DNA from: a virus
Taxonomy: Duplodnaviria; Caudoviricetes
Virus record (IMG/VR): IMGVR_UViG_3300021399_000118
Span: 1-64,000 of that record
Length of the DNA stretch: 64,000 nt
Strand: one strand, 5' to 3'
Shown one piece after another: positions 1 through 64,000 of this stretch. The position numbers and the translations under genes were made by a program. The notes under the pieces were generated by a model, which saw nothing but the letters and a program-made list of their open reading frames with translations, did no database searches and was not told the DNA's origin. Each line of letters opens with the position of its first letter. The first letter of the stretch is position 1.

Positions 1-322
1 CATGTGTCTTTTCTCCTTTTTTTATCCTTTTTCTGTAATAAAATAAACGTTTGGACAGAGCGAGAGTTGCAAGAGTCTCTGTCCGACTCATTTGATCCAT
101 ATGGAGGGGAGTTGGCTCTGTTCCGGCGAGACAAACCAGAACAGAACATGAGACGCAAAGCTTATCCGTGGTCTTTTTCCAGGAACGGGTTCTAATATTG
201 GTATTCCTGCTTCTGTCGACACCCGCGAGTTTTATCCTCAAATCTCTATGAGGTCCGGCTGTGAAACCGGCTTTCCACTTCCAGCATATTCTTGTGCACT
301 GAACATGCGCTTCGCTTTGCTG

Positions 323-395
323 TGCTCCCGGCTGGATTCGAACCAGTCCTGGGAAGATTTTAAGTCTTCTGCCTCTTCCTCTGGGCTACGGGAGC
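323..395 (-). tRNA. tRNA-Leu(TAA) with short variable loop
   Basis: Minus strand reads GCTCCCG-TA-GCCCAGAGGAAGAGGC-A-GAAGA-CT[TAA]AA-TCTTC-CCAGG-ACTGG-TTCGAAT-CCAGC-CGGGAGC-A, a full cloverleaf with a TTCGA T-loop. Confidence 0.85.
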
Positions 396-424
396 ATATA
401 TAAACGCCCCTTACGGGGCGGATA

Positions 425-781
425 TCAAGGTTTTTCTTCCCAGACAATCTCTTTTGGCTTTTCATAGACAACGCAGCCGGGACAGTATTCGCATTTTCCA
501 TTCTGGAAATAATAGTTCACCAGATCTCCATCGTCACAACGCATGTTTACCTTGAAAATCATCTGCGGGAAAATCATGGAAAGCGAACCCATATCTTCCT
601 CCATATCTGCCCATTCCTGAGAGTCATAGGGAGGAAACTCGGCTTCGTGCTTTTTGTAGTAATAGCCACCCTCGTCGAAGACATACCCGTGAAGATCCAG
701 TTCCTTCAGCGCGGATCTCAACAGGTCAAAGTCTCTTTTCTCTTCAACGTTTCGGACGATCAGGCTGAAATAGGAATACAT
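425..781 (-). CDS. hypothetical phage protein (118 aa)
   Basis: ORF abutting the upstream gene in a minus-strand operon; acidic, protein-like composition. Confidence 0.7.
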   Translation of the reverse strand: MYSYFSLIVRNVEEKRDFDLLRSALKELDLHGYVFDEGGYYYKKHEAEFPPYDSQEWADMEEDMGSLSMIFPQMIFKVNMRCDDGDLVNYYFQNGKCEYCPGCVVYEKPKEIVWEEKP

Positions 782-1270
782 TTACTCACCCAACCTTTGG
801 AAGAGATCGAAGTAATCCTTGCGAGTGTTCTCGTCGGCGATGCGCTGAGTCTGCTCCTGGGCCGCGGTTTCCTTCTGCTCCTGCAGGAAGCACTCCACAT
901 CCATCTTGATATCGCAGGGCTCATCCTCATCGTAAAGCTCGGTCTCTTCGAGAACATCAATCTCGTTGTTCTGAATCCAGACCGTAGCGCCGATATGGGC
1001 ATGTTCCAGCTCCCAGCGAGCCTGATCGGCATCGCTTTCGCGCATTTCGTAGGCATAATCACGAATATAATTTTCTTCGTCGCTAAATTGCTCGACGATA
1101 TCGGAAGCATCATAATCATGGCCTCCGATGTTGAAGCTGCCGTATTTGTTATTGAGCCATTCGTAGAGACCGTCATAGTCTTCTTCGTAATACTCTTCAG
1201 TACAACAGGTATCCAAGACCTCGTCCACATCCGTCGTGTCGAGCTCCAGAGCTTCGCAAACGTATCGCAT
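782..1270 (-). CDS. hypothetical acidic phage protein
   Basis: ORF; start moved to ATG at 1270 after AAAGGAG RBS because the longer start overlaps a tRNA-like RNA. Confidence 0.75.
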   Translation of the reverse strand: MRYVCEALELDTTDVDEVLDTCCTEEYYEEDYDGLYEWLNNKYGSFNIGGHDYDASDIVEQFSDEENYIRDYAYEMRESDADQARWELEHAHIGATVWIQNNEIDVLEETELYDEDEPCDIKMDVECFLQEQKETAAQEQTQRIADENTRKDYFDLFQRLGE

Positions 1271-1288
1271 TGAAATCTCCTTTTCTAT

Positions 1289-1400
1289 AATCTGCGGGTC
1301 AGGATTTGCACCTGACATGACAGCCTGCCGTTTTCAGTGCTTTATCGGCTGCCCACCACCTTGTTGCTCGCTGTGTCTACCTTTTCCACCACCGCAGATT
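1289..1400 (-). ncRNA. tRNA-like RNA (acceptor, D-arm and UGCAAAU T-arm; no canonical anticodon arm), copy 1
   Basis: AATCTGCGG...CCGCAGATT 9-bp closing stem; TGGTGGAAAAGGTAGACAC D-like arm; GTCAGG-TGCAAAT-CCTGAC T-like arm; homologous to 9936-10052. Confidence 0.65.
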
Positions 1401-1409
1401 TTCATTTAA

Positions 1410-1805
1410 TCAGTACAGTCCTTCTTCAGCATCGGGCTGCTCGGCGTTATCGACAGCGATTTCGCCGTCCTTCCCCTTACCGAGGAATTCCACCGTCACG
1501 GCGTCAATCTTCAAACCGGTGCGAACATTGCCCTTGCCGTCGATGTAATTATCCATCGAAATGGGGCCTTCCACCATGACGCCGCGACCCTTCTTCAGGT
1601 AGGTCGCGCAGGACTCAGCCAGGCCGCGCCACACGGACACATTGAAGTAAACCGTGGTACGGTTCTCTCCGTAACGGTTATTGGCGGCAACAGAGAAGTT
1701 GCACACCTTGAACTTCCGGATCTCTCCGGTGTTCTTGTCGGTATATTCCACCTCGCGCAGGACCGGATCGTTGGTCAGATTGCCGGTAAGAATCGTCTTA
1801 ATCAT
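1410..1805 (-). CDS. ssb: single-stranded DNA-binding protein 1
   Basis: ILTGNLTNDP...CNFSVAAN...FNVSVWRGLAE..YLKKGRGVMVEG OB-fold SSB motifs; acidic tail; AGGAG RBS before ATG 1805. Confidence 0.9.
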   Translation of the reverse strand: MIKTILTGNLTNDPVLREVEYTDKNTGEIRKFKVCNFSVAANNRYGENRTTVYFNVSVWRGLAESCATYLKKGRGVMVEGPISMDNYIDGKGNVRTGLKIDAVTVEFLGKGKDGEIAVDNAEQPDAEEGLY

Positions 1806-2112
1806 TTCTTTTAATCTCCTTTTTCTGTTTTTAAAAACGCATTTCTGTGTGGGTTTACCACGTATTTCTTTTACAACAGCCCCATATCGGTTTAAGTATG
1901 GATAAGGGATTGTTGGGTTTGGAAGACGGAGTATGGTTTCCCGAATTCCGCCGGGATTCCCGCGACGCCTGCGGAGCGGCAGAACTATAAACTTTATCCG
2001 AAAGAATATGCACAAACCGATATAAGCCGTGCCTGAAAGCCTTGTAAATCAACGGTTTCGGAGAAATAGACCAGAGTCTGTTATACGGTTTATGCAACTG
2101 TCACAAAGGCAT

Positions 2113-2137
2113 AAAAAAACCGGGTCTCTTCGCCCGC
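2113..2137 (-). terminator. intrinsic terminator
   Basis: Minus strand CGGG-CGAAGAGA-CCCG followed by T7, just after stop 2168. Confidence 0.55.
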
Positions 2138-2167
2138 CTGAAAACACTTTCATCATACCTGTAAGGA

Positions 2168-2335
2168 TTATTTGGTTTTCTCTTCGGGAGGCTTCCAGCA
2201 ATAGCGCTGATGCCGGATCTGCTTTGCTTTCTCGTATTCCTCCCGCTGACGCTGAAGATCTTCTTTTTTCGGATGCATCGCGTTATGGATTGCCATGCCA
2301 GCCGTAGGATCACGATAACCACTCTGATTTCTCAT
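2168..2335 (-). CDS. small hypothetical phage protein (MRNQSGYRDPTAGMAI...)
   Basis: ATG overlaps the upstream stop (ATGA); GAGGG RBS. Confidence 0.65.
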   Translation of the reverse strand: MRNQSGYRDPTAGMAIHNAMHPKKEDLQRQREEYEKAKQIRHQRYCWKPPEEKTK

Positions 2336-2502
2336 ACAAGAACCCTCACTTTCTGTCCTTTGTCGTCGAGAACATAGATTTCGGAAACGGCGCAATCCAG
2401 GCCCGAGTCATCCATGATCCTGGACAGCCGATCCATTGCCTGGGTATCGGATTCTTCCGGATCAATCTCCAGAAAGACCATACCCTCCGCAACGAGTTTC
2501 AT
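2332..2502 (-). CDS. small hypothetical protein (56 aa, MKLVAEGMVFLEIDPEE...)
   Basis: Read manually (below the ORF track cutoff); AAAGGAGAG RBS; fills the gap in the operon. Confidence 0.65.
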   Translation of the reverse strand: MKLVAEGMVFLEIDPEESDTQAMDRLSRIMDDSGLDCAVSEIYVLDDKGQKVRVLV

Positions 2503-2516
2503 GAGACCACTCTCCT

Positions 2517-2894
2517 TTAAGAGACTTTCTTGAACCGGGCAGCCTGAATCAGCGGATTCTTCGTGCGCCGGTTTCTTTCTCCATAGCCGCAGAAGTAATC
2601 GATGGACACGCCCATCACCTTGGAGATCGCATAGAGCTTGTCGATCTTCGGGGAGGTTCCCTGATAGAGGTAGCCGCTGATATCCTTTTCTGTTACTTTT
2701 GTGCCGTAACCATGAGAATATTCATCGCAGAGTTCTGCAAAGCGTTTTATGGAGATATTGTATTTATTCATATAATCAGCCAGCCGCAGAGCAAAAGGCT
2801 GATCACGCTGTCCAAGGTGAGGCTTGGACATTTTGATAAAGTTATACTGGTACTTGTACTTCACGCGGGTTCCTTCAGTCTTGGGAGTAATCAT
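2517..2894 (-). CDS. XRE-family helix-turn-helix protein
   Basis: ISIKRFAELC...ISGYLYQGTSPKIDKLYAISKVMGVSIDYF, an HTH_3-like pattern. Confidence 0.8.
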   Translation of the reverse strand: MITPKTEGTRVKYKYQYNFIKMSKPHLGQRDQPFALRLADYMNKYNISIKRFAELCDEYSHGYGTKVTEKDISGYLYQGTSPKIDKLYAISKVMGVSIDYFCGYGERNRRTKNPLIQAARFKKVS

Positions 2895-2928
2895 TTTCGC
2901 TCGTCCTTTCTGTTATAAATTATTTCTG

Positions 2929-3225
2929 TTAAGCGCAAAGATCGTCAATCGTAATGTTCATTATCTGCAGCAGGACATTCATTTTTCTTTCGGACGGAAC
3001 GGCTTTGAACAGTTCATATTTGCTGATGTCCATTTCGCTGACTCTGATTCCTCTAAGCGTTGCAATATTTGCAAGCTGCTTCAAAGAGAGGTTGTTGATT
3101 CTCCGATAGGACCGGAGAAAGATGCCGAACTCAACCTGCCGGCGACTGAGAACCTGGAAATCAGTCATGTAACGATTTCCGTGCCTGGGGCCTGTTATTA
3201 TTCTTCTTTCAAAAACTACTTTCAT
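2929..3225 (-). CDS. XRE-family helix-turn-helix protein
   Basis: FGIFLRSYRRINNLSLKQLA...ISKYE...PS....LLQIMNITIDDL. Confidence 0.8.
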   Translation of the reverse strand: MKVVFERRIITGPRHGNRYMTDFQVLSRRQVEFGIFLRSYRRINNLSLKQLANIATLRGIRVSEMDISKYELFKAVPSERKMNVLLQIMNITIDDLCA

Positions 3226-3557
3226 TGCCAGCCCTCTAACAATACGTTTTCATATTCCTCAGCCGACACGGAAGCAAGGCGGTTTCTTGTGGCTGACGTC
3301 ATGTATCTCGGATCCCAAAGCCAGGAATATTTGATGTCCCCGGCAAGAAAAACATTTTTTGCCATTCCATGCTGAATAGGACAGACTCGATAGCGCACAG
3401 GACGATCGTTGATTACGTTCAAAACAACGGCGATCTTTCTATTCAATGTACGCATAGGCCAATCGGACCATTCGCCGCAGAAACTATTTTTCTCCTCTTC
3501 TGTCTCAGGAATCTGAAGATAAACCAAATCTCCTTTTGAAAATACTTTTTCTTCCAT
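3222..3557 (-). CDS. tagged paralog, class A (SH3/KOW-like), copy 9
   Basis: FSKGDLVYLQIP...GEW...M...WLWD...VSAEEYENVLLEG. Confidence 0.8.
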   Translation of the reverse strand: MEEKVFSKGDLVYLQIPETEEEKNSFCGEWSDWPMRTLNRKIAVVLNVINDRPVRYRVCPIQHGMAKNVFLAGDIKYSWLWDPRYMTSATRNRLASVSAEEYENVLLEGWQ

Positions 3558-3559
3558 GT

Positions 3560-3835
3560 TCAGCCCTCAAACAGAATATTTGCGTATTCTTCATTTGAAA
3601 CATTGTTGTTAATATGGTCCATATAATTTTTATTCCACCATAGATTAACAGGATGCGGCTGATCCGGGTTGACCTTAACATAGTTGGTATGATCACGTCC
3701 GCCATCCTTTAAAATCAGCGCATGGCGACCATCATATGGCCGCATTATCTCAACCCACGGGCCAAACTCTTCTTCTTCGGCCTTCGTAGAAGGAGCGCGA
3801 AGCAGCACCAACTCGCCTATTTCAAAATTATTCAT
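3560..3835 (-). CDS. tagged paralog, class A, copy 8
   Basis: FEIGELVLLRAP...WWNKNYM...VSNEEYANILFEG. Confidence 0.85.
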   Translation of the reverse strand: MNNFEIGELVLLRAPSTKAEEEEFGPWVEIMRPYDGRHALILKDGGRDHTNYVKVNPDQPHPVNLWWNKNYMDHINNNVSNEEYANILFEG

Positions 3836-3837
3836 GC

Positions 3838-4167
3838 TTAGCCCTCGAACAGGACGTTCTCATACTCATCATCGGAAACATCTTCAGTTTGGGTTACCAG
3901 ATCCATATACTCAGGATCCCACCACCAGGTATCAAAGGGCTCATGTTCTTCTGCTTCGATTTCTTCCTGAATTCTTTCGTAGTCCTCCAGATGGCAAATC
4001 TGATAAATTAAAGATCCGTCGTACATGCGCTTATTAAGAACTCTTGCTATTGTTCCTTCGTACGGCCGCATATACGGTTCATTCCATCCCGCGCTGAATT
4101 TATCTTCTCTTTCCGGAGCCCGAAGAAAAACGAGATCATTTACTTCAAATGTTTTCGCTGTTTTCAT
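3838..4167 (-). CDS. tagged paralog, class A, copy 7
   Basis: FEVNDLVFLRAP..GW..M..YEG...WWWDPEYM...VSDDEYENVLFEG; ATG 4167 after GAGGG. Confidence 0.85.
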   Translation of the reverse strand: MKTAKTFEVNDLVFLRAPEREDKFSAGWNEPYMRPYEGTIARVLNKRMYDGSLIYQICHLEDYERIQEEIEAEEHEPFDTWWWDPEYMDLVTQTEDVSDDEYENVLFEG

Positions 4168-4169
4168 TG

Positions 4170-4475
4170 TCAACCCTCAAACAGAATATCGGCATATTCT
4201 TTCTCGGATACTTCTTCAATATCGAGCAAAGGTTCTATATAATTCTTATCCCACCACCAATAATCATGAAACCTTCTTACTTTGTCGTACATTTCCGGAA
4301 GGCATACCATGTATCTGTCCTGTTGGAAGCCTTTCTCCAAGATGGCCGCTGTTTTTCCTTCCCATTTAGGCATTTGGTCATCTCTCCAGCCGCCCTTAAA
4401 ACATTCTTTTTCGATTTCGGTATGGGGAGCCCGAAGCCTGACAAGATCTCCGGGCTGATATTCATCTTGCCACAT
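4170..4475 (-). CDS. tagged paralog, class A, copy 6
   Basis: YQPGDLVRLRAP...GW..M..WEG...WWWD...VSEKEYADILFEG. Confidence 0.85.
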   Translation of the reverse strand: MWQDEYQPGDLVRLRAPHTEIEKECFKGGWRDDQMPKWEGKTAAILEKGFQQDRYMVCLPEMYDKVRRFHDYWWWDKNYIEPLLDIEEVSEKEYADILFEG

Positions 4476-4481
4476 TATCTT

Positions 4482-4817
4482 TTAACCCTCGAACAGCACA
4501 TTTACGTACTCTTCATTTGAAACTTCTTTTGTCTGCGTTGCCGGACTCATAAACTTAGGATCCCACCACCAATAATCGTCCAGATTAAGCCAGGCAATCA
4601 GATCTTCATAGTCATCCGCGTCTTCGTCATAGTTTTCCTTAAGGCAAACAAGATAGCCGATCCCAGGGTCTTTCTTGAGAACACGGCAGATCCTGTTGTC
4701 CCAAGCTCTCATTTCATCTTCATTCCAGCCAGCATAGAACTCCATTTCTTCCGTTTCGTCCGCGGGAGCCCGAAGAAGAACATAATCTCCCAGGCAATAT
4801 TCAGTTGTGTTTTCCAT
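4482..4817 (-). CDS. tagged paralog, class A, copy 5
   Basis: YCLGDYVLLRAP...GW..MRAW...WWWDP...VSNEEYVNVLFEG. Confidence 0.85.
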   Translation of the reverse strand: MENTTEYCLGDYVLLRAPADETEEMEFYAGWNEDEMRAWDNRICRVLKKDPGIGYLVCLKENYDEDADDYEDLIAWLNLDDYWWWDPKFMSPATQTKEVSNEEYVNVLFEG

Positions 4818-4819
4818 TT

Positions 4820-5116
4820 TCAGCCCTCGAACAAAATATTCGCATATTCTTCGTTAGAGATTTCTTTCATATCGGAGGCCAGATCCATATAGGACATATC
4901 CCAGGACCAATAATCATCATAGTGACGGAGAGTATCATATTTTTCCGGAAGGCAAACGCGGCAATAGTTACTTCCAACATAAAGAATCCTTGCAGTTTCT
5001 CCTTCCCAGGCTCGCATATGTTCTTCGTTCCAGCCGCACTTAAAGGCATTCATTTCAATTTCTGAATGCGGAGCCCGAAGATAAACATAATCTCCTACTT
5101 CGTAAGATGTTTTCAT
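4820..5116 (-). CDS. tagged paralog, class A, copy 4
   Basis: YEVGDYVYLRAP...GW..MRAWEG...WSWD...ISNEEYANILFEG. Confidence 0.85.
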   Translation of the reverse strand: MKTSYEVGDYVYLRAPHSEIEMNAFKCGWNEEHMRAWEGETARILYVGSNYCRVCLPEKYDTLRHYDDYWSWDMSYMDLASDMKEISNEEYANILFEG

Positions 5117-5118
5117 TG

Positions 5119-5430
5119 TCAACCCTCAAACAAAATATTCGCATATTCATCCTCAGATATTTCTTCGAGCTGAGTTATATTGTCTATGTATTTCGGATCC
5201 CACCACCAACTGTCAAGAGGTGTTTCTTCCTGCGTCTCTTTGTCTATCTCGATCTCGTCCAACGGGCAAACGAGGCAAGTGCCCAGAGAATTTACTTCTA
5301 AAACTTTTGCAATTTTCCCATTCCAGGGCCCCATGCCATCTTGGTACCAGCCGGTGCAAAAGTCTTTAATTTCTTTAGGCGTTGCCGGAGCTCTCAGGCA
5401 AACAAGGCTTCCTTTTTCAAATTTTTTCAT
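5119..5430 (-). CDS. tagged paralog, class A, copy 3
   Basis: FEKGSLVCLRAP...GW..M..WNG...WWWDP...ISEDEYANILFEG. Confidence 0.85.
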   Translation of the reverse strand: MKKFEKGSLVCLRAPATPKEIKDFCTGWYQDGMGPWNGKIAKVLEVNSLGTCLVCPLDEIEIDKETQEETPLDSWWWDPKYIDNITQLEEISEDEYANILFEG

Positions 5431-5433
5431 TTT

Positions 5434-5733
5434 TTAACTCTCAAATAAGACGTTCGCATACTCTTCATCGGACACATCTTTTGATTCAGGAACCGATTCC
5501 ATAAAGCGAGCGTTCCACCAGTAGGTAGTAGGCCACTCCTTTTTCGGATAAAGGCAAACCATATAACGATCCGGGAAAGCTTCGCTTTGCTGGATGACTT
5601 CCGCGAGCCTGCCTTCCCACGTACGCATTCCATCCTCGAGCCAGCCGCTCGTAAAATACTTTTCTTCCTCCGACGCAGGGGCAATAAGCCGAACAATCTG
5701 TCCTGCTTCAAACCATTCTGTATATTCTCTCAT
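5434..5733 (-). CDS. tagged paralog, class A, copy 2
   Basis: FEAGQIVRLIAP...GW..MRTWEG...YWWN...VSDEEYANVLFES. Confidence 0.85.
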   Translation of the reverse strand: MREYTEWFEAGQIVRLIAPASEEEKYFTSGWLEDGMRTWEGRLAEVIQQSEAFPDRYMVCLYPKKEWPTTYWWNARFMESVPESKDVSDEEYANVLFES

Positions 5734-5735
5734 TT

Positions 5736-6026
5736 TTAACCCTCGAAAAGGACATTTGTATATTCCTCGGCTGAGACTTCTTTCATCTCATAGAAATGGT
5801 CCATGTAATTGATGTCCCACCAATATTTTCTATTAGATGTAATCCCCTGGCTCGTACACGGTTTCACCTGGCATCTGGTAGAGAAAGAAGCATCTAAGAC
5901 TTTAGCTTTCAGTCCGACCCATTCACGCATTCCGCTTTCAATCCAGCCGCCACGAAACTCCTCCTGGTCTCTGTTCGTAACCGGACCCCGAAGAATTACG
6001 ATGTCCCCATTGTTAAAATCATGCAT
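5736..6026 (-). CDS. tagged paralog, class A, copy 1
   Basis: FNNGDIVILRGP...GW..MREWVG...YWWD...VSAEEYTNVLFEG. Confidence 0.85.
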   Translation of the reverse strand: MHDFNNGDIVILRGPVTNRDQEEFRGGWIESGMREWVGLKAKVLDASFSTRCQVKPCTSQGITSNRKYWWDINYMDHFYEMKEVSAEEYTNVLFEG

Positions 6027-6037
6027 GTTTCACCTCG

Positions 6038-6247
6038 TTATTTGACGGCCAACATAATCTTTTCCGTAAGCTTGAGCAGAGCCTGGGTATATGTCAGCAC
6101 ATAGCGGCCCCAATAATAATCTTCTCCGTCCTTGCAGTGCCAAACGACATACTGATCGAAACAGTTGCGGCCGATCACGATCTCCAGCCGGTCATCCAGA
6201 GGAACGGAGACGATAATCTCATATCCTTCATTTGTACGCATTTTCAC
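6038..6247 (-). CDS. small hypothetical phage protein (no tag)
   Basis: ORF coupled to its neighbours; QYVVWHC...YYWGRY motif. Confidence 0.75.
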   Translation of the reverse strand: MKMRTNEGYEIIVSVPLDDRLEIVIGRNCFDQYVVWHCKDGEDYYWGRYVLTYTQALLKLTEKIMLAVK

Positions 6248-6543
6248 TCTCCGAACAAAATTGATTCAAATTCCAGAATGCTTATTTCTTCGTTCTGCGC
6301 CTGAGGAACAACCTGGTCTTTAGTCCACAAATAATTTTCGATTATGTCATTCCCAAACTGAGATCTTTTCGGTTTCACCGGTTTCAGCTTCAACATTGTT
6401 CCGGTAACTTTTTCTACAACACACAGCGTTCCGTCGTAATCGATCAACGGACAACGATTCATTATTGTTTTTTCCGGAGCAACTGCCCTGTAATGGTCGG
6501 CTGAAATGAAAACGTAATCTCCTTTTCTGTACATTTCAGTCAC
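6244..6543 (-). CDS. tagged paralog, class B
   Basis: GDYVFIS.D.Y...IDYDGT.C...KLKPVKP..S.F...NYLW; tail ISILEFESILFGE. Confidence 0.8.
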   Translation of the reverse strand: MTEMYRKGDYVFISADHYRAVAPEKTIMNRCPLIDYDGTLCVVEKVTGTMLKLKPVKPKRSQFGNDIIENYLWTKDQVVPQAQNEEISILEFESILFGE

Positions 6544-6824
6544 CCCGCAAAAAGGACATCCTCAAACTCTTCTGTTTCGATTTTTGCGGCCGGATATTCA
6601 AGAGCTTCCTCCGGCCAGAGAAAATTATTAATCGGAGGATTATCAAATGATGATACTCTCGGCTCGACAGGCCTGAGTTTGAAGTTAGATTTGTTCTCTA
6701 TACGGACAATCTCACATTCCGTATGATCGTAGTCGCAAATGGCGCTTCTTTGATCAGGCTTAATGTTTGTTTTATCCAGATATTTGTCGAGAGAGATGCG
6801 AACAATATCTCCAACGTTAAACAT
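6540..6824 (-). CDS. tagged paralog, class B
   Basis: FNVGDIVRIS.D.Y...CDYDHT.C...KLRPVEP..S.F...NFLW; tail IETEEFEDVLFAG. Confidence 0.8.
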   Translation of the reverse strand: MFNVGDIVRISLDKYLDKTNIKPDQRSAICDYDHTECEIVRIENKSNFKLRPVEPRVSSFDNPPINNFLWPEEALEYPAAKIETEEFEDVLFAG

Positions 6825-7248
6825 GTTCTTCCTCCCCTATCAGGACAGAGAGATATTCACTGTCAGTCATAGCCGACATTAATTTTTTCTCTTTATATGC
6901 GTCGATAAATTCTCTGGCTGAATAGGAATATACCATATCAGATTTTATAGATCCAAACAGCGCAGGTTTTCCAATACCATTCAGAGTTTGATCTAAAGGT
7001 TCGAAACAATGATATGGGCCGGACCCGTCCGCGAGCAAATAAGCAAGTGGGCTTGTCTTTGTGTCCATCCACGGCCATTTTTCGAATACAAAGCCGTCCT
7101 CCGTAAGAATATCGTACACCAAAACGATGTCGTCTTTTTCCCTTTTATCGAGACAGATATACGCTATCCCCTTGAAAAAGTTGCAAATCATTTCGTCGAT
7201 TCCCGGAGCCGGGGCTTCTGTTTCGTTGTGTTTTGTTATTACGAGCAT
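6817..7248 (-). CDS. tagged paralog, class C
   Basis: Similar to 7239-7649 (FF.G..Y...DK, YL..DG.GPYH.F); tail MTDSEYLSVLIGE. Confidence 0.75.
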   Translation of the reverse strand: MLVITKHNETEAPAPGIDEMICNFFKGIAYICLDKREKDDIVLVYDILTEDGFVFEKWPWMDTKTSPLAYLLADGSGPYHCFEPLDQTLNGIGKPALFGSIKSDMVYSYSAREFIDAYKEKKLMSAMTDSEYLSVLIGEEEHV

Positions 7249-7649
7249 TGCTCACCTCCAAGAAGAATATCCAGATACTCTTCTTCTTTGCAGTCAGAAA
7301 CACGTGGAAGGTGCAATATTTGCGCAGTTGTGTATATACGAGGAACATAAGGACAGCCGTGGCGAATATCGCCTGTACTTCTTCCAGTCACCATATTCTT
7401 TTCTGTTCTGAAGAAATGATAAGGGCCTGTATCTTCATCCATAAGATAGTCTTCAAGGCTATAGTCGAGAAAAGATGCATTATAGGCCCAGTCTTTTACT
7501 CCATATTCCGTAAGAAGCTTTGCAAGTTCTGCAGTTTCCTTAGGGTTGTCTTTATCCACATGAAAGTAGACCCAGCCGGAGAAAAACTGCTGCATTGCCT
7601 CGTCGAGGGTTTCAGCGTCTTTCATCTGGCTATAAACAACTTCAAGCAT
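7239..7649 (-). CDS. tagged paralog, class C
   Basis: Similar to 6817-7248; tail CKEEEYLDILLGG. Confidence 0.75.
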   Translation of the reverse strand: MLEVVYSQMKDAETLDEAMQQFFSGWVYFHVDKDNPKETAELAKLLTEYGVKDWAYNASFLDYSLEDYLMDEDTGPYHFFRTEKNMVTGRSTGDIRHGCPYVPRIYTTAQILHLPRVSDCKEEEYLDILLGGEQCS

Positions 7650-8007
7650 CTTTTGCTCCTTCCGGGAACTTCAGGAACTTTCGTTCCACCCTCTCCCAGT
7701 CACCTTTATCCCAATCGAAGATATACGCTTCTTCTCCGTCTTCGCAGATATTCGGCACACAAAAGCCGTAATAGTTCTCGAGAACATCGAGCAGCATTTT
7801 ATTCCAGTCACCCTCGACAGGATCCACAACGATGCAGTCGCAGAGATCGTAGGCGGTTTCGAGATCGGTAAGGAGTTTGCCGTCCAGACAGAACTTGAAG
7901 CCTGAGTTTTTGTAAATCAGGTTGTTTTCGTATTTGTATGCTTCTTCCTCGTTGTCGAACTCGCGGCCGTCGAGGGCTCTGTATGTTACCGTCGTTATTT
8001 CAGTCAT
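7642..8007 (-). CDS. hypothetical phage protein
   Basis: YRALDGREFDNEEEAYKYE N-terminal motif, common in phage small proteins; AAAGGAG RBS. Confidence 0.75.
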   Translation of the reverse strand: MTEITTVTYRALDGREFDNEEEAYKYENNLIYKNSGFKFCLDGKLLTDLETAYDLCDCIVVDPVEGDWNKMLLDVLENYYGFCVPNICEDGEEAYIFDWDKGDWERVERKFLKFPEGAKDA

Positions 8008-8152
8008 ACGCTTCTCTCCTTTTCCGGCTGTACGCCTTCTTAGATTCCTTTACCCGGGTAACAGGAGAAAACTGCCAGAGATTTCTTTTGCGGCTGTCCA
8101 GCTCCTTTTGTGCTTTCTTAGACATTTTCCCGCGGCTGATCATATTCTTCAT
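8000..8152 (-). CDS. small basic hypothetical protein (KMSKKAQKELD..RN.W.FSPVTRV..SKKAYSRK)
   Basis: AAGGAG RBS before ATG 8152; coupled to the next gene. Confidence 0.65.
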   Translation of the reverse strand: MKNMISRGKMSKKAQKELDSRKRNLWQFSPVTRVKESKKAYSRKRREAYD

Positions 8153-8239
8153 TTCATTCACGCTCCTTATATTCATTATTCTCAAGAAACTTCTAAATAC
8201 TACTATGCAGTTATTACATTGCAAATATTGCATTTACTT

Positions 8240-8632
8240 CTTCAGAAAAACATAATGTATAAAGCCTTTAGTAACGTGTATTATTCACTCAAGTAACGTC
8301 TATAGACTACTATATTGCAATAATTGCATAAGAACCATTGATTCTTATTCAGGAGATTAACTGTATAAGGATTCTTATTTATATGCTGTTTATGGTAATT
8401 GGATAAGAATCTTATATATCCAGTCCAAAGGAGATTAATCTAATATGTGTGTTTGTTATTTTAGAAGATCTATTCTCCACTAAAGGATCTTATACAATTC
8501 ATTCCCTCATCTCTTTTATAGTATCCATATTCTTGGATAATCTTAAATAATCTTCTGAGAATAAATGAATTACAGTATATTGTTTCTTATTCTTATATAA
8601 TTAATATTATAGAAGGAATTAATTCAAGGATC
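8240..8632. other. AT-rich non-coding segment with degenerate repeats; candidate replication origin
   Basis: Strongly AT-rich, no ORF of 60 aa or more spans it, many GATTCTTAT/GAATCTTAT/GGATCTTA-like words. Confidence 0.35.
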
Positions 8633-8869
8633 TTAGTTCAACGACGTGTCGTCGTTGCACACATCCCCCGGAAGGGTAGGGGTAGAGGGTGGATTATATA
8701 TAGATTTCTTAGATACTTCCCTAAGAATGCGTCTTTCTCTGATCAGTTCCACCCCAGTTTTGATCAGATACAGGATTAACAGCAGAATCAGTCCAACATA
8801 CAGTTTCCCGACCAAATCCAGGAGCCTGTTCCGTACGACAGCTTCCGCAACAGTCATTTCGTAGCTCAC
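8633..8869 (-). CDS. small membrane protein
   Basis: Hydrophobic stretch LYVGLILLLILYLI; GAGGAGG RBS. Confidence 0.65.
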   Translation of the reverse strand: MSYEMTVAEAVVRNRLLDLVGKLYVGLILLLILYLIKTGVELIRERRILREVSKKSIYNPPSTPTLPGDVCNDDTSLN

Positions 8870-8871
8870 GT

Positions 8872-9345
8872 TTACCTCCTCACAATGTACACATCCATAT
8901 CGGAGAAAGCAGAATCTATTGCAGTGCTTACCGCGTTCCAGTCTCCGTTCGCCAGTCCGCAGCCAATCCCATACGGGAAAGCAACTGTTTCATTCGGACG
9001 GATTCTTTTTCGCAGGGTTCGCAGTGCAGCATAGAGTGCAGAGTACCGGGTATAGAGCTTATCTTCCCGGCCGAAGTCATACTGTCCGAAGAGGTTCACT
9101 ACGTATTGCGTCTTTCTCATGTCGATCATGTCCCCTACGGGGACAATCTGACATTTACCCAGACGCCTTTCCAGAGGGATGTTCTTGCAGTATTCGCGAT
9201 ACTGCGCTTTTACAGTCGGCCACTTCAAAGCAATCTGCTTTGCCAGGCCAGCACCCATCACGCCCATGCAGTTTACCTGCTGGCAGATATAGGTCGCAGG
9301 AAAGTTCAGCAGGTCACCAGTCTTATAGATCAGCAAAGCAGTCAC
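8872..9345 (-). CDS. macrodomain protein (TARG1/DarG-like ADP-ribose hydrolase)
   Basis: GDLL..ICQQVNCMGVMGAGLAKQI..KWP; VVNLFGQ; AFPYGIGCGLANGDW. Confidence 0.9.
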   Translation of the reverse strand: MTALLIYKTGDLLNFPATYICQQVNCMGVMGAGLAKQIALKWPTVKAQYREYCKNIPLERRLGKCQIVPVGDMIDMRKTQYVVNLFGQYDFGREDKLYTRYSALYAALRTLRKRIRPNETVAFPYGIGCGLANGDWNAVSTAIDSAFSDMDVYIVRR

Positions 9346-9671
9346 TCCTTTTCAAAATAGTATCTCCGGAGATGCAGGCGGTATGCGACCGGGGGTTAAG
9401 CTGCGGTTTCCCATACGCAGCACCGGCGAAAGAGAGTCCTGCTTTCATGCAGAACCTGCAGGAGAGAGATTCCCGTCACTGTACCGTACAAAGTGACCCT
9501 TGAGGTAAAGGAGGTGTCCACGGCAAAGATACACGGAAGGAGATGTGTATATCTGTGCGTGTTGTTTAACGACGGGAAATGTCGCCAACCCGTCGGACCT
9601 GTGCTTGCCGGTCATGCCAGTCCGATACGCCCGGACAGCGTTGTACGACGCAGGTACGCTCTTATATTCAG

Positions 9672-9720
9672 TCCCAGTCGCAGGGTTTGCACCTGCCAAA
9701 CGTTCTACATAAGACCGGGA
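9672..9720 (-). ncRNA. mini tRNA-like element (acceptor stem plus UGCAAAC T-arm)
   Basis: TCCCGGTC...GCAGG-TGCAAAC-CCTGC-GACTGGGA. Confidence 0.45.
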
Positions 9721-9935
9721 TAAAGTGGCAAAGCGAGACTTCCTGTTGCACGCGAAAAAGAAATGAACCATCGTAATTTACCTTTGGATGCTGGTTGGTA
9801 GATCTCTCAGGAAGGAGTCTTTGCCGGAGCGTGATGTCATCCCGAACCGTGAGAATATTTTAAGCTCCACTCTTGTATTAAATTGAACCCCGACCGGAGA
9901 CGAGCCGGTCATTAAGACTTACGTGTCAGAGCTTG

Positions 9936-10052
9936 ATCTGCGGGTAAGGATTTGCACCTTACATGATGAGCCTTTCAGTTATTTAAATAACCTCGGAGAA
10001 AAGTGGCTCAATCTTGCCGTTCTATAGCGTTTACCTTTTCCGCCACCGCAGG
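9936..10052 (-). ncRNA. tRNA-like RNA, copy 2
   Basis: CTGCGG-TGGCGGAAAAGGTAAACGC...GTAAGG-TGCAAAT-CCTTAC-CCGCAG; the middle is a long TGAGCC/GGCTCA stem. Confidence 0.65.
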
Positions 10053-10114
10053 TAAGGAGCCGGGCACAAGAAAACCCTGGCCAGGCTCAAGAAAGGAGTT
10101 TGGCTGAGAGCCAG

Positions 10115-10186
10115 AGCCGACGACAGGAATCGAACCTGCAACCTGCTGATTACAAATCAGCCGCACTACCGTTGTGCTACATCGGC
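10115..10186 (-). tRNA. tRNA-Thr(TGT)
   Basis: GCCGATG TAGCACAACGGTAGTGC G GCTGA TT[TGT]AA TCAGC AGGTT GCAGG TTCGATT CCTGT CGTCGGC T. Confidence 0.9.
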
Positions 10187-10350
10187 ACACGCCCCTCACG
10201 GGGCGCGCATCGACAAAAAAGAGGTTTAATGCTTGTTCCTGCTAATCAGTCCCCGGCCTCCGCGTTCTCCGCTTCGGGAGCCACCCTAGTGCGGGTACTA
10301 AGCTTCAGTCATTGACTGCAACCTCGGAACTGTGTGGCGAGCACGGTTAA

Positions 10351-10423
10351 CCAGCCCCGGATGGAGTCGGACCATCACATACGGAGTCAAAGTCCGTTGC
10401 GCTGCCGTTACGCTACGAGGCTA
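10351..10423 (-). tRNA. tRNA-Gln(TTG), atypical T-loop TCCGACT
   Basis: TAGCCTC GTAGCGTAACGGCAGCGC A ACGGA CT[TTG]AC TCCGT ATGT GATGG TCCGACT CCATC CGGGGCTG. Confidence 0.8.
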
Positions 10424-10698
10424 CAATGCCCCGGTCTCGGGGCTATATGAGGGTGGGCAGTCACTCCTACCCTCTCCCTTTACGTCGTTTTCGGAGTGTC
10501 TACTCTTTTATTTGATCAAAGGTATTCGACTGTCTACTTCAGTCATAGAGCCAGCTACAGACAAGCCGTCACGCGAGAGTGTTGCAATACGTTCGAAGTG
10601 CTGGGTAAAAAAAGAAGCAAACAGCCCTCCAAGATACTCAGATGAGAGTTTGTCCATCCGGGAACACAGTCGGGCTGTTTTGTCCGAAAACGTACGAG

Positions 10699-10974
10699 TT
10701 ACTTGGCGTTATTGCGAGCAGCGTTCATACGAGCAATCCGCTCTACTGCTGCAGGGTTCGGAGAAGAGAGGGCAAGCTTCATCGTGTTGCAGGGCATCTT
10801 CGCGTAGATTGTGCCGTCATTGGTTTCCGGCTGGCGAAGAATAGTGACCCTGTCAGGAAACTTGGCTGCCAGCCTTCTTACACGGTTAATCCATTTCTGC
10901 TCGTTGGACGAGAAAAACGCCTCATCCTTCGAGCAGTAATTGAAACAGGTTTCGATATCTTTCTTTTTTGCCAT
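10699..10974 (-). CDS. hypothetical phage protein (MAKKKDIETCFNY...)
   Basis: AGGAGG RBS before ATG 10974. Confidence 0.75.
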   Translation of the reverse strand: MAKKKDIETCFNYCSKDEAFFSSNEQKWINRVRRLAAKFPDRVTILRQPETNDGTIYAKMPCNTMKLALSSPNPAAVERIARMNAARNNAK

Positions 10975-11022
10975 ATAAGGCCTCCTGTTACTCGTGCCAA
11001 TCCGAAACGATCGGCAGACCGG

Positions 11023-11059
11023 AAAAAAGAGAGAAGACCACACACGGGCCTTCTCTCTG
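11023..11059 (-). terminator. intrinsic terminator after ssb 2
   Basis: AGAGAGAAG...CTTCTCTCT stem plus T tract on the minus strand. Confidence 0.6.
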
Positions 11060-11073
11060 GGGTTGGTCAGTAT

Positions 11074-11439
11074 TTACTCGGCAGTCTCGTCCGGGATGAA
11101 GGGCACATCGCCCTCCTGGTCAGGCCGCTTCCCGAACAGCTCCAGCTGCGGGTTGCTCATAACGAGCTGGGCCCGGGGCTTCCCTTCCTTGTCCAGCCAG
11201 GGCTGGCAGGTGATGGAACCACGCACGGTGACCGCACGACCCTTGGTCAGGTACGGCCGGAGTTTCGCGCCACGATCCCGCCACACAGTGCAGCGAACGA
11301 AGTCGCTCTTCTGGGTGTCGCCGAATCCCTCATTCACCGCCACGGTGAAGTCGGTAACCAGGGTGTCGATGCCGCCAACCTTGACGGTGCGGGTGGTCGC
11401 GTCAGAAGTAATGTGTCCGATTCCGATGAAAGTATTCAT
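11074..11439 (-). CDS. ssb: single-stranded DNA-binding protein 2
   Basis: MNTFIGIGHITSD...FTVAVN...DFVRCTVW...YLTKGRAVTVRG; DVPF-type tail; AGGAGG RBS. Confidence 0.88.
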   Translation of the reverse strand: MNTFIGIGHITSDATTRTVKVGGIDTLVTDFTVAVNEGFGDTQKSDFVRCTVWRDRGAKLRPYLTKGRAVTVRGSITCQPWLDKEGKPRAQLVMSNPQLELFGKRPDQEGDVPFIPDETAE

Positions 11440-11542
11440 GTTTAATCCTCCTAATTTCTTTTATTTATAATTTCTGTGAGGTTTTTGAAGACCGTTGCCA
11501 ATCTTCCCAGTACCCGCGCCGCGCAAGCGGCGCTTCTTCCGG

Positions 11543-11821
11543 TTAAGTACGGGGTATGTTTTTTCGTATTTGTTGGGTTGCCGACCCGTTCTCTTTCAAT
11601 CGGGTCTCGAATTCCTGCCCCAAAGGGGCCGTGTATTCCGTCTTTAACGGAGGTGCGACGTAAGCCGCGTAATCTCCAGACTGGATCCGGGCATTCTGCA
11701 GTCGCAGCGCATATTCTTCGTGCACTTGCGCCTGATGGTGGTACCGGTCGGAGATCTTCATCCCGGAGACGAAGGCCAGGACGATCAGAGTAATAATGAT
11801 GACGTTGTCGAGGATGTTGAT
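11543..11821 (-). CDS. membrane-anchored hypothetical protein, probable ATC start
   Basis: Frame stays open upstream of M11761 through INILDNVIIITLIVLAFVSG; AAGGGGGTG RBS 5 nt before ATC 11821. Confidence 0.55.
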   Translation of the reverse strand: MNILDNVIIITLIVLAFVSGMKISDRYHHQAQVHEEYALRLQNARIQSGDYAAYVAPPLKTEYTAPLGQEFETRLKENGSATQQIRKNIPRT

Positions 11822-11833
11822 TCAGACACCCCC

Positions 11834-11941
11834 TTACGCATACTGGAGCCACTCGTTGGTGACCCAGTCTTCGGGATAGTCGAGTGGTTCGTGCAGCTCT
11901 TCCATTTCGTCGAGCAGTTCTTCCAGTTCTTCTTCCGTCAT
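11834..11941 (-). CDS. tiny acidic protein (35 aa, MTEEELEELLDEMEEL...)
   Basis: AAAGGAGA RBS; sits immediately after the RNase H stop. Confidence 0.55.
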   Translation of the reverse strand: MTEEELEELLDEMEELHEPLDYPEDWVTNEWLQYA

Positions 11942-11942
11942 T

Positions 11943-12383
11943 TCAGATCTCTCCTTTCACGATCATGTGAGCGCACTTCTTGATCTGCTCCTTTGCGATG
12001 CGGTCGCAGCGCTCGTTGTACACTTCACCGCTGTGCCCTTTGACTTTCTGGAATACGATCTTGTGCTGGCCCTTCTTCTGGGTGTCCAGAAGAATCTGCC
12101 AGAGGTCGCGGTTGGGTCGGTTTTCCATGAGCAGCCATTCTTCATCGTGGCGGAAGCACTTGATGAGATACATGCTGTCCGTCGATGCGATCACGTTGCA
12201 GGGCTTCCGCAGTGCTTTCAGTCCTTCAACGATAGCCATCAGTTCCATCCGGTTATTCGTTGCAGCTTTCGCAAAGCCGCGAACAACTTTTTCGTTTTCT
12301 CCGTAGACCAGGATCGCGCCATAGCCGCCGATGCCGGGATTGCCTGCGCAGGCCCCGTCGGTGTGAATTGTTACATCAAACAT
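11943..12383 (-). CDS. rnhA: ribonuclease HI
   Basis: HTDGAC.GNPG.GGYG, TNNRMEL, TDS.Y, N.DLW, KVKGHSG..NERCD catalytic motifs; GGAGGGAG RBS before ATG 12383. Confidence 0.95.
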   Translation of the reverse strand: MFDVTIHTDGACAGNPGIGGYGAILVYGENEKVVRGFAKAATNNRMELMAIVEGLKALRKPCNVIASTDSMYLIKCFRHDEEWLLMENRPNRDLWQILLDTQKKGQHKIVFQKVKGHSGEVYNERCDRIAKEQIKKCAHMIVKGEI

Positions 12384-12832
12384 TTTTCTCCCTCCAAAAA
12401 ATCTCCCCGCCCGATAAAAAACGGGCCGTATATTTAAATTTTGGTAAACCATGTATATTCACGGCAAACGCCGGAATAACCGAAAAAAAGCTGCAGGGCC
12501 TGATCTTCCCCGCAGCCGGAACCACATTTGTCACTTCCGCTGGCAATCGTCCGAAACATTTGTAGTCCCTTCAGACACCCGGAGAGGTTTTGCCATCCTG
12601 CTCCGGAGGCTCGTAATCAAATGAATGACGAAAGAATTAGACCCCTGTATGAGGGGAGCCTACCTGCCACGTCAAGGCTCTTTCATCCGTAGGTAGGTAC
12701 TCCCGGGTTTCCCAGGCCCGGGAGCGAAAGGAGGTGCCTATGAAGAAAGGTGCTCGAGTCTGGAGGCCCGAAAGTCTCCGAAGTTGAACATCTTCCATCC
12801 CGGCCGGAGCGAGTCGGCAGCCGGGACAGGCA

Positions 12833-13081
12833 TTAAGCAATCAGCGTCGAGGGCGTGAAGAACGCGCCAATCTCCTTCTTCGCTTTCGCGATGAAAGAGA
12901 GGTGTTCGTTCAGCTCCGTATCCAGAGCCTGCACCTCGGTTTTTGCAGCCAGAAGCTGCGGTACGGTCATTCCGGGAGCCTGAGCTTTAATGGCTTCGGC
13001 TCTGCGGAGGATAGCAGAAACGCGCTCTTTGCGGGCGAATACGATCTCTCTCAGAGTGTTGATCTCGGCGATAGTCTTCAT
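12833..13081 (-). CDS. hypothetical helical protein (MKTIAEINTL...)
   Basis: AAGGAGGG RBS before ATG 13081. Confidence 0.7.
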   Translation of the reverse strand: MKTIAEINTLREIVFARKERVSAILRRAEAIKAQAPGMTVPQLLAAKTEVQALDTELNEHLSFIAKAKKEIGAFFTPSTLIA

Positions 13082-13161
13082 GTGGGGAACCCTCCTTAAT
13101 GATTGGTTATTTTTCACAGTACCTGCGTCGCGCAAGCGACGCTTCTCCGGTGTTTGACGGA

Positions 13162-13377
13162 TTAGGGTTTTATTCGAATGATTGTGCGGAGCGTTAATGT
13201 CTGTACAGTCATCCTGTCTGAGAAGTTCATCTTCTGGATTTCGGCCTTTGCTTCATCCAGAGTTTCAAACTTGTTTGGACTGAGCCAAGGATCAAAGCCG
13301 ACCACCTGGAACTTGTTCTGATATGTCGTTCTGACGGTTCTCTTCAGACCTTTGGTGTTGAGATGAGCGAGCGTCAT
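13162..13377 (-). CDS. hypothetical protein
   Basis: ORF coupled to the upstream gene; AGGAGG RBS. Confidence 0.7.
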   Translation of the reverse strand: MTLAHLNTKGLKRTVRTTYQNKFQVVGFDPWLSPNKFETLDEAKAEIQKMNFSDRMTVQTLTLRTIIRIKP

Positions 13378-13610
13378 ACGGTTTCCTCCTTCAGCTGCTG
13401 TACAGCCTTATTCAGGTCAACCTCGGGCAAGGGGCGAATGAGAAAGTAGTTCTCCCGCCCAGAACGGAAGAAGGCTCCTGCGCTTCCCTTCCGGACAGGC
13501 TCGAGATTCGGGAACTGAGCGGCGATCGCGGTAACAGCTTCTTCGACAGAACAGTCAACGTAGGTCTGCTGGGAAGTGCCAAACTTGTTGGACCAGTAAA
13601 TGCACAGCAT
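13374..13610 (-). CDS. hypothetical protein
   Basis: AAGGAGG RBS; coupled to the next ORF. Confidence 0.7.
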   Translation of the reverse strand: MLCIYWSNKFGTSQQTYVDCSVEEAVTAIAAQFPNLEPVRKGSAGAFFRSGRENYFLIRPLPEVDLNKAVQQLKEETV

Positions 13611-13633
13611 AGGGGAACCTCCTTAAAATTAAT

Positions 13634-13674
13634 TCCCGGCTGTCGGAGTTGCACCGACCGCACTCTTGCCGGGA
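13634..13674 (-). ncRNA. mini tRNA-like leader element (acceptor stem plus UGCAACU T-arm)
   Basis: TCCCGGC-AAGAGTGCG-GTCGG-TGCAACT-CCGAC-A-GCCGGGA, just before the RBS of 13610. Confidence 0.45.
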
Positions 13675-13934
13675 TAAATGCAGGAACGACGCTGCTTGGT
13701 GTTCGGGTTGTTGGATCGGAGAGATCCTTTCCCGGAACCTGGCGTCCGCAAGGACGCCTTCTCGGGAGACAGACTTCTTTGTTTTGAAAGGACGGAGTTT
13801 GGCGAAGGCCAAAAAAATCCCCCGCCCGAAAAAGAGTCGGCCTCCGGCCTTTCGAAATGTTCGGCCAGGCAAAGCCCGACCGTGAGGGCAAGCCCTCATT
13901 ACGAGAGCTGACTTCAGCTCCCGTCTATGAAGGT

Positions 13935-13963
13935 TTGCGTTGCCTGTCGTTCTGTGGTAGAAT
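13935..13963 (+). promoter_or_regulatory. host sigma-A type promoter
   Basis: TTGCGT-17 nt-TAGAAT with TGn extended -10, upstream of 13995. Confidence 0.6.
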
Positions 13964-13994
13964 GTAAACAACAAGAGATAAGCGAGGTGATAAG

Positions 13995-14327
13995 ATGTTT
14001 ACATTGTGGATCTGGCCCGAAGACCGGAAACCGGAAGCCGAGAAAGCGGTTCGGGACGCGCTGGACGAAAAGGGTTTTAAGTTTGAAGAGAAAACAGGAT
14101 ATGTTTGTGACAAACCAGTCGCGCTGGATACCGGCTTCGAAGAACTCGACGAGGTCGGGGTCAAGGAGAAGCTCGATCGTTATTCTGTGTCTGAAACCGG
14201 TGAGATTCTTCTTTGCGGAATGACGGCTGAGGAGTTTGACAAGCGGTTTGAAACTTCGAAGGAACCGTCCGAAGAAGCCGAAGAAGACGCAGTCATCGCA
14301 GAGATGAACAGCAAGGAAGACAAGTAA
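13995..14327 (+). CDS. very acidic hypothetical protein, lone plus-strand gene in the early region
   Basis: GAGGTG RBS, own promoter, shares a terminator with the RNAP gene. Confidence 0.75.
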   Translation: MFTLWIWPEDRKPEAEKAVRDALDEKGFKFEEKTGYVCDKPVALDTGFEELDEVGVKEKLDRYSVSETGEILLCGMTAEEFDKRFETSKEPSEEAEEDAVIAEMNSKEDK

Positions 14328-14332
14328 GAGAA

Positions 14333-14362
14333 AGAGGGAGCCGAGCGACCGGCTCCCTCTTG
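14333..14362. terminator. bidirectional hairpin between convergent genes
   Basis: AGAGGGAGCCG-AGCGAC-CGGCTCCCTCT. Confidence 0.65.
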
Positions 14363-14368
14363 TCGTTC

Positions 14369-16792
14369 TTAGTCTTCGTCGTCATCATCTGCAAAGAGGT
14401 CAGCGAACTCTTCGGAATCGAAGTCAGGAATCGTGCGATCCAGGTTCTTTTTCAGAACCTGAACCGCCTTGTCACCGTAGATCCGCCAGAAGGCCTGTTT
14501 GATTACCGTGTCGTAACCTTCAGTCGCTTTAGTTACTCGAACATTGAAAATGTTTCGAGCGACGATGTCGTAGCAGGCATCGTCGATTTTGTCATCTTCG
14601 ATGTTCAACTCGGGATACCGAGACCTGGCCCAAGAGATGATTTCTTTGCGGGCTGCCTTGCCCACCTCTTCCTCCCACTCGCGACGCTCCTGAGCCTTGC
14701 CATCGCTGGCAACGAGGAGCTTCCATTCTTCAGAGTGCCGGAAGGCGATCTCCTGGAAGACGCCGGCTCCAACAGAGACACGATTCTCGTTGTCCCAGGT
14801 TCCCTTCCGGGACAGGCCGGCCAGGTTACCGATCTTCCTGTTGGGGTTAATCAGCAGCTTGGTGGAATCGAAGATCTCGCTTTCGATTCCGTCGACGGTC
14901 AGCTTTTCCGGAATCTCTTCACGGATCAGCTTGGAATACTGATCCAGGAATGAGCCGGTATAGGCGCAGCGAGGAGGAAGCTCTTTCCCGGACCGGCTGA
15001 TCCTGGGCGCAGTCCAGTACTCAGTCTCGGCAGGATGCTCCATGTCGGCTTTTGCGTACATCGCGAACAAAGGAAGAGACTTCCTGTCAAGTTCGCGAAC
15101 GGCGTCGGGCTTCACGATCTTTACAGATGCGTGCTTTGCCGCATCAATTAATACGTTGCCGGCATAAGTCAGCCAGTTGCAGACCGACTTGTCGTAGCCG
15201 CTGTTCCACATCTTGGTCAGCGCATCGGCATACAGACCGATCTCGGACCCATGGATCAGATTTACAATGAAGCCGGCAATCGCCGACCTGGTAATCGCAA
15301 CCTTCTGCGAAGACGCGACATCCCAGTCGATCGGGATGTTCTTCAGCGTCTCATATGTGCGCTTTACGAGGTCGAGGAGGTTGGTGTCTTGGGAGAACCA
15401 AACGTGATCTCCGTCGTAGTCGCAACGAAGACGTATTGTCGTCATATCCCAGATGTTAATAAACATCGTGGGCGTATTTCCCACGAAGACCATTTTCCGC
15501 ACATTGTTCAGGAGAACATGCGCGTTGTCCAAGTGGGGATTACGTGTTACATCGACCAGGCCAAGGTCGATAGATGCACAGGCACACTCTCCTGCTTTCA
15601 ACATTCCTTTGATCTCGAGACCGAAGAGGTGCTCGGCAAAGGCTTTCAGATCGGGAGCGATGAAAGCGTTATATCCCAGCTCCGGAATGCGGCCTCCCTT
15701 CATATCGTTTATTTTCGTCTCGTATTTCTCCTGAATCGCCCGCGCCGTGTGCGGCTCGTTGAGAAGAGCCGGATACAGCTTGGCTGCGGCTCTCTGGCTG
15801 CCGCTAAGAAGCTTAACGGCGTTCTTGGGATCGGTGTACTGATGCACCGTCCGCTTGGCGTGGTTCATAAAATGAATCGCGTCGTCGGTGGTGCCCATCA
15901 GGGTCTGGCCCTGCTGATAGGGCATTCCCTTCAGCTTGGCTCCGTGTTCCCTGACGCAAACCGCAAGCTCATGACCGAGCTCTTCGAAAGCGCTGCAATA
16001 CTGCTCCCAACTGGAATACAGTTTTGCTGTCTTAAAGCAAGACTCTGTCAAAATCATATCGACATCCTGGAGGTTTACCTTGTTCCCCCAGAAGTCAATA
16101 AAGCTCGGTTCAATGCCGCGGCTCTTGCAGAAGTCCGCAAGCGAACCAAAGTCGACGGCCTGCACAAAGGCCTTAAGCCAAGGCCCGCGGATTGTGCAGG
16201 ATTCTCCACGAGTAACAACCCGATTGACAATGCCGAATCCATCAAATGCGTTAATCCGCACTTTACGGATACGGTTAAAGAGAATGTTGTCTCCGGCAAC
16301 AATGTCCGCAACCGCTTCGATTTCGACTTCGGCGTCTTTGATGATCGCCACGCGACGGATGTCAAGACCCTTGCCGAATACTTCGGCAAAGGGTCTGCTG
16401 GCCGACATGAGCAAACCAATATAGCTCATGTACTTATTAATCGCGAGCTTCATCTCGCTCGTCTTAAGACCGCACATGGCCCACTTTCCAAGCTCAGCCT
16501 GAAGACTTTCGAGAATCCAGGTTGTGACGGCCTTGCGGATGTCGGAGGCACCTGCCATGAACGGAACGTAGGTGTTGCCGTTGTGAATGTAGCCGTTGGC
16601 GACCATGTTCGTGAGTTTTGCACGAATCAAAGATTCGAGTTCTTCGTCCTTAGGACATTCAGCACAGATTTTGACAATAGCGTCTTTGGGGTCAACGCCC
16701 ATTTTGTCGAGTTTCCGGATAAAGGAGCTCGTAAAGATGGTGATTTCTTCGATGACGCTATTCAACAGGTTGATCTTTTCGATAGTCTTCAT
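14369..16792 (-). CDS. single-subunit two-barrel RNA polymerase, YonO/RdRP-like (807 aa), putative non-virion RNAP
   Basis: Ordered motifs AFDGFG, IRGPWLKA, ILTESCFK, PYQQGQTL, G..AFIAPD, TRNPHL, RCDYDGD (15407-15421), IG...T, IDAAKH; GGAGG RBS before ATG 16792. Confidence 0.88.
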   Translation of the reverse strand: MKTIEKINLLNSVIEEITIFTSSFIRKLDKMGVDPKDAIVKICAECPKDEELESLIRAKLTNMVANGYIHNGNTYVPFMAGASDIRKAVTTWILESLQAELGKWAMCGLKTSEMKLAINKYMSYIGLLMSASRPFAEVFGKGLDIRRVAIIKDAEVEIEAVADIVAGDNILFNRIRKVRINAFDGFGIVNRVVTRGESCTIRGPWLKAFVQAVDFGSLADFCKSRGIEPSFIDFWGNKVNLQDVDMILTESCFKTAKLYSSWEQYCSAFEELGHELAVCVREHGAKLKGMPYQQGQTLMGTTDDAIHFMNHAKRTVHQYTDPKNAVKLLSGSQRAAAKLYPALLNEPHTARAIQEKYETKINDMKGGRIPELGYNAFIAPDLKAFAEHLFGLEIKGMLKAGECACASIDLGLVDVTRNPHLDNAHVLLNNVRKMVFVGNTPTMFINIWDMTTIRLRCDYDGDHVWFSQDTNLLDLVKRTYETLKNIPIDWDVASSQKVAITRSAIAGFIVNLIHGSEIGLYADALTKMWNSGYDKSVCNWLTYAGNVLIDAAKHASVKIVKPDAVRELDRKSLPLFAMYAKADMEHPAETEYWTAPRISRSGKELPPRCAYTGSFLDQYSKLIREEIPEKLTVDGIESEIFDSTKLLINPNRKIGNLAGLSRKGTWDNENRVSVGAGVFQEIAFRHSEEWKLLVASDGKAQERREWEEEVGKAARKEIISWARSRYPELNIEDDKIDDACYDIVARNIFNVRVTKATEGYDTVIKQAFWRIYGDKAVQVLKKNLDRTIPDFDSEEFADLFADDDDED

Positions 16793-17038
16793 ATTACTGC
16801 CTCCTGCTTGTTGTTGGGTCAAGCTCCCATTATATTTGGGCAACCAAGCCTCTTGGGATAGAGGCGCAGCGTTTACTGACGCTTTGCAACTCCCGGCTGA
16901 TTCCGGAAGGTACATTAAAGGAGCGTTAGGCGGCTCAAACCTTTATCGAACTCTCTTGCGGCGATAAACCCGCAAAGCCGCTTGCCACGGCGAGGCCTGC
17001 AATCGAACGTATTGCAGAACGCCTGAGGATGTGTTACA

Positions 17039-17143
17039 CTACTCCTCGGAGACATAGTCGATGTACTCGGCTTCGCTGGCGAACAGCATCCACCGAGACC
17101 CGACCCGGCCCATGAAGCCGTATGCTGTGTAGTACCCGTACAT
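17039..17143 (-). CDS. tiny protein (34 aa, MYGYYTAYGFMGRVGSRWMLFASEAEYIDYVSEE)
   Basis: AAAGGAG RBS; read manually. Confidence 0.7.
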   Translation of the reverse strand: MYGYYTAYGFMGRVGSRWMLFASEAEYIDYVSEE

Positions 17144-17278
17144 GGTTGTCTCCTTTCCGAGCTTCAGTTGCAGCTGAAGCTCTTTTGAATTTGAGTCAAA
17201 GACTCAAAAGAGCACCCGGCGTGCGGGTGCTCTGTCGAATCTGAGCAGTTGTTAATCCGGTTGCTCAGCCGGAACGAG

Positions 17279-17566
17279 TTACGGTTCGAGCTCGTTATAA
17301 TCGACAAATATGTCGATGTCGTCGATAAAGGCATCGAAGTTGGGATCGAGGCTGTCTACGTAATCTTCTGCCTCTTTCCTTGTATCAAACTGTAATGTTT
17401 CGGATCCTTCGAGATAAACAAGCCAAAGTTTTACCGATTCTTTTTCTGTGATGAAAGCATCAAATTCGGGTCCAAGGTTGTCTATATAACCAACGGCTTT
17501 TTCCTTGGTTTCGAATTTCGCGACCAATTCCTTTCCAAGAGGATTAATAGCTTTAACGATATACAT
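17279..17566 (-). CDS. hypothetical protein with internal duplication
   Basis: FETKEKAVGYIDNLGPEFDAFI and FDTRKEAEDYVDSLDPNFDAFI; AAGGAG RBS. Confidence 0.75.
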   Translation of the reverse strand: MYIVKAINPLGKELVAKFETKEKAVGYIDNLGPEFDAFITEKESVKLWLVYLEGSETLQFDTRKEAEDYVDSLDPNFDAFIDDIDIFVDYNELEP

Positions 17567-17678
17567 TTTTCTTTTCTCCTTTCTTATTATGCGAAAGCCG
17601 GGGACGTCAGAATGATTGCTAACCCGAACATGATTGTTACCGCGGCATAAGCCGCAAGCCATTGTAGAAAGTTACGCA

Positions 17679-17855
17679 TTAGTGCACCTCCTTCCCGAGC
17701 AGATCCCAGAGCATATCCTCGGGGATCTCGTGTCCGTCTCGATCCAAGACAGATGCGCCAGGGCTGTTAGCCCAGATGTCCGCAGCGTCAACCGCGCTCC
17801 AGACAAAGCCCTTGTCTCCGTTGGCGAAAAGTATGGTATAGGGATTCATAAACAT
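17679..17855 (-). CDS. small hypothetical protein (MFMNPYTILF...)
   Basis: AAGGAGGTG RBS. Confidence 0.7.
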   Translation of the reverse strand: MFMNPYTILFANGDKGFVWSAVDAADIWANSPGASVLDRDGHEIPEDMLWDLLGKEVH

Positions 17856-18017
17856 GGAACACCTCCTTGGCTTGTTCCGCGACGGCTTCCCACTCTTTCG
17901 AGTTCGCAAAGCGATCGTCAGGCTGCAGGGTGCCACCTCTGCAACGACCCGCCGAAGCGGGTTTCGGGATTGACACAGCTCTGCAATGCGTGATAACATT
18001 GCAGAGCAAGGAAGTTG

Positions 18018-18215
18018 TTACAGCTTGTCGAACCGGTTCCCGCGGAACCAAACGACGGTAATTCCAGTGTCGTTGTCTTCGACACGGATTTCGCTGTTTG
18101 AATACAGAGAACGAAGCTTTGCCTTTTCATGGGCCTCTTCTCTGTTCTCTGTGAAGAAGGGCACGAATCCTCCTCCGCGGACCTCGAAACGAGTTGTAAA
18201 CTTTGGATACCACAT
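18018..18215 (-). CDS. small hypothetical protein (MWYPKFTTRF...)
   Basis: AAGGAGGT RBS. Confidence 0.7.
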   Translation of the reverse strand: MWYPKFTTRFEVRGGGFVPFFTENREEAHEKAKLRSLYSNSEIRVEDNDTGITVVWFRGNRFDKL

Positions 18216-18338
18216 AGGGACCTCCTTGCCGGCCGGTGTTGCAGCACCGGCCATTTTTTATTTGACAACAGTCGTTTCCGACTGGTATCATCAACTCAAA
18301 TAAGGAGGACAGCGGATGTTGAGTCCGCTGCCTTGGAC

Positions 18339-18428
18339 TTACTTGATCTTCATCGCTACAATGCACTGGAAGGCAAGAGCGAGGATCAAGCCAAGGATGC
18401 ACAGGAAGGTTTTCACCTTAGGGCCCAT
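18339..18428 (-). CDS. 29-aa single-TM peptide (MGPKVKTFLCILGLILALAFQCIVAMKIK)
   Basis: AAGGAGGTG RBS; read manually. Confidence 0.6.
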   Translation of the reverse strand: MGPKVKTFLCILGLILALAFQCIVAMKIK

Positions 18429-18564
18429 GTGCACACCTCCTTATTTCACCGGCATAAAGCTCGGTGTCGGGCTGGAACCCGAAAGGAGCATCCGATATAC
18501 GGGTGCTCTTTTCGAATCCCAATCGAAAAGGACGGAGCCTTTCGACTCCGTCCTTTTTCGACCT

Positions 18565-18756
18565 TTAGATTCCTTCGGCAACCTGTTGCCGCCGAACGGA
18601 AATCAGGATGTCCATGAACTCTTTTCGGTCTGCTTCGGCTTTCCGCATCTGCGCCTGAATCCAGGCACTTTCGCGGATGTTTTCCGGGAGGTTCTTGTAG
18701 GCCTTAATGGCCTTTTCAGCTTCCTGGATACCTCTCATAACTTCGTAATTCCTCAT
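18565..18756 (-). CDS. small hypothetical protein (MRNYEVMRG...)
   Basis: AAAGGAG RBS before ATG 18756. Confidence 0.7.
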   Translation of the reverse strand: MRNYEVMRGIQEAEKAIKAYKNLPENIRESAWIQAQMRKAEADRKEFMDILISVRRQQVAEGI

Positions 18757-18867
18757 GGCTTTTCTCCTTTCTGCTGTCCCGATCGAGCGAGAGTCAGCGT
18801 AAGCCATTTTTTGTTCCAGCGAATTTACGCTGGAAAACTTTCATTGAACAAAGAAAGTTCATATATG

Positions 18868-19082
18868 TTCTCTTCCAAGTCCTCTCTCCAATCCAAATCC
18901 TCTCTCCAAACGCTCCCTCTTCCAACTCCTCTCTTCGTTTCAACTCCTCTCTCCAACCCCTCTCTCTTCCAACTTCTCTCTCCAATCCCATGCAAGTCTT
19001 ACAAGTTTTACAAGTTTTACGCTCAAGCTTTACGCTGAAAAAAATTAGGGTACCCCTGAAAATCGGGGTACCCATTTTTTAT
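18868..19082. repeat. pyrimidine-rich CTCTCTCCAA-like tandem repeats, CAAGTTTTA repeats and a GGGTACCC inverted repeat at the strand switch
   Basis: About 8 degenerate CTCT(CT/TC)CCAA units; 4 CAAG(T/C)(T/C)TTAC units; AAAAAATTAGGGTACCCC...GGGGTACCCATTTTTT. Confidence 0.75.
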
Positions 19083-19250
19083 TCTACGGAAAAGAAAACT
19101 TCTTCCCGCGACTGAAAAAGAAACAGAAAACAGCAACAACCATTTTGCATAAAAAATATGCTTTTTTTCGTTTTTCTCTGCGTGTCATTCCGAAAGGCAC
19201 GTAAAGGAAGGAAGATCCGTTCCCGATTTTAAACACAGGAGTGATACGCT

Positions 19251-19592
19251 ATGGAAAACCAGATTAACCAACTGAACACGATTCCGTCCAAGGAATTCGA
19301 CAAGGAGTACAACACACAGTGGCGCAAGGAAATGGAGTATCTTCGTTCCCGTGGGATCGAGTATACTTTCGCGAAGCGAGTCGGAGAGTATAAGATTCCT
19401 ACCTACAAGTACAAAAAGACTCCCCAGCTGTTTTTAGCTTTAGCTGAGTTCTACAACCAGACTACGTTCCGAAAGAACATGGACAGCATCGACGAGCTGA
19501 CGAAGCAGATGGAGCAGGGGTATATCGCTGTAAAGGCTGAGGATTTATCCGAGCCTGAGAAGAAGCTTATGCTTGCGAACGATACGGAGTGA
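19251..19592 (+). CDS. hypothetical protein preceding the terminase
   Basis: AGGAG RBS; first gene of the plus-strand module. Confidence 0.75.
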   Translation: MENQINQLNTIPSKEFDKEYNTQWRKEMEYLRSRGIEYTFAKRVGEYKIPTYKYKKTPQLFLALAEFYNQTTFRKNMDSIDELTKQMEQGYIAVKAEDLSEPEKKLMLANDTE

Positions 19593-20524
19593 TTGTTATG
19601 CCGACCGTATTATCCAAGCCGCGAAGAGCAGCCCCAGCCCAAACAAAGCTTTGCCTGCACTGCAACCATACAAAGCCTTTATCTCAGTTTTATGCAAACC
19701 GGGGCTGGGTCGAACAGAACGGTAAGGATGTATGGTGCAAAAGCTGCGTGTCCAAGTGCAGGACAAAAGACGACATAAGAGAGTATTTCTTCGAAAACAA
19801 CAGAGAACTGACGGAAGATCTCTGGAGCAACGCCTGCAAGCTGGCAGAACAGCAGTGTTCCAAGAAAACCGTCTATCAGAAAGCAAATGAGGATCGGCGA
19901 CAGGTTCTTTTAGAACAGGTCGCATGTTCCATTGTGCCTACGATTATGCAAAGAGTGCAGAACTACAAATACGTAGACAACACGCAGGACGTGCATACGA
20001 ACACCTACGAAGAGGCGAAAGAGAACGGGAAGGTTGCGGACAATGTTTCTCCGATTGCAAGCGCTGCAAAAAAAGCAGACCCGAATGTCAAGACCTTCTC
20101 GGAGGAGTTTAACGGGAACTTCAAACCTCAGGAGCTGGAGTATCTCGAGAAGTATTACGAAGGATTGGAGAACGACTTCGAGCTTTCCGACACCTCTCTC
20201 AGAGACAACGCGAAGAAGCTTGCGAAAGCATCTTTATTAGTGGACCGGGTACAGAACGACTACATGCTCGGCCGCTGTCCTTTGCAGGACGTTAAGGACG
20301 CGATCGCCCAATACGACCTGTTAATGAAGACAGGTAACTTTGCTGCGTGCAAGAGAAAACCGGGAGACAAAGCCGGGATGGGTTCTTGGGCCGAGATTTC
20401 GTTTTATTGCGAAACACACGGTCACCCAATGCAGCGAAAAATAGAATGGCCCAAGGACGATGTAGACAAAACTATCGAAGAGTTCAGCTACATCGTAGAG
20501 TCCCTGGACCTCAACGGAGTGTGA
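19589..20524 (+). CDS. putative terminase small subunit (N-terminal CxxC..CxxC Zn finger)
   Basis: CLHC...FY...WCKSC; lies directly before the large terminase. Confidence 0.6.
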   Translation: MIVMPTVLSKPRRAAPAQTKLCLHCNHTKPLSQFYANRGWVEQNGKDVWCKSCVSKCRTKDDIREYFFENNRELTEDLWSNACKLAEQQCSKKTVYQKANEDRRQVLLEQVACSIVPTIMQRVQNYKYVDNTQDVHTNTYEEAKENGKVADNVSPIASAAKKADPNVKTFSEEFNGNFKPQELEYLEKYYEGLENDFELSDTSLRDNAKKLAKASLLVDRVQNDYMLGRCPLQDVKDAIAQYDLLMKTGNFAACKRKPGDKAGMGSWAEISFYCETHGHPMQRKIEWPKDDVDKTIEEFSYIVESLDLNGV

Positions 20525-20528
20525 GAAT

Positions 20529-22169
20529 ATGGCTCCGAAAATGGGCGTTATCGAAAACTGGGATGTTATGGAAGAACAGTTAATGTTCTACCGGTCGCAT
20601 CTCGATGTTTTTATCGAAGACGCATACGAACCTATCAAGTTAACGAGAACCCAGCACGTTATGATGCGGCAGATGGGAAACTGTATCGACTCGAAGGACA
20701 CCTGTTCCCGGGGATACGGGAAGACCTGGCTGGCCTCCTTAGGAGGGTTTGCTATCTGCGATCTCTACCCCGGCACTACGGTGCTTATTGTTTCCGCTAC
20801 CGCCAAGCAGGCTACGTTAGCTTTAGGAAAGCTAAAGCTTTTAGCGGAGCAAAACAAGCATATCGCGAACGAAATCTCTGCCGCGAACTCCAAGTCGCTC
20901 GTCCAGGTTTCGAAGGACAGCTCCAGCTGCACTCTTAAAAACGGCAGCAAGCTTATTTCCGCTTCCATCGACTCTGCTCGTGGTATCCGGGCCAAGGTCA
21001 TTATTATCGACGAAGCGCTGGATGTGGACCAGGATCAGCTGGAGGCGGTTGTCTCCCCTATCCGTAACACTACAAGGGAAGTCTGCTTCAACTACGGTTT
21101 CAAGGACTTTCCCTCTAAAACCATCACCATCACCTCCGCCTGCGAAAAGAGCAACCAGTACTACGACAACTTCGTCAAGGACGTTGTGCGCATGGCCAAG
21201 GGTGAGAATGTGTTCTGCTGCGCTCTGGATTACAGGTCGGCTGCAGCCAACGGCATTACCGATATGTCCTTCTTTATGCAGGAAAAGGAACGGATGCCGG
21301 ATCTTGTTTTCCAGATGGAATACGGCTCCAAATTCGTCGGGGCCAACTCCAACTCAGCCTTCCCTTTTGATCTTACGACTCCCTGCCGGACGCTCGAAAA
21401 AGTAGAAACGGAACAGCCGAAAAACTCAAAATCAAGATATGTTATCTGCATCGACATCGCCACATCTCAGGCGAAGGGATCGGATAACTCCATTATTGTC
21501 GTCGAGAAGTTCACGGAAAAATCGGATGGAAGCTTCGCCAAGAAGCTTGTCTATATCCGGAGCTACAACGGAAAACCTCTCGACTTCTTAGCCAATGAAG
21601 TTCGGGTGCTTTACCACTTAAAGTTCCCGAATGCGGAAAAGATCGTGTACGACGCGAGAGGTATAGGCGACAGCTTCGACCGGTTCTTCGACGCGGAGTG
21701 GATCGATCCCTACACGGGAAAAGAATACCCTCCGCTTGTCGTGGACGACGAGGTTCGGACCAACCCTGTTGCGGAAGCCGTACTGCATCCATTCAGGGCG
21801 ATCAACGCTTTGAACCAGCAAATCTACACCAATCTTCGGGTTGCCCTGGAAAAGCACACCATCGAACTTCCCATGCAGGAAAGAACGATGCGTTCCAGAC
21901 AGCAGAACCCGGAAGAAGAGAAAAAGTTCACTCCGGAAGAAATGGCAATCTTCCTGGAGGCAGACGCCCTTCAGTTCGAGATGGGCAATATTGTCGAGAA
22001 GACTTCTGCTTCCGGCAACAAAACCTACGACACTCCGAGAGCTGGGCAGCATAAGGACCGCTATTCAGCTTTGGCTATGGCGAACGACTATATCTGCGAG
22101 CTCGAAAAGGAGAATGTCCGGTTACACAAACGCGGCCCTGTTGCCATCGGGGTTGTTTCCAGATTCTAA
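20529..22169 (+). CDS. terL: terminase large subunit
   Basis: Walker A SRGYGKT, Walker B IIIDEA, ITSA coupling motif, FQMEY, nuclease CIDIA...D, KDRYSA. Confidence 0.93.
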   Translation: MAPKMGVIENWDVMEEQLMFYRSHLDVFIEDAYEPIKLTRTQHVMMRQMGNCIDSKDTCSRGYGKTWLASLGGFAICDLYPGTTVLIVSATAKQATLALGKLKLLAEQNKHIANEISAANSKSLVQVSKDSSSCTLKNGSKLISASIDSARGIRAKVIIIDEALDVDQDQLEAVVSPIRNTTREVCFNYGFKDFPSKTITITSACEKSNQYYDNFVKDVVRMAKGENVFCCALDYRSAAANGITDMSFFMQEKERMPDLVFQMEYGSKFVGANSNSAFPFDLTTPCRTLEKVETEQPKNSKSRYVICIDIATSQAKGSDNSIIVVEKFTEKSDGSFAKKLVYIRSYNGKPLDFLANEVRVLYHLKFPNAEKIVYDARGIGDSFDRFFDAEWIDPYTGKEYPPLVVDDEVRTNPVAEAVLHPFRAINALNQQIYTNLRVALEKHTIELPMQERTMRSRQQNPEEEKKFTPEEMAIFLEADALQFEMGNIVEKTSASGNKTYDTPRAGQHKDRYSALAMANDYICELEKENVRLHKRGPVAIGVVSRF

Positions 22170-22187
22170 GAAAGGAGGCGGGAGCCT

Positions 22188-23738
22188 ATGGGGTTATTTG
22201 ATCGGCTTTTCGGCCGAAACGTTATTTCAGAGGCGACTCAGCCTCCAAGAAAAATCGCTGTCGGAGCAGGCAGGGACGAAAGCGAAACCGTCCAGAGCTT
22301 TTCCAACAGCAACTTTACCTTCTCCGGGGAGCTGTCCGATTACGATTACGTCAGCATTCTCCGGGACAAACAGAGCAACATTCAATCCCTTTATCAGCTG
22401 GCAGACTACTACACAGATGCCGACCCGATTGTGCACGGCATCGTCAAGCATGTATACGTCCCCTTCTCCACCTGCTCGGACTGGTATCTTACCGGCTCCA
22501 AGGAGAAGACCTACGCTCTTTACGAAGAGCAGTACAAGCGGATGCGGCTGAGGGAAAAGATCGACGCCATCATGCTGGAGATCTGGAAATACAACAACGT
22601 CTGCTGCTACCTGTATCACGGGGATTTAATCACACTCCCCATCAACAAGTGGCGTATCGGTAACACCATGTTCAACGGCACTCCCATTGTGGACTACGAC
22701 TGTTCCGCCATCATCCAGGAAGTCCAGATGAAGACCTACAGCATTAAGGAACAGTACGTTAAGGACAGCAATACGGACTATATTCTCAAGGGTTATCCGG
22801 AAGAAATCCAGGAGGCTGTCAAAGCCAACCGGCAGTACGCCCAGTTAAACCCCGACAACACCTTCGTTCTTCAGGGTTCCAAGGAAAGCTGGCAGAGATA
22901 CGCCATTCCTTTTATTGCTTCGGCTCTGACCTCTCTCTCGAAAAAAGAGCTGATCTCCAGCTACGAGAACGCCATGCTGAACATCGGCAAACGAAGCTTT
23001 GTCCACGTTCAATACGGCGAAAGCTCCAAGACCAACGATGTCCTTCCGGATCTGGTGCAATTAACCCAGGTCCGAAAGTTATTCCAGGCCGGCATGAACG
23101 ACTTCCCTCTTGTCGTGACCAACCATCTCGCCAAAGCCACAACTGTGCAGGCGGACATGGACGACCTGTTCCAGTGGGACAAGTACAAGGGAGTCAACAA
23201 CGACATTCTTTCCGCCGGCGGAATCAGCGGTGTTTTAGTCTCAGGCCTCGTGGAGGACGGCTCTACCTTTGCTTCGGCTCAGGTCAGCATGGAAACAGCT
23301 GAAGCCCGGATCGACGCCGTTCGGGGTGAGTTCTGCGATATGATGACGCAAATCAACGCACGTCTCGCAGAGGAAATCCCCGGCACCTACAACCTGAAAG
23401 AAACCCCTGTATTCCACTTCAGGCCGCTTTCCATGGAAGGCAAGAAAGCCCTTCGGGAAAAGTGCGTGGAGCTGTGGGAGAAGGGCGTGCTTTCCACCAA
23501 GACCATGATGGAAACCAACGGTTACTCTCTCGAAGTGGAGCGCACGCAGAGACAGAAGGAAGCTTCCGAGGGAACGGACAAGGCGCTCGCTCCCAGAGAG
23601 GTTACCAACTCGGCAAATACGGAATCAAAGGCCGGAAGGCCGACTGTAGACGATTCCGAAAGAAAGAGCGATCCGGAGGCTGCACTCAGATCAAAACAAC
23701 CGAAGCCTTCGAACGACGAGGGATCGCTTGAGTCCTGA
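22188..23738 (+). CDS. portal protein
   Basis: 516 aa directly after terL; helical; size and synteny fit a portal. Confidence 0.8.
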   Translation: MGLFDRLFGRNVISEATQPPRKIAVGAGRDESETVQSFSNSNFTFSGELSDYDYVSILRDKQSNIQSLYQLADYYTDADPIVHGIVKHVYVPFSTCSDWYLTGSKEKTYALYEEQYKRMRLREKIDAIMLEIWKYNNVCCYLYHGDLITLPINKWRIGNTMFNGTPIVDYDCSAIIQEVQMKTYSIKEQYVKDSNTDYILKGYPEEIQEAVKANRQYAQLNPDNTFVLQGSKESWQRYAIPFIASALTSLSKKELISSYENAMLNIGKRSFVHVQYGESSKTNDVLPDLVQLTQVRKLFQAGMNDFPLVVTNHLAKATTVQADMDDLFQWDKYKGVNNDILSAGGISGVLVSGLVEDGSTFASAQVSMETAEARIDAVRGEFCDMMTQINARLAEEIPGTYNLKETPVFHFRPLSMEGKKALREKCVELWEKGVLSTKTMMETNGYSLEVERTQRQKEASEGTDKALAPREVTNSANTESKAGRPTVDDSERKSDPEAALRSKQPKPSNDEGSLES

Positions 23739-23959
23739 ACCACGTCGTCGTCGGGCGACGTTAAATAAATCGGCCTGAAGGTTGCCGTACCTTTAATACG
23801 GCATTGTGTAAGGTTACTGCGCCCTAAAGCAGACATTTATTTTTATCGTCTGCCGACGCCTCTTGCAGAACGCCCAAGAACACACTGATATGTCGTTGCT
23901 GCAACGCGAATTATTGGTAGAGTCGGGGGCTGAGATTCAGCTCCGGTCCCCGACGAATT

Positions 23960-24032
23960 GGCTTCTTAGCTCAGCTGGCAGAGCACCTGACTGTTAATCA
24001 GGCTGCCGAAGGTTCAAGTCCTTCAGGAGCCG
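23960..24032 (+). tRNA. tRNA-Asn(GTT)
   Basis: GGCTTCT TAGCTCAGCTGGCAGAGC A CCTGA CT[GTT]AA TCAGG CTGCC GAAGG TTCAAGT CCTTC AGGAGCC G. Confidence 0.88.
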
Positions 24033-24129
24033 CAGATATCAACATCCGCAAGGATGAGGATATAGATTCGCCTTCGATCTCCTTCGTCTCCCGCCGTATG
24101 GAAATCGAAAGCACAGAAGGAGATCCAAT

Positions 24130-25395
24130 ATGAACAAACTTATGTTTGCTTCTGTCATCTCCGAAATTCAGCAGTCTGATGTATTCATGACTGTGAAAGC
24201 TCGCATTTGCGAGACTCCGGCGGCGAATCTTAACGGAGCCCGAGTGACCGAAAAGTTCATTGATGAAATTGTCGGGAACGAGAAACGCTATGTGGGCTTG
24301 CCGCTCTACGCCGATGTGAAAGCATTAATCAGCGGCAACTACAATCGCCTTGGTCATCTGTATGACTCGCGAACAGGCGAATTCCATTCGACGCAGATTG
24401 GATCTTTCTACAAGTTTGAAAAGGAAGACTTCGAGAACGGAAGCTATCTGGTCGGTTACGCCAGAATACCCAAGCGCAACAAGAAGCTGAGTAAGGCAAT
24501 TACCGAACTGTTTGCGGACAACGCCCTGAAGTTTTCTTTTGAGCTCGCCGTGGGCGAGTATGAGGAACTCGACGACGATACGATCCTGATTGACGCGTCG
24601 GAAAACAATTACATCGAAGGCACAGCCATTGTGACCTTCCCTGCTTGTGAAGATGCGGTCGCTTTGGAATTGGTGGCCCAGAAAGCAGATGACGCCAAAG
24701 GAGGCGAGGATGAAATGGCAGAAGTTCAGAACCCGGCTGAAGAAGTAGTCGAAGAGACGAACACCGAAGCCAACGACAATGTAATCGCTTCCGAAGAGCC
24801 TGAAGAGGCTCAGGAACAGACCTCTGAAACCGCTGCGGTTGTTACCACCCAGCGGCACGAGGAAAGCGTCTCTACATTTGCCTACGACACGGAGACCGGA
24901 AAGGAAGTTTCCCAGACTGTGTCCGTAGAGACGGTTACGAGGGATTATCAGGAAGGGCAGCTCGTCGAAACAACGGACGGCGTCCATGTGGCGGAATCCG
25001 AGAATAAAACAATCGCGGAAGGTGAAACCACAAATGAACCGACCGAAGAACCGGCGGAAGAGCCCGCTAAAGATCCTGTGGAAGATCCCACGGAAGAAAC
25101 AGAAGAGGAAGCCGAGGAAGAACCCGTTACCGATTCTGTCGACTCCAAGAAGAAGACCGCGGAAGTTGCGGAAGAGGCTCAGGAGAATCCTGGGAAGTCC
25201 TCCGAGCAGATGATCGCGGAGCTTCTCGAGGCTGTAAACAGCCTGAAAAATGAAATCGCCGAAATGAAGGCCAAGAAGGCTGTTACGGCGGAAATCAACC
25301 CCTTTATGTCCGACATCAACGCGAAGGGCAAATACACCCTTCTGGAAAAGGCCTCTCCTACCGACCGGACCTATTCCCTGCTTGACAAGGCGTAA
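24130..25395 (+). CDS. prohead protease fused to an acidic scaffold
   Basis: N-terminal N.NG...GH...FSFEL...PA HK97/assemblin-like pattern; long acidic coiled C-terminal region; between portal and capsid. Confidence 0.75.
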   Translation: MNKLMFASVISEIQQSDVFMTVKARICETPAANLNGARVTEKFIDEIVGNEKRYVGLPLYADVKALISGNYNRLGHLYDSRTGEFHSTQIGSFYKFEKEDFENGSYLVGYARIPKRNKKLSKAITELFADNALKFSFELAVGEYEELDDDTILIDASENNYIEGTAIVTFPACEDAVALELVAQKADDAKGGEDEMAEVQNPAEEVVEETNTEANDNVIASEEPEEAQEQTSETAAVVTTQRHEESVSTFAYDTETGKEVSQTVSVETVTRDYQEGQLVETTDGVHVAESENKTIAEGETTNEPTEEPAEEPAKDPVEDPTEETEEEAEEEPVTDSVDSKKKTAEVAEEAQENPGKSSEQMIAELLEAVNSLKNEIAEMKAKKAVTAEINPFMSDINAKGKYTLLEKASPTDRTYSLLDKA

Positions 25396-25423
25396 ATTAT
25401 TCACTCGAAAGGACTGAACAGAT

Positions 25424-25861
25424 ATGGCTTCTGGATATATGACCAAGCTTCAGGGCTATGTCTACGAAGGCACTCTGGCGAACGGCGCGGCTGCTCCCGT
25501 CCCGAACGGACTGATTATGGTCCAGGGTACGGGCGCCAACGCCGACAAGCTGGTTCTGCCTGCCGCGGACGCCAATACGAAGTTTTTATGCACCGAAGTC
25601 ACCGATATCTACGGTGGCGTGACCGCTTATCGCTTCCAGGTGCAGGAGATTACAAAGCGGTACTTCTTCGTTGAGAACGCTCATCAGCACAACGTGGAAG
25701 AGTATCAGGAATATGACAAGCGCGACTACGTGCAGCCTGTGGGCGAGCTCATGCGGGCTCATGCTCTGCTGCTGGGCGAAGAGTTTGTCACAAATTGCGT
25801 GACCGGAACCCCTGTCGTGGGCACTGCCTACGGCATCAAGGCTGACGGTACTATCGGTTAA
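25424..25861 (+). CDS. putative head decoration protein
   Basis: 145-aa beta-rich protein immediately before the capsid gene. Confidence 0.55.
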   Translation: MASGYMTKLQGYVYEGTLANGAAAPVPNGLIMVQGTGANADKLVLPAADANTKFLCTEVTDIYGGVTAYRFQVQEITKRYFFVENAHQHNVEEYQEYDKRDYVQPVGELMRAHALLLGEEFVTNCVTGTPVVGTAYGIKADGTIG

Positions 25862-25875
25862 GGAGGTGAACGACA

Positions 25876-26871
25876 ATGCCGAACATTAAGATCGAAAAAG
25901 ATCAGAAAATCATCAAAGTGATGGCGGCTCAGGCTCGCGGCGAGCGCGTTGATTCCAACGTGATCGAAGAGTCCAGCGCTATCGTGAACGAGCTGGCTCA
26001 GGACATGAGTCCTCAGCATCAGCACGAAATCGGGCAGCTGATTGCGTTCACCATCAACGAACTGCAACAGAACTCCCTGAACTTCATGGAGACCTTTGCG
26101 GATATCCGCACCGTCGGACTGGGCGACCGGCCCATGTACCGCATGAAGACCGCCGGCATCAAGGCGTTCATCCAGGCTACTGGCGCGACAACCGCTCGGA
26201 GCTATGTGACCGACCGGCAGTTCTCCATCAATACTTTCGAAATCGCTTCCCGTCCCGCGATCAACATCTGGGATATCCGGATGAACCGCATCAACATGCC
26301 TGACCTGATCCGCGACGCGAACAAGGAGTTCACCATGCTGAAGCTGCTCCATGTGGAAAAGGTTCTGCAGAACGCGATTTCCCAGTACCAGACCCCCTTC
26401 TACGGCACCGGCACCGGTATCGTGAAGCAAACCCTGGATGCTCAGCTGCAGTACTTCAAGCGGCTGGGCAACGTGAGCCTGATCGGCGACGCCGCGGCTG
26501 TCGAAGGCCTGTTCGCCCTGACCGGTGCTCCCGTGAGCAATACCAGCATCCAGTACTCCGGCAATATGCTGGACGAGAAGAACAACAACGGCTATCTGGG
26601 CCGTTACAACGGCGCGGCCGTCATCTCCATGATCAATGCCTATGAAGACGGCAAGACTACCCCGATTCTGAACCCCGACTGGATCTACATCCTGAGCGCG
26701 GGCGTCAGCAACGACCAGAAGAACCTGAAGGTTCTGAACGAGGGCCCGACCTACAGCATGACTCAGCAGACGATCGACGATCATACGTTCGAGACCGAGC
26801 TGACTCAGCGGTTCGGCGCGGCCTTCGTTGTGGGCAGCATCCCCACCCTGGGCGCTTACGAAATCGGTTAA
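25876..26871 (+). CDS. major capsid protein
   Basis: 331 aa, strongly biased codons, strong RBS, followed by a terminator, synteny. Confidence 0.8.
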   Translation: MPNIKIEKDQKIIKVMAAQARGERVDSNVIEESSAIVNELAQDMSPQHQHEIGQLIAFTINELQQNSLNFMETFADIRTVGLGDRPMYRMKTAGIKAFIQATGATTARSYVTDRQFSINTFEIASRPAINIWDIRMNRINMPDLIRDANKEFTMLKLLHVEKVLQNAISQYQTPFYGTGTGIVKQTLDAQLQYFKRLGNVSLIGDAAAVEGLFALTGAPVSNTSIQYSGNMLDEKNNNGYLGRYNGAAVISMINAYEDGKTTPILNPDWIYILSAGVSNDQKNLKVLNEGPTYSMTQQTIDDHTFETELTQRFGAAFVVGSIPTLGAYEIG

Positions 26872-26880
26872 TGCAAGGCG

Positions 26881-26912
26881 GGGCGGAGCTTTCGGGCTCC
26901 GCCCCTATTTTT
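26881..26912 (+). terminator. intrinsic terminator
   Basis: GGGCGGAGC-TTTCGG-GCTCCGCCC followed by CTATTTTT. Confidence 0.85.
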
Positions 26913-26935
26913 CAAAATGAAAGGTTGAAGGAAAA

Positions 26936-27394
26936 ATGAACGGAGAAACAAGACTTCGTGTATGGAACCGGTGCAATCATGACATCGGCGTATACGTCAA
27001 TAACGGCCAGCAGTCCCTCAACATCAAGCAGGACAGCTTTGCCGTGCTTTCTGTGAACGACATTCTTTATATCGAAAGTATCTGCAACCGCAAGAAGTTC
27101 TTTTCTGCGAAGATGCTTGTCGCCACAGACGAAAACGGAAGAGATTTAACTCTGGAAGACATCGGAGGCTTCTCGAGCCCCGACACGGAAGTCCATTTGA
27201 ACGACAGCGAAATCCGGGCTCAGCTGAACAAGCCGCTTAAGGCTTTCAAGGCCTGGATCGAGAACATCAACGATCCCGTGGAGCTTCACGCGATCTGGAA
27301 TGTCGGCAAAGAAATGGACCTTCAGCAAAGCAAACTGAAGATCATCCAAGCCAAGATCCCCAACGAAGATCTGCTGGCGGATGACGAAGAATAA
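26936..27394 (+). CDS. virion morphogenesis hypothetical protein
   Basis: ORF after the capsid gene. Confidence 0.65.
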   Translation: MNGETRLRVWNRCNHDIGVYVNNGQQSLNIKQDSFAVLSVNDILYIESICNRKKFFSAKMLVATDENGRDLTLEDIGGFSSPDTEVHLNDSEIRAQLNKPLKAFKAWIENINDPVELHAIWNVGKEMDLQQSKLKIIQAKIPNEDLLADDEE

Positions 27395-27405
27395 TTCAGA
27401 AAGGA

Positions 27406-27837
27406 GTGGCTGATGTGCTGAACGCTACAGAACTGGCGGCCGTTGTGCAGGAAGAAACCGCATGGCAGGAAACGCCTCAAGCACTTGAAGACGCAGATTA
27501 TCTGAGAATCGTCGTACGGGGAGTCCGCAGGTTCTTTGTGGACATCAACCACCCGGAAGAATATTCCATCACAAACTGGACAAAAGACGAGGAAGGCACA
27601 TTCTACGACAGGGAGTTCAACGTAATCGAAGAGGAGTATATCCGGATTCTGTGCAAGCTGGAATTTTTCAAGCGGGTACAGATGGATGTGAACAACCGTT
27701 TCGGTTACCAGACGGACGCCATCACCATCACCAACGCAGACAAGCCCTACGCGAATCTGCAGAACACAATCGGTGATTTAGAGCATGAACGCCGGATCGT
27801 TTTCAATAAAATGGTACGCTACACATTAGGTGAATAA
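27406..27837 (+). CDS. putative head-tail adaptor
   Basis: Helical 143-aa protein; synteny; AAGGAG RBS. Confidence 0.55.
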   Translation: MADVLNATELAAVVQEETAWQETPQALEDADYLRIVVRGVRRFFVDINHPEEYSITNWTKDEEGTFYDREFNVIEEEYIRILCKLEFFKRVQMDVNNRFGYQTDAITITNADKPYANLQNTIGDLEHERRIVFNKMVRYTLGE

Positions 27838-27840
27838 AGG

Positions 27841-28188
27841 ATGAAGGATATGGACTGGATTGTGAAAATCGAATACAAGAACCAGGACATGGAAACGATC
27901 GTTGAAAAGGAATACCCTTTCGACCAATATCTGGAAATGGTCGCTTCCGGCATTACCTCGGTTATCACGGACGTGGAAAACGTCTTTTACGAACTGGAAG
28001 ACGGCGAGCAGAAGAAGGACTGGAGCCCTGAGAGCACCCAGAAGTTCAAGGCCATCCGGCACAAGCTGCTGGATCACGCCAACTCTGTCCGCCGGCTGAA
28101 CTCCACGTTGTTTCACAAAGGGGAGCCCGCCAACGCAATTAAGGCTTCCAAGTTTATCGCGGACATTATCGACAAAAACATCGAATAA
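27841..28188 (+). CDS. hypothetical protein
   Basis: ORF in the operon. Confidence 0.65.
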   Translation: MKDMDWIVKIEYKNQDMETIVEKEYPFDQYLEMVASGITSVITDVENVFYELEDGEQKKDWSPESTQKFKAIRHKLLDHANSVRRLNSTLFHKGEPANAIKASKFIADIIDKNIE

Positions 28189-28205
28189 GAAAGGAGGCGG
28201 CTGAC

Positions 28206-28949
28206 GTGTCTATTCCCTACAACCCTGCACCTACAAGCAGGCGGTTCTATGTACCCAGAACGCTGGCCGCCGATTTCGATGCATTTCTGGATCAGGATAT
28301 CCCCAACACCAATATGGATTTCGAAATCCTTAAAAGCTGGTACGACCGGCAGCAGGACGGTTACGAGCCTGCTTATGTCCGGGGAGAAATCTATCCTGAT
28401 TCCACCAAGAGCCGGTACGAAAACACCGACAATAACATGAACATTCGCTGCTCTGTTTCCAGCGGAATCCGCAAGGGAGACATGCTCGTTCAACCGGATG
28501 GAGAAGTCTTTGTCCTGGACTGGTTTGTTGCCCTGCAAAGCAACAACGCTCCTTCCCGAGCCTTGCGCTGCAATATGAACCTGGAAATCAGGAGGTTCAG
28601 AAATCCTGTATCGGAGTACGACGAGGACGGCTACAAGAAAAAGAACAAAATCGACTCGGGCTGGTCTACGGTCGTCCCTACTATTCCGTGCAACGCTTAT
28701 CGATATGACGGGCGGCCGGAATACACAACTGTTTCCGGGACTCCCGGCGCAACCATCAACGCTTTGACTCTTTTGACCGTTCAATACAACGACTATACCA
28801 AGAATATTCTTGCGGACGATGTTTTCGACTGGGGCGGAGTCACCTATCGCATTGTGGATATCAACCTGGTCGGCGTGGATCTGGAAGACAAGTTCGGAAC
28901 CATCAAGCTTCAGGCGAAGAAATCGGAGGGTGGTCTGCATGGATATTGA
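28206..28949 (+). CDS. putative head closure/stopper protein
   Basis: Beta-rich; IRKGD and DVFDWGGVTYRIVDI motifs; synteny. Confidence 0.55.
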   Translation: MSIPYNPAPTSRRFYVPRTLAADFDAFLDQDIPNTNMDFEILKSWYDRQQDGYEPAYVRGEIYPDSTKSRYENTDNNMNIRCSVSSGIRKGDMLVQPDGEVFVLDWFVALQSNNAPSRALRCNMNLEIRRFRNPVSEYDEDGYKKKNKIDSGWSTVVPTIPCNAYRYDGRPEYTTVSGTPGATINALTLLTVQYNDYTKNILADDVFDWGGVTYRIVDINLVGVDLEDKFGTIKLQAKKSEGGLHGY

Positions 28950-29448
28950 TCTTTCTTTTTTAGCAGGCCCGATCTCCGGACTCAGCACTTTCTTTACAAA
29001 TCTGGCGAGATCCGAAAGATCGAAAGAAGCCGGAGAGTACAAGGACAACGGAGAGGAAGCCGCGGCAACGGACGAGGAAATCTCTGCGACACATGTCACC
29101 GTGTCTTTCGACGGAAAAAAAGTGAAGCTCAGCCTCGAAACGAGCGGATCCATGTGGGATTCCGTCACGACGGGAGGCAAAGGCATTGCTATGATCGGCG
29201 GCCAGGGCGGAACCGTAACAGAGCCTGATGGCAGCACGAGGATGAGCAATGTTCCTCCGCAGCTTTGGGGAACACGGCCCGTGGACGATTCGGCTGAGCC
29301 TGCTTCCCCGTGGAAAGAGAACTTCATGAAAATGGCAGAATCTTTATTGCCTGGGCTGGTTCAGGATATTATTGCATCTTCAAAGGCCATGATTACAGAT
29401 GCAGCCAAACCTCAGATTATTGCGGCTTTAGGAGGTGCATTCGCATGA
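28939..29448 (+). CDS. putative tail completion protein
   Basis: GGAGG RBS before ATG 28939; synteny. Confidence 0.5.
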   Translation: MDIDLSFLAGPISGLSTFFTNLARSERSKEAGEYKDNGEEAAATDEEISATHVTVSFDGKKVKLSLETSGSMWDSVTTGGKGIAMIGGQGGTVTEPDGSTRMSNVPPQLWGTRPVDDSAEPASPWKENFMKMAESLLPGLVQDIIASSKAMITDAAKPQIIAALGGAFA

Positions 29449-29909
29449 TGGGTTGGATTCGGGCGTGGAATAAGATCATTCGCGAGGTGATCTACCACGA
29501 CCACAAGCTAAAGGTTCTTATGAAGCTTCCTCCGAAAACGGGAGTTATTCAGTTTACGGAACGCTACTTTATTCATGCCGGATATACAAATAAGCTTCTC
29601 ACAGACGAGGTTTGCAGGATTGTATATTCGGACATTCAAGGAGCAGAAACCGCAGTTCCAAATATAACGCAAAACATGATGACATTCGACATCTACGTAA
29701 AAAATGAGGAACAGCGAGGACTCACAGACGACGGGCTCATTCTAAGAACGCATCTGATTGCCGAGCGGCTGAAATACCTTCTGACAAAACAAAGGTATCT
29801 GGCTGGAACAGGTTACAGATTTCGGATTGCCGGAGATTGGGATATGGGAACCCGTACCTCCGGTTATTCCAGATATTGTATAGCTTTCTATTACATGAAG
29901 GTGTATTGA
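29445..29909 (+). CDS. putative tail terminator protein
   Basis: MTFDIYV motif; directly before the tail tube gene; AGGAGG RBS. Confidence 0.55.
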   Translation: MMGWIRAWNKIIREVIYHDHKLKVLMKLPPKTGVIQFTERYFIHAGYTNKLLTDEVCRIVYSDIQGAETAVPNITQNMMTFDIYVKNEEQRGLTDDGLILRTHLIAERLKYLLTKQRYLAGTGYRFRIAGDWDMGTRTSGYSRYCIAFYYMKVY

Positions 29910-30068
29910 AAGCGCCGCCTTGAAACGGGGCGGCTGATAAATACTGTTTCCCCGGCTGGGGTTAAAAGCAAAGGTATATAAGGCCTCCTTGTATAACCGG
30001 ACGGCTTGAAGTTTGCGGGAGAACTGCAAGTGTCTTGTTATAAATATATTAAAGTGAGGTCATGTAAT

Positions 30069-30857
30069 ATGGCTACATATGTTGACAAGTTTGCGGGCTA
30101 CGTCGCTGACGTTCCGCGGATGTGGTTTAAGCGCTGCGATGGCCGTATTTTCTATTTCGACGAACTTACGGCTGCTACAGTGACACCTCAGGTGAACTAC
30201 ACCGAGGTGAACGCGGGCTGGTCTCTGTTCCCTGTGGCTTATCTGCCCGGTCAGTCTACCTTCGAAATGCAGTGCACCTCTGGTAAGTTTGAGGCTGATC
30301 TGTTCGTTATGGCAAATGCCACCAAGTTCACAGAGAACACCACCTACAAGATGACTCATACTGAGCGGCTGGAAGTGGATGGCGAGAATCAGGTTGAGCT
30401 GAGCCACACTCCTGTTACCGGTACGATCTCCATCCCCTATGCTAACGAGCTGGGCATGATGGAAGAGACTGCTCAGACCGCCTCTGCCGGCAAGTTCAAG
30501 GTGGTTACCGCTGGCGATGTCACCAAGCTGCAGTTTGCGACCGGCGACGTGGGCAAGTTCGTTGAAGTTTCCTATTACTATAACGAAACTGTGAGCGAGG
30601 CCAACATCGACAACCGCAGCTCCGCCATCGGCGAAGCCATCATGCAGTGGCCGGTGTACGGCAACGGCGACGACTGCTCTGATGCCTCTATCATTGGTTA
30701 TGTGACCGTTAAGGTGTATCGTGCTCGTGTGTCTTCTGCTCCTGGATTCGACTCCAGCTACAAGACCGCCAACACGTTCCAATTCACGGTTGCGGCTATG
30801 GACGCGAAGCGGCCTGACAATGCCTGCTACTCCATTGCGTTCAAGAAGGTTGCTTGA
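30069..30857 (+). CDS. major tail (tube) protein
   Basis: Beta-rich 262 aa, biased codons, followed by a terminator and the chaperone/TMP genes. Confidence 0.75.
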   Translation: MATYVDKFAGYVADVPRMWFKRCDGRIFYFDELTAATVTPQVNYTEVNAGWSLFPVAYLPGQSTFEMQCTSGKFEADLFVMANATKFTENTTYKMTHTERLEVDGENQVELSHTPVTGTISIPYANELGMMEETAQTASAGKFKVVTAGDVTKLQFATGDVGKFVEVSYYYNETVSEANIDNRSSAIGEAIMQWPVYGNGDDCSDASIIGYVTVKVYRARVSSAPGFDSSYKTANTFQFTVAAMDAKRPDNACYSIAFKKVA

Positions 30858-30907
30858 TTTTCCTAATAAGGTTTATATAAGGTTACAGTAGGTTAAAATC
30901 AGGTTTA

Positions 30908-30943
30908 GGGGGATACTGTAACAACAGTATCCCCCTTTTTTTT
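30908..30943 (+). terminator. intrinsic terminator
   Basis: GGGGGATACTGT-AACA-ACAGTATCCCCC followed by T8. Confidence 0.85.
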
Positions 30944-30968
30944 ATTTCTTCGAAAGGACATAAGGAAT

Positions 30969-31517
30969 ATGCCAAGATTAACTGAAACAAAGGGTAAACC
31001 CGTTCCTGAGGCTGAGGATAGGATTATCGAGATTCCTCAGGATAAACAAGAGATTCCAGAAACACCAGCCGAGACCAAAGATGTCCCGGTTACTCCCCAG
31101 GAAAAGAAAGAGGTTCCTGTTATTCCGGAGCCCAAGGCATTAGACAAGGAAATGCCAAGCGAAGTCAACGAAGAGAACTGTGTTACAATCGGAGGCAACA
31201 AGATCGAGATCAAGCCGACCAAATTAAAATACTTCCGAAACAAGACAGCCTCAATTTACAACGTGCTAAAACTTGTTCCTTTAACAGAGTTCCTGACTTA
31301 CGACAAAGGCGTGTTTGACGCGTCAAGAGACCCGGATCAGATTCTATTTGATTTTCTGATCGCGGTGTTTGACGACTCCGCTTTTGTCCGAGACAACTAC
31401 GACAACATGACGGCCGGGGATGTCGATCGAATTCTTAAGATCTTCGGTCGTCTTAACGGCATAGACGAAAAAGAAGAAGCAGCAAGAAAAAACAGGGAAG
31501 CCCAGGCGAAACGCTAA
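30969..31517 (+). CDS. tail assembly chaperone (gpG-like)
   Basis: After the tail tube gene; ends just past the slippery heptamer A AAA AAC (31487-31493). Confidence 0.75.
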   Translation: MPRLTETKGKPVPEAEDRIIEIPQDKQEIPETPAETKDVPVTPQEKKEVPVIPEPKALDKEMPSEVNEENCVTIGGNKIEIKPTKLKYFRNKTASIYNVLKLVPLTEFLTYDKGVFDASRDPDQILFDFLIAVFDDSAFVRDNYDNMTAGDVDRILKIFGRLNGIDEKEEAARKNREAQAKR

Positions 31518-31864
31518 GTTTAGATGAAGCGGCGGCGGCCGTAGCGGCTCACCTGGGCGAAATCGACGAAAACAAAATCAACAATATGGCCTATGTCTGG
31601 TTCAACCTTGTGTTAACCGCCCTCGGAAAGAGGTTGAACTACGAATCCATCTCCAATCTGTACGGCAATGCTTTCGCGAAAGATTCCGCAAAGATTGTAC
31701 AGGCAGCCTATCCCCTCGCCAAGCAAGGCGGAGGACCTGGAGCCGGAGTTATGGGTCTTATGGGCCAGATTAAAGTTATCGACGCAACAAAGAACTCGGC
31801 AGCCGCGAAGAAAGCGGAGAAAGATATGCTTGGAGATACGAGCTGGGCCGAAGGTCTTATGTAA
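31487..31864 (+). CDS. tail assembly chaperone -1 frameshift extension (gpT-like)
   Basis: The -1 frame from the heptamer is open (KKQGSPGETLSLDEAAAAVAAHLGEIDENKINNMAYVW...) through 31864. Confidence 0.75.
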   Translation, partial: KKQGSPGETLSLDEAAAAVAAHLGEIDENKINNMAYVWFNLVLTALGKRLNYESISNLYGNAFAKDSAKIVQAAYPLAKQGGGPGAGVMGLMGQIKVIDATKNSAAAKKAEKDMLGDTSWAEGLM

Positions 31865-31874
31865 GGAGGACAAT

Positions 31875-32555
31875 ATGGCAAACGATTTATACCGTATGTA
31901 CGACGAAATGATACAGGGGTACAAAACAAACAACGATGGATTGTTCGAGCATGGAGTTATATGTTGGATGGATTTAAATCCAGAGAACCCGTTTCCCGAA
32001 GGCTCAGATGCATATGAACTATTTTTTCAGACACAGCTCCACTATAAGAGTTGGCGACTTGGGAGTGCCGACTACAAATCCAAGAGGAGGCGCATGTTAG
32101 CTGCTGCTCGGGACTTGTGTGCTCTCTATCCTAAGCGTCCTTACAAATTCGACAAGAAAGCAGACGCAGAAGACAAAGCCTTAAAAGCCGCGGAAGAAGA
32201 GGCCAGAATGAAGACGGAAGAAGCGGCACAAAAAGCAGCTATTCAGGCCGAAGCGGAAAGAATCGTCCGAGAGGAAGAGGAAGCCAGACTCAAGGCTGAA
32301 CGTGCCGAAAAGGCCCGCGTCGAATGGGAAAAAGCGGAAGCAGAAGCGAAGGCTGAAGAGCAGAGGAAGACAGAAATGCTGAAAGCCGCCGTCGAAGCGG
32401 AGCGAGCCAAAGTCAAGCTTGAAAAAACAGAGTATGTTCTGGGCGTTGTTCCTGAAACCGGGTTAATCGAAGAAACAGTTCCCCCGGAGCCCGAGAAACA
32501 AACAGGCTTCTTTGCGCGGCTGAGAGACCGGTTTGGAAAGAAGGCTTCAGAATGA
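31875..32555 (+). CDS. hypothetical protein with an E/A/K-rich coiled coil
   Basis: AAGGAGG RBS before ATG 31875. Confidence 0.7.
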   Translation: MANDLYRMYDEMIQGYKTNNDGLFEHGVICWMDLNPENPFPEGSDAYELFFQTQLHYKSWRLGSADYKSKRRRMLAAARDLCALYPKRPYKFDKKADAEDKALKAAEEEARMKTEEAAQKAAIQAEAERIVREEEEARLKAERAEKARVEWEKAEAEAKAEEQRKTEMLKAAVEAERAKVKLEKTEYVLGVVPETGLIEETVPPEPEKQTGFFARLRDRFGKKASE

Positions 32556-32728
32556 CGGTAGGAGAATTGATCGAAAGGTTGAAGACTTTACCTCAGGACG
32601 CGACGGCTACTTATTTTCACAATGTTTACGGGGTTATTCACATCGACGAGATCGAGGAAAGACCCTGTCAAACACCCGGCGGCCGGGCATTCGACATTAT
32701 CGTTTTAAAAGGAGTTAAGGAAGAATGA
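32552..32728 (+). CDS. small hypothetical protein (MTVGELIERLKTLPQDA...)
   Basis: ATGA-coupled at both ends; MTV.ELI..L..P start common in phage proteins. Confidence 0.65.
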   Translation: MTVGELIERLKTLPQDATATYFHNVYGVIHIDEIEERPCQTPGGRAFDIIVLKGVKEE

Positions 32729-33069
32729 CGTATTACGAGTTTTTTCAAAAGGCAGCTGAAGAAGTTCTTGTTCAGGCCGAGAACGGGTTATGGTATCTGG
32801 AGCCCAGCTACCGGACTATTTTAGAGTCAGCTGATATCACCCCGGACAAGGTGAAGGAAGTCAAGTTAAGCTGGGCGTCTGTTCTTGACTGGATGAGCCT
32901 CGAAGTCAAGAAGAGGAACACAATCGAAGACAAGATGCCCGTTGTTGTAGAATGGCTGCACAATCTTATTACAGCGACTGTAGAACCGGCTATGCTGGAA
33001 GAAGAAACAGAGTATCTGAAAAATCTGACAGAGTATCTTAATGCAAAGAAAGAAACTTCTGCGATATAA
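32725..33069 (+). CDS. hypothetical protein
   Basis: Coupled ORF. Confidence 0.7.
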   Translation: MTYYEFFQKAAEEVLVQAENGLWYLEPSYRTILESADITPDKVKEVKLSWASVLDWMSLEVKKRNTIEDKMPVVVEWLHNLITATVEPAMLEEETEYLKNLTEYLNAKKETSAI

Positions 33070-33107
33070 AAAAGACGGGGAGAGCCTTAACCGGCTCTCC
33101 CCATATT
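33070..33107. terminator. bidirectional terminator
   Basis: GGGGAGAGCC-TTAACC-GGCTCTCCCC preceded by an A-tract, between convergent genes. Confidence 0.75.
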
Positions 33108-33138
33108 CAGCTACAAGTTATAAGACTGGATAGATTTT

Positions 33139-35118
33139 TTATTCGTTGAATATTCTCCAGCTTTCGCCATATAAATTATGACCACATTTATGGCAAATGA
33201 TTCTTTTTTCTCCTTTAATTTCAAGCATCGAAGGGTCATCGCACAAACAAGATGGACATATTTCATTTCCGTTTTTGTGTTCAAAAGAACCGCCGCAATG
33301 CATACAAATCCAGTAGCCTTCGCTATCCTGATGTTTGCACTCCCGACTGTCAATTATCTGATGGCAATTTATACAAAAATTTAAATACACGTTTTTATCA
33401 TGCTGAAAATCTTTTGTTTCTTCATGTGAGCAATTATATATTGTCGGCGAAACGTATGCCGTAAACTTTTTTGCATATCGAAAATTAGGATGAAAAGAAG
33501 CTCCGCAGCGGCATTTCATATGAGAATAAATTCTGATTATTTGATTGACATAACCTGATAATAAAAATGAATAGTTCCATGGTACTAAATTTGCGTCAGG
33601 GTCACCGTCTTTAATTTCAGCAATGTCTGGGTTATATCTAATGTTAATTAATAAATCTGTGAGCGTAATATCGCCAGGTTTATTTGTTTCTCTGTATTTT
33701 GTGTTTTCGTAAGACATAGTGAAAAAATAGCTGCACGCCTTGCCTTCACATGCGTGATCTTTTTCTCTCGGACAGTATATTCTGTTTATGTTTTTCCATG
33801 GTCTTCCATCGCAAAACAGTTCCGGGTTAATGTAGCTGCCGGATTGGCATTTGTCTAACATTTCACGCAGCGAAGGGGCTATCAGTTTGTTTTTATTAAA
33901 CCATTGAGCGATGTAGTTAACTAAGGTCCAGTGTGCTTTGTAAAAAAAAGCCCGCTTTTCTGTATCTGAGTTTAAAAAATAAATTTGAAGAAAACACATA
34001 ACAACATAAACAATTTCAGAACATCCGTTTTGAAGAAATTTTTGAGGATCAATAAAATAATTCTTATAATAGTCAAGCATTTCCGGATAAGCCGACAAAA
34101 CAAGCAAAGATCTAACCCTGGTTCGCTCAGGAATAAGGTCCCACCAGTAATCAAACAAAAGCTTGCTTTGTATTATTCTGCTCGCTATCTGTCCAAGTGT
34201 TTCGGAAGACGCATATATATCCGCTGTCTTCAGATAACTGACAATATAATTGTTTTGTTTGCAGAATGGTTTATTCCAAGCAAATAAATCAACATTTTCT
34301 CTCATCTGCCTGTTGCTTATATATGGATAAAATCTTGGACTTTTGATCAAAACGTCGAACGGCAAAAACTCAGAGACCTGAGAGACGATGTGTTCGTCTG
34401 TTGTTTTTATTAGTGTTTCCAATTTTTTTTGTACGTCTGGATTGTCGGACTGAAACAGACTTTTGTACGTTTCCCGGTTCAACATCTTTACGATGGCGCT
34501 GTTTTCTATCATGTCCGGGTTTTTTATAAGAATTGGAGCCACATTTAAATCGTTTTTCAAGAAAACATATATCAGTTCTTCTAAGTTCTTGGATGAATCA
34601 TGTTCAAAAGGTATTTCGTCAATATAGGGTTTAATAAACGCTGTTCCTTTTGATTCAATATATTTGATGATTTCTGCGCATAAAGAGCCGGAAATTTCAT
34701 GTTTTAACCACTTTTGATACAAAAGCTTTCGAACTTTTTCAATGGCAAAATCAGCAAAATAATCAGCCCAGTTGTTTTTATAAATATATTCCGGGCATAT
34801 TGATTTTAAACATTCGATTACCTCAGGATTGGCTTTTTGTGTCGAGTTAAGCCAATCAAAAACTTCTTGCGGAGTCAGTTCGTCTGCAAGACATATTACT
34901 TTTACTCTTGGCCTGTCTGATCCAGCATCAGGATCTAATTCGTAAACCGCAAGCGTTCCAACAAAGGATTGTCTATTTTTAGTTGGGTTGAGGCGGCTAT
35001 ATTTTTTAATTGCTGAAAAATGAAAATAAACATCATGAACATACCCAACTGGTCTTACAAATCCATAAGAATGCATCCCGTTGTTTCCGCCATAGTTTAC
35101 GATGCGACCAATATACAT
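33139..35118 (-). CDS. AT-rich moron: N-terminal cold-shock (OB) domain plus C-terminal multi-Cys Zn-binding region (659 aa)
   Basis: GRIVNY..SYGFV...DVYFHFS CSD motifs; many CxxC; opposite strand; AT-rich; GGAG RBS. Confidence 0.75.
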   Translation of the reverse strand: MYIGRIVNYGGNNGMHSYGFVRPVGYVHDVYFHFSAIKKYSRLNPTKNRQSFVGTLAVYELDPDAGSDRPRVKVICLADELTPQEVFDWLNSTQKANPEVIECLKSICPEYIYKNNWADYFADFAIEKVRKLLYQKWLKHEISGSLCAEIIKYIESKGTAFIKPYIDEIPFEHDSSKNLEELIYVFLKNDLNVAPILIKNPDMIENSAIVKMLNRETYKSLFQSDNPDVQKKLETLIKTTDEHIVSQVSEFLPFDVLIKSPRFYPYISNRQMRENVDLFAWNKPFCKQNNYIVSYLKTADIYASSETLGQIASRIIQSKLLFDYWWDLIPERTRVRSLLVLSAYPEMLDYYKNYFIDPQKFLQNGCSEIVYVVMCFLQIYFLNSDTEKRAFFYKAHWTLVNYIAQWFNKNKLIAPSLREMLDKCQSGSYINPELFCDGRPWKNINRIYCPREKDHACEGKACSYFFTMSYENTKYRETNKPGDITLTDLLINIRYNPDIAEIKDGDPDANLVPWNYSFLLSGYVNQIIRIYSHMKCRCGASFHPNFRYAKKFTAYVSPTIYNCSHEETKDFQHDKNVYLNFCINCHQIIDSRECKHQDSEGYWICMHCGGSFEHKNGNEICPSCLCDDPSMLEIKGEKRIICHKCGHNLYGESWRIFNE

Positions 35119-35166
35119 TCTTTCCTCCGTTACAGAACATGACTTTTTCAGCAGATAATCTGCTTT

Positions 35167-35195
35167 ATTATATATTTCTTTTTAACGGAAGTCAA
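35167..35195 (-). promoter_or_regulatory. near-consensus host sigma-A promoter of the moron
   Basis: TTGACT-17 nt-TATAAT on the minus strand. Confidence 0.8.
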
Positions 35196-35220
35196 ATACA
35201 AGAAGAAGAGGTGAACATAT

Positions 35221-38200
35221 ATGGCAGACGAAATAGAAGTCAGAATAAAAACCATACTAGATGAAACATCTGTTAAAGATACAAAAAAGGTTCTTGAGGA
35301 AGAATATGAGGATCTTGCAGTTTCTCCAAACACAGATCTTGAAAAACGTCTTATGTCTGTCGGGGAGACGCTTCGAGAGAACGATTTTGATGCAATTATT
35401 CCGGAATTTGGAAGACAGTTTGAAACACAGGTTTCCATTATCAGCCAAAATGTTGCAAGGTTGATGGGTTTATATGATAAAATCGGCCAGGCACAAACAA
35501 AATATGATCGTAAAATTGCTGCTGATAACTTTGTCGCAGCTCAAAAAAGAGCGGCTGTTCAAGTCGCTGATCTTGAAACCGCAATTAATTCCGCTCAGGC
35601 ATTTACATCTTCAATGCCTGCGCATTTAGTAAATCCATTTGCTCAGATGTACCGCAAAGAGAGTCCTTCGATGAGGGCAAACTTTGTCCGAATGTCTTCT
35701 TCGAATGGCTCCGGTTTTATGTATGCAAACGGAGATCAGATGGCCAGGGATTTTGCGAAGGCTTTTTCGTCGCGGCAAGCCCAGGTCGGAACAAACGAAG
35801 AGTTAACTCGATTTATCCAAGAGTACGGATATGATCTTGCTGCGGCGCTGATGCCGATTATGTCAACCGGCTTTAATCGAGAAGATCTTGTCGGGTTTTC
35901 TTTTAATAAAAGAAAAGAAAACCCTGGAAGTATCAGACAGCTTTTACCAAAGGCTTTCCAGGGGCTTAGATTAACACAAACACCCGAATACAGAGCTTTT
36001 AATCACACATCTGAAAAGCTGAGCGAAACAGAACTTCAAGATCTGGAATCTTTTATTCTTTCATCTCAGGATCTGATGGAAGAGTTTGAACTGGCCGGCC
36101 TCGCGCAAAGAAAAAATGGGCGAATAAGGATTAATACAAACGCTACGAGAGAAAATATAGACGCCCTTGGCGGAAGACTTGCTTCTCTTTATGAGGCTGG
36201 GGCAAGAGGCATTTCCACGGATCCGAACGCAGAAATAATCGACGTAAATGATCCAAAATACATCCAACGGATCGCATCCAAGAACAATCGGTCGATGGTC
36301 TCCGCAAACAGAGGAATGCGCATTGCGGAAGAGATGTTTCCGTGGATTGTTCCCTCTTACGTTGAAACTCCGAAAACGGCTGCTTATGATAAAGACATTG
36401 GAAAAATCACAGCTTCTCCAAGATATAAAGCTGGATCTTTTACATTGCTTCCATTTGAAAATGAGGGTGAAGTTGAAAATCTTCCTGTTGTAAACAGCCT
36501 GATACAGCAAAGATTAGCAAAACTTCAAGGGGCAGACAAGTTTGTACACAACGGGAAAAACACAAACGAAATCTATATGAAGATGCCAGTAGAGGCTCTT
36601 CAGGATTTTGAAACAACGCCCGAGATGAGGCAGGAACTTGTTCAAAGAATAGCTGCTCAAATCGGAAGCGTACAGCACGCAAACGGATACGATTATGTAT
36701 TTACAGGGTTTACTGGGACCAACGCTGCTTTTACAAGAAAAGACTTGTATGACCAGGCTATTGCGCTTGACCCGAATTTCTTTACAAACGGTGAGAACCG
36801 AAGAAAATTTTCCGGCCAAGGAGCCGGGGCCGCGTTCGGTCATGCTGTGGATTATATGCAAAAGCAGAGAACGGACGGCGAAGACATTCGGGATTTATAC
36901 GGAACGGATCTAAGCGGAGCGAGAGTCATCGTTGCGGATCTAAAAAAGATTACAGGGCTTGATGGACAGAACTGGATATCGAATGACCTTGTCCCTGCGA
37001 CATTTCAAGGAAGAGATGTTTCCGGAAAATCTACATACAGCGTATTTTCCATGGAAGGATTACGGAGAAAATATGCTTCTCTGATTGATCCTGAAACAGG
37101 AGATCTTGTTTTCGACAAAGGCGGAATCGATGGAGGTGAACTCCGAATCCCGAAAGGCGGAAGCGTCATCCTCGAAGACTGGTCCAACATCAAAGCAAAC
37201 AACCAATACGCCGGGCTGTCTCAAGACGAAGTAAACCAGAAAAGAACTGAAATTGTCCGCAGAGACGGGATCTTTGCAAAGACAACAGCAGACGATGCCG
37301 CTACAAGCGCAAGATACATTTCATCTCAGGCGGCCGCAAGCCTTTCGCTTGACGACAAAGCGAGAGAATATTTCAGAAATGTCTATCTCGAACGTCTTGC
37401 CATGCTTCGAAATGAAGACCAGGTTAAAGAGCTTCTGTTCAGCGGACAGGATGGATTATCGAAAGCTGTCATGTCTGGCGAAGTGTCTATGGATGATCCG
37501 GATGTTCAGGCGCGAATTTTATCTTACCGCCGTGCGTTGACACATAATGTCGGAGAGGGAAACTTGCTTTTGCCTGCGCACATCGGCAAATATGCAATGC
37601 TGCAGGCGTGGCTTCCGGATGTGTTTAATCAGCTTGTCGATGAAAAGAAACTGACCGAAGATATGAAAGCTATGGGGCTGGAAGACGAAGCCATAGAGAA
37701 TTTTGATTATAAGCACAAAATAGCTTATTTTGCGAGCAAGGCTGACGAGCTGATGTCTTTCAGAAACCCTGATACGCTAAGCGGAAACCAAGCAGTTATT
37801 AACAGAGGAGCTGAAGATTTTTTTCAGACGCTTGCAGATGATTTAGGTCTTGACAAGCAAGCCTTATACGCAGATCCAAGATCAGCCATTTTAAGAAAGT
37901 GGCAAACAGCTGACGAAGACGGAGATACTGTCTTCATGAGCGCTCTTCGAGGAAACGGTGTTTTCGGAGAGATTATGGCAAGGGTTCTTGCGAAAACAGC
38001 TGAAGATTACAAGAATCTTATTGAAATGTCCGGGAGAACCCAGGAAGAACAAGAAGCCTACGCTCAAAGTCGGGTTCGCAGCACGGAAATTGACGGGAAA
38101 GAATGGAATCTTAACGATCCTCTTGATATGGCAACCTGGTTTTCTCTTCGTCAACAGCCCGGGGCTAAAATGGGCGCTGCTCATGCGGTTACCGTTGGAG

Positions 38201-41200
38201 CAAAGCAATTTCCTTTAAAAGGCACTTTTGCCAGAGCGCAGCTGGAAGCAGAATCACATTACGATAAAGTATCAAACGGAATCTATAAAAATTTCGAAGA
38301 CTGGGATCAAACGCCAGACGAATGGGAAGTTTTAAAGGGCGGTGCTCCGTTTTTTCGGCTGAATGAATGGCGGAACAAGGCGACACACTTAGCAGAGCTT
38401 CATGGTGCAGGGCAAGATGAAACAAAGGAAAAGCATTTTGATCAGGAATCGTTTAACAAAAAGAAAGTTGACTCAGTAAATTTTGCTTCAATCCATGATC
38501 CGCATGCTCTCGTTGCAGATTTTTCTCAATTTATAGCCGGGCAGGAAGATCCAGAATCTCTGCTGTCAAGCGTTCAGGGTGGAAATTGGGATGAAATCTT
38601 TTCAAATCTTCCTGAAGTATCTAAAAATAAAGAGGTCGCAGCGCTTCAAACAAGGCTTCGTGCTCTTCGGCAAGATAAACTTAACGGAAAGTTTTTAGCC
38701 TTTGACGACAGCGTGGTCCGCGAGTTAGGAGCTCTCTCAGCCAACGCATTGCACGCAATAACCGATGAAGTAAACAAGGATCCTCAATTTGACAGCGATG
38801 CAAAACGTACGGCAGAGATTGTGAGACGCTGGCGAGCAGCCGGAGGCGAAGTCCCAGCACATTTAAAAGAATGGGGTTTAACTCGTTCAAACATTGAAAA
38901 GAACCCTGAACTGAAAGCTGAAGTTCAAAAAGCGATTAACGCCTACGGAGAAGATCGCGTTTACGCAAGAAGCGATGCGGATGTTGGATATGTTTATTAT
39001 ACCCCTGAAGAGATTCAGGCTGACAGGGTTCGCAGAGCACACGACGCAGTCGAAAAGAAAAAGGCGGCTCTCGAACAGGCCAAGCTTGAAAAAGCAAAAG
39101 CTGATCAAGCAATAATCAGCGAAAAGAAGGCAGAAGCAGTAAACACAGAAACAGTTCGTGTCGAGGACGAAACACAAGCAGAAGCCAAGGAGTTAACCGC
39201 AAAAACACCGGAGACGAAACCTCAAGCCGTGTTAAACGAAAATGCCAATCCTCCTTTGGTTAATCCTCCTTCCACGCCAATTACCAATCCTCCTTCTCCG
39301 GCTTCCAGTAAACCTGATTCTGGAGATCACTGGCTCTTAGATAATTTAAGGGCAAGAATAGCAACTGCCAGAGAAATGGCCAAAAAATATCCGGACGACG
39401 ATAAATGGATAAAACAACTTGCAGAAGATGAGCGAATGTTAAAGGAAGCAGAGGAGTCCGGTGACAGAGTAAAGTGGGCCGAAGATCATATTCAAAATGC
39501 TACGGATAGATACAGACAGGAAAAGAAAGCTGATGAAGAATCCGAACTTCAGGCTCGCACAAAAAGAAACGGGGACATTGGACCAGTTAAAACGGAAAAC
39601 GAAGAACATTCGAAAGCTAAACGGAATCAAACTAAAGCATCTAAACCTCAAACAGCTGAACCTGAAGAAAATGATGAAAATATTAGAAGATTGGAAGCCG
39701 AGCTTGCTCAAGCGCAGGCTGAAGAAGAAAGGGAAATAAAAGCACAAAAAAATATTGAGGCGTATATGGCTGATCAGGCGGAGTATAATAGAATATATGC
39801 TTCTGCTCAGGATCTTTCGAATCAGTTCCGGATTAATAAAAGTGCAAAGAGAAACAAAATTGAAGGAAGAAGTCTTGCGGAAGGTTATTTTAACAGGAGT
39901 TACTACGGTGAATTTCGGCCACTGGATAGAGAAATAGCAGATTATATTAAAAATCATCCAGAAATGGATCCTAGCCAAACGGTTGCGCTGAATCAATTAA
40001 TCGCCCAAGCCAGGGGTGATATGTTTGAAGATTTTGCCAACAAAGGAACTCTTTTTGCCAAAGAATATGCCGACGATGTCGAAACAGAACTTAAAGGCAT
40101 AACAAATCCCGCGTCTAAACAGAAAAAAGTATTAGACAACTACACGAAGACGGCTGAGGAAGCTCAAAAGTTTATTGAGCAAATCGATAAAGTATTAAGC
40201 GATCCGAAGATAAAAAAAGATGATTCCAGTAGAAAAGCTTTAGAAAAGGCAAAAGAAAATATCAGTGCGTCGATTCAGCAAGGGAGTGCATTTCAGAGAG
40301 AGCTTGCGGAGCAATACAAAAAAGAAAATAACGAAAACGCTCTTTTAAGAACCGAAGATCTGAAGGCGAAATACAATAAGAATTATAAAAAGAGCGGAAA
40401 TTATCAGGCGATTCTTCGGAACAGAGAGATTGACGCGCTTCAAAAAGATTTAGATCAGCAGCAAAGAGAAGGATTGATCGGAGAAGACTCTTACAGCAAA
40501 GCATCTGAAGATCTTTCAAAGATGCGAGCGGATGCTGTTGGCTGGAAAATCGATATGACGGAAGGCCTCCAGAGCGTTGGTAAACTTGCATCGGAAACCG
40601 CTTCGAAAATGGTTCGGCAGTTTGGCCGGCAAATGTGGCAATCTGCGATAAACGAAACCAAGAAGTTTGTTCAGGAATACGACAAGAGCATGACCACTAT
40701 TCAGATGATCACACTTAAGTCGGACGACGAGATAAAGAGTCTTGGAACCGGATTGATCGGAAAAGCCAAGACGATGAAAATGACTGTTGGAGATGTTACG
40801 TCCACGGCAGAAAGTCTGTATCGTCAAGGGCTCACAGATTCTGAGGTAAACAGTCGGCTGGATACGATTCTTAAATTTTCTGCTGTGTCAGGGACTAAAG
40901 CGGAAGACGCCACAAAACTGATTACAACCGCAATGAACACGGGTCTGGTCAGCGGCGCACAAGAAGCAGCAGATATTGTAACTGCCTTGGGAGACAGTGC
41001 CGCTACTAACGCCGCCCAAATAGAGAAAGGCATTGAAAAAGCCGGTGCAGCCGCGGCTGTCGATGGAACGAGTTTTGCTGAGCTTGCGGCGATGCTTACG
41101 GCCATTACCGCAACCACACAGCTGACAGGCAATGTTGCTGGAACAACGATGAACTCTATTTTCGGAAGGATGAATAAAATCGGAACGAATGAGCTCATCG

Positions 41201-44200
41201 AGGACGAAAATGGTAATAAGATCAGCGCTTCTGCTATTGCTACGCTTTTGAGAGAACAGGGGATTCAAACCCATATTAACGGAGAAAAACGATCTTCCTT
41301 CGACATCCTGAAGGAGCTTTCGACCAAATGGCAAAGTTTGTCCGACGCAGAACAGCAACGACTTTCTACGGCCATTGCCGGAACAAGGCAATACTCCAAC
41401 TTCTCAGCTATTATGCTTGGTATGGCAGAAGGAAATATCGATCAATATCTTGATACTGCCGGAGAATCTGAAGGAATCGTTGACAAGAAATATGAAGTTT
41501 ACACAAGAAGCCTCGAAGCCGCATTAAACGATCTGAAAACAACCTGGGACAGCCTTGTTGCAGGAATACAAGAAAACGATATTGCAACCGGACTTGTCGA
41601 CGGACTGACTTCCTTATTGAGTGGTTTTAGCAATATTCAGTCTCAAGCAGGAAGTGTTGTTTCAGCTCTAATTTTAATCGCCGGTGCGATTTCTGCGATT
41701 GGTGTTGCCTCAGCCGCTGCAAAGCTGCCCGGATTTATTCCTAAACTTTTAGGAATTGCAGCAGGCGCAGCCGTCGTTGGCGGCGCAAGCTTGCTTGCGA
41801 ACCAATTTAAAGACATTGGAACTCAAAAAAATAAAAACGATAGTCCAGAAGCACTTATAGAAAAAAATGAAACCTTCAAAGCGAACGCTGCGGATCAAAG
41901 CAAATATTATCAAAACTTAATTGATGAGACAAACATCTTGGCAAAAAAGATAAAAGAGGGCACAGCAACAGGACGAGAAAGCAGCGATTTTGCATCAAAT
42001 GTTAATTTGCTTGGGGCGTCGTTTGAAAGTGTTGGTGCTTCTATTAACAGTGCAACAAGCGCTCTTGAAGGATGGGAATCTGCTTCAAGCCTTGCCCAGA
42101 ACGCTGCAGATGAAATAGCTGAAGCCAATAAAAAGATTATTCGCTCGAACGAAGAAGTTATCAGACAGAATATCAGAGAGAAGGCTCAGAAAGATTTTAA
42201 AGAAGCTTCAGTTAACAACGGATTCTCGAAAACCGGATTGGATCTACTTCAAACTCTTGAGACATACAGGCAAGGAAATGTTGATCGTTTCGAAGTCGAT
42301 GCTCGTTTGAGACAAATGGGCCTGGGTCTTGGGGAAGGCGTGTCCGACGCAAACGCACTAGCGTTCTACGACGTTTACAGTTTTACACAAGGAAACTCCG
42401 ATAATCCGTTCAAAGGAAGAGAATTAACGACAAAAGCTCTTCTTAGCCTTGCTGGCACAATTTTTACAAACAGAGGCGCAAGCGCAATCAGCAAAGCTCT
42501 CGGAGAAGGAGGAGCGACTGAGCTGGGGACGCTGTTTGAAGATTCTGATTCTTTTGTGGCAGCATTTCAAAACGGATTTAAAGACACCGAGCTCTCCTTT
42601 GCGACATATCAAAATCTTATTTCGCTAATTGGATCTATTATATCTGGCAACGCACCAGATGGTATTAAGTCTCTCATAGAGTTGTCGCAAGAAAATCCGG
42701 AAGAAAGAAAAATCATAGAGCGGGCAATCGATGATCAACTGGCAAATACTGATCAATATGCAAGCCTTGGATCCGAGGCAAAAGAGATTATTAGGAAAAA
42801 AGCAAAATCTTACGCGTCTGGCCTGTCTCTTGATGATGCCTATAATTTTGCGATTGGTGACAGGAAAGACCTTGAGGCATTTATCTTAAGTGAATCGAAA
42901 GAAGCTGCGAACAATCCGAATTACGTAGAAGAAGCCAAAAAAACTGGAACATATGTTCCTGTTTCCATTTCGGAATCTGTTGCAGCAGCATATTCTGCAC
43001 TTACGGGAAAGAACAGAAAATACGATACAGAATACCAGGCGCTGCTTTCTGATGTTGTTGCCGCCAGCGCCTCAGAGAACCCGATTGAGGCTTTAAAATC
43101 TTTAGAATCAAGCCGGCATAGTGCGATCGTCGGAAGTGAAGACGCCGAACTGTTAAAGATCTGGAATGATGTAAACGAAAATAATGGCCAAGGCGTTTAC
43201 AGCGTTGGAGATCTCAGAACTTACCTTGAAAACAAGGTATTTAGCTCTACTCCTGCGGCGAGAAAGCAAGGCAATCTGAATACCGCTTACAATCTTTCTC
43301 AGGCGAACGACTTGCTTCAGCGGCTCGCATCCAACGACAGAAGTCACGAAGCCCTGACACAGCTTGCTTCTATGACTGGTCTGGACATCGAACAAGTTCT
43401 CGCGAATCAGGAAAACGCTATTTCTCTTGCACAAGATTTACAGAATCAAAATGTTGAATCTTATCTGTCCAAAATAAGATCTGATGTAGACAAGGAATTC
43501 GGAGAAGAACTGAAAGATCCAAATAAACGCAACAAAGATCTTCAAGACAGAATTAACAAATCGCTTCAAGGAACAGGAGTAAGTCTTAAATCTTTTGACG
43601 AAAACGGAAATCCTGTTTACGAACATGATTTTACTTCTGTTAATCGTCGCGCAGGAGTTATGGATTATTCGACTCAGTACACCAACGCAGAGCTGATGGG
43701 TTATGCTAAACAGCTGGCTGAAAATGGTGGCACCTGGAACGAAATGTTTGCTACAGGCGGAACTTATCATGACTGGTCTAACGAACAGATCAACGCAGTC
43801 GCATCCTACTCCCCTGCCCTTGCCAGATATTTAAAGATGAGCGCCGATCAGAGAGCGTCCGCAGAAGGTCAGGCACTGAAACAGCAATACGAAATTCAGT
43901 TTAAAACAGAGGGCCTTGGAACCCTTGAACAAGCTGGGAACATTCTTCAGGGAACGGCCAGCCTTGTTGAGCGATTAAATCAGAACGGCACGATCAAGCT
44001 TAAAGCAGAATATGAAATAGCAAGTAATGCAACTGAGCGGCTGCAAAGAACTGCCATGCTAAACAACGGATCTTTAGCTGAACAGACTCAAGCCGTTTCT
44101 GAAATTACTGGCAGATCTGCAAGCGAGATTCAAACCAACTTTACGGCCTACAAGCAAGAAGCGCAGGAATACATTGCAGCTGAACGCGCCGCAACAAAGT

Positions 44201-47200
44201 CTTCTTATCAGAATCTTTACGAAAAAGCAGATTCTGAAGACGTACAAGAATACATTAAAAATCAAGCCGCGCGGGAAGGATTCATTTTAGAAGACGATGA
44301 AACCGAAGGAGCGAACGGCAAAAAAGTCTTCGTTGATCGCGGAGCTTCCAATGACTACAACTATCATGAAAATGCATTTCTCGGATCTTCCAGAAGCTAT
44401 ACAGACCTGGAACTTGCAAACGCAAGAAACGATATAATTCATGGTAAATTATCGACCAAGGCTGGAGACTATGAACTATATCGTGCGGCTTCTGCTTCTG
44501 GCGGCCGATATTTCCAGGAATACAACCGGATGCTTGCAGAGAATTCTATCAGTCCGAGGACGTATTCCAGGAAGGAAATGCGAGAAGCTAAGCGCCGGAT
44601 GGTGCAGGAAGAGGAGCTTGCCCGGAGGGACGCGGAAGAATCCCAAGCTCTTGAAGACGCAAAGCTCGCGTCTGGGACGCTTTTCGGAGCTCAGAATTAT
44701 GCAAGAGTTCGCTATGAACAAAACAACAAAACCGGATTGGCTGCGGATGCTGTATACCAAGCGCTCAACAGTGTCGATACGACAGAAGCCACCTGGATTG
44801 AATCTTTAAAAAATGTTTTATCCAATGAAAATAACAAGCAAAATATAATCGATTTAATAAACTCTTCTGACGCGGCTGCAAAAGCGATAGAAGATGCCGG
44901 GATCGCGTTTAATGAAGATGGCTCAATCAACCTTGACAGACTAACTTCTTCTGCGAACGGTGGCGCTTCTACTTTAGCTGCGCTCATGCAGAATGTTGCA
45001 GGCTTAAGCACTGGATACAGCGATCTGCAAGAAGTATTAACAGCTCAAGAAACAGGGAAACGTGCTCAGCAAGCTTTTAATAATCTTCAAAAAGGATACT
45101 TCATTTCTCAAGGAATGGCAGAGCAAGTCTATGATCAGGAAAGAAGGTCCGCAGAAGAAGAAATAAGAAACGAGCTTGCTCGTTCTGATCAATATAAAGA
45201 CAGCAGCGAAGAAGAAATCAATCGGCTTGTTGACGATCAACTTAAAAACAAAGGTCTTGCAAGTCTCAATGATTATCTGGAAAAAGAGCAAAAGGGAATT
45301 CTGGAAGATCAGGATTATGATTACCTGAAGACCGTGCTTGGAGAAGGATTGTCTCAAAAAGCATTGTCTAAAAGTCTCAACGAAGAAGAAACATCTTTAG
45401 CCAACACGCTTCTTGAAAATGCGGCTTACGGCTACAATGGATTGTCTGCCTCGCAAAGACTCGAAGGCATTAAAGAAATCGGGGGCAGGATCGCAAATAA
45501 TACCCTTACCGGCTACAGCTCTTATGCGGCAGATCAATATATGTCCGGCTGGTCTGGATGGCCGAGATTTTCTCAACTTCAGCAACAGCTTGAAGAGAAT
45601 GGAAAACTTGAAGGTGCGGATTTACAAGAGTATCAAGCCTTAAGTGCAGAATTTGAAAATCTTCAGAAAAACGCCGAGATTGAGATTAAGATTCAAGGTC
45701 TTGCAGAGCTCGAGGAAGCCGGGAAAATAATTCAAGGTACAGCTGACACGGTCAAGCAGCTTCAAAAAGGCGGAAGTTTTGAAATTCAAGCAAGGGTTAA
45801 GCTTGTTTCAGACCTTTATTCTGAAGCTCAGCTCGACGCCATGTTAAACAGTGGAAACGCCAATCTTGTTAATCAAGCTGCTCAACAAATAACAGGCGTA
45901 TCCGGAACACAATACAATGAAAACAGAGATTATTGGATCCAGCAAGCTCAGGCTATGCGGTCTACGAGAAGGACTCAAACAGCTGAAAGCTTGATGAAAG
46001 ATTACAATGCTGCTCAGGATAAAGAAGCTTTCCTTGCTTCGCTTGAAGGAGCCGGATGGAGTCTGCAAGGGTCTGTTTTCGATAAAGTTGCAACAGCAAA
46101 TTATCAAGAATCTGGTATTGTTCCGGAAGGATTTACAAGAAGAGGAAACAGATTATATCGTGATCCTGCGTTTGTTTACAATCAGGAAGATTACAAGTTT
46201 GACAATCCCTATGTTAACGCTGAAAAGAACTATACAGACGCTGAGCTCTTGCGGATGCGGAGACAAATTCAGAACGGCACGTTAACTGAAGGTATGACCG
46301 GATACGAAACAGCTTTCCGCAGCGGTGGGACAGAATGGGCTGAGTACCAGAGACTGCTTGCAAATCTTCCAAAGGAAGAGGAACGTACAGAAAAACAAAG
46401 AAAATCTCTCGAGGCTCAAAGGCAGAGAATGCTGCGCGAAGAGAGTCTTTCTGAAAGAGACATCCTGGAAACGGAAGAACTTGAAAACGCCCGGCTCCAA
46501 TCTGGTTCTCTTGGTGGAATGTTCAGTTATGCTCAGCTTCAGTATCAACAGAACAATAGAGCAGGCATGGCGGCCAATGCGCTTTATGAAACCCTGTCCG
46601 GAGCTAAAGTTGAGAGCGTAGATGATTTACTTGGAATCCTTGGAGACGAAAAGAATGCTCAAAACTGGAAGGATCTTATTGAGTCTTCTCCAGAGTTAAC
46701 AAAGAAGTTTAACGATCTCGGGATCACAATGGATAAAAATGGTCAATGGGACGTTTCCGGGCTTCAGGGAAGCGCAGACGCTGCGGCTGGAGCATTGTCT
46801 GCTTTAGCTCAAATTGTGGCCTCTACTTCCGCGGAATACAACAAAAGACAAGAAGTATATTCTACCGGTGAAAAATATTCTATGGCCTCAAGATATCTTT
46901 CTGGAGATATCACAGATGAAGAAGCGCAATATGCCGCACTTGAAGAAGTCATTGGAAATAGCGCTGCCGCTCAGCAGATTCGAAATTATAACGAAGATTA
47001 TACTGCAAGGTCAAACAGATGGCTTGCCGGGTATAACGAGGCTCTGGAATCCAGAGACCCAAATGCTGCTGAAAGATATTTAAGAGAAAATCCAAATCCC
47101 GCCAATGAAGAATATGATCCTTTAAGCGTGTTTAGCCCTGAAGAGCGAAGCGATGTAGAGATGATGATGACCAACGCCAAATATGGCGGGTCGTCTTTGA

Positions 47201-50200
47201 CTGAAGTACAACAATATAATAAACTTCAGGATATTTATGCAGCCGCTCAGAACGGTGGACTCGCGCAATATATGAACGAAGATACACTTGGATTATATAA
47301 TCAAGTCGGATCTTCTATTGAAGGATTTGGAGAGTGGGCTGCCGCAGTTCAAAGCATTCAAGAAGCTGGATTAAGTTTATCTGATTTTTCTGAAAGTTCA
47401 GAAGATTTTAAAACAGCCATTGAAAAATCTGGATCTTCAATGGGGCGCTTTGCTGAAATTAATAAGTCGATGAACGCGGAAATCAGAGCAAGAGGAATTG
47501 AGACCATGCGCAAATATGGGCAATCCTCTTCTGATGTTGCAAATTATCTCCGTGCGATGGCTAAAGGAGGCAAAGAAGCTTCTAATGCGCAGGCTCAGCT
47601 CAGACAAAAATTGTCTCAGTGGAACAACGCTGCGAATGCAATAAAAAAGGCCGAAGGGAAAAGCGGAAAACAGTTAGCAGATAAAGACGTCGCTGATCTT
47701 TCTGCTATCACAGGAGAGGATTCCAATCTGATCAAAGAGATGACAAAAGAACAGATTGAGAATCTAAGACAAAATGCTCAAGGAATTATCGACGAAGGTT
47801 TTGTGAATGAACTTGGTGGAATAATTACTGAGCAGTTAAACCAGCATTTTGCAAATAATCCTGTCGCATTTGATATGGCCGTCAAAGCAGACGTTAATGG
47901 AGACGGAGCGCTTGATTTAAGCGAAATTGCAACTATTGCTCAAGAACTGAGAGATCAAGGCCTGGCAGAGCTTGCTGCTTATGCGGGGTTAATCGGAACA
48001 CTGCTTGTCAACGTTACAAAGAGTGGAAATTCCGCAACGGCAATCGCAGAAGTTGTCGAAGGTTCTGTTAACGGATCCGGCAAGCGAACTGGCGGTGGCG
48101 GCGGAGGAGGCGGTGGCGGTAAGTCCGCAGTCGATCAACTCCTTGAACGCCAAAAACACGAGATAGCTCAACAGCAACATGAAATCAAGATGTCTCAGAT
48201 TCAGGAAGCTCATTATGAGCGACTGAACGATTATGATAACTATCTCAGCTCCCTTGACGAAGAAATTGAAAAGCAAACAGAACTATACAATATATACCAA
48301 CGGCATCTCAAAGAACTAATCGAGATGCAAAATGGTCTGGAAAAATATTCCGATGACTGGTGGAAATTACAGGAGCAAATCAACAGTTCCACAGAAGCCG
48401 CAGAGGAATATCTTGATACTGTTGCAGAAATTAACGCTAAAAAGATTACTGCCACTCAAACCAAGCAGGAAAACGAAGATAAACCCGGCTCTCACAGGAC
48501 AACCATGTTTGAAAAACGTGCCCAGTACTATATGGATAGAGGGCAGTTTGAAAACTATGCGGTGCTCGTCGAGAAGGAAGTTGCCCAGATGCGGGCGGAC
48601 ATTGCCTTAAACGATAAGCAGATCACAGAATGGGAAGGAATGCTTACTCAGTATGAGGAGAATTCCAAGGAATGGATCGAAGTCAGAGATAAGATCTGGG
48701 CAACAAAAGAAGAGAACGCTGACCTGGAGAACCAGGCGTTCGAAAGAATTTCTGAACTTCAACAGCAAAGAATCTCTCAGATCCAAACTGATTATCAGAA
48801 TGGCGTTGCACCGATCGAACATGAGCAGAATATGCTCGGCATCTGGGGAAGCATTTATCAAAACGCCGGCCGGTCTGTATATTACGACGAAGAAGGCAAC
48901 CAGCACACCATGCAGGAAGCCTACAGGAATACCCTGGATCAGGACACCGCTTACAACGAACAGACTCTTACCAGGATCCGGTCAACGATCAAACTTCTTC
49001 AGGAACAAATGGCAACTCTCGATGAAGGGACTGAGGCCTGGTATGCAGCCCGGGACGCGATCTATCAATACGAAGAGCAGGAAGCTCAGCTTGTCGCAAA
49101 GAATCAGGAAAACGACATTGCGAAAGAAGAATCCTACGTTACCGAGCTGACGGATAAACGAGAAGCCCGCACCAAGGAGCTTGAGCATGAGCTCAACATG
49201 ATCGAAACCATCCAGGAAAGATTTGAAAACAGCAACGATTACGAGAACTCTGAGAATATGATGGAGGAGCGGCGGGCCAAGCTCGAAGAAATGAGAGAAC
49301 AGGCTGCCAGGAATCTGGAAGAAGCTCAGGCCCTGTTAAACAGCGGAAAGCTCGATCCAGGCGGAGACAGATATAAAACGGTCCGAGACGACGTTATGCA
49401 GCTGACCGAGGAATACGAGAAGCTGACAAACGAAGTTGAGAACGCCGACCGGAAGATTCAGGAAACCAAACTGGAGCATATCCTGGAGAAGTTCGAAAAT
49501 CAGGACGGGCTGATCCAGCATCAGTTAAAGCTTGTTCAGTATGAACAGACCCGCTACCAGAACAGCGGAGAGTTAACCAACTACGGAACGATGCTGGAAA
49601 TCGAGAACGACCTGCAGAGAGACCGGGCTGAACTGCTGAAAGAACAGATCGGGTTACTGGAGGAACAGCTCGAAGCGGCTGAACCTGGCTCCGACACATA
49701 CCAGAAGATCACCAAAGAAATTTATAAGATGGAAGAGTCCCTGGCCTCTGTCAATAACACGATCGAGAAGAACAACGAAGCGATCCGAAAGAACCAGGAG
49801 AATATTGTCAAGACTCGGAAAGCTTTAATTGACATGATCGATCGCGAGATCAAAACAAGGGTTAAGGAACAGAGAGACCGGCTGAACGCTGAAGTCTCCA
49901 TTCAGAATCAGATCCTCAACATCATCCGCAACAGATATAAACAGGAATGGGCTATCGTCAAAGCTGATATCGACAAGAAAAAGCAGGCCCTTCAGGAGGA
50001 GAAGGCGTTAATCAACGAAAGGCTGAACGCCAGGATCAACGCGGAGAAGGAAGAGGAAAGATACACCAAGCTTTCTGAGCTTCAGAGACAGCTTACCTTA
50101 ATTTCGGCCGATCCTACCAGAACAAAGGACGCGATTGAACTTCAGCGGCAGATCGACGATCTCTTAAAAGAGATTGCCAACGAAACTGCTCAACAAGAGG

Positions 50201-51573
50201 CCAACGCGGCCGGAGAACAGCTGGACGATCAGATCAAAGCCTACGACGCGTATGCTCAATACACCGAGGAAGCTTTGAACGAAATGCTGAAGGACGCCAA
50301 CAGCACAGAACTTTTCGAAGAATTGAACGCTGTTATGGGTGACGAAAGTATGTCCAGGGAAGAGCGGCTTGAAAATTACATGAACTGGATCAAAGAAAAT
50401 GACGATAACTATAAGTTCGGCACCGAAGCCATGCGGCTACAGCTCGAACAGAACAACACGGACTCCTGGAACAAGATGCTTGGATTCGTGGATACTTACT
50501 GGGATCAGGTAGAGGATATCATCAGCGGCGGGGCTCAAAGCATTATTGATTACATGAAGGAAAGCTCCTCTTACATCTGGAATTCCGATGCTGGGCAGAG
50601 GCTGCTTGAACTGCAGTGGAACGATACCTATGATAAATACGTTAAATCTACGATTGACGACGCTGTATTCAACGATATTCACGAGCTTGCGGAATATGCT
50701 TCTCAGCTTCAGGACTATACCTATAAAGTAGAGCTGACGCCGGAATCCATTTACAGGCTTGGGATTTACGACAGCGAGTTAAAGTATCAATACGAGAGAG
50801 ATAAGAGTGTAAGTGATGAAGCTAAGAATTACGATCCGAACGATATGTACAAAGATGTCGGGAAGAAAGTTGTTCCTGTCGCAAATACGGGATATACAGC
50901 TGAGTATTCCAGCAATGTAAACTCAGGAGGAAACGGTGGTTCGAACGGAAAAGGAAAGACAAAATATAACTTTACTTTAACGGACGACGCTTCAGGTCAA
51001 GTGCATCATCTTACGTTAGAGGCATCTTCTCAGTTAGAAGCTCTGGAGAAGATGCAGAGTTATGTTTATGAAATGGCTCAAAAACGCAAAGACGCATCAA
51101 ATCCAGGAACATCGTATACAGGACAACTCACAGACAAAAAATGGAATGGAATCAAAGATACAGAATATACGGCGTTTACCGATTATGAAGCTGCTCTTGC
51201 TTTTGAAAAGAATCTTGAGCGGCTTAAAAGAAGTGGTATGAGCGCCTATGCTTCCGGCGGTCTTGTTGATTACACCGGCCCGGCATGGGTTGACGGAACT
51301 CCTACCAGACCCGAAGCTTTCCTTGACGCAACCGACACAGAAAATATTCGTGCCATGCTGGATGCGCTTAACTATGTGCCAACGATGCCTATGCTCTCCC
51401 CTTCCGAGAAGTTCTTCGGGAACAGCTCTACCGTGGGAGACATCAACATCGTGATCAACCAGGCCGAGCTGAAGAGCGACGCGGATTATAACGAAGTCGC
51501 AAGGAGGGTCGGACAGGCCTTTACCAAGCAGCTTTCCAAGGATGGCTTCCAATTATCAGGATATAACTGGTAA
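35221..51573 (+). CDS. giant tape measure protein (5450 aa) with an N-terminal RNA polymerase domain
   Basis: Located between the tail chaperones and Dit; TMP core about 40650-41600 (LYRQGL, LGDSAATNAAQI..GI.KAG, AGT.Q...F); C-terminal YASGGLVDYTGPAWVDGT..PEAFL; RNAP motifs at 36670-38300. Confidence 0.9.
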   Translation: MADEIEVRIKTILDETSVKDTKKVLEEEYEDLAVSPNTDLEKRLMSVGETLRENDFDAIIPEFGRQFETQVSIISQNVARLMGLYDKIGQAQTKYDRKIAADNFVAAQKRAAVQVADLETAINSAQAFTSSMPAHLVNPFAQMYRKESPSMRANFVRMSSSNGSGFMYANGDQMARDFAKAFSSRQAQVGTNEELTRFIQEYGYDLAAALMPIMSTGFNREDLVGFSFNKRKENPGSIRQLLPKAFQGLRLTQTPEYRAFNHTSEKLSETELQDLESFILSSQDLMEEFELAGLAQRKNGRIRINTNATRENIDALGGRLASLYEAGARGISTDPNAEIIDVNDPKYIQRIASKNNRSMVSANRGMRIAEEMFPWIVPSYVETPKTAAYDKDIGKITASPRYKAGSFTLLPFENEGEVENLPVVNSLIQQRLAKLQGADKFVHNGKNTNEIYMKMPVEALQDFETTPEMRQELVQRIAAQIGSVQHANGYDYVFTGFTGTNAAFTRKDLYDQAIALDPNFFTNGENRRKFSGQGAGAAFGHAVDYMQKQRTDGEDIRDLYGTDLSGARVIVADLKKITGLDGQNWISNDLVPATFQGRDVSGKSTYSVFSMEGLRRKYASLIDPETGDLVFDKGGIDGGELRIPKGGSVILEDWSNIKANNQYAGLSQDEVNQKRTEIVRRDGIFAKTTADDAATSARYISSQAAASLSLDDKAREYFRNVYLERLAMLRNEDQVKELLFSGQDGLSKAVMSGEVSMDDPDVQARILSYRRALTHNVGEGNLLLPAHIGKYAMLQAWLPDVFNQLVDEKKLTEDMKAMGLEDEAIENFDYKHKIAYFASKADELMSFRNPDTLSGNQAVINRGAEDFFQTLADDLGLDKQALYADPRSAILRKWQTADEDGDTVFMSALRGNGVFGEIMARVLAKTAEDYKNLIEMSGRTQEEQEAYAQSRVRSTEIDGKEWNLNDPLDMATWFSLRQQPGAKMGAAHAVTVGAKQFPLKGTFARAQLEAESHYDKVSNGIYKNFEDWDQTPDEWEVLKGGAPFFRLNEWRNKATHLAELHGAGQDETKEKHFDQESFNKKKVDSVNFASIHDPHALVADFSQFIAGQEDPESLLSSVQGGNWDEIFSNLPEVSKNKEVAALQTRLRALRQDKLNGKFLAFDDSVVRELGALSANALHAITDEVNKDPQFDSDAKRTAEIVRRWRAAGGEVPAHLKEWGLTRSNIEKNPELKAEVQKAINAYGEDRVYARSDADVGYVYYTPEEIQADRVRRAHDAVEKKKAALEQAKLEKAKADQAIISEKKAEAVNTETVRVEDETQAEAKELTAKTPETKPQAVLNENANPPLVNPPSTPITNPPSPASSKPDSGDHWLLDNLRARIATAREMAKKYPDDDKWIKQLAEDERMLKEAEESGDRVKWAEDHIQNATDRYRQEKKADEESELQARTKRNGDIGPVKTENEEHSKAKRNQTKASKPQTAEPEENDENIRRLEAELAQAQAEEEREIKAQKNIEAYMADQAEYNRIYASAQDLSNQFRINKSAKRNKIEGRSLAEGYFNRSYYGEFRPLDREIADYIKNHPEMDPSQTVALNQLIAQARGDMFEDFANKGTLFAKEYADDVETELKGITNPASKQKKVLDNYTKTAEEAQKFIEQIDKVLSDPKIKKDDSSRKALEKAKENISASIQQGSAFQRELAEQYKKENNENALLRTEDLKAKYNKNYKKSGNYQAILRNREIDALQKDLDQQQREGLIGEDSYSKASEDLSKMRADAVGWKIDMTEGLQSVGKLASETASKMVRQFGRQMWQSAINETKKFVQEYDKSMTTIQMITLKSDDEIKSLGTGLIGKAKTMKMTVGDVTSTAESLYRQGLTDSEVNSRLDTILKFSAVSGTKAEDATKLITTAMNTGLVSGAQEAADIVTALGDSAATNAAQIEKGIEKAGAAAAVDGTSFAELAAMLTAITATTQLTGNVAGTTMNSIFGRMNKIGTNELIEDENGNKISASAIATLLREQGIQTHINGEKRSSFDILKELSTKWQSLSDAEQQRLSTAIAGTRQYSNFSAIMLGMAEGNIDQYLDTAGESEGIVDKKYEVYTRSLEAALNDLKTTWDSLVAGIQENDIATGLVDGLTSLLSGFSNIQSQAGSVVSALILIAGAISAIGVASAAAKLPGFIPKLLGIAAGAAVVGGASLLANQFKDIGTQKNKNDSPEALIEKNETFKANAADQSKYYQNLIDETNILAKKIKEGTATGRESSDFASNVNLLGASFESVGASINSATSALEGWESASSLAQNAADEIAEANKKIIRSNEEVIRQNIREKAQKDFKEASVNNGFSKTGLDLLQTLETYRQGNVDRFEVDARLRQMGLGLGEGVSDANALAFYDVYSFTQGNSDNPFKGRELTTKALLSLAGTIFTNRGASAISKALGEGGATELGTLFEDSDSFVAAFQNGFKDTELSFATYQNLISLIGSIISGNAPDGIKSLIELSQENPEERKIIERAIDDQLANTDQYASLGSEAKEIIRKKAKSYASGLSLDDAYNFAIGDRKDLEAFILSESKEAANNPNYVEEAKKTGTYVPVSISESVAAAYSALTGKNRKYDTEYQALLSDVVAASASENPIEALKSLESSRHSAIVGSEDAELLKIWNDVNENNGQGVYSVGDLRTYLENKVFSSTPAARKQGNLNTAYNLSQANDLLQRLASNDRSHEALTQLASMTGLDIEQVLANQENAISLAQDLQNQNVESYLSKIRSDVDKEFGEELKDPNKRNKDLQDRINKSLQGTGVSLKSFDENGNPVYEHDFTSVNRRAGVMDYSTQYTNAELMGYAKQLAENGGTWNEMFATGGTYHDWSNEQINAVASYSPALARYLKMSADQRASAEGQALKQQYEIQFKTEGLGTLEQAGNILQGTASLVERLNQNGTIKLKAEYEIASNATERLQRTAMLNNGSLAEQTQAVSEITGRSASEIQTNFTAYKQEAQEYIAAERAATKSSYQNLYEKADSEDVQEYIKNQAAREGFILEDDETEGANGKKVFVDRGASNDYNYHENAFLGSSRSYTDLELANARNDIIHGKLSTKAGDYELYRAASASGGRYFQEYNRMLAENSISPRTYSRKEMREAKRRMVQEEELARRDAEESQALEDAKLASGTLFGAQNYARVRYEQNNKTGLAADAVYQALNSVDTTEATWIESLKNVLSNENNKQNIIDLINSSDAAAKAIEDAGIAFNEDGSINLDRLTSSANGGASTLAALMQNVAGLSTGYSDLQEVLTAQETGKRAQQAFNNLQKGYFISQGMAEQVYDQERRSAEEEIRNELARSDQYKDSSEEEINRLVDDQLKNKGLASLNDYLEKEQKGILEDQDYDYLKTVLGEGLSQKALSKSLNEEETSLANTLLENAAYGYNGLSASQRLEGIKEIGGRIANNTLTGYSSYAADQYMSGWSGWPRFSQLQQQLEENGKLEGADLQEYQALSAEFENLQKNAEIEIKIQGLAELEEAGKIIQGTADTVKQLQKGGSFEIQARVKLVSDLYSEAQLDAMLNSGNANLVNQAAQQITGVSGTQYNENRDYWIQQAQAMRSTRRTQTAESLMKDYNAAQDKEAFLASLEGAGWSLQGSVFDKVATANYQESGIVPEGFTRRGNRLYRDPAFVYNQEDYKFDNPYVNAEKNYTDAELLRMRRQIQNGTLTEGMTGYETAFRSGGTEWAEYQRLLANLPKEEERTEKQRKSLEAQRQRMLREESLSERDILETEELENARLQSGSLGGMFSYAQLQYQQNNRAGMAANALYETLSGAKVESVDDLLGILGDEKNAQNWKDLIESSPELTKKFNDLGITMDKNGQWDVSGLQGSADAAAGALSALAQIVASTSAEYNKRQEVYSTGEKYSMASRYLSGDITDEEAQYAALEEVIGNSAAAQQIRNYNEDYTARSNRWLAGYNEALESRDPNAAERYLRENPNPANEEYDPLSVFSPEERSDVEMMMTNAKYGGSSLTEVQQYNKLQDIYAAAQNGGLAQYMNEDTLGLYNQVGSSIEGFGEWAAAVQSIQEAGLSLSDFSESSEDFKTAIEKSGSSMGRFAEINKSMNAEIRARGIETMRKYGQSSSDVANYLRAMAKGGKEASNAQAQLRQKLSQWNNAANAIKKAEGKSGKQLADKDVADLSAITGEDSNLIKEMTKEQIENLRQNAQGIIDEGFVNELGGIITEQLNQHFANNPVAFDMAVKADVNGDGALDLSEIATIAQELRDQGLAELAAYAGLIGTLLVNVTKSGNSATAIAEVVEGSVNGSGKRTGGGGGGGGGGKSAVDQLLERQKHEIAQQQHEIKMSQIQEAHYERLNDYDNYLSSLDEEIEKQTELYNIYQRHLKELIEMQNGLEKYSDDWWKLQEQINSSTEAAEEYLDTVAEINAKKITATQTKQENEDKPGSHRTTMFEKRAQYYMDRGQFENYAVLVEKEVAQMRADIALNDKQITEWEGMLTQYEENSKEWIEVRDKIWATKEENADLENQAFERISELQQQRISQIQTDYQNGVAPIEHEQNMLGIWGSIYQNAGRSVYYDEEGNQHTMQEAYRNTLDQDTAYNEQTLTRIRSTIKLLQEQMATLDEGTEAWYAARDAIYQYEEQEAQLVAKNQENDIAKEESYVTELTDKREARTKELEHELNMIETIQERFENSNDYENSENMMEERRAKLEEMREQAARNLEEAQALLNSGKLDPGGDRYKTVRDDVMQLTEEYEKLTNEVENADRKIQETKLEHILEKFENQDGLIQHQLKLVQYEQTRYQNSGELTNYGTMLEIENDLQRDRAELLKEQIGLLEEQLEAAEPGSDTYQKITKEIYKMEESLASVNNTIEKNNEAIRKNQENIVKTRKALIDMIDREIKTRVKEQRDRLNAEVSIQNQILNIIRNRYKQEWAIVKADIDKKKQALQEEKALINERLNARINAEKEEERYTKLSELQRQLTLISADPTRTKDAIELQRQIDDLLKEIANETAQQEANAAGEQLDDQIKAYDAYAQYTEEALNEMLKDANSTELFEELNAVMGDESMSREERLENYMNWIKENDDNYKFGTEAMRLQLEQNNTDSWNKMLGFVDTYWDQVEDIISGGAQSIIDYMKESSSYIWNSDAGQRLLELQWNDTYDKYVKSTIDDAVFNDIHELAEYASQLQDYTYKVELTPESIYRLGIYDSELKYQYERDKSVSDEAKNYDPNDMYKDVGKKVVPVANTGYTAEYSSNVNSGGNGGSNGKGKTKYNFTLTDDASGQVHHLTLEASSQLEALEKMQSYVYEMAQKRKDASNPGTSYTGQLTDKKWNGIKDTEYTAFTDYEAALAFEKNLERLKRSGMSAYASGGLVDYTGPAWVDGTPTRPEAFLDATDTENIRAMLDALNYVPTMPMLSPSEKFFGNSSTVGDINIVINQAELKSDADYNEVARRVGQAFTKQLSKDGFQLSGYNW
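36670..38300 (+). other. two-barrel RNAP domain within the TMP (putative virion RNAP)
   Basis: LDGQNW (D581), FQGRDVSGK (R598/K603), ILEDWSNIK, YISSQAAASL, G..AWLPD, FRNP (R848), ADEDGD (D898; 37912-37926), colinear with the 14369-16792 protein. Confidence 0.8.
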
Positions 51574-51640
51574 GCTTTTCGGATTGTTATGGTTTCTTTT
51601 CGTATTGTTTAAAATGTAGTTATTCTCAAAACGACGTAAA

Positions 51641-51676
51641 GGGAGAGGGAACCTTTTCGGTTCCCTCTCCTCTTTA
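51641..51676 (+). terminator. hairpin/terminator after the TMP gene
   Basis: GGAGAGGGAACC-TTTTC-GGTTCCCTCTCC followed by TCTTT. Confidence 0.7.
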
Positions 51677-51702
51677 TTCAGAACAAGAAGGGTGGTGAAA
51701 CA

Positions 51703-52803
51703 ATGGCTGGCGGATTTACATATCGCGGAATCGACATCGCAACTATCGGGCTGGAATACGCTCCCGAGCTGGAAGACACCTACGTTTACAAAACAGCAAA
51801 ACCCAGAATCCACGAGGAAACCTTTGATGGGCACGACGGCGGGTACTACTACGGCACCTCCAGAGAGCCCAAAGAATTTGTTTTAAGATGCTTTTTTGAA
51901 CAAAGAGACATCGACCGGGGCATTATGGCTCGAATCTATTCTCTCTTCCGGGAAGGCAGCACTGGGCGGCTCATCTTCGACCGAAGACCGTGGTGCTATT
52001 ACTACGCGACCGTGACTGAACTGGACACAACCGGCCTGACCAACTACAACAGTGGCACCATCCGGATTGTTATGAAGGCCTACTATCCTTACGCCCGGGC
52101 TGACCAGATGACGGTCAAACCCCAGGACAAGGACTACTACAGGATACTTGAAAACACCGCATTCTTCGAAAACGAAGAAATGGTTCCTCCTGTCATGTTT
52201 TGCCAGGACGGGCCGATTACGGAAACGACCGAAATCCTTTTGTCCAACCCCGGCTCAGAATACGCACCAGTTGGAATTGAGATCGCCGGAAACGTGGGCA
52301 GAGGAGTGGTCATCACCAATGAAACCACAAACCAGGTCTGCAAGTTTGTCGCTATGTCCGAAGAGGAATTTGATGGAGAGATGAACTTTGTATATCTCGA
52401 CGGGCTGAACGGCAAAACCATGGCGGTCAAGGATGACTTCAAGACAACAGCCTTCCTCTATCACGACGAAGGCTTTATTACTTTGGCTCCCGGATTCCCG
52501 GCCAACCGGAAAATCTTCGTCACAACCTACGACGGAGTTCCCAAAGTAACGGGAAAGATCTACGACCGGTTCAGCACAGACAGAAAGACCGCAGAAGACG
52601 TATACGTCGGACAGCACATCTGGCTTGGCGGCTGGCATGAAATTACAGGCGTTCCGGACGAACAAACCTTTGAACTGAAGACACATCCGGAATATTTCAA
52701 CGGGAAAACCATGATTACCCGGCTCAACAAGATCAAAATCGAGCCGGTATCGGAAATGAAACTTGCACGGCTTAAATTTGTATATAAGCCAACATTCGCA
52801 TAA
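51703..52803 (+). CDS. distal tail protein (Dit)
   Basis: GFTYRG...G.DG.YYYG...GRLIFD.RP..YYYA...YYPYA; N.G..Y; follows the TMP gene. Confidence 0.85.
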   Translation: MAGGFTYRGIDIATIGLEYAPELEDTYVYKTAKPRIHEETFDGHDGGYYYGTSREPKEFVLRCFFEQRDIDRGIMARIYSLFREGSTGRLIFDRRPWCYYYATVTELDTTGLTNYNSGTIRIVMKAYYPYARADQMTVKPQDKDYYRILENTAFFENEEMVPPVMFCQDGPITETTEILLSNPGSEYAPVGIEIAGNVGRGVVITNETTNQVCKFVAMSEEEFDGEMNFVYLDGLNGKTMAVKDDFKTTAFLYHDEGFITLAPGFPANRKIFVTTYDGVPKVTGKIYDRFSTDRKTAEDVYVGQHIWLGGWHEITGVPDEQTFELKTHPEYFNGKTMITRLNKIKIEPVSEMKLARLKFVYKPTFA

Positions 52804-52818
52804 AAGGAGGTGAGAGAT

Positions 52819-55800
52819 ATGCAGGGCAGAAACCGTAAGCTGCAAATTGACGTATGCGACTATACCAACAAGATTGTATGTCCCATCTATTCCAATCAAA
52901 CGGATGTTTCCGGACAGGCGACGGAAGTCTTCATCAACTATGAACGGAACGGCTGGAAGGAACTGACCTTCAAGCTGCCAACCAGGATCTACACTGAGGA
53001 AGGCGAAGAGGAAAACTTCCGGCTGAGATACATTGTTGCTGACTACCGGATTCGTGTGGTTACGGATTATGAGACGGACTGGTTCCTAATTACCAAGGAC
53101 AGCATACGTCACGAAGCGTTCAGCAAGAACGTGCAGGTTACTGCAGGGCATATCTCCCGGCTTCTGAAAAACAGATCCCTGGATCTGGAGTTTTCAGATG
53201 ATGAAGGAAACAACGTTGGCACAGCCAAGGAACTGGTTGAAACAATCCTGGAAGGAACAGGGTGGAAGGTCGGCAAGGTCGCGGACTTCTACGAGGACGA
53301 CGGAACGACGATCAAGATTCGTTCCCTGAATGCCCCGACCAAGACCGGGGCTTTCCGACTAATTGAGCAGGTTTGCGAACTGTTTGAGGCCAAGCCCGTC
53401 TATCGCGCAGAGGACGAAAACGGAGAGAAATCCGTGGACATCCTCCCGATGAATCCATTCTCCGAACTGGAGCCGGGAGAGATACCAGACGCGGTTTATC
53501 CCGGAGCTGAAGAGAATCAGAAATATCTCGTGGACTCCAAGGTTATCGAGCTGCATTACGACAGGTACATCAAAAACCTGGAAAGAACCACGGATACGGA
53601 GAACATCAGCACAAGATTGTACGGGTACGGTTCCTACGGCGACTATATTACAAAGTACTGCTCCATCCAAACCGCGGAACACAACGAATATATTTTCACT
53701 GTAGATCAGGACTATAACGATTTGACGGAGTTCAAGATCTCGGCCGACGTTACCCGTTATTTCCAGGCATCAGGCTTGAAATCGGGAAACAAGCTGATCT
53801 GGTCCGACATGGACATTAACTCCAGAAGATACGTCTGGAATGAAAACCAGCGCGTTGCTTACAAGATCTATACAGACCATATCTCAGCGGAACCAACCGT
53901 ATTGGAAAGCGAAGCCGAGAAAGTTATGAACTACTTCCCTTTCCTTTCGGACTACACGTATTACGAAAAGGTCGGACTGCTGACGGATGAGATGTTCCAG
54001 GAGGTTGCCGCCTATCAGAGAGATATGGCGGATCATTATAAGAAGTCTATCGAAGCTCAGGCCGTTATCAACGAGACCAACACCGCTCTCTCCTATGTCG
54101 GACTCCCCTACTCCGGTTATTTAAAACTGGATGTGGAACCGATGGATCACGAGGACTCAGTCCTGACAATCAGATGGTCAGATGATTACTCGGACGGGGT
54201 AATCTATAGGTCAGACTACTACAACAAGGAAACCAAGTATTTCCAATGGCACGTTGCTCAAGCTTTAAAAGCTAATGGAGATCCTACCTCCGGGGCCGCG
54301 AGTATCCTCTATGTCTTAAAGAAGAACACCGATCCCATTCAATGGAAGGCGGTGTATTTAAGGGATATTGACGGCCGTGTTCATTCGGAAAACGGCAAGA
54401 CGATCCACGACGGATACGACTATGCTTTAAGTGAGGGCGACCGGCCCAAGGTCATTCAGGTATGGGGCAATGTCCAGATTGAGGAAGGCGACGACGTTTA
54501 TCTGTTCTGCCGGAACAGTTTGAGCGGAAAGCTTGGAGCCAAGATCTCAGAGGACGAAGCGATTCTCGAAAAGCTGGAGGACGTAGCGAAAAAGATTACA
54601 GAATCCAACCCTACGCTGTTTGTAGACCAGGATGAACCCTTACCTCAGGTTACCTTCGCGGGATACGGCTGGTGCTATCAATACAACAGCAAAAACCACA
54701 ACGAGCCCGGGACAATGTACTTTGCCTGGGCTGAACGGGGCGACGTGGATGACAATGGCTACGTTGCGTGGAAGAACGTCTATTATTCGGAGACTGATCC
54801 AGAGCCGGAAAACGGAGCCTATTACTTCAACACGAAATACAGGACATTATGGCATGGTGAAGAAGGTGAATGGTATCACCTAGAGTCTGCGCCAGAGGAA
54901 ACAAAAGTAGCGCAGATGTTCAGCACGATCTTCATGCTTTGCCGGCAGCGGGACAAGGTCTACAAGGGGCTGTATGAAAACTATTATTATACGCCCGATC
55001 AAATCGTTCCCGTAGGAAACTATGCCTTCAAGACCAACTTTGGGTACAACTGGCTATTTTCGACGGATCAGATCGTACAGAAAAGCACGGAGGAAGAGCC
55101 TGTTTCTTTTCGACTGAACACGGTCGACGGGTATGTCTATCAGGACAATAATATTGAGCATATTCGCACGGCAGCCTGCTATCCCTACGACGCTCTGATC
55201 TATCCGGAAGAAAATGATCTGGCGGGAGCGACCTTCCTTCAGGGCTCCATCTACGTTAACGAACCGAACAAGAACGGCACGGACATGACATCGGACAGGG
55301 CTTACAGGTCCAACAATATTCCGATCTGGCCAAACGAGACCTACGAATACAATCTTCCGGCTGACACCTGCTTTATTGTTTTATACGACGCAAACCGAAA
55401 CTATCTTTCCTATATTCCCAATCTGATTTCCGAGGGAACATTTACGACCTCTGTTGAAGCGGAATACAGCGACATTGTCGATCCGGGAAAGTACATCAAA
55501 TACAAAAAGGCCAAGTACATGCGGATCGTTGTACCGAGTTCTGCTGCTACAATCGACGAGCTGAAGAGCACCTATTATGTCCGGCTGAAGGGACACGACA
55601 AGTGCTTCTTCTTTGACGATCAGAAATACACAGTTCTCGAACCGGTTGAACCTTTGGAGACGGACGAGCCTACGGGCATCAACGTATTGCTTCGTAAGTT
55701 CAAGACGCTTACGGACAAGCTTTACTTCGAAGACATCCCGGCATTGGAGGACGCTCAGGAGACAATCAAAAAAGCTAACAACGATCAGGCGGATGTGCTC

Positions 55801-58440
55801 GGGGACATTCTGAGAGAAGGTTACTGGCAGGACGACAGTTATGTTCAGGGAGACGAAGCAAGGTTATACAACGACTGCCTGGATAACCTGAAGAGAGCTG
55901 CCCAACCGGAGATCCAATACTCCTTCGACTTCCTCGATCTTTACGGGTCAAATGTAGAGGACGAATACGGGTTGGAGGAGCTCAGCAATATCGAATGGCC
56001 TGACATTCAGATTACTGATGCAGCCCATCTTATCGACCCAGAAATTGGAGTCAATCAATGGGCTTATATCGACAAGCTGAACAAATGCTACGACCAGCCA
56101 TGGAAAACCACCATCGAAGTCAACACCCAACTGACCTTAATGGGCCAGCATGAATTCAAGGACGTGATGGCAAGAATCGCGGAAGTGGCCAGCGAAACAA
56201 AAGCCAAGCAGCAGGTCTATTCCCGGGCGGCCAACATCTCAACGGAAGGAACCATCTCAGGAGAGAAGGTCGAAGGTGAAATCAACACCAATGACGTTCA
56301 GATTACCGGACAGGGATGGAAGACCGACGAAAAGGGCAACATGATCCTGGAGTCGGCAGACGGGCTGGCGGCGATCAAGTTCAATGGATCGGGGCTGTCC
56401 ATCTCCACGAGAAAGAATACGGACGGAGACTGGATCTGGAAAGAACTTGGCACAGGGTTCGGCATCAGCGCAGATACCATCACCGCAGGGTTCATGAAGG
56501 GTGACCGGATCGAAGCACATACGATTACCGCAGATAAGCTGATGGCCAACGTTGGCAGCGAGCTGGATATCGGGTCCAATAAAGCCCTGAGTCTTTACGC
56601 AACATTAGACGGGCTGAAGCCAAGCGGCTCGATGAAAACCACAGATGGTATTATCGAAATCTATGCCGGAAGCGAAGATCCAAAGGAGCAATGGCAGAGA
56701 TATAAGGAATATCTAACCGGCGCTACAGTTGTTTACGACGACGGAACGCTGGGCAACAAAGATCCGTACTGGGTATGTCTTGAAGAGCACACAAGCGGAG
56801 ACAGCTTTGAGTATTCAAAGTGGAAACAGTACGATGGATATACCCCGGCTGTTATTGGCGTTCGTTCCGGCGGGCAAATTAATCTGATTGCAGACAGCGA
56901 TTCAGAAAACCCGAAGGAAGCGCCAAGTATTAATATCGCAACAGGCGGCTCTATCAACATGGCGGCTGAATCCAATATCAATATGTTGTCAGGGTCAGAT
57001 GTGAATATTGCTTCCGGCTCGAACATTAATATGATTGCTTTTGCGCAGGAGTATGAACCCTGGCTTGCAAACACGGTATATCATGTTGGAGACAAGCGCA
57101 TCCACGGAAATCGGATTTATGCTTGTAAGACAGCGCACACGTCCTCGGATACTTTCTACGAATCCGCTAACGGTACGATTTACTGGGAGCTGGATCCGGA
57201 GTATGAAAGCTTCCAGAGCTCCATTAATTTCGCAGCCGGAAGTCAGATTAACCTGCTCAGCGGTGCGGACATCAACATGGTCTCGGGGGCCAACCTAAAT
57301 ATGGCGGGTTCCAATATCAACATGGAGGCCGGATCTGAATTTAATATTTCAGCAGGAACATTCCGTGTATCGTCGGCTTCCGAACTTTTCATTGACTCCC
57401 CTAACTTTAAAGTTTTTCCTGGTCAGGGCGGCGCAACAAGCACTGTTGAAATCACGACTGTAGGAGGAGCTGTTGGCGGCTGGTATATCGGACCGGACCA
57501 CTTGGGAACAAGCGATAAGTTGGTTGACAGTAAGGTTGGGATGAGAAAATCCGAGGATGATAATACAGTTGTTTTCTGGGCAGGAGACAAAAACAAAAAC
57601 GACTCAAAAACAGATGCGCTGTTTTACGTAACAGCCGGGGGAAAGCTTCATTCTAGCGATGTTGAAATCACAAACGGCTCTATTGTCATTGGAGAAACAT
57701 CCAAGCCTGGCAACTACGTAACGACAATAACTCCAGAAGGTTTAACATCAACAAAGATTACTGTTCCAGCTAATGCTCTTATTCTGACAACCGGAACAGG
57801 ACAACAGACAGTTAACACACCTGCACTGCAGATGCTGACGGACATCAGCGAATTAAAAGAAACAGTTTCCGGAATTACTTCCGGCTCAACCTCCATATCA
57901 AACTTTTCTACAGATGGCTTCACAATCTCGGGAGACTCGTTCGTTATGAACGCAAGTGGAACCATGTCTTTAACAGCGGGATCAAGTCTCATTATGATGG
58001 CAGACGCATCGAATCCGGCAGTCACAATAACCCAGAACGGTTTTACTCTGGCAGGCGGAGCTACGGGTTCCGGGAGCTTTACAGGATCTTTCAGCGGAAC
58101 TATTGAGGCTGACGAACACAGCTCCTTAAACGGATGGACATTGGTTGGCGGATCGCTGTATCGAAGCGGGGTCTTCCTTGCGAATTATGCGAGCGACAGC
58201 CGCGCAGCATCCCCCAGAAACGAAAATGTGGCTGATCCAGACAAGATTTATTATGCGATGTGGATTGGGGCGGACTTCCCTGAAAATGCTCCGCTCAGCA
58301 CGCTTAAAGGTGAAGCCCCGTTCAGCATAGACAGCAAAGGTAATGTTTACGCTAACGGATTCTATCGAAGAGTTTGGAATATAAACGATTCTACAGGATT
58401 GTATGAAGCAACAGACACGCCAGTTTTATTTAACGAGTAA
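52819..58440 (+). CDS. tail tip/Tal-like host specificity protein with CBM5/12-like modules
   Basis: N-terminal prophage-tail pattern (LEGTGWKVG, TRLYGYG), GISADTITAG, two W..Y..G..V....Y.C...HTS....W repeats, beta-helix-like repeats. Confidence 0.8.
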   Translation: MQGRNRKLQIDVCDYTNKIVCPIYSNQTDVSGQATEVFINYERNGWKELTFKLPTRIYTEEGEEENFRLRYIVADYRIRVVTDYETDWFLITKDSIRHEAFSKNVQVTAGHISRLLKNRSLDLEFSDDEGNNVGTAKELVETILEGTGWKVGKVADFYEDDGTTIKIRSLNAPTKTGAFRLIEQVCELFEAKPVYRAEDENGEKSVDILPMNPFSELEPGEIPDAVYPGAEENQKYLVDSKVIELHYDRYIKNLERTTDTENISTRLYGYGSYGDYITKYCSIQTAEHNEYIFTVDQDYNDLTEFKISADVTRYFQASGLKSGNKLIWSDMDINSRRYVWNENQRVAYKIYTDHISAEPTVLESEAEKVMNYFPFLSDYTYYEKVGLLTDEMFQEVAAYQRDMADHYKKSIEAQAVINETNTALSYVGLPYSGYLKLDVEPMDHEDSVLTIRWSDDYSDGVIYRSDYYNKETKYFQWHVAQALKANGDPTSGAASILYVLKKNTDPIQWKAVYLRDIDGRVHSENGKTIHDGYDYALSEGDRPKVIQVWGNVQIEEGDDVYLFCRNSLSGKLGAKISEDEAILEKLEDVAKKITESNPTLFVDQDEPLPQVTFAGYGWCYQYNSKNHNEPGTMYFAWAERGDVDDNGYVAWKNVYYSETDPEPENGAYYFNTKYRTLWHGEEGEWYHLESAPEETKVAQMFSTIFMLCRQRDKVYKGLYENYYYTPDQIVPVGNYAFKTNFGYNWLFSTDQIVQKSTEEEPVSFRLNTVDGYVYQDNNIEHIRTAACYPYDALIYPEENDLAGATFLQGSIYVNEPNKNGTDMTSDRAYRSNNIPIWPNETYEYNLPADTCFIVLYDANRNYLSYIPNLISEGTFTTSVEAEYSDIVDPGKYIKYKKAKYMRIVVPSSAATIDELKSTYYVRLKGHDKCFFFDDQKYTVLEPVEPLETDEPTGINVLLRKFKTLTDKLYFEDIPALEDAQETIKKANNDQADVLGDILREGYWQDDSYVQGDEARLYNDCLDNLKRAAQPEIQYSFDFLDLYGSNVEDEYGLEELSNIEWPDIQITDAAHLIDPEIGVNQWAYIDKLNKCYDQPWKTTIEVNTQLTLMGQHEFKDVMARIAEVASETKAKQQVYSRAANISTEGTISGEKVEGEINTNDVQITGQGWKTDEKGNMILESADGLAAIKFNGSGLSISTRKNTDGDWIWKELGTGFGISADTITAGFMKGDRIEAHTITADKLMANVGSELDIGSNKALSLYATLDGLKPSGSMKTTDGIIEIYAGSEDPKEQWQRYKEYLTGATVVYDDGTLGNKDPYWVCLEEHTSGDSFEYSKWKQYDGYTPAVIGVRSGGQINLIADSDSENPKEAPSINIATGGSINMAAESNINMLSGSDVNIASGSNINMIAFAQEYEPWLANTVYHVGDKRIHGNRIYACKTAHTSSDTFYESANGTIYWELDPEYESFQSSINFAAGSQINLLSGADINMVSGANLNMAGSNINMEAGSEFNISAGTFRVSSASELFIDSPNFKVFPGQGGATSTVEITTVGGAVGGWYIGPDHLGTSDKLVDSKVGMRKSEDDNTVVFWAGDKNKNDSKTDALFYVTAGGKLHSSDVEITNGSIVIGETSKPGNYVTTITPEGLTSTKITVPANALILTTGTGQQTVNTPALQMLTDISELKETVSGITSGSTSISNFSTDGFTISGDSFVMNASGTMSLTAGSSLIMMADASNPAVTITQNGFTLAGGATGSGSFTGSFSGTIEADEHSSLNGWTLVGGSLYRSGVFLANYASDSRAASPRNENVADPDKIYYAMWIGADFPENAPLSTLKGEAPFSIDSKGNVYANGFYRRVWNINDSTGLYEATDTPVLFNE

Positions 58441-58453
58441 GAGGTAAAACAAA

Positions 58454-58816
58454 ATGATTAATATTGAACAGAGAGGCGCAGTCAGCGCCTATTTTGTTTT
58501 CGAAGATATCTACAAGCAAAAAATGAAACCAGCTATTGCGCTTCAGATCTTTCATTTAAGACAGCTGTTAAAAAAACAGTACGACTTTCAGATTGAAAGA
58601 GAGAAGCAAATCATTCAGGACTATCGAGGCGAAATGAAGCCCGACGGAAGTGTGTCCTTCCCGGATCAGGGCACAGTGGATCAGGTTCAGAATGAGCTGG
58701 ACGAACTCGCGAAAAGCATCGTGTCAATCGCGGCCGAGCCTATCGACCTGATGAAGGAAGACATTTTAATTAGTCCTGAAAACATCGAAAAAATCAGACC
58801 CTTTATCATTTTGTAA
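58454..58816 (+). CDS. hypothetical protein (tail fibre chaperone-like)
   Basis: Helical 120-aa ORF after Tal; GAGGT RBS. Confidence 0.6.
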   Translation: MINIEQRGAVSAYFVFEDIYKQKMKPAIALQIFHLRQLLKKQYDFQIEREKQIIQDYRGEMKPDGSVSFPDQGTVDQVQNELDELAKSIVSIAAEPIDLMKEDILISPENIEKIRPFIIL

Positions 58817-58828
58817 GCACGAAAGGAA

Positions 58829-59302
58829 GTGATTTTCATGAGAAGGTGTTCATTTCATCCAGGAGACACAGTTGTGTTCGATCTTACGATCCCTTTCGCC
58901 AAAGAAGACTTAGAAGCGGTTGAGGTTTCCTTTCGGAACAACAACGCTGTTGTGTTCGAAGTGGAGATCACTTCCTTTCAGGCGAAAGGCGACAAAACAA
59001 GAATCGGATTCACGATGACTCAGGAAGAGTCTCTCCTGTTTAACGAAAACGATATTTACAGAATGCAGCTCAATGTTTACGGAGCTAACGGTTCCAGGTC
59101 TGCGTCTAAGGAATATGACGTATGCACGCTGTCTCAGCAGATTCCGGAGCCAAGAAGAAGTCAGGTTACAACTTCTTCGATGGATTACAATGCTCTTGCA
59201 AACAAGCCGCAGATCAACAGCGTTGAGCTGGCCGGAAACAGAGCTCTGCCTGAGACTGCTATCACTTCCCAGCAAATTGAAGATATTATTTCTTCAACAT
59301 GA
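58829..59302 (+). CDS. baseplate/tail accessory protein
   Basis: TQEESL motif; DYNAL.NKPQINSVEL.GN fibre-type motif. Confidence 0.65.
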   Translation: MIFMRRCSFHPGDTVVFDLTIPFAKEDLEAVEVSFRNNNAVVFEVEITSFQAKGDKTRIGFTMTQEESLLFNENDIYRMQLNVYGANGSRSASKEYDVCTLSQQIPEPRRSQVTTSSMDYNALANKPQINSVELAGNRALPETAITSQQIEDIISST

Positions 59303-59317
59303 AAGGAGAGGTGACAT

Positions 59318-60877
59318 ATGGCATTAATTGAAAACTTCGATGTGGATTTTGAAGATTATATTATTTTCCACAGGGGTATTTCTGAAGTCAAGGTCATGGG
59401 TGACAACCATATGCATGTTATCTATCAGGATGGGTACGACCAGGACCTTGGGGATCCATACGGAGACGACGTAAGAAAATATTTCAGAGACGCGGAAGCC
59501 GCGAAAAATGCGGCTCTGGCTGCACAGCAGGGAGCAGAGCAGGCAAAGAATGATGCCAACGGGTGTGTAACTCAGATTACAACCAAACTGTCTGAAATTG
59601 GCGACTTCTGGGATAAAATCGCGGAAGCGCAGGAAAAATATGAAGGTATGAAGCAAGCGCTAAGCGACGCGAAAACCGCAGCGGATGAGGCAGTCGGACA
59701 AGTTCAAGCCCAGGCTAAGCGGGCAGAAGACGCAGCAGATGCAGCGGAAAACACCTCCAACAGCATTGTATACGAAGCGGAAGCCTGGGCTCAGGGCACA
59801 AGAGGCGGAGTGCCCGTTCCGGATGAAGATCCAATCAAAACTCAAAACGCCAAATATTATGCGAATACCGTAGAAATACGGGCTGAAGTCTGGGCTACAG
59901 GGCAAATGAACGGAGTTGATGTTCCGGATTCAGATGATCATTCTGCCCCGGATATTAACAACAATGCCAAATACTATAAGGTTAAAGCAGACGAGAACAG
60001 GGCAAGAGCTGCCTATTATGCAGTTGGAGGAATTCAATCCTATACAGGAATTCACCATACGCCAACAACTCCAGAACTTCATGTTATTTCTCAAGATAAA
60101 ATTTCGTGGACAAACTCAGCAGGAAATCAAACAAACGTTGAAATGTCTGCAAAAAAGTTTGCCGAGTTAGCAAAGCAGGAAGCAACATATTCTGCAGAAA
60201 GCGCGACAAATGCAAATAATATATTAGCTGAAGTAAACAACGTTGCCCAAGAATATGTTAAACCGTTAGACCAGCTTGACGGGATTACGAAAGACGAAGA
60301 AACAGGAAATTATAGTATTGACCCCATTCCGAATGAGTATATTGATATGTATTTTGCGCTGCTCAATCCTTCTCTTGTATCAGGCACAGAATACTATATG
60401 CTGACAAAGAACATCGCAGATTTCTCAGGCGAATATGAAATCTATTATAACGATGTGATTCCTAAATATCAGGAAGCCTACGACGAAATGGCAGGGCAAG
60501 CATCAAGCGGAAGTCTGACGCCGGAAGAGCAAAGAGCATTGGAAGAAGAGATTGAAAATCTCCAAGAATGGTTCTCTTCTCATGCTCCGATTAGAATTGT
60601 GGATCAGCCGCAAGATCAAGCTGTCGCGCTGTATGAAAGCGCAAGATTTTTTGTTACAGCAGAGAATGTACTTTCTTATACCTGGCAGGAATCTATGGAT
60701 GGCACTTCTTGGTATTCAAATGATTTTCAAGGCAATGAGTGTGTAAAGAAAGCGACTGAAGAAAACTATGGTTTAATGCTTAAATGCGTCTTAACAGGAT
60801 ATGGCGGGCAAACATTGGAAACAGACATTGCAACTCTTTTAGAACCTGAAGAGCAGGAGGCTGAGACAAATGAGTAA
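59318..60877 (+). CDS. tail fibre-associated protein with repeats and a C-terminal Ig-like domain
   Basis: AE.WA.G...NAKYY repeats; IVDQPQD...YTWQ.S.DG Ig-like motif. Confidence 0.7.
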   Translation: MALIENFDVDFEDYIIFHRGISEVKVMGDNHMHVIYQDGYDQDLGDPYGDDVRKYFRDAEAAKNAALAAQQGAEQAKNDANGCVTQITTKLSEIGDFWDKIAEAQEKYEGMKQALSDAKTAADEAVGQVQAQAKRAEDAADAAENTSNSIVYEAEAWAQGTRGGVPVPDEDPIKTQNAKYYANTVEIRAEVWATGQMNGVDVPDSDDHSAPDINNNAKYYKVKADENRARAAYYAVGGIQSYTGIHHTPTTPELHVISQDKISWTNSAGNQTNVEMSAKKFAELAKQEATYSAESATNANNILAEVNNVAQEYVKPLDQLDGITKDEETGNYSIDPIPNEYIDMYFALLNPSLVSGTEYYMLTKNIADFSGEYEIYYNDVIPKYQEAYDEMAGQASSGSLTPEEQRALEEEIENLQEWFSSHAPIRIVDQPQDQAVALYESARFFVTAENVLSYTWQESMDGTSWYSNDFQGNECVKKATEENYGLMLKCVLTGYGGQTLETDIATLLEPEEQEAETNE

Positions 60878-61058
60878 TTATTTAGATGAGCAAGGCCTTG
60901 CTCTTTTATGGAACAAGATCGTTGCAAGATTCAATTCTTATGTTCCAAATATTCCGAGTCTTAACGCGGACGAAATCGACACTGTTTTCGATCAGTCTGT
61001 TTATCCAGCCGCAGACAACAACCAAGAAAACGATACTTCAGAAAACGATGAACCTTAA
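60870..61058 (+). CDS. small tail-associated protein
   Basis: YLDEQGL..LW.KI motif shared with the next genes. Confidence 0.65.
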   Translation: MSNYLDEQGLALLWNKIVARFNSYVPNIPSLNADEIDTVFDQSVYPAADNNQENDTSENDEP

Positions 61059-61075
61059 GAAAGGAGGCGCAGATT

Positions 61076-61399
61076 ATGGGCTTTTTAAATGAATCCGGAT
61101 TGGGACATCTTATTTATAAATTTAAAACTGTGCTTCTTGGACAGCCAAACGGAGTTGCGCCTCTGGATTCCAGCAGAAAAGTTCCTGTTCAAAATTTACC
61201 GTATATGACAGGGACAAACGGAAGTTCTCTCGGCTTATCCGGCATCGTTCCAACTCCAAACCCCGGAGATGAGGTTAAGTTTCTGCGAGGAGATGGAACG
61301 TGGGCCGGAATGCCGGTTGTCTATACTGCCTCAGACGTTAGCGATCCCGGGACCTATCCCAACGGAACAATCTGGTTGAAGCAGAAGGCTTCGAGTTGA
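61076..61399 (+). CDS. small tail-associated protein
   Basis: FLNESGL, NGVAPLD..KVP..LP, FLRGDGTW fibre motifs. Confidence 0.7.
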   Translation: MGFLNESGLGHLIYKFKTVLLGQPNGVAPLDSSRKVPVQNLPYMTGTNGSSLGLSGIVPTPNPGDEVKFLRGDGTWAGMPVVYTASDVSDPGTYPNGTIWLKQKASS

Positions 61400-61412
61400 G
61401 GGGTGGGATAAT

Positions 61413-62582
61413 ATGGCAACTGAAATTATCGCAGGACTTGGAGATGCGGCAGCTGGGTATATTAGCCAAGGAGTTCATAACATTTGGAACTGGGCAGGCG
61501 CATCAGGCACAGTAACGCTCGCTTCAAATCAATATCCAACAAAAATACAAATTTTTCATAATAATTCAGCTGTTGGTGGAAGTTTATATGATGCTGAGAG
61601 CCCCGGCAAAGTGTGGAATAACGCTTCCGGCACGGAAACGACTCGAGTTGCAAATTTATTTTTAACGAGCAGTGGAAACGCCAGTGAATCTTATCGAATT
61701 GGACAATGGTACACACAAGTTCACGATTATCCAGTGTCAACCAGTTCAGGAGCCACTCAAGTAAAAATAAATCGTCAATTTGATTATAATGGCGCTGAAG
61801 CAACAATCAGTAACGGAAAAGCTCTCGCAGGAAAAACACTTGCTATATATTTTACAGGCTCTCTCGATGTTATTTTTCAATATTCGGCAAAAATCAAAAT
61901 CACGTTAGGGACGTTGTATTCTGTTACGCCAAGTCAAACAACAGGCGGAACTATTAAGGTTAACAATGGCACAAGTGCTGTTTATATGACTGCTGGAGAG
62001 CAAGTTACGTTAAGCGCCACCCCAGCTTCAGGATATGAATTTGTCCGTTGGAACGTCAGCCCTTCTGCAACCATTTCTGGCAACACATTAACTGTTCCAA
62101 GCAGCAACGTTACTGTTTCCGCTACGTTTCAACTAATTCACACACTTAAATGGGCAACTCCAAATTCGTTAACCGTAGCGCAAAATGATTATAAATTGAC
62201 CGCAAAGTTAACCGGTCATGCTACAGACACACGAAGCCACACAATAACTTATAAGCTTTATGGATACAACGGTGCAGGACAAAGAATTTTTAACGAAACA
62301 TTTGGTGCTGAGTCCAATAACGTCAGAACAGTTCAAATTCCAATAACTGACGCAAACATCGGCGTGCAATATACTTTTAAGGCTTATGCGGTTTGCAGCG
62401 CAGACAGTGCCGAAGGGCCTCCATATACTATTACACCAAAAAATGTCCATAAAACAGTTCAATATCGTGTGAACGGCCAATGGGTTGAGTGTATTCCCTA
62501 TTACAGAATCAACGACAGATGGCAAGAAGTAGAACCATACTATCGAAACGAAGGGATATGGATTCCCTGTTCCAAAACTTAA
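61413..62582 (+). CDS. putative receptor-binding/adhesin protein with an InlB-B-repeat-like domain
   Basis: VTLSATPASGYEFVRW...VTVSATF; C-terminal Y..NG.W repeats. Confidence 0.65.
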   Translation: MATEIIAGLGDAAAGYISQGVHNIWNWAGASGTVTLASNQYPTKIQIFHNNSAVGGSLYDAESPGKVWNNASGTETTRVANLFLTSSGNASESYRIGQWYTQVHDYPVSTSSGATQVKINRQFDYNGAEATISNGKALAGKTLAIYFTGSLDVIFQYSAKIKITLGTLYSVTPSQTTGGTIKVNNGTSAVYMTAGEQVTLSATPASGYEFVRWNVSPSATISGNTLTVPSSNVTVSATFQLIHTLKWATPNSLTVAQNDYKLTAKLTGHATDTRSHTITYKLYGYNGAGQRIFNETFGAESNNVRTVQIPITDANIGVQYTFKAYAVCSADSAEGPPYTITPKNVHKTVQYRVNGQWVECIPYYRINDRWQEVEPYYRNEGIWIPCSKT

Positions 62583-62603
62583 ACGAAAGGAGGAGTGCCA
62601 ACT

Positions 62604-64000
62604 ATGCCCATTACAGACGACAAAGGTCAGAAAAAGTTTCTTGACTCAGACGGGCTAAGTTCAATTTTAATCAAGCTTAAAACCTATATCCAGGATTCCA
62701 TCCAGACTGAGTCGGATGAGACACAGGTCAAGCTTAACAGCAAACTCAACAAACCAAACGAGGCTGGATACGAAGGCCAGGTTTTGAAAGTCGGGCAGGA
62801 TGGAAATCCTACCTGGGCGACACAGCAGTCACCTTCCGACAGTCAAGTCAGGGTGGCTGTTTATTCTTATCTGGAAAGCCATCCAACTATTCCGGCAGAA
62901 GTCGAAGACGGCTCTGTTACACAAGCCAAGCTAAGCACCGATCTTCAGCAAAAAATCGGAAACATCGCTACGCTCAGCACAAACGTCACAAATCTTCAAA
63001 CAAAAGCAGATGAGCTTGACGATGACTTAACGGCGGCCGAAGAAAGCATTACTACGCTTCAGAGCAAGGTTTCAACACTTGAAACCGGAGCTCAGACATT
63101 TACTTCTGATATCAGCGACATTCAGGACGATATTGCCGGTATTCAGGAAATCATTCCGAACTACAGCACAACCGCCCAGATGACAGCCGCAATCGAAAAC
63201 TATCTCGAGAGCGACATTGCGGACAGGTTTGATTCCGAAAAGGTCTACCTTGAAGGAGATTACGCTGTTCACGACGGCAAGCTTGTTGTCGCAAAAGAGA
63301 CTTTGTCTCCCGGAGAATGGAACGCGGAAAACTGGGAAGAGATCAAGATCGTCGATCTGATCGAGCTTCTCTCGACGGACATTCAGAACATCTCGACCGC
63401 GGCTCAGAACCATGTAAGCATTCTGCCGGAACAAGGTTTGACTTCTGAAGAAAAGACCGCAGCCCGGGCGAATATTGACGCTGCAAGCACGACGGATGTG
63501 ACAGCAGTACAAGGATCTGTCCAGGATTTACAGCAGGATTTAGAGGCGTTTGAGGACGAGGTCTCTGGTCTTATTGAACAAGGCGTTGGCCAGAGCATCC
63601 GGTACGATCAAGCTCAGACGTTGACGGACGAACAGAAGACTCAGGCCAGGGCTAATGCCGGCGCGGCCAGCTCGGCTGAAGTCGCAAACGTCCGGTCTGC
63701 AGTCGGAGACATTCAAACCCAAATTTCCCAGATGGGAGACCGGGTTACCGAAGTTGAAGCTGTTGAAGGCGGCATCCAGGTCACCTATGGAAACGGAGAC
63801 ACATCCAACATCCCGATCGAAGCGGGATCAGAACTGAACTCTGTCAGCTACGACGAAAACTACTATCTGCATTTCTACGACAAAAATGGAGATGAGTTGT
63901 ATGACGGACCGTTCTTTATTCAGGGTGGAGGCGGCGGAGGCGGCACCTCCGGCGGCATGGCAACCATTACCAGAATCACAGGAACTCCGCTGGACTGTGT
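62604..64000 (+). CDS. tail fibre-like protein, truncated by the window end
   Basis: AAAGGAGG RBS; MPITDDKGQKKFLDSDGL...; DGSVT..KL and Q.LT.E.K..AR.N repeats; appears open to the end of the window. Confidence 0.7.
   Translation, partial: MPITDDKGQKKFLDSDGLSSILIKLKTYIQDSIQTESDETQVKLNSKLNKPNEAGYEGQVLKVGQDGNPTWATQQSPSDSQVRVAVYSYLESHPTIPAEVEDGSVTQAKLSTDLQQKIGNIATLSTNVTNLQTKADELDDDLTAAEESITTLQSKVSTLETGAQTFTSDISDIQDDIAGIQEIIPNYSTTAQMTAAIENYLESDIADRFDSEKVYLEGDYAVHDGKLVVAKETLSPGEWNAENWEEIKIVDLIELLSTDIQNISTAAQNHVSILPEQGLTSEEKTAARANIDAASTTDVTAVQGSVQDLQQDLEAFEDEVSGLIEQGVGQSIRYDQAQTLTDEQKTQARANAGAASSAEVANVRSAVGDIQTQISQMGDRVTEVEAVEGGIQVTYGNGDTSNIPIEAGSELNSVSYDENYYLHFYDKNGDELYDGPFFIQGGGGGGGTSGGMATITRITGTPLDC

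Follow-up and report, generated by a model that had tools for sequence, protein, structure and literature searches.

At least 16 of the small proteins encoded by a rumen phage carry the same short, acidic C-terminal helix on unrelated folded bodies. Thirteen of these are the products of translationally coupled minus-strand genes at positions 3222-7649 of the window (the whole 64,000-nucleotide stretch of DNA that was analysed), and inspection of the open reading frames at this place found the tail on every one. The shared tail looks like an address label for one partner, and apparently an undescribed one, as no description of it was found in the family libraries or the literature searched. The reading towards which we lean is that of a constant docking helix borne by diversifying bodies, with ubiquitin-like (Ubl) conjugation machinery as the leading candidate partner.

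Organization of the tagged gene array

The original prediction of 13 proteins in three classes with a common C-terminal motif was borne out, with all 13 open reading frames present and the motif as described (Table 1). The array comprises nine class A, two class B and two class C genes, and is interrupted by one untagged open reading frame. The latter has orthologues of 97-99% identity in two related phages (L001 and L002) and no match in family searches; in another (L015, 5804-6010), an N-terminus resembles it by eye, and a B-like gene adjoins there too. Class A member 3 is only 68% identical to its L001 orthologue, and member 5 has no counterpart in L001 in the same comparison. RNA-library contigs match positions 3565-3715 in class A member 2 (at 100% identity) and 4826-4998 in member 6, which is weak evidence in both cases.

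The array sits in a divergent, non-structural arm of the genome among replication and regulatory genes, and the operon around the tagged genes is of an early or replication type, with an SSB, HTH regulators and a Macro domain protein recognized by Pfam. This location bears on the idea that the tail is a packaging signal, by which the proteins would be taken up into the capsid or virion and co-injected. The T4 capsid-targeting sequence and encapsulin cargo peptides characteristically mark unrelated cargo with a short shared tag, and one short peptide likewise labels unrelated small proteins here. However, those cargo tags are N-terminal (T4) or rich in Gly, Ser and Leu (encapsulin) and are encoded with structural genes, whereas the array tag is neither on nor beside any structural gene and has no evident protease site. 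Packaging is a quite improbable explanation.

Table 1. Tagged genes and other features of the phage genome. Coordinates are those of the window unless G000, the whole phage genome, is named.
Feature	Coordinates	Strand	Length (aa)	Remarks
Conserved, very acidic protein	782..1318	-	178	Ends in tag-like helix KDYFDLFQRLGE
Class A member 1	3222..3557	-	111	Tail VSAEEYENVLLEG then WQ; PSSM 28.3
Class A member 2	3560..3835	-	91	Tail VSNEEYANILFEG
Class A member 3	3838..4173	-	111	Long acidic loop
Class A member 4	4170..4475	-	101	AF2-modelled class A representative
Class A member 5	4482..4817	-	111	ORF and PSSM tail
Class A member 6	4820..5122	-	100	ORF and PSSM tail
Class A member 7	5119..5430	-	103	ORF and PSSM tail
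Class A member 8	5434..5733	-	99	Tail ends in FES
Class A member 9	5736..6026	-	96	ORF and PSSM tail
Untagged gene within array	6038..6247	-	69	ORF
Class B member 1	6244..6543	-	99	Divergent SH3-like body; tail ISILEFESILFGE
Class B member 2	6540..6824	-	94	Tail IETEEFEDVLFAG
Class C member 1	6817..7248	-	143	Tail MTDSEYLSVLIG then EEEHV
Class C member 2	7239..7649	-	136	AF2-modelled; tail EEEYLDILLGG then EQCS
Non-virion YonO/RdRP-type RNA polymerase	14369..16915	-	848	Pfam RdRP match
Dispersed tagged gene	G000 95260-95556			PSSM; outside window
Dispersed tagged gene	G000 99796-100062			PSSM; outside window

The tail motif

The array tails follow the consensus [VI]-[ST]-x-E-[ED]-[YF]-x-[NDS]-[VI]-L-[FLI] and lie far above chance expectation: the array tags (n=13) score 19.6-30.8 on a position-specific scoring matrix (PSSM), against a maximum of 13.5 in a separate background of 650 internal segments of 24 residues (best score per segment). 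A scan of all open reading frames in 11 loci (173,338 positions) returned 32 matches of at least 17 bits, 30 of them no more than 10 residues from the C-terminus, a test of position that is partly circular because the matrix was built from C-terminal tags. The motif is followed by zero to nine residues, and proteins differ in their final residue (G, S, Q, E, V, N, D, F, L or A). Gly is common near the C-terminus in this genome only, the tags of related phages having N, D, E, F or L as their last residue. A natural fusion of class A and class C proteins (L011 4968-5600) has kept only the terminal tag.

By the rules of helix capping, the sequence reads as a pre-formed element, in which [VI] at N' and [YF] at N4 would form a hydrophobic staple and [ST]-x-x-E a capping box; [YF], [VI] and L would make up its hydrophobic face, with Gly often capping the C-terminal end. 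The aromatic position is occupied by L, I or M in some phages. Most tags also contain an LIR-like pattern of acidic residues followed by [WFY]-x-x-[LIV], which is of low information content.

Outside the array, the genome holds three more tagged genes, of which two are dispersed and one encodes a conserved acidic protein. The RNA polymerase encoded at 14369..16915 has a weakly tag-like C-terminus (...FDSEEFADLFADDDDED) with a PSSM score of 13.3, no higher than the background maximum, and its membership of the set is uncertain.

Predicted folds of the bodies

Models and profile comparisons indicate that the class A and B bodies are remote SH3_15 (Mind-bomb-repeat) barrels with a five-stranded, SH3-like fold. 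Body residues 8-84 of the AF2 model of class A member 4 have a pLDDT mostly above 90, and its top structural matches are the Mib repeats of Mind bomb (4xi6, Z 8.7, rmsd 2.4 over 68 residues; 4tse, Z 8.4), with KOW, Tudor and L21e domains ranking next, in keeping with the SH3/KOW/Tudor-type barrel that had been proposed. A Foldseek comparison of the class A model with the Mind bomb repeats gave an E of about 0.02, and the ESM Atlas neighbours of the class A body are MIB1/MIB2. At the level of sequence, hhalign matched the array profile to a P0030 SH3_15 repeat over 65 columns (89.5% probability, E 2e-6), and the array profile finds five SH3_15 proteins (E 6.6e-6 to 7.8e-4). The Pfam SH3_15 model (PF18346) has no match at E<=1 among ten array members and no match anywhere in the genome. 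The similarity to SH3_15 is one of fold and of remote sequence; the array proteins differ in being single-domain and in having an extra linker and C-terminal helix outside the SH3_15 alignment. A W-W-W-D..Y-M patch is retained in the class A alignment.

Class C is predicted to be an alpha/beta domain unrelated to the A/B barrel. The AF2 model of member 2 has an alpha/beta body (residues 12-115) without a fold match in the PDB (best Z 2.6), and in an hhalign comparison of classes A and B with class C only the last 26 columns, which constitute the tail, align. The tag is accordingly modular, as had been suspected. The tail also seems to be separate from the confidently modelled bodies in classes A and C, a view based on the models: residues 87-101 of the class A protein have a pLDDT below 50, and in class C a linker (120-122) below 50 precedes a tail helix (122-129) at about 54, values that are low because the alignments were shallow (15-20 sequences) and are no proof of disorder. 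The proposed alternative of an integral helix of one shared fold did not hold, the tail being modelled with confidence in neither class.

The same models weigh on whether the tail instead serves the protein that carries it, structurally or in cis (as a lid or autoinhibitory helix, for instance), with no common partner. The class C tail is predicted to be helical, and a similar T-I-E-E-F-type helix start occurs at the class C N-terminus, as might be expected of such an element. Against this, the motif is found on at least two unrelated folds and many other bodies, its confidence is low in both AF2 models, and the A-C fusion carries one tag only, at its end. Furthermore, standalone phage SH3_15-like clusters of 81-85 aa exist, about one tail-length below class A, as judged by length alone. 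A purely cis-acting role is marginally less probable again than packaging.

Selection on the tail

For the nine class A paralogues, the 11 codons of the tag give a pS of 0.91 and a pN of 0.16, which upholds the earlier claim that the tag is conserved as protein despite synonymous change; the tag codons of paralogues as a whole give a pS of 0.91-0.96 and a pN of 0.10-0.16. In comparisons of orthologues, the tag has a pN/pS of 0.06, lower than that of the bodies (0.31) and of flanking genes (0.09). Selection on the tail acts at the protein level.

Conservation of the DNA alone, through an overlapping ribosome-binding site or recent gene conversion, would be another account of the shared tail. 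The last two tag codons (GAG GGY) do double as the Shine-Dalgarno sequence of the next gene, 6-9 nt before its ATG, and there synonymous variation is lowered (pS 0.44). This overlap covers only the last two residues and so does not explain the whole, contrary to the refuting possibility that had been raised. The other 11 codons are synonymously saturated and yet conserved as protein, which argues against recent gene conversion in the class A tags, and the motif persists without the ribosome-binding junction in the dispersed genes and in distant phages with other tail ends. Beyond the last two residues, DNA-level conservation was not supported on these grounds, and as a general explanation it is barely credible.

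Tails in related phages

Three findings go beyond the original prediction: the genome has tagged genes outside the array, the tag is spread through a whole phage clade, and tagged genes are syntenic with a Ubl operon. The loci compared are of one lineage, ruminant-gut phages of roughly 116-131 kb, and in these the tail occurs on at least eight body types, nearly always C-terminally. It is present on distant class A homologues, on class C homologues, and on other bodies in L008, L010-L013, L015, L017 and L019-L021. When tails were removed, BLAST sorted 46 tagged proteins into 19 groups, which were merged by hand into the eight or more body types.

The flavour of the tag is specific to the genome: tags on different bodies in the same genome have a mean score of 21.4, compared with 15.3 between genomes (permutation p below 0.0002). 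This pattern might also stem from partners that are specific to the host, or from recombination among tags in the past.

A phage-to-phage change of flavour would be unexpected if the tail docked on a very conserved pocket of a host hub (for example RNA polymerase, the beta sliding clamp, or an AAA+ protease or protease adaptor), a group of explanations that includes a degron timing the removal of early proteins. C-terminal acidic-hydrophobic tails are an established recruitment device, as in clamp-binding tails, SSB-Ct and the SspB XB peptide; the early or replication-type setting of the genes fits such a role, and some distant tails (...SFDLVFG) have what we take to be a likeness to the clamp-binding tail of T4 gp43. 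The hub tails (QL[SD]LF, T4 gp43/gp55/gp33, SSB-Ct DDDIPF and SspB XB) likewise follow flexible linkers and are common to unrelated proteins so as to reach one hub. However, the array tag is a putative capped helix without the Gln or the Pro-Phe end, is followed by up to nine residues and varies by phage. The Gln of the bacterial clamp motif QL[SD]LF aligns to a variable tag residue (D, E, A or N), and that motif was rejected, as was the SSB tip DDD[IL]PF, since the tags end in LFEG, ILN, LFE and similar with no Pro-Phe or Pro-Tyr. The SSBs of related phages themselves end in ...LPF, ...VPF or ...VPY, unlike the tags, and that of the present genome in ...EEGLY. An ssrA-like degron read from the free C-terminus was also rejected, there being no fixed last residues. 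No DnaN is encoded on the contig, which is 86% complete, although a host clamp could still be the partner. Overall, a host hub or degron is unlikely.

A partner within the array would account for the genome-specific flavour, if tails bound one another or the bodies of other members (perhaps at the aromatic face of the SH3-like barrels), to form a hetero-oligomer or scaffold. SH3 and Mib-repeat domains bind peptides (4xi7 is a peptide complex), the class A aromatic patch is conserved, and an SH3-like member is present at almost every tag-bearing locus, a co-occurrence that is biased since most loci were retrieved by a class A search. AF2, on the other hand, left the class A tail undocked on its own barrel, and at L018 a tagged protein occurs although the 10 kb upstream contain no SH3-like gene. 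Such self-assembly is somewhat less likely than a host hub.

Synteny with a Ubl operon

In two clades, tagged genes flank or interleave with a phage operon for an E1 and for putative Ubl, E2-like and JAB proteins. In L007, L011, L013, L014 and L021 they are within the Ubl/E2-like/JAB/ThiF cluster or immediately up- or downstream of it; in L015 and L017-L020 they are on its upstream side, at a distance of 1-10 kb, L018 having only one. If the ends of the contig adjoin, the tagged genes of the present genome would be about 1-8 kb upstream. The conserved acidic protein (782..1318) is within or beside the operon in both clades, and is homologous between them (hhalign 95%, E 1.8e-8); its gene lies one gene upstream of the Ubl gene in the G000 clade and between the Ubl and E2-like genes in the L013 clade. 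L016 has the operon with no tagged gene within 10 kb on either side. As all loci belong to one lineage, the synteny may reflect inherited gene order and not function.

The operon E1 is of the ThiF type (Pfam ThiF, E 1.3e-22), with Uba5, MoeB, MccB and Cap2 as its PDB sequence matches. The proteins of 472 and 273 aa labelled E2-like and JAB had no match in Pfam or PDB sequence searches, and their labels come from motifs read by eye, namely an NPH...C string and a JAMM-type H-x-H-x7-S-x2-D string. The putative Ubl domain of the operon itself carries an invariant N-A-A at its end. The possibility that the tag is itself a C-terminus activated by E1, as in ubiquitin or the CD-NTase tails of CBASS, was rejected because its C-terminal Gly is not conserved in related phages.

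A proposed docking helix for a common partner

The preferred reading, that of a constant docking helix, would give each accessory phage protein a body that folds independently and evolves fast (SH3_15-like barrel, novel alpha/beta domain or another of several types), followed by a flexible linker and then the short acidic amphipathic helix. This helix would not be part of the folds and would act in trans as a common docking motif, through which a single partner, slightly different from phage to phage, would recruit or handle a wide variety of bodies. Selection, position and genome-specific flavour suggest that the tail probably does bind a partner. Such a partner, varying from phage to phage, would therefore probably be phage-encoded, and the best candidate is the neighbouring Ubl-fusion/E2-like/JAB/E1 conjugation module, with the tagged proteins as its substrate adaptors or substrates; this identity of the partner is proposed tentatively.

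F-box and SOCS-box substrate receptors of ubiquitin ligases likewise join a variable binding domain to a constant docking element, and the low-information LIR/AIM pattern of Ubl-interacting motifs is matched by the tail core [ED][ED]-[YF]-x-x-[VI]. Both are analogies without homology, to which the synteny of the tagged genes with the Ubl/E1 operon adds; a literature search found no bacterial or phage Ubl system with such adaptor sets. It is conceivable, if doubtful, that a ubiquitin-like conjugation machine encoded by the phage uses the tagged proteins as interchangeable substrate receptors or as designated substrates. As receptors, they would recognize a different protein of the host or a rival phage through each variable body, and would attach to the Ubl/E2-like/JAB/E1 module through the constant C-terminal helix. 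If true, this would be a viral, prokaryotic analogue of the F-box-type adaptor families.

Organization and surroundings of the array

The phage record G000, of which the window forms part, is a linear IMG/VR virus record of 120,915 bp with a CheckV completeness of 86%, and DNA related to it is present in bovine, goat and sheep gut metagenomes. Gene order in the related loci L015 and L017-L020 suggests that the two ends of this linear contig are adjacent. The 13 open reading frames (ORFs) of the original prediction, comprising nine of class A and two each of classes B and C, were all found as listed, closely packed with overlaps of a few bases or gaps of 2-11 nt. In all 13 the tail conforms to [VI]-[ST]-x-E-[ED]-[YF]-x-[NDS]-[VI]-L-[FLI], followed by 2-6 extra residues. 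A consensus scan of the coding strand revealed neither a terminator nor a strong promoter inside the array, which thus looks like a piece of one long operon; this would extend across two HTH genes and an SSB gene and further, a promoter and terminator scan being weak evidence. Five short contigs in the metatranscriptome of the source sample, from a library that may contain DNA, match within the array or next to it, four of them with approximately 100% identity and one divergent.

Proteins encoded around the array mostly lack family matches. Just upstream lies a gene for a Macro-domain protein, and in relatives this variable region contains genes for Macro, NADAR and YAcAr proteins, a set that suggests a role in counter-defence or reversal of ADP-ribosylation. 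The RNA polymerase listed below terminates in a weak tag-like helix and then a poly-acidic tip; RdRP-type polymerases elsewhere in L015-L017, which may or may not be its orthologues, end otherwise (Cys-rich, ...ET).

Table. Coordinates of the array, its neighbours and related features
Feature	Sequence	Position	Strand	Remark
Array of 13 tagged genes	window	3222-7649	minus	
Untagged 69-aa ORF	window	6038-6247	minus	within array
Class C member	window	7239-7649	minus	in alignment A7
Acidic 178-aa protein	window	782-1318	minus	bears related tail
Macro-domain protein	window	8872-9345	minus	
Free YonO/RdRP-type RNA polymerase	window	14369-16915	minus	848 aa; ends ...FDSEEFADLFADDDDED
tRNA gene	window	323-395	minus	array's strand; Rfam RF00005
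tRNA gene	window	10115-10186	minus	array's strand; Rfam RF00005
tRNA gene	window	10352-10422	minus	array's strand; Rfam RF00005
Dispersed tagged gene	G000	95260-95556		
Dispersed tagged gene	G000	99796-100062		
Putative Ubl-fusion protein	G000	120165-120872	minus	alignment A9
Class A + class C-like fusion	L011	4968-5600	plus	
84-aa protein, SSB-tip-like end	L017	3582-3836	plus	

Unrelated bodies joined to one tail

Neither Pfam nor PHROGs scans of the array members returned anything below E 0.04, and structure was approached through AlphaFold2 models of one member each from classes A and C, both predicted as a single chain from a shallow alignment. The class A model contains a barrel (residues 8-84, pLDDT mostly >90) followed by a tail with pLDDT <50. 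In agreement with the SH3/KOW/Tudor-type barrel proposed for classes A and B, the top VIA-align matches of this model were the Mib repeats of Mind bomb (4xi6, Z 8.7; 4tse, Z 8.4), followed by KOW, Tudor, L21e and PsaE-type barrels at Z 6-7; Foldseek and ESM Atlas agree weakly with a Mind bomb-like fold. The A/B profile, used in an exhaustive HMM search, recovered 42 proteins, among them approximately 28 small homologues and five multi-repeat proteins called SH3_15 by Pfam. Three further matches (P0015, P0017 and P0025), which are SprB, PKD and InlB repeat proteins, were set aside as spurious. Aligned by hhalign to one SH3_15 repeat, the A/B family matched over body residues 5-81 with 89.5% probability (E 2e-6), the alignment ending ahead of the tail. 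The array proteins are not matched by Pfam's own SH3_15 model. Classes A and B are therefore called remote SH3_15-like barrels, to which the tail is appended.

Class C, modelled from a 20-sequence alignment, is predicted to form an alpha/beta domain (residues 12-115, pLDDT 75-92), beyond which a low-confidence linker leads to a low-confidence helix that falls exactly on E-E-E-Y-L-D-I-L. Comparison of the class C model with PDB structures gave no fold match (best Z 2.6). Only the final 26 columns align between the A/B and C profiles, so that one tail is carried on two unrelated folds, and the original view of class C as distinct from A and B, with a modular tag, is borne out. The opposing reading, in which the tail is simply an integral helix of one known fold, fails, since there are two folds and the tail is of low confidence in both.

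Many class C N-termini (alignment A7; e.g. M-T-I-E-E-F-L...) resemble the C-terminal tag; this may be no more than a frequent way of starting a helix, or the N-terminus may mimic the tag in cis. In the distant contig L011, class A and class C-like bodies are naturally fused into one protein, which has lost the internal tail and kept only the terminal tag. A degenerate tag-like ITIEDFLSAM lies a few residues ahead of that terminal tag.

Selection on the tail

In class A genes the two final codons (GAG GGY) serve as the Shine-Dalgarno sequence of the next gene, 6-9 nt ahead of its ATG, and show reduced synonymous diversity (pS 0.44). Conservation of the tail could on this basis be ascribed to the overlapping ribosome-binding site alone. 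Among class A paralogues, however, synonymous sites are saturated over the 11 preceding tail codons while the amino acids are kept (pS 0.91, pN 0.16), and over the nine conserved tail codons the values are pS 0.96 and pN 0.10. The ribosome-binding explanation was therefore dropped, as only the last two codons double in this function, and the tag is conserved as protein despite synonymous change, as first proposed. Saturation of synonymous sites also argues against recent gene conversion in these tails.

Comparison of G000 with its close relatives L001 and L002 gives a pN/pS of 0.06 in the tails (5 non-synonymous versus 20 synonymous changes), as against 0.31 in the bodies and 0.09 in flanking genes. 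The tail is thus the part under strongest constraint, and nothing in the neighbourhood is less constrained than the bodies. Array membership changes by gain and loss: G000 has nine class A copies; L002 has eight, one a recombinant of the last two; and L001 has seven intact copies plus one truncated, with one member absent from G000.

Distribution and flavour of the tail

Of the distant class A homologues listed, all but P0029 keep the tail, and class C homologues likewise retain it. On other contigs the tail also closes other, usually neighbouring, proteins, namely a family of 72 aa, proteins of 88-162 aa unlike classes A, B and C, and a conserved acidic protein of 153-178 aa. When the last 20 residues were trimmed, BLAST divided 46 tagged proteins into 19 groups, here merged into at least eight body types. 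A position-specific scoring matrix (PSSM) built from the tags detected in G000 the 13 array members and two dispersed genes, the latter scoring 22-24 against a background maximum of 13.5. With 173,338 positions scanned, 30 of 32 strong matches lay no more than 10 residues from the C-terminus.

Within one phage, different body types share a common flavour of tail: EEYxN[VI]LFEG in G000, EDF[DN]SILN in L008, EDDLMS[LM]F in L017 and E[ED][ED]-hydrophobic-x-x-[IL]L in L020. Mean tag scores between different bodies were 21.4 within the same genome versus 15.3 between different genomes (permutation p <0.0002), and 20.2 for the same body type across different genomes. Within the variable region, L017 encodes a protein of 84 aa whose end, ...LNLDELPF, resembles an SSB tip and may represent a second kind of C-terminal docking tail in this group of phages.

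Association with a putative Ubl operon

Besides class A, G000 has only three genes in common with the distant contigs L011, L013 and L014; they lie at the far contig end and encode a 235-aa putative Ubl-fusion protein, a 472-aa putative E2-like protein and a 273-aa putative JAB protein with a JAMM-type motif. These are followed by a ThiF-type E1 (Pfam E 1.3e-22; PDB matches Uba5, MoeB, MccB and Cap2); PDB sequence searches with the E2-like and JAB proteins gave no match. The putative Ubl domain ends in an invariant N-A-A in 7/7 homologues, rather than in Gly-Gly, and this end likely marks a processing or activation site.

In the L013 clade (L007, L011, L013, L014 and L021), tagged genes lie immediately ahead of the Ubl gene and a gene for the tagged acidic protein lies between the Ubl and E2-like genes; L021 has a further tagged class C-like gene between E1 and a reverse transcriptase. 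In the G000 clade the tagged genes come first, and two HTH genes, SSB, the gene for the tagged acidic protein, one of approximately 118 aa, Ubl, E2-like, JAB and E1 follow in that order. Loci of this clade were retrieved via the E2-like protein and are thus unbiased regarding tags. The 10 kb upstream of the operon contain at least four tagged genes in L015, at least seven in L017, at least five in L019 and at least eight in L020, with one in L018 and none in L016. This association is suggestive, not proof, as it amounts to guilt by association inside one phage lineage.

The very acidic 178-aa protein of the window has no family match. Its gene lies beside or within the Ubl operon in both phage clades, always with a tag-like helix at the end of the protein, and hhalign shows homology between its versions in the two clades (95%, E 1.8e-8). 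The protein may act as a DNA mimic or as a core partner of the operon.

Candidate functions of the tail

The simplest account of the evidence, and one held to be somewhat more likely than not, is that the tail is a docking motif. Standard helix-capping rules applied to the motif predict a helix with a hydrophobic staple, a capping box and a Gly cap. The tail would then be a short, acidic, amphipathic and strongly nucleated helix on a flexible linker, through which many diversifying bodies could reach one partner that may differ slightly between phages. The Ubl machinery is the leading candidate for this partner, tentatively so and on the whole rather improbable. Ranked after it are the possibilities that the tail binds a host hub or acts as a degron, that array members bind one another, and that the tail targets proteins to the virion.

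As readings of the tail, clamp-binding, SSB-Ct and free-end degron motifs failed on the sequence features tested. Tails as E1-activated ends were dropped since their last residue is not conserved, and double-glycine leader peptides and UIM/SIM motifs, to which the tail bears some resemblance, were dropped because position or pattern is wrong.

Novelty and significance

Searches of a phage GenBank collection by blastn and tblastn gave no match, no relatives came to light when IMG/VR was scanned with patterns from the E2-like protein, class A and the A5 subgroup, and none were found in the GTDB genome contigs scanned. The literature search found no description of the motif, the families or the association with a phage Ubl operon. 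Neither the motif nor the protein families nor the phage clade have a match in the searched literature, Pfam, PHROGs or the phage GenBank collection; the routing principle itself is known. Clamps, SSB, proteases and capsids offer familiar examples of a hub to which a short shared tail directs many proteins.

The locus represents a clean, testable instance, from an uncultured phage, of variable heads that carry a constant address, with natural controls in its copy-number variation, fusion protein and genome-specific flavours. The link between tail and Ubl operon is a concrete lead, and could reveal the function and target choice of phage-borne ubiquitin-like systems.

Follow-up and report, generated by a model that had tools for sequence, protein, structure and literature searches.

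The closest precedent for the protein described here is gp96 of the Thermus phage P23-45 (also found in P74-26, G20c and TSP4), a tape measure protein (TMP) fused to a virion RNA polymerase (RNAP) and accompanied by a separate non-virion RNAP, gp64 (Chaban et al. 2024, Nat Commun 15:317, PMC10770324). Residues 327-1124 of gp96 form an active RNAP that is present in virions and transcribes pre-early genes, including that of the non-virion RNAP; gp96 also carries membrane domains (PMC10770324). A second reference point is YonO of the Bacillus prophage SPbeta, a cytoplasmic enzyme of ~100 kDa that exists free, has 14 cysteines and transcribes late genes (Forrest et al. 2017, Nat Commun 8:15774, PMC5467207). 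More broadly, gp66 of phi14:2, a crAss-like phage, and N4 vRNAP, both virion polymerases joined to large proteins, follow the same principle as gp96, a virion-delivered RNAP for the earliest genes. These two enzymes leave through the short tails of podoviruses as internal virion proteins in their own right, not built into a tape measure. N4 vRNAP is a T7-like enzyme and not a two-barrel one, while gp66 shares the two-barrel core with the module described below (6vr4: Foldseek E 1.3e-2; Z 7.6, 539 residues).

We analysed a 64,000-nucleotide window of a viral genome and found an RNAP domain and a bona fide tape measure combined in a single polypeptide in the tail-gene slot. The relevant features are as follows.

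35221..51573, + strand: giant TMP open reading frame (ORF), 5,450 aa, one uninterrupted frame
35221..36429, + strand: N-terminal leader, aa 1-403, with a helical bundle (aa ~15-215) and a small alpha/beta part
36430..38622, + strand: predicted two-barrel single-chain RNA polymerase core, aa ~404-1134 (hhalign, AF2, Foldseek, VIA)
36961..37029, + strand: first-barrel (beta-like) motif D581-G582...Q596-G597-R598...K603 (FQGRxxxGK)
37192-37194, + strand: K658, beyond the first-barrel motif
37762..37770, + strand: R848-N-P850, RxP at the second-barrel entry, pairing with TRNP of the free RNAP
37912..37926, + strand: metal-binding motif D898-E-D900-G-D902 (DxDGD) in the second (beta-prime-like) barrel
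39241..39318, + strand: Pro-rich low-complexity linker, aa 1341-1366
40738..41382, + strand: tape-measure core, PF10145 PhageMin_Tail, aa 1840-2054 (Pfam E 2e-22)
41641..41802, + strand: two hydrophobic, membrane-span-like segments, aa 2141-2169 and 2175-2194 (Kyte-Doolittle scan)
44497..47601, + strand: internal duplication in the TMP body, aa 3093-3528 and 3701-4127 (BLASTP)
48091..48120, + strand: Gly10 homorepeat, aa 4291-4300; the Gly run is also in the family consensus
51703..52803, + strand: distal tail protein (Dit), directly 3' of the TMP (phrog_33, E 3.8e-17)

The ORF is free of stops across 16.35 kb, and a ribosome-binding site (GAGGTG) lies 8 nt 5' of its ATG. It matches PHROG tape-measure families (best E 4.9e-37), and the position of Dit right behind it confirms the tail-gene slot. 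The TMP body is otherwise ordinary but very long, and its two duplicates are 28% identical (E 1.4e-28 over 464 columns). The Pro-rich linker sits where an earlier sequence-only reading had put it, and downstream of it a highly charged helical stretch (36-38% DEKR) continues up to ~aa 1750. The entire 5,450-aa protein contains no cysteine.

Preceding the polymerase is a helical leader conserved in the giant-TMP family. The sequence-only reading had given it ~480 aa, but the RNAP homology begins at aa 404-416, so the leader is ~400 aa long. Its AF2 model (pLDDT 83.4) had no significant Foldseek match, and VIA returned only generic helical bundles with Z < 10. P243 is invariant in the family, and F246, L267, E271, G300, G330 and N356 are nearly so. 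The leader may take part in promoter recognition, as the sequence-only reading suggested.

The module that follows is an RNAP of the YonO/QDE-1 type. The sequence-only reading had paired nine of its motifs with motifs of an 807-aa free RNAP encoded in the same window. The TMP motifs lie at the positions then proposed (HANGYDYVF at 486, DLYGTDLS at 558, ILEDWSNIK at 650, YISSQAAASL at 699, GNLLLP at 780, WLPD at 797, FRNP at 847, ADEDGDTV at 897 and KMG at 983), and all partner strings are present in the free enzyme. Pairwise BLASTP between the TMP and this enzyme was not significant (best E 1.0), so the likeness cannot be scored from that pair alone. Profiles built from 35 homologous TMP N-modules and 24 YonO-family sequences, in contrast, matched each other in hhalign with 97.5% probability (E 5.7e-12, 424 columns), the local alignment joining TMP 416-907 to RNAP 12-467 and the global one joining TMP 404-1134 to RNAP 1-807 at 98.8%. 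Against YonO alone the module scored E 3.5e-7; identity by profile alignment is ~16%. The alignment with the YonO-family profile reproduced eight of the nine pairs just as first listed. The ninth, KMG/EIG, is unsupported: the global alignment sets the EIG stretch opposite ~TMP 913, not 983, within the low-confidence C-terminal half. The half of the module past DxDGD aligns poorly to YonO, and accessory elements may therefore differ. Pfam RdRP (PF05183) gave no hit to the fused module at E <= 1, while detecting both free enzymes of the genome.

The three catalytic aspartates D898, D900 and D902, described from the sequence alone as intact, are kept in 35 of 35 cluster representatives (as DFDGD in most), as are R848, P850, Q703 and N861, at identities down to ~24%. 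The first-barrel motif aligns with the DG..R....K of the YonO family; here G582, R598, K603 and K658 are again present in 35/35, and D581 in 30, with N in the other five. R598, K603, K658, R848 and P850 probably bind substrate. Such an invariant active-site set is the signature of selection for catalysis and not for shape, and the module is best explained as a catalytically competent, DNA-dependent enzyme.

Structure prediction yielded the fold anticipated by the sequence-only reading. The AF2 model (pLDDT 88, pTM 0.86) presents the module as two double-psi beta-barrels in one chain, a QDE-1/YonO-type core. Foldseek matched it to QDE-1 at E 1.1e-11, and VIA aligned 538 residues of QDE-1 across model positions 2-717 at Z 19.5, followed by plant RDR2 (Z 17-19) and the P23-45-group enzymes gp62 (15.9-16.1), gp64 (15.9) and gp96 (11.7). 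In an unbiased search of 48,161 chains the top five rows were all single-chain two-barrel RNAPs (QDE-1 19.5, RDR2 17.1, gp62 15.9 and two gp96 entries at 11.7), with the next match at 8.8. For the second barrel (model ~385-540) there are further matches to double-psi beta-barrels in isolation and to beta-prime barrels from cellular RNAPs. QDE-1 and RDR2, which rank highest by structure (7y7p_A, Z 19.5, rmsd 4.6, 538 residues; 7w82, Z 19.0), are cellular, RNA-templated enzymes of eukaryotic RNAi with 10-12% identity to the module. The link to them is at the level of fold only and carries no implication for template preference.

How does this protein compare with gp96? Both are giant (5,450 aa here versus 5,002), both carry a two-barrel RNAP near the N-terminus after a 300-400-aa leader, and both have downstream hydrophobic segments and no cysteine. 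The active fragment of gp96 spans 327-1124 with DFDGD at 779, and the core here spans 404-1134 with DEDGD at 898. Each phage also has one or more extra free RNAPs, encoded on a leftward arm that diverges. The core fold is shared at Z 11.7 over 382-392 residues (8h2n/8h2m, crystals with disordered parts). Nevertheless, full-length BLASTP found nothing at E <= 1 in the RNAP, leader or TMP body, and hhalign, run with the family profile on gp96 1-1250, gave E 0.2 (leaders, E 0.54). Given this lack of BLASTP or profile similarity we reject membership in the gp96 sequence family; the resemblance would be one of working principle, by analogy. The module groups with YonO by profile, and its predicted structure appears nearer to QDE-1, RDR2 and gp62/gp64 than to gp96, described as "flat, clampless". 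The TMP here showed no metallopeptidase domain, a further difference from gp96, and the phage differs in being temperate with an integrase, mesophilic and from the ruminant gut, with two free RNAPs against one in P23-45. The P23-45 precedent had been correctly named in the sequence-only reading (PMC10770324), and the independent origin of the fusion raised there is plausible, with no sequence similarity to gp96 and a Z of 11.7 that falls below those of QDE-1 (19.5) and gp62 (15.9). SPbeta YonO belongs to the same single-chain two-barrel clade as the module, with DxDGD, RxP and the first-barrel R/K colinear, although YonO is free whereas the module is TMP-embedded and cysteine-free.

The same genome encodes two further polymerases of this type, hereafter r1 and r2.

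14369..16792, - strand: r1, free YonO-type RNAP, 807 aa, DYDGD, 14 Cys
16793..17260, - strand: long structured leader upstream of r1
112632-115454 of the 120.9-kb record, outside the window, - strand: r2, second free YonO, 940 aa

What had been taken for a two-polymerase system thus has three in a genome of ~121 kb: the fused enzyme, r1 and r2. The first large gene on the leftward arm, r1 matches PF05183 (E 1.8e-8), phrog_8308 (E 1.7e-77) and SPbeta yonO (28% identity; E 9e-48 by tblastn, 1.5e-54 by BLASTP). SPbeta YonO is 33% identical to r2 over its full length, and by sequence r2, not r1, is the SPbeta-YonO-like enzyme. Among related viral records with a fused RNAP, r1 is present in 5/5 and r2 also in the three that are more complete. 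The fused domain, read earlier as a paralogue that arose by duplication, is no close paralogue or recent copy of the free gene: E is 4.7e-51 between the two free families but only 3.3e-6 and 4.8e-3 between these and the TMP module. The fused enzyme is a remote sister to the YonO family as a whole. Because the free families are far closer to each other, any duplication either predates the free-YonO split or was followed by very fast divergence.

Combining these observations, we propose, with a probability of about 0.72, that a competent YonO/QDE-1-clade RNAP embedded in the TMP is delivered by the virion and transcribes the first-entering DNA. An intact-looking RNAP near the front end of a TMP means that the phage probably injects its own enzyme together with its DNA. 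By analogy with P23-45 gp96 and with TMP behaviour, the RNAP would be packed in the virion as part of the TMP and leave through the tail at infection. With its N-terminus head-proximal it would exit last, just before the DNA. It may then refold at or near a TMP-made membrane channel and transcribe the incoming DNA without need of the host RNAP, with a later hand-over to r1 and r2 (112.6-115.5 kb). The free RNAP gene may be among its pre-early targets, as the sequence-only reading supposed. If so, the phage likely runs a staged, largely self-contained three-polymerase programme. Delivery of a TMP-fused RNAP has been shown experimentally only in unrelated Thermus phages.

Cysteine content fits a virion-borne, translocated protein. 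The N-module has no cysteine in 33 of 35 representatives, while members of the two free families have 10-34 (medians 17.5 and 27). Packaging is a constraint on delivery: a folded polymerase of an estimated ~80 kDa should not fit the tail-tube lumen, and it would therefore have to be unfolded or extended, or be housed outside the tube.

The enzyme could instead have a mechanical job first, with an active, injected RNAP at the TMP channel pulling the ~121-kb genome and expression being secondary. We consider this primary role unlikely, even though the polymerase is tethered to a channel-forming protein, the tail is very long (its ruler measures 5,450 aa) and genome entry in T7 is driven by transcription. 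Chaban et al. propose that transcription goes on while the DNA is translocated (PMC10770324), but in P23-45 the promoters are specific and the pre-early gene set is a defined one, which is not the picture of generic pulling (PMC10770324). Pulling is moreover compatible with a virion polymerase that transcribes the earliest DNA, and may be part of its action.

The packaging constraint also invites a polyprotein model, in which cleavage at the Pro-rich linker inside the producing cell releases the RNAP to work there as a free, non-virion polymerase, for instance a late one, and only the C-terminal ~4,000 aa go into the tail. A flexible, length-variable linker between module and body would suit such cleavage, as would a tail tube that cannot hold a folded polymerase. 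This model is nonetheless improbable: two free YonO-type enzymes are already present, a purely cytoplasmic enzyme would need no purge of cysteine such as separates 33/35 modules from their cytoplasmic paralogues, and an N-terminal fragment of gp96 was detected in P23-45 virions (PMC10770324).

Still less credible is a dead relic, a polymerase exapted for a purely structural place at the tape measure's head-proximal end: the missing Pfam RdRP match and the strong divergence from the free enzymes would agree with it, but all residues that should bind metal or substrate are present in 35/35 representatives, divergent as these are.

The fused architecture recurs well beyond this genome. Sixty-four clusters match the TMP; ~30 of them consist of giant proteins, 3,700-6,000 aa long, that share its N-module and come from ENA, Logan and JGI assemblies; all fused-RNAP family members are metagenome proteins. 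A 3,974-bp sheep-gut contig from an independent run aligns without gaps to 36379-40352, across the RNAP/TMP junction, and differs by 129 substitutions; a bovine-gut relative shows only a deletion of 24 nt, in frame, at 39278 within the Pro-rich linker. Although the window derives from a metagenome assembly, the stop-free frame, the bridging contig and the identical layout of ~30 clusters exclude the assembly chimera that the sequence-only reading had named as a risk, and leave an artefactual fusion through a missed stop, frameshift or intron-split gene with a negligible chance.

The phage is temperate and uncultured, and comes from ruminant guts. Its genome (record of 120.9 kb or more) encodes the YonO-like r2, a tyrosine integrase and an NlpC/P60+SH3_3 lysin. 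It may be one of the SPbeta-like temperate phages and is likely a Firmicutes-type, very long-tailed siphovirus. Among 50,697 phage records the TMP module had no DNA or protein match. We found no repeated promoter-like motif linking the fused module to a gene set, which speaks against the proposed programme. Two features of r1 speak for it: the leader upstream of r1 (16793..17260, on the strand of r1) has no sigma-70-type promoter, and ahead of r1 lies the terminator hairpin of the preceding gene (~17231-17200). Within the leader, the block TTGCCCAAATAT (16843-16832) is unique in the genome and largely conserved in four related phages.

The giant tape measure protein (TMP) of this phage contains an intact-looking RNA polymerase (RNAP) of the YonO/QDE-1 type, which is an integral, conserved and cysteine-free part of the tape measure. 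The sequence-only reading proposed a two-polymerase system, with this fused enzyme and a free one, r1. Both are present, and a second free polymerase, r2, lies outside the window, so that the genome has three. The window covers the first 64 kb of a 120,915-bp viral metagenome record.

Tape measure and polymerase genes
35221..51573, + strand: TMP, a single open frame of 5,450 codons
14369..16792, - strand: r1, free YonO-type RNAP, 807 aa
112632-115454 of the record (outside the window), - strand: r2, free YonO-type RNAP, 940 aa, with DWDGD and 27 Cys

The TMP ORF matches Pfam PF10145 (aa 1840-2054, E 2e-22) and seven PHROG tape-measure families (best 4.9e-37), and it encodes two hydrophobic segments at aa 2141-2194. 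Terminase, portal and major capsid genes lie 5' of it on the same strand, and the distal tail protein gene comes next. The TMP body also holds an internal duplication (44497-45804 and 46321-47601, + strand; ~430 aa, 28% identity, E 1.4e-28) and a Gly10 run (48091-48120, + strand); the Gly run is kept across the family.

The relationship of the N-terminal module to known polymerases emerges from profile comparison. Pairwise BLASTP of TMP aa 1-1400 against r1 gave no significant alignment (best E 1.0), and the same residues, whether searched singly or as a 7-sequence profile, returned nothing relevant from Pfam, PHROGs or PDB sequences. With aa 394-1060 as query, tblastn found zero matches in 50,697 phage records even at E <= 10. 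Scanning one genome per prokaryote species with a sequence pattern revealed no relatives of the fused module; such a scan can miss prophages and is therefore no evidence of absence. Searched exhaustively with HMMER, 1.84 billion representatives yielded 64 matching clusters, of which ~30 are giant proteins (3,700-6,000 aa) with a common N-terminal ~1,200 residues and the rest are shorter, mostly truncated pieces. Nearly all cluster members covering the site have DxDGD, usually DFDGD, at about residue 900-1050. A profile of 35 TMP modules aligned with a YonO-family profile over 424 columns (probability 97.5%, E 5.7e-12), pairing TMP 416-907 with RNAP 12-467. The nine motif pairs by which TMP and r1 had been matched by eye lie at the residues named; eight pair as written in this alignment, and the ninth, KMG/EIG, is not supported. 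For its part, r1 matches the Pfam RdRP family PF05183 (E 1.8e-8) and SPbeta yonO (28% identity, E 9e-48).

Residues expected of a working active site are retained throughout the family. In all 35 cluster representatives, down to ~24% identity, N444, G561, G582, R598, K603, K658, Q703, F740, G780, P785, R848, P850, N861 and D878 are invariant, as are the three catalytic aspartates D898, D900 and D902, which had been read as intact. This set takes in the FQGRxxxGK-type motif of the first barrel, the RxP that precedes the second, and the metal-binding aspartates; by homology, its members would bind metal and substrate.

Structure prediction yields the two-barrel fold that the sequence-only reading had anticipated. 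We modeled residues 400-1140 from a 28-sequence alignment (pLDDT 88, pTM 0.86). Foldseek against the PDB ranked QDE-1 first (E 1.1e-11), followed by RDR2 (3.6e-9), P74-26 gp62 (3.2e-3), crAss-like gp66 (1.3e-2), P23-45 gp64 (3.4e-2) and then beta-prime subunits of cellular RNAPs. When 48,161 chains were searched independently by all-against-all structural comparison, only single-chain two-barrel polymerases took the top ranks, which bears out the prediction: QDE-1 (Z 19.5, 538 residues, rmsd 4.6), maize RDR2 (Z 17.1), gp62 (Z 15.9) and gp96, the TMP-fused virion RNAP of Thermus phage P23-45 (8h2n/8h2m; Z 11.7 over 382-392 residues). The best match after gp96 fell to Z 8.8. We are about 95% confident that a genuine two-barrel RNAP domain is fused to this TMP.

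An assembly chimera at the RNAP/TMP junction is contradicted by ~30 clusters of homologous giant proteins, which come from ENA, Logan and JGI assemblies, and by a 3,974-bp sheep-gut contig of an independent run, which covers 36379-40352 with 129 substitutions and no gaps, running from the RNAP core through the linker into the charged stretch ahead of the TMP core. A bovine-gut relative differs in the same region solely by an in-frame 24-nt deletion in the Pro-rich linker (window 39278), a length polymorphism that fits a flexible spacer under little sequence constraint.

The fused polymerase is also set apart by its composition. The whole 5,450-aa TMP has zero cysteines. Over the first 1,300 residues, 33 of 35 representatives have none, and the other two, both short and contig-truncated, have one each. 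Median counts in the two free paralogue families are 17.5 (range 10-25) and 27 (range 14-34), and cysteine content in other genes of the same phage is 0.6-3.8%. P23-45 gp96 likewise has zero. This pattern suggests selection against disulfides in a protein that would spend time outside the cell and pass a narrow channel, probably unfolded. Cysteine loss confined to the fused copy offers a testable signature of how a large enzyme might cross a tail tube.

The fused enzyme had been proposed to be a paralog of r1 that arose by duplication. The homology holds, as the profile alignment shows, but a recent duplication does not: comparing the two free families gives E 4.7e-51, whereas the TMP module matches r1 at 3.3e-6 and r2 at 4.8e-3 (4.5e-5 with SPbeta added). 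Because the free families match each other far better than the module matches them, these profiles indicate that the fused enzyme is only distantly related, as a sister, to the entire YonO family. Within that family, r2 resembles SPbeta YonO more closely (33% full-length identity, E 1.6e-129) than r1 does (28%), and r2 has >1,200 metagenomic relatives. The r1 type occurs in each of the five related viral records that carry the fused module, and the r2 type also occurs in the three more complete of these. With three related polymerases in one genome, promoter specificity and temporal control can be compared between them.

The closest architectural parallel was named correctly by the sequence-only reading: P23-45 has both a TMP-fused virion RNAP and a non-virion RNAP (PMC10770324). 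There, gp96 is a 5,002-aa TMP with RNAP at residues 327-1124 (DFDGD at 779); virions contain it, and it transcribes the pre-early genes, including that of the non-virion RNAP gp64 (PMC10770324). The two systems are strikingly similar in layout: a leader precedes a ~750-aa core, the tape measure that follows has hydrophobic segments, and a free RNAP is encoded on a divergent arm. We found sequence similarity to gp96 nowhere along this TMP, in comparisons whose sensitivity is limited by single-sequence targets. Aligning the family profile with the single sequences of gp96 and gp64 (hhalign) gave nothing except a 16-column DxDGD match to gp64 (E 0.066). The structural match of the module to gp96 is also weaker than to QDE-1 or gp62. 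Together these comparisons support a fusion that either arose independently of gp96 or is very old.

Either origin would make TMP delivery of an RNAP a general strategy rather than a curiosity. Demonstrations of such delivery are limited to one small group of Thermus phages; the same architecture appears here in ~30 giant-protein clusters, with a polymerase and a tape measure that lack detectable sequence similarity to gp96, and this family offers a mesophilic counterpart to gp96. Neither the main text nor the supplements of PMC10770324 mention a YonO-type TMP fusion, and among the papers searched none combines its title phrase with YonO. When giant "tape measure" genes of this family are annotated, their first ~1,100 residues need evidence before they are treated as ruler.

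The leader (residues 1-403) is conserved in the family and predicted to form a helical bundle with a small alpha/beta part (pLDDT 83). Foldseek gave no match at E <= 0.001, a VIA-wide search gave generic helical bundles only (Z <= 9.9), and matches in the ESM Atlas were confined to unnamed or TMP-like clusters (about 0.9). The leader might help to recognize promoters, a possible but unsupported role; in gp96, residues 1-326 are dispensable for activity (PMC10770324).

Considering how such an enzyme could act, we propose that it is built into the tail with the TMP, ejected at infection and refolded at the TMP channel, where it would transcribe the first DNA entering the cell before the free r1 and r2 take over. 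We regard this sequence of delivery and early transcription as probable. By analogy with SPbeta YonO and late genes (PMC5467207), r2 is the likelier late polymerase of the two free enzymes. More tentatively, and with the balance somewhat against it, widespread temperate phages of ruminant and animal guts may have acquired a TMP-fused virion RNAP from the YonO lineage independently of the Thermus phages. Their three-polymerase cascade would comprise the injected enzyme, r1 from a gene without a host-type promoter, and the SPbeta-YonO-like r2 for late genes, with the first polymerase passing unfolded through a tail approaching a micrometre. Such transit would explain the complete absence of cysteine in it. 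Infection, and perhaps prophage induction, would then be largely independent of host RNA polymerase. At 0.15 nm per helical residue, we estimate a tail length of about 0.6 um if the TMP body alone acts as ruler and about 0.8 um if all 5,450 residues do.

The gene content of the record, with a tyrosine integrase, an NlpC/P60+SH3_3 lysin, a primase-helicase and a retron-type reverse transcriptase, indicates a temperate phage of Firmicutes-type appearance. The phage or its close relatives occur in public metagenome runs from sheep and bovine guts; none of the runs listed is an RNA run.

The r1 gene is the first large gene of the leftward arm; this arm and the structural arm part at about 17.7 kb. 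A terminator and then a 450-nt structured leader lie 5' of r1. No sigma-70-type promoter was found upstream on the r1 strand; the rightward arm has two strong ones. About 40 nt 5' of the r1 start is the block TTGCCCAAATAT, which is unique in the genome and which four related phages largely retain (as TTGCTCAAATAT or TTTACCAAAA); we consider it a candidate promoter for a phage polymerase and nothing more. The r1 leader also holds a small ORF of 34 codons (MYGYYTAYGF...SEE; 17037-17141, - strand), possibly translated; related phages have a different small ORF at this site, likewise ending in acidic residues.

Repeated words offered no further r1 promoter motif. No exact 12-16-mer is repeated in the genome, and the only word enriched between genes pointed to a conserved hairpin, located elsewhere than upstream of r1. 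This 26-nt element, TGCGGGTNNGGATTTGCACCNNACAT, has four copies (window 1293-1318 and 9939-9964 (+); record 89888-89913 and 90719-90744), all intergenic and written on the strand opposite the leftward-arm genes. Every copy has a 6-bp stem and the invariant loop ATTTGCA, and two show compensatory double stem changes (GTCAGG/CCTGAC and GTAGGG/CCCTAC). Three related phages (G002, G004, G005) have 2-6 copies with further compensatory variants. The hairpin may be regulatory, perhaps serving one of the phage polymerases as promoter, terminator or processing site.

Two further genes adjoin the polymerase genes.

Neighboring genes
33139-35118, - strand: antisense gene between the tail genes and TMP, 659 aa, Cys-rich (3.8%), low GC (~0.38)
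115751-116887 of the record (outside the window), - strand: reverse transcriptase adjoining r2, RVT_1 E 4e-23

The antisense gene has its own strong sigma-70-like promoter (TTGACT-17-TATAAT, 35195-35167) and a terminator with a 12-bp stem (33104-33075). It matches no Pfam, PHROG or PADLOC family except for a sub-threshold cold-shock-domain match (E 0.005, 17 bits). The divergence of related strains' contigs at about 35000-35035 suggests that the gene is a strain-variable moron cassette. The best PADLOC match of the reverse transcriptase is the retron-type RT_II-A (E 7e-48).
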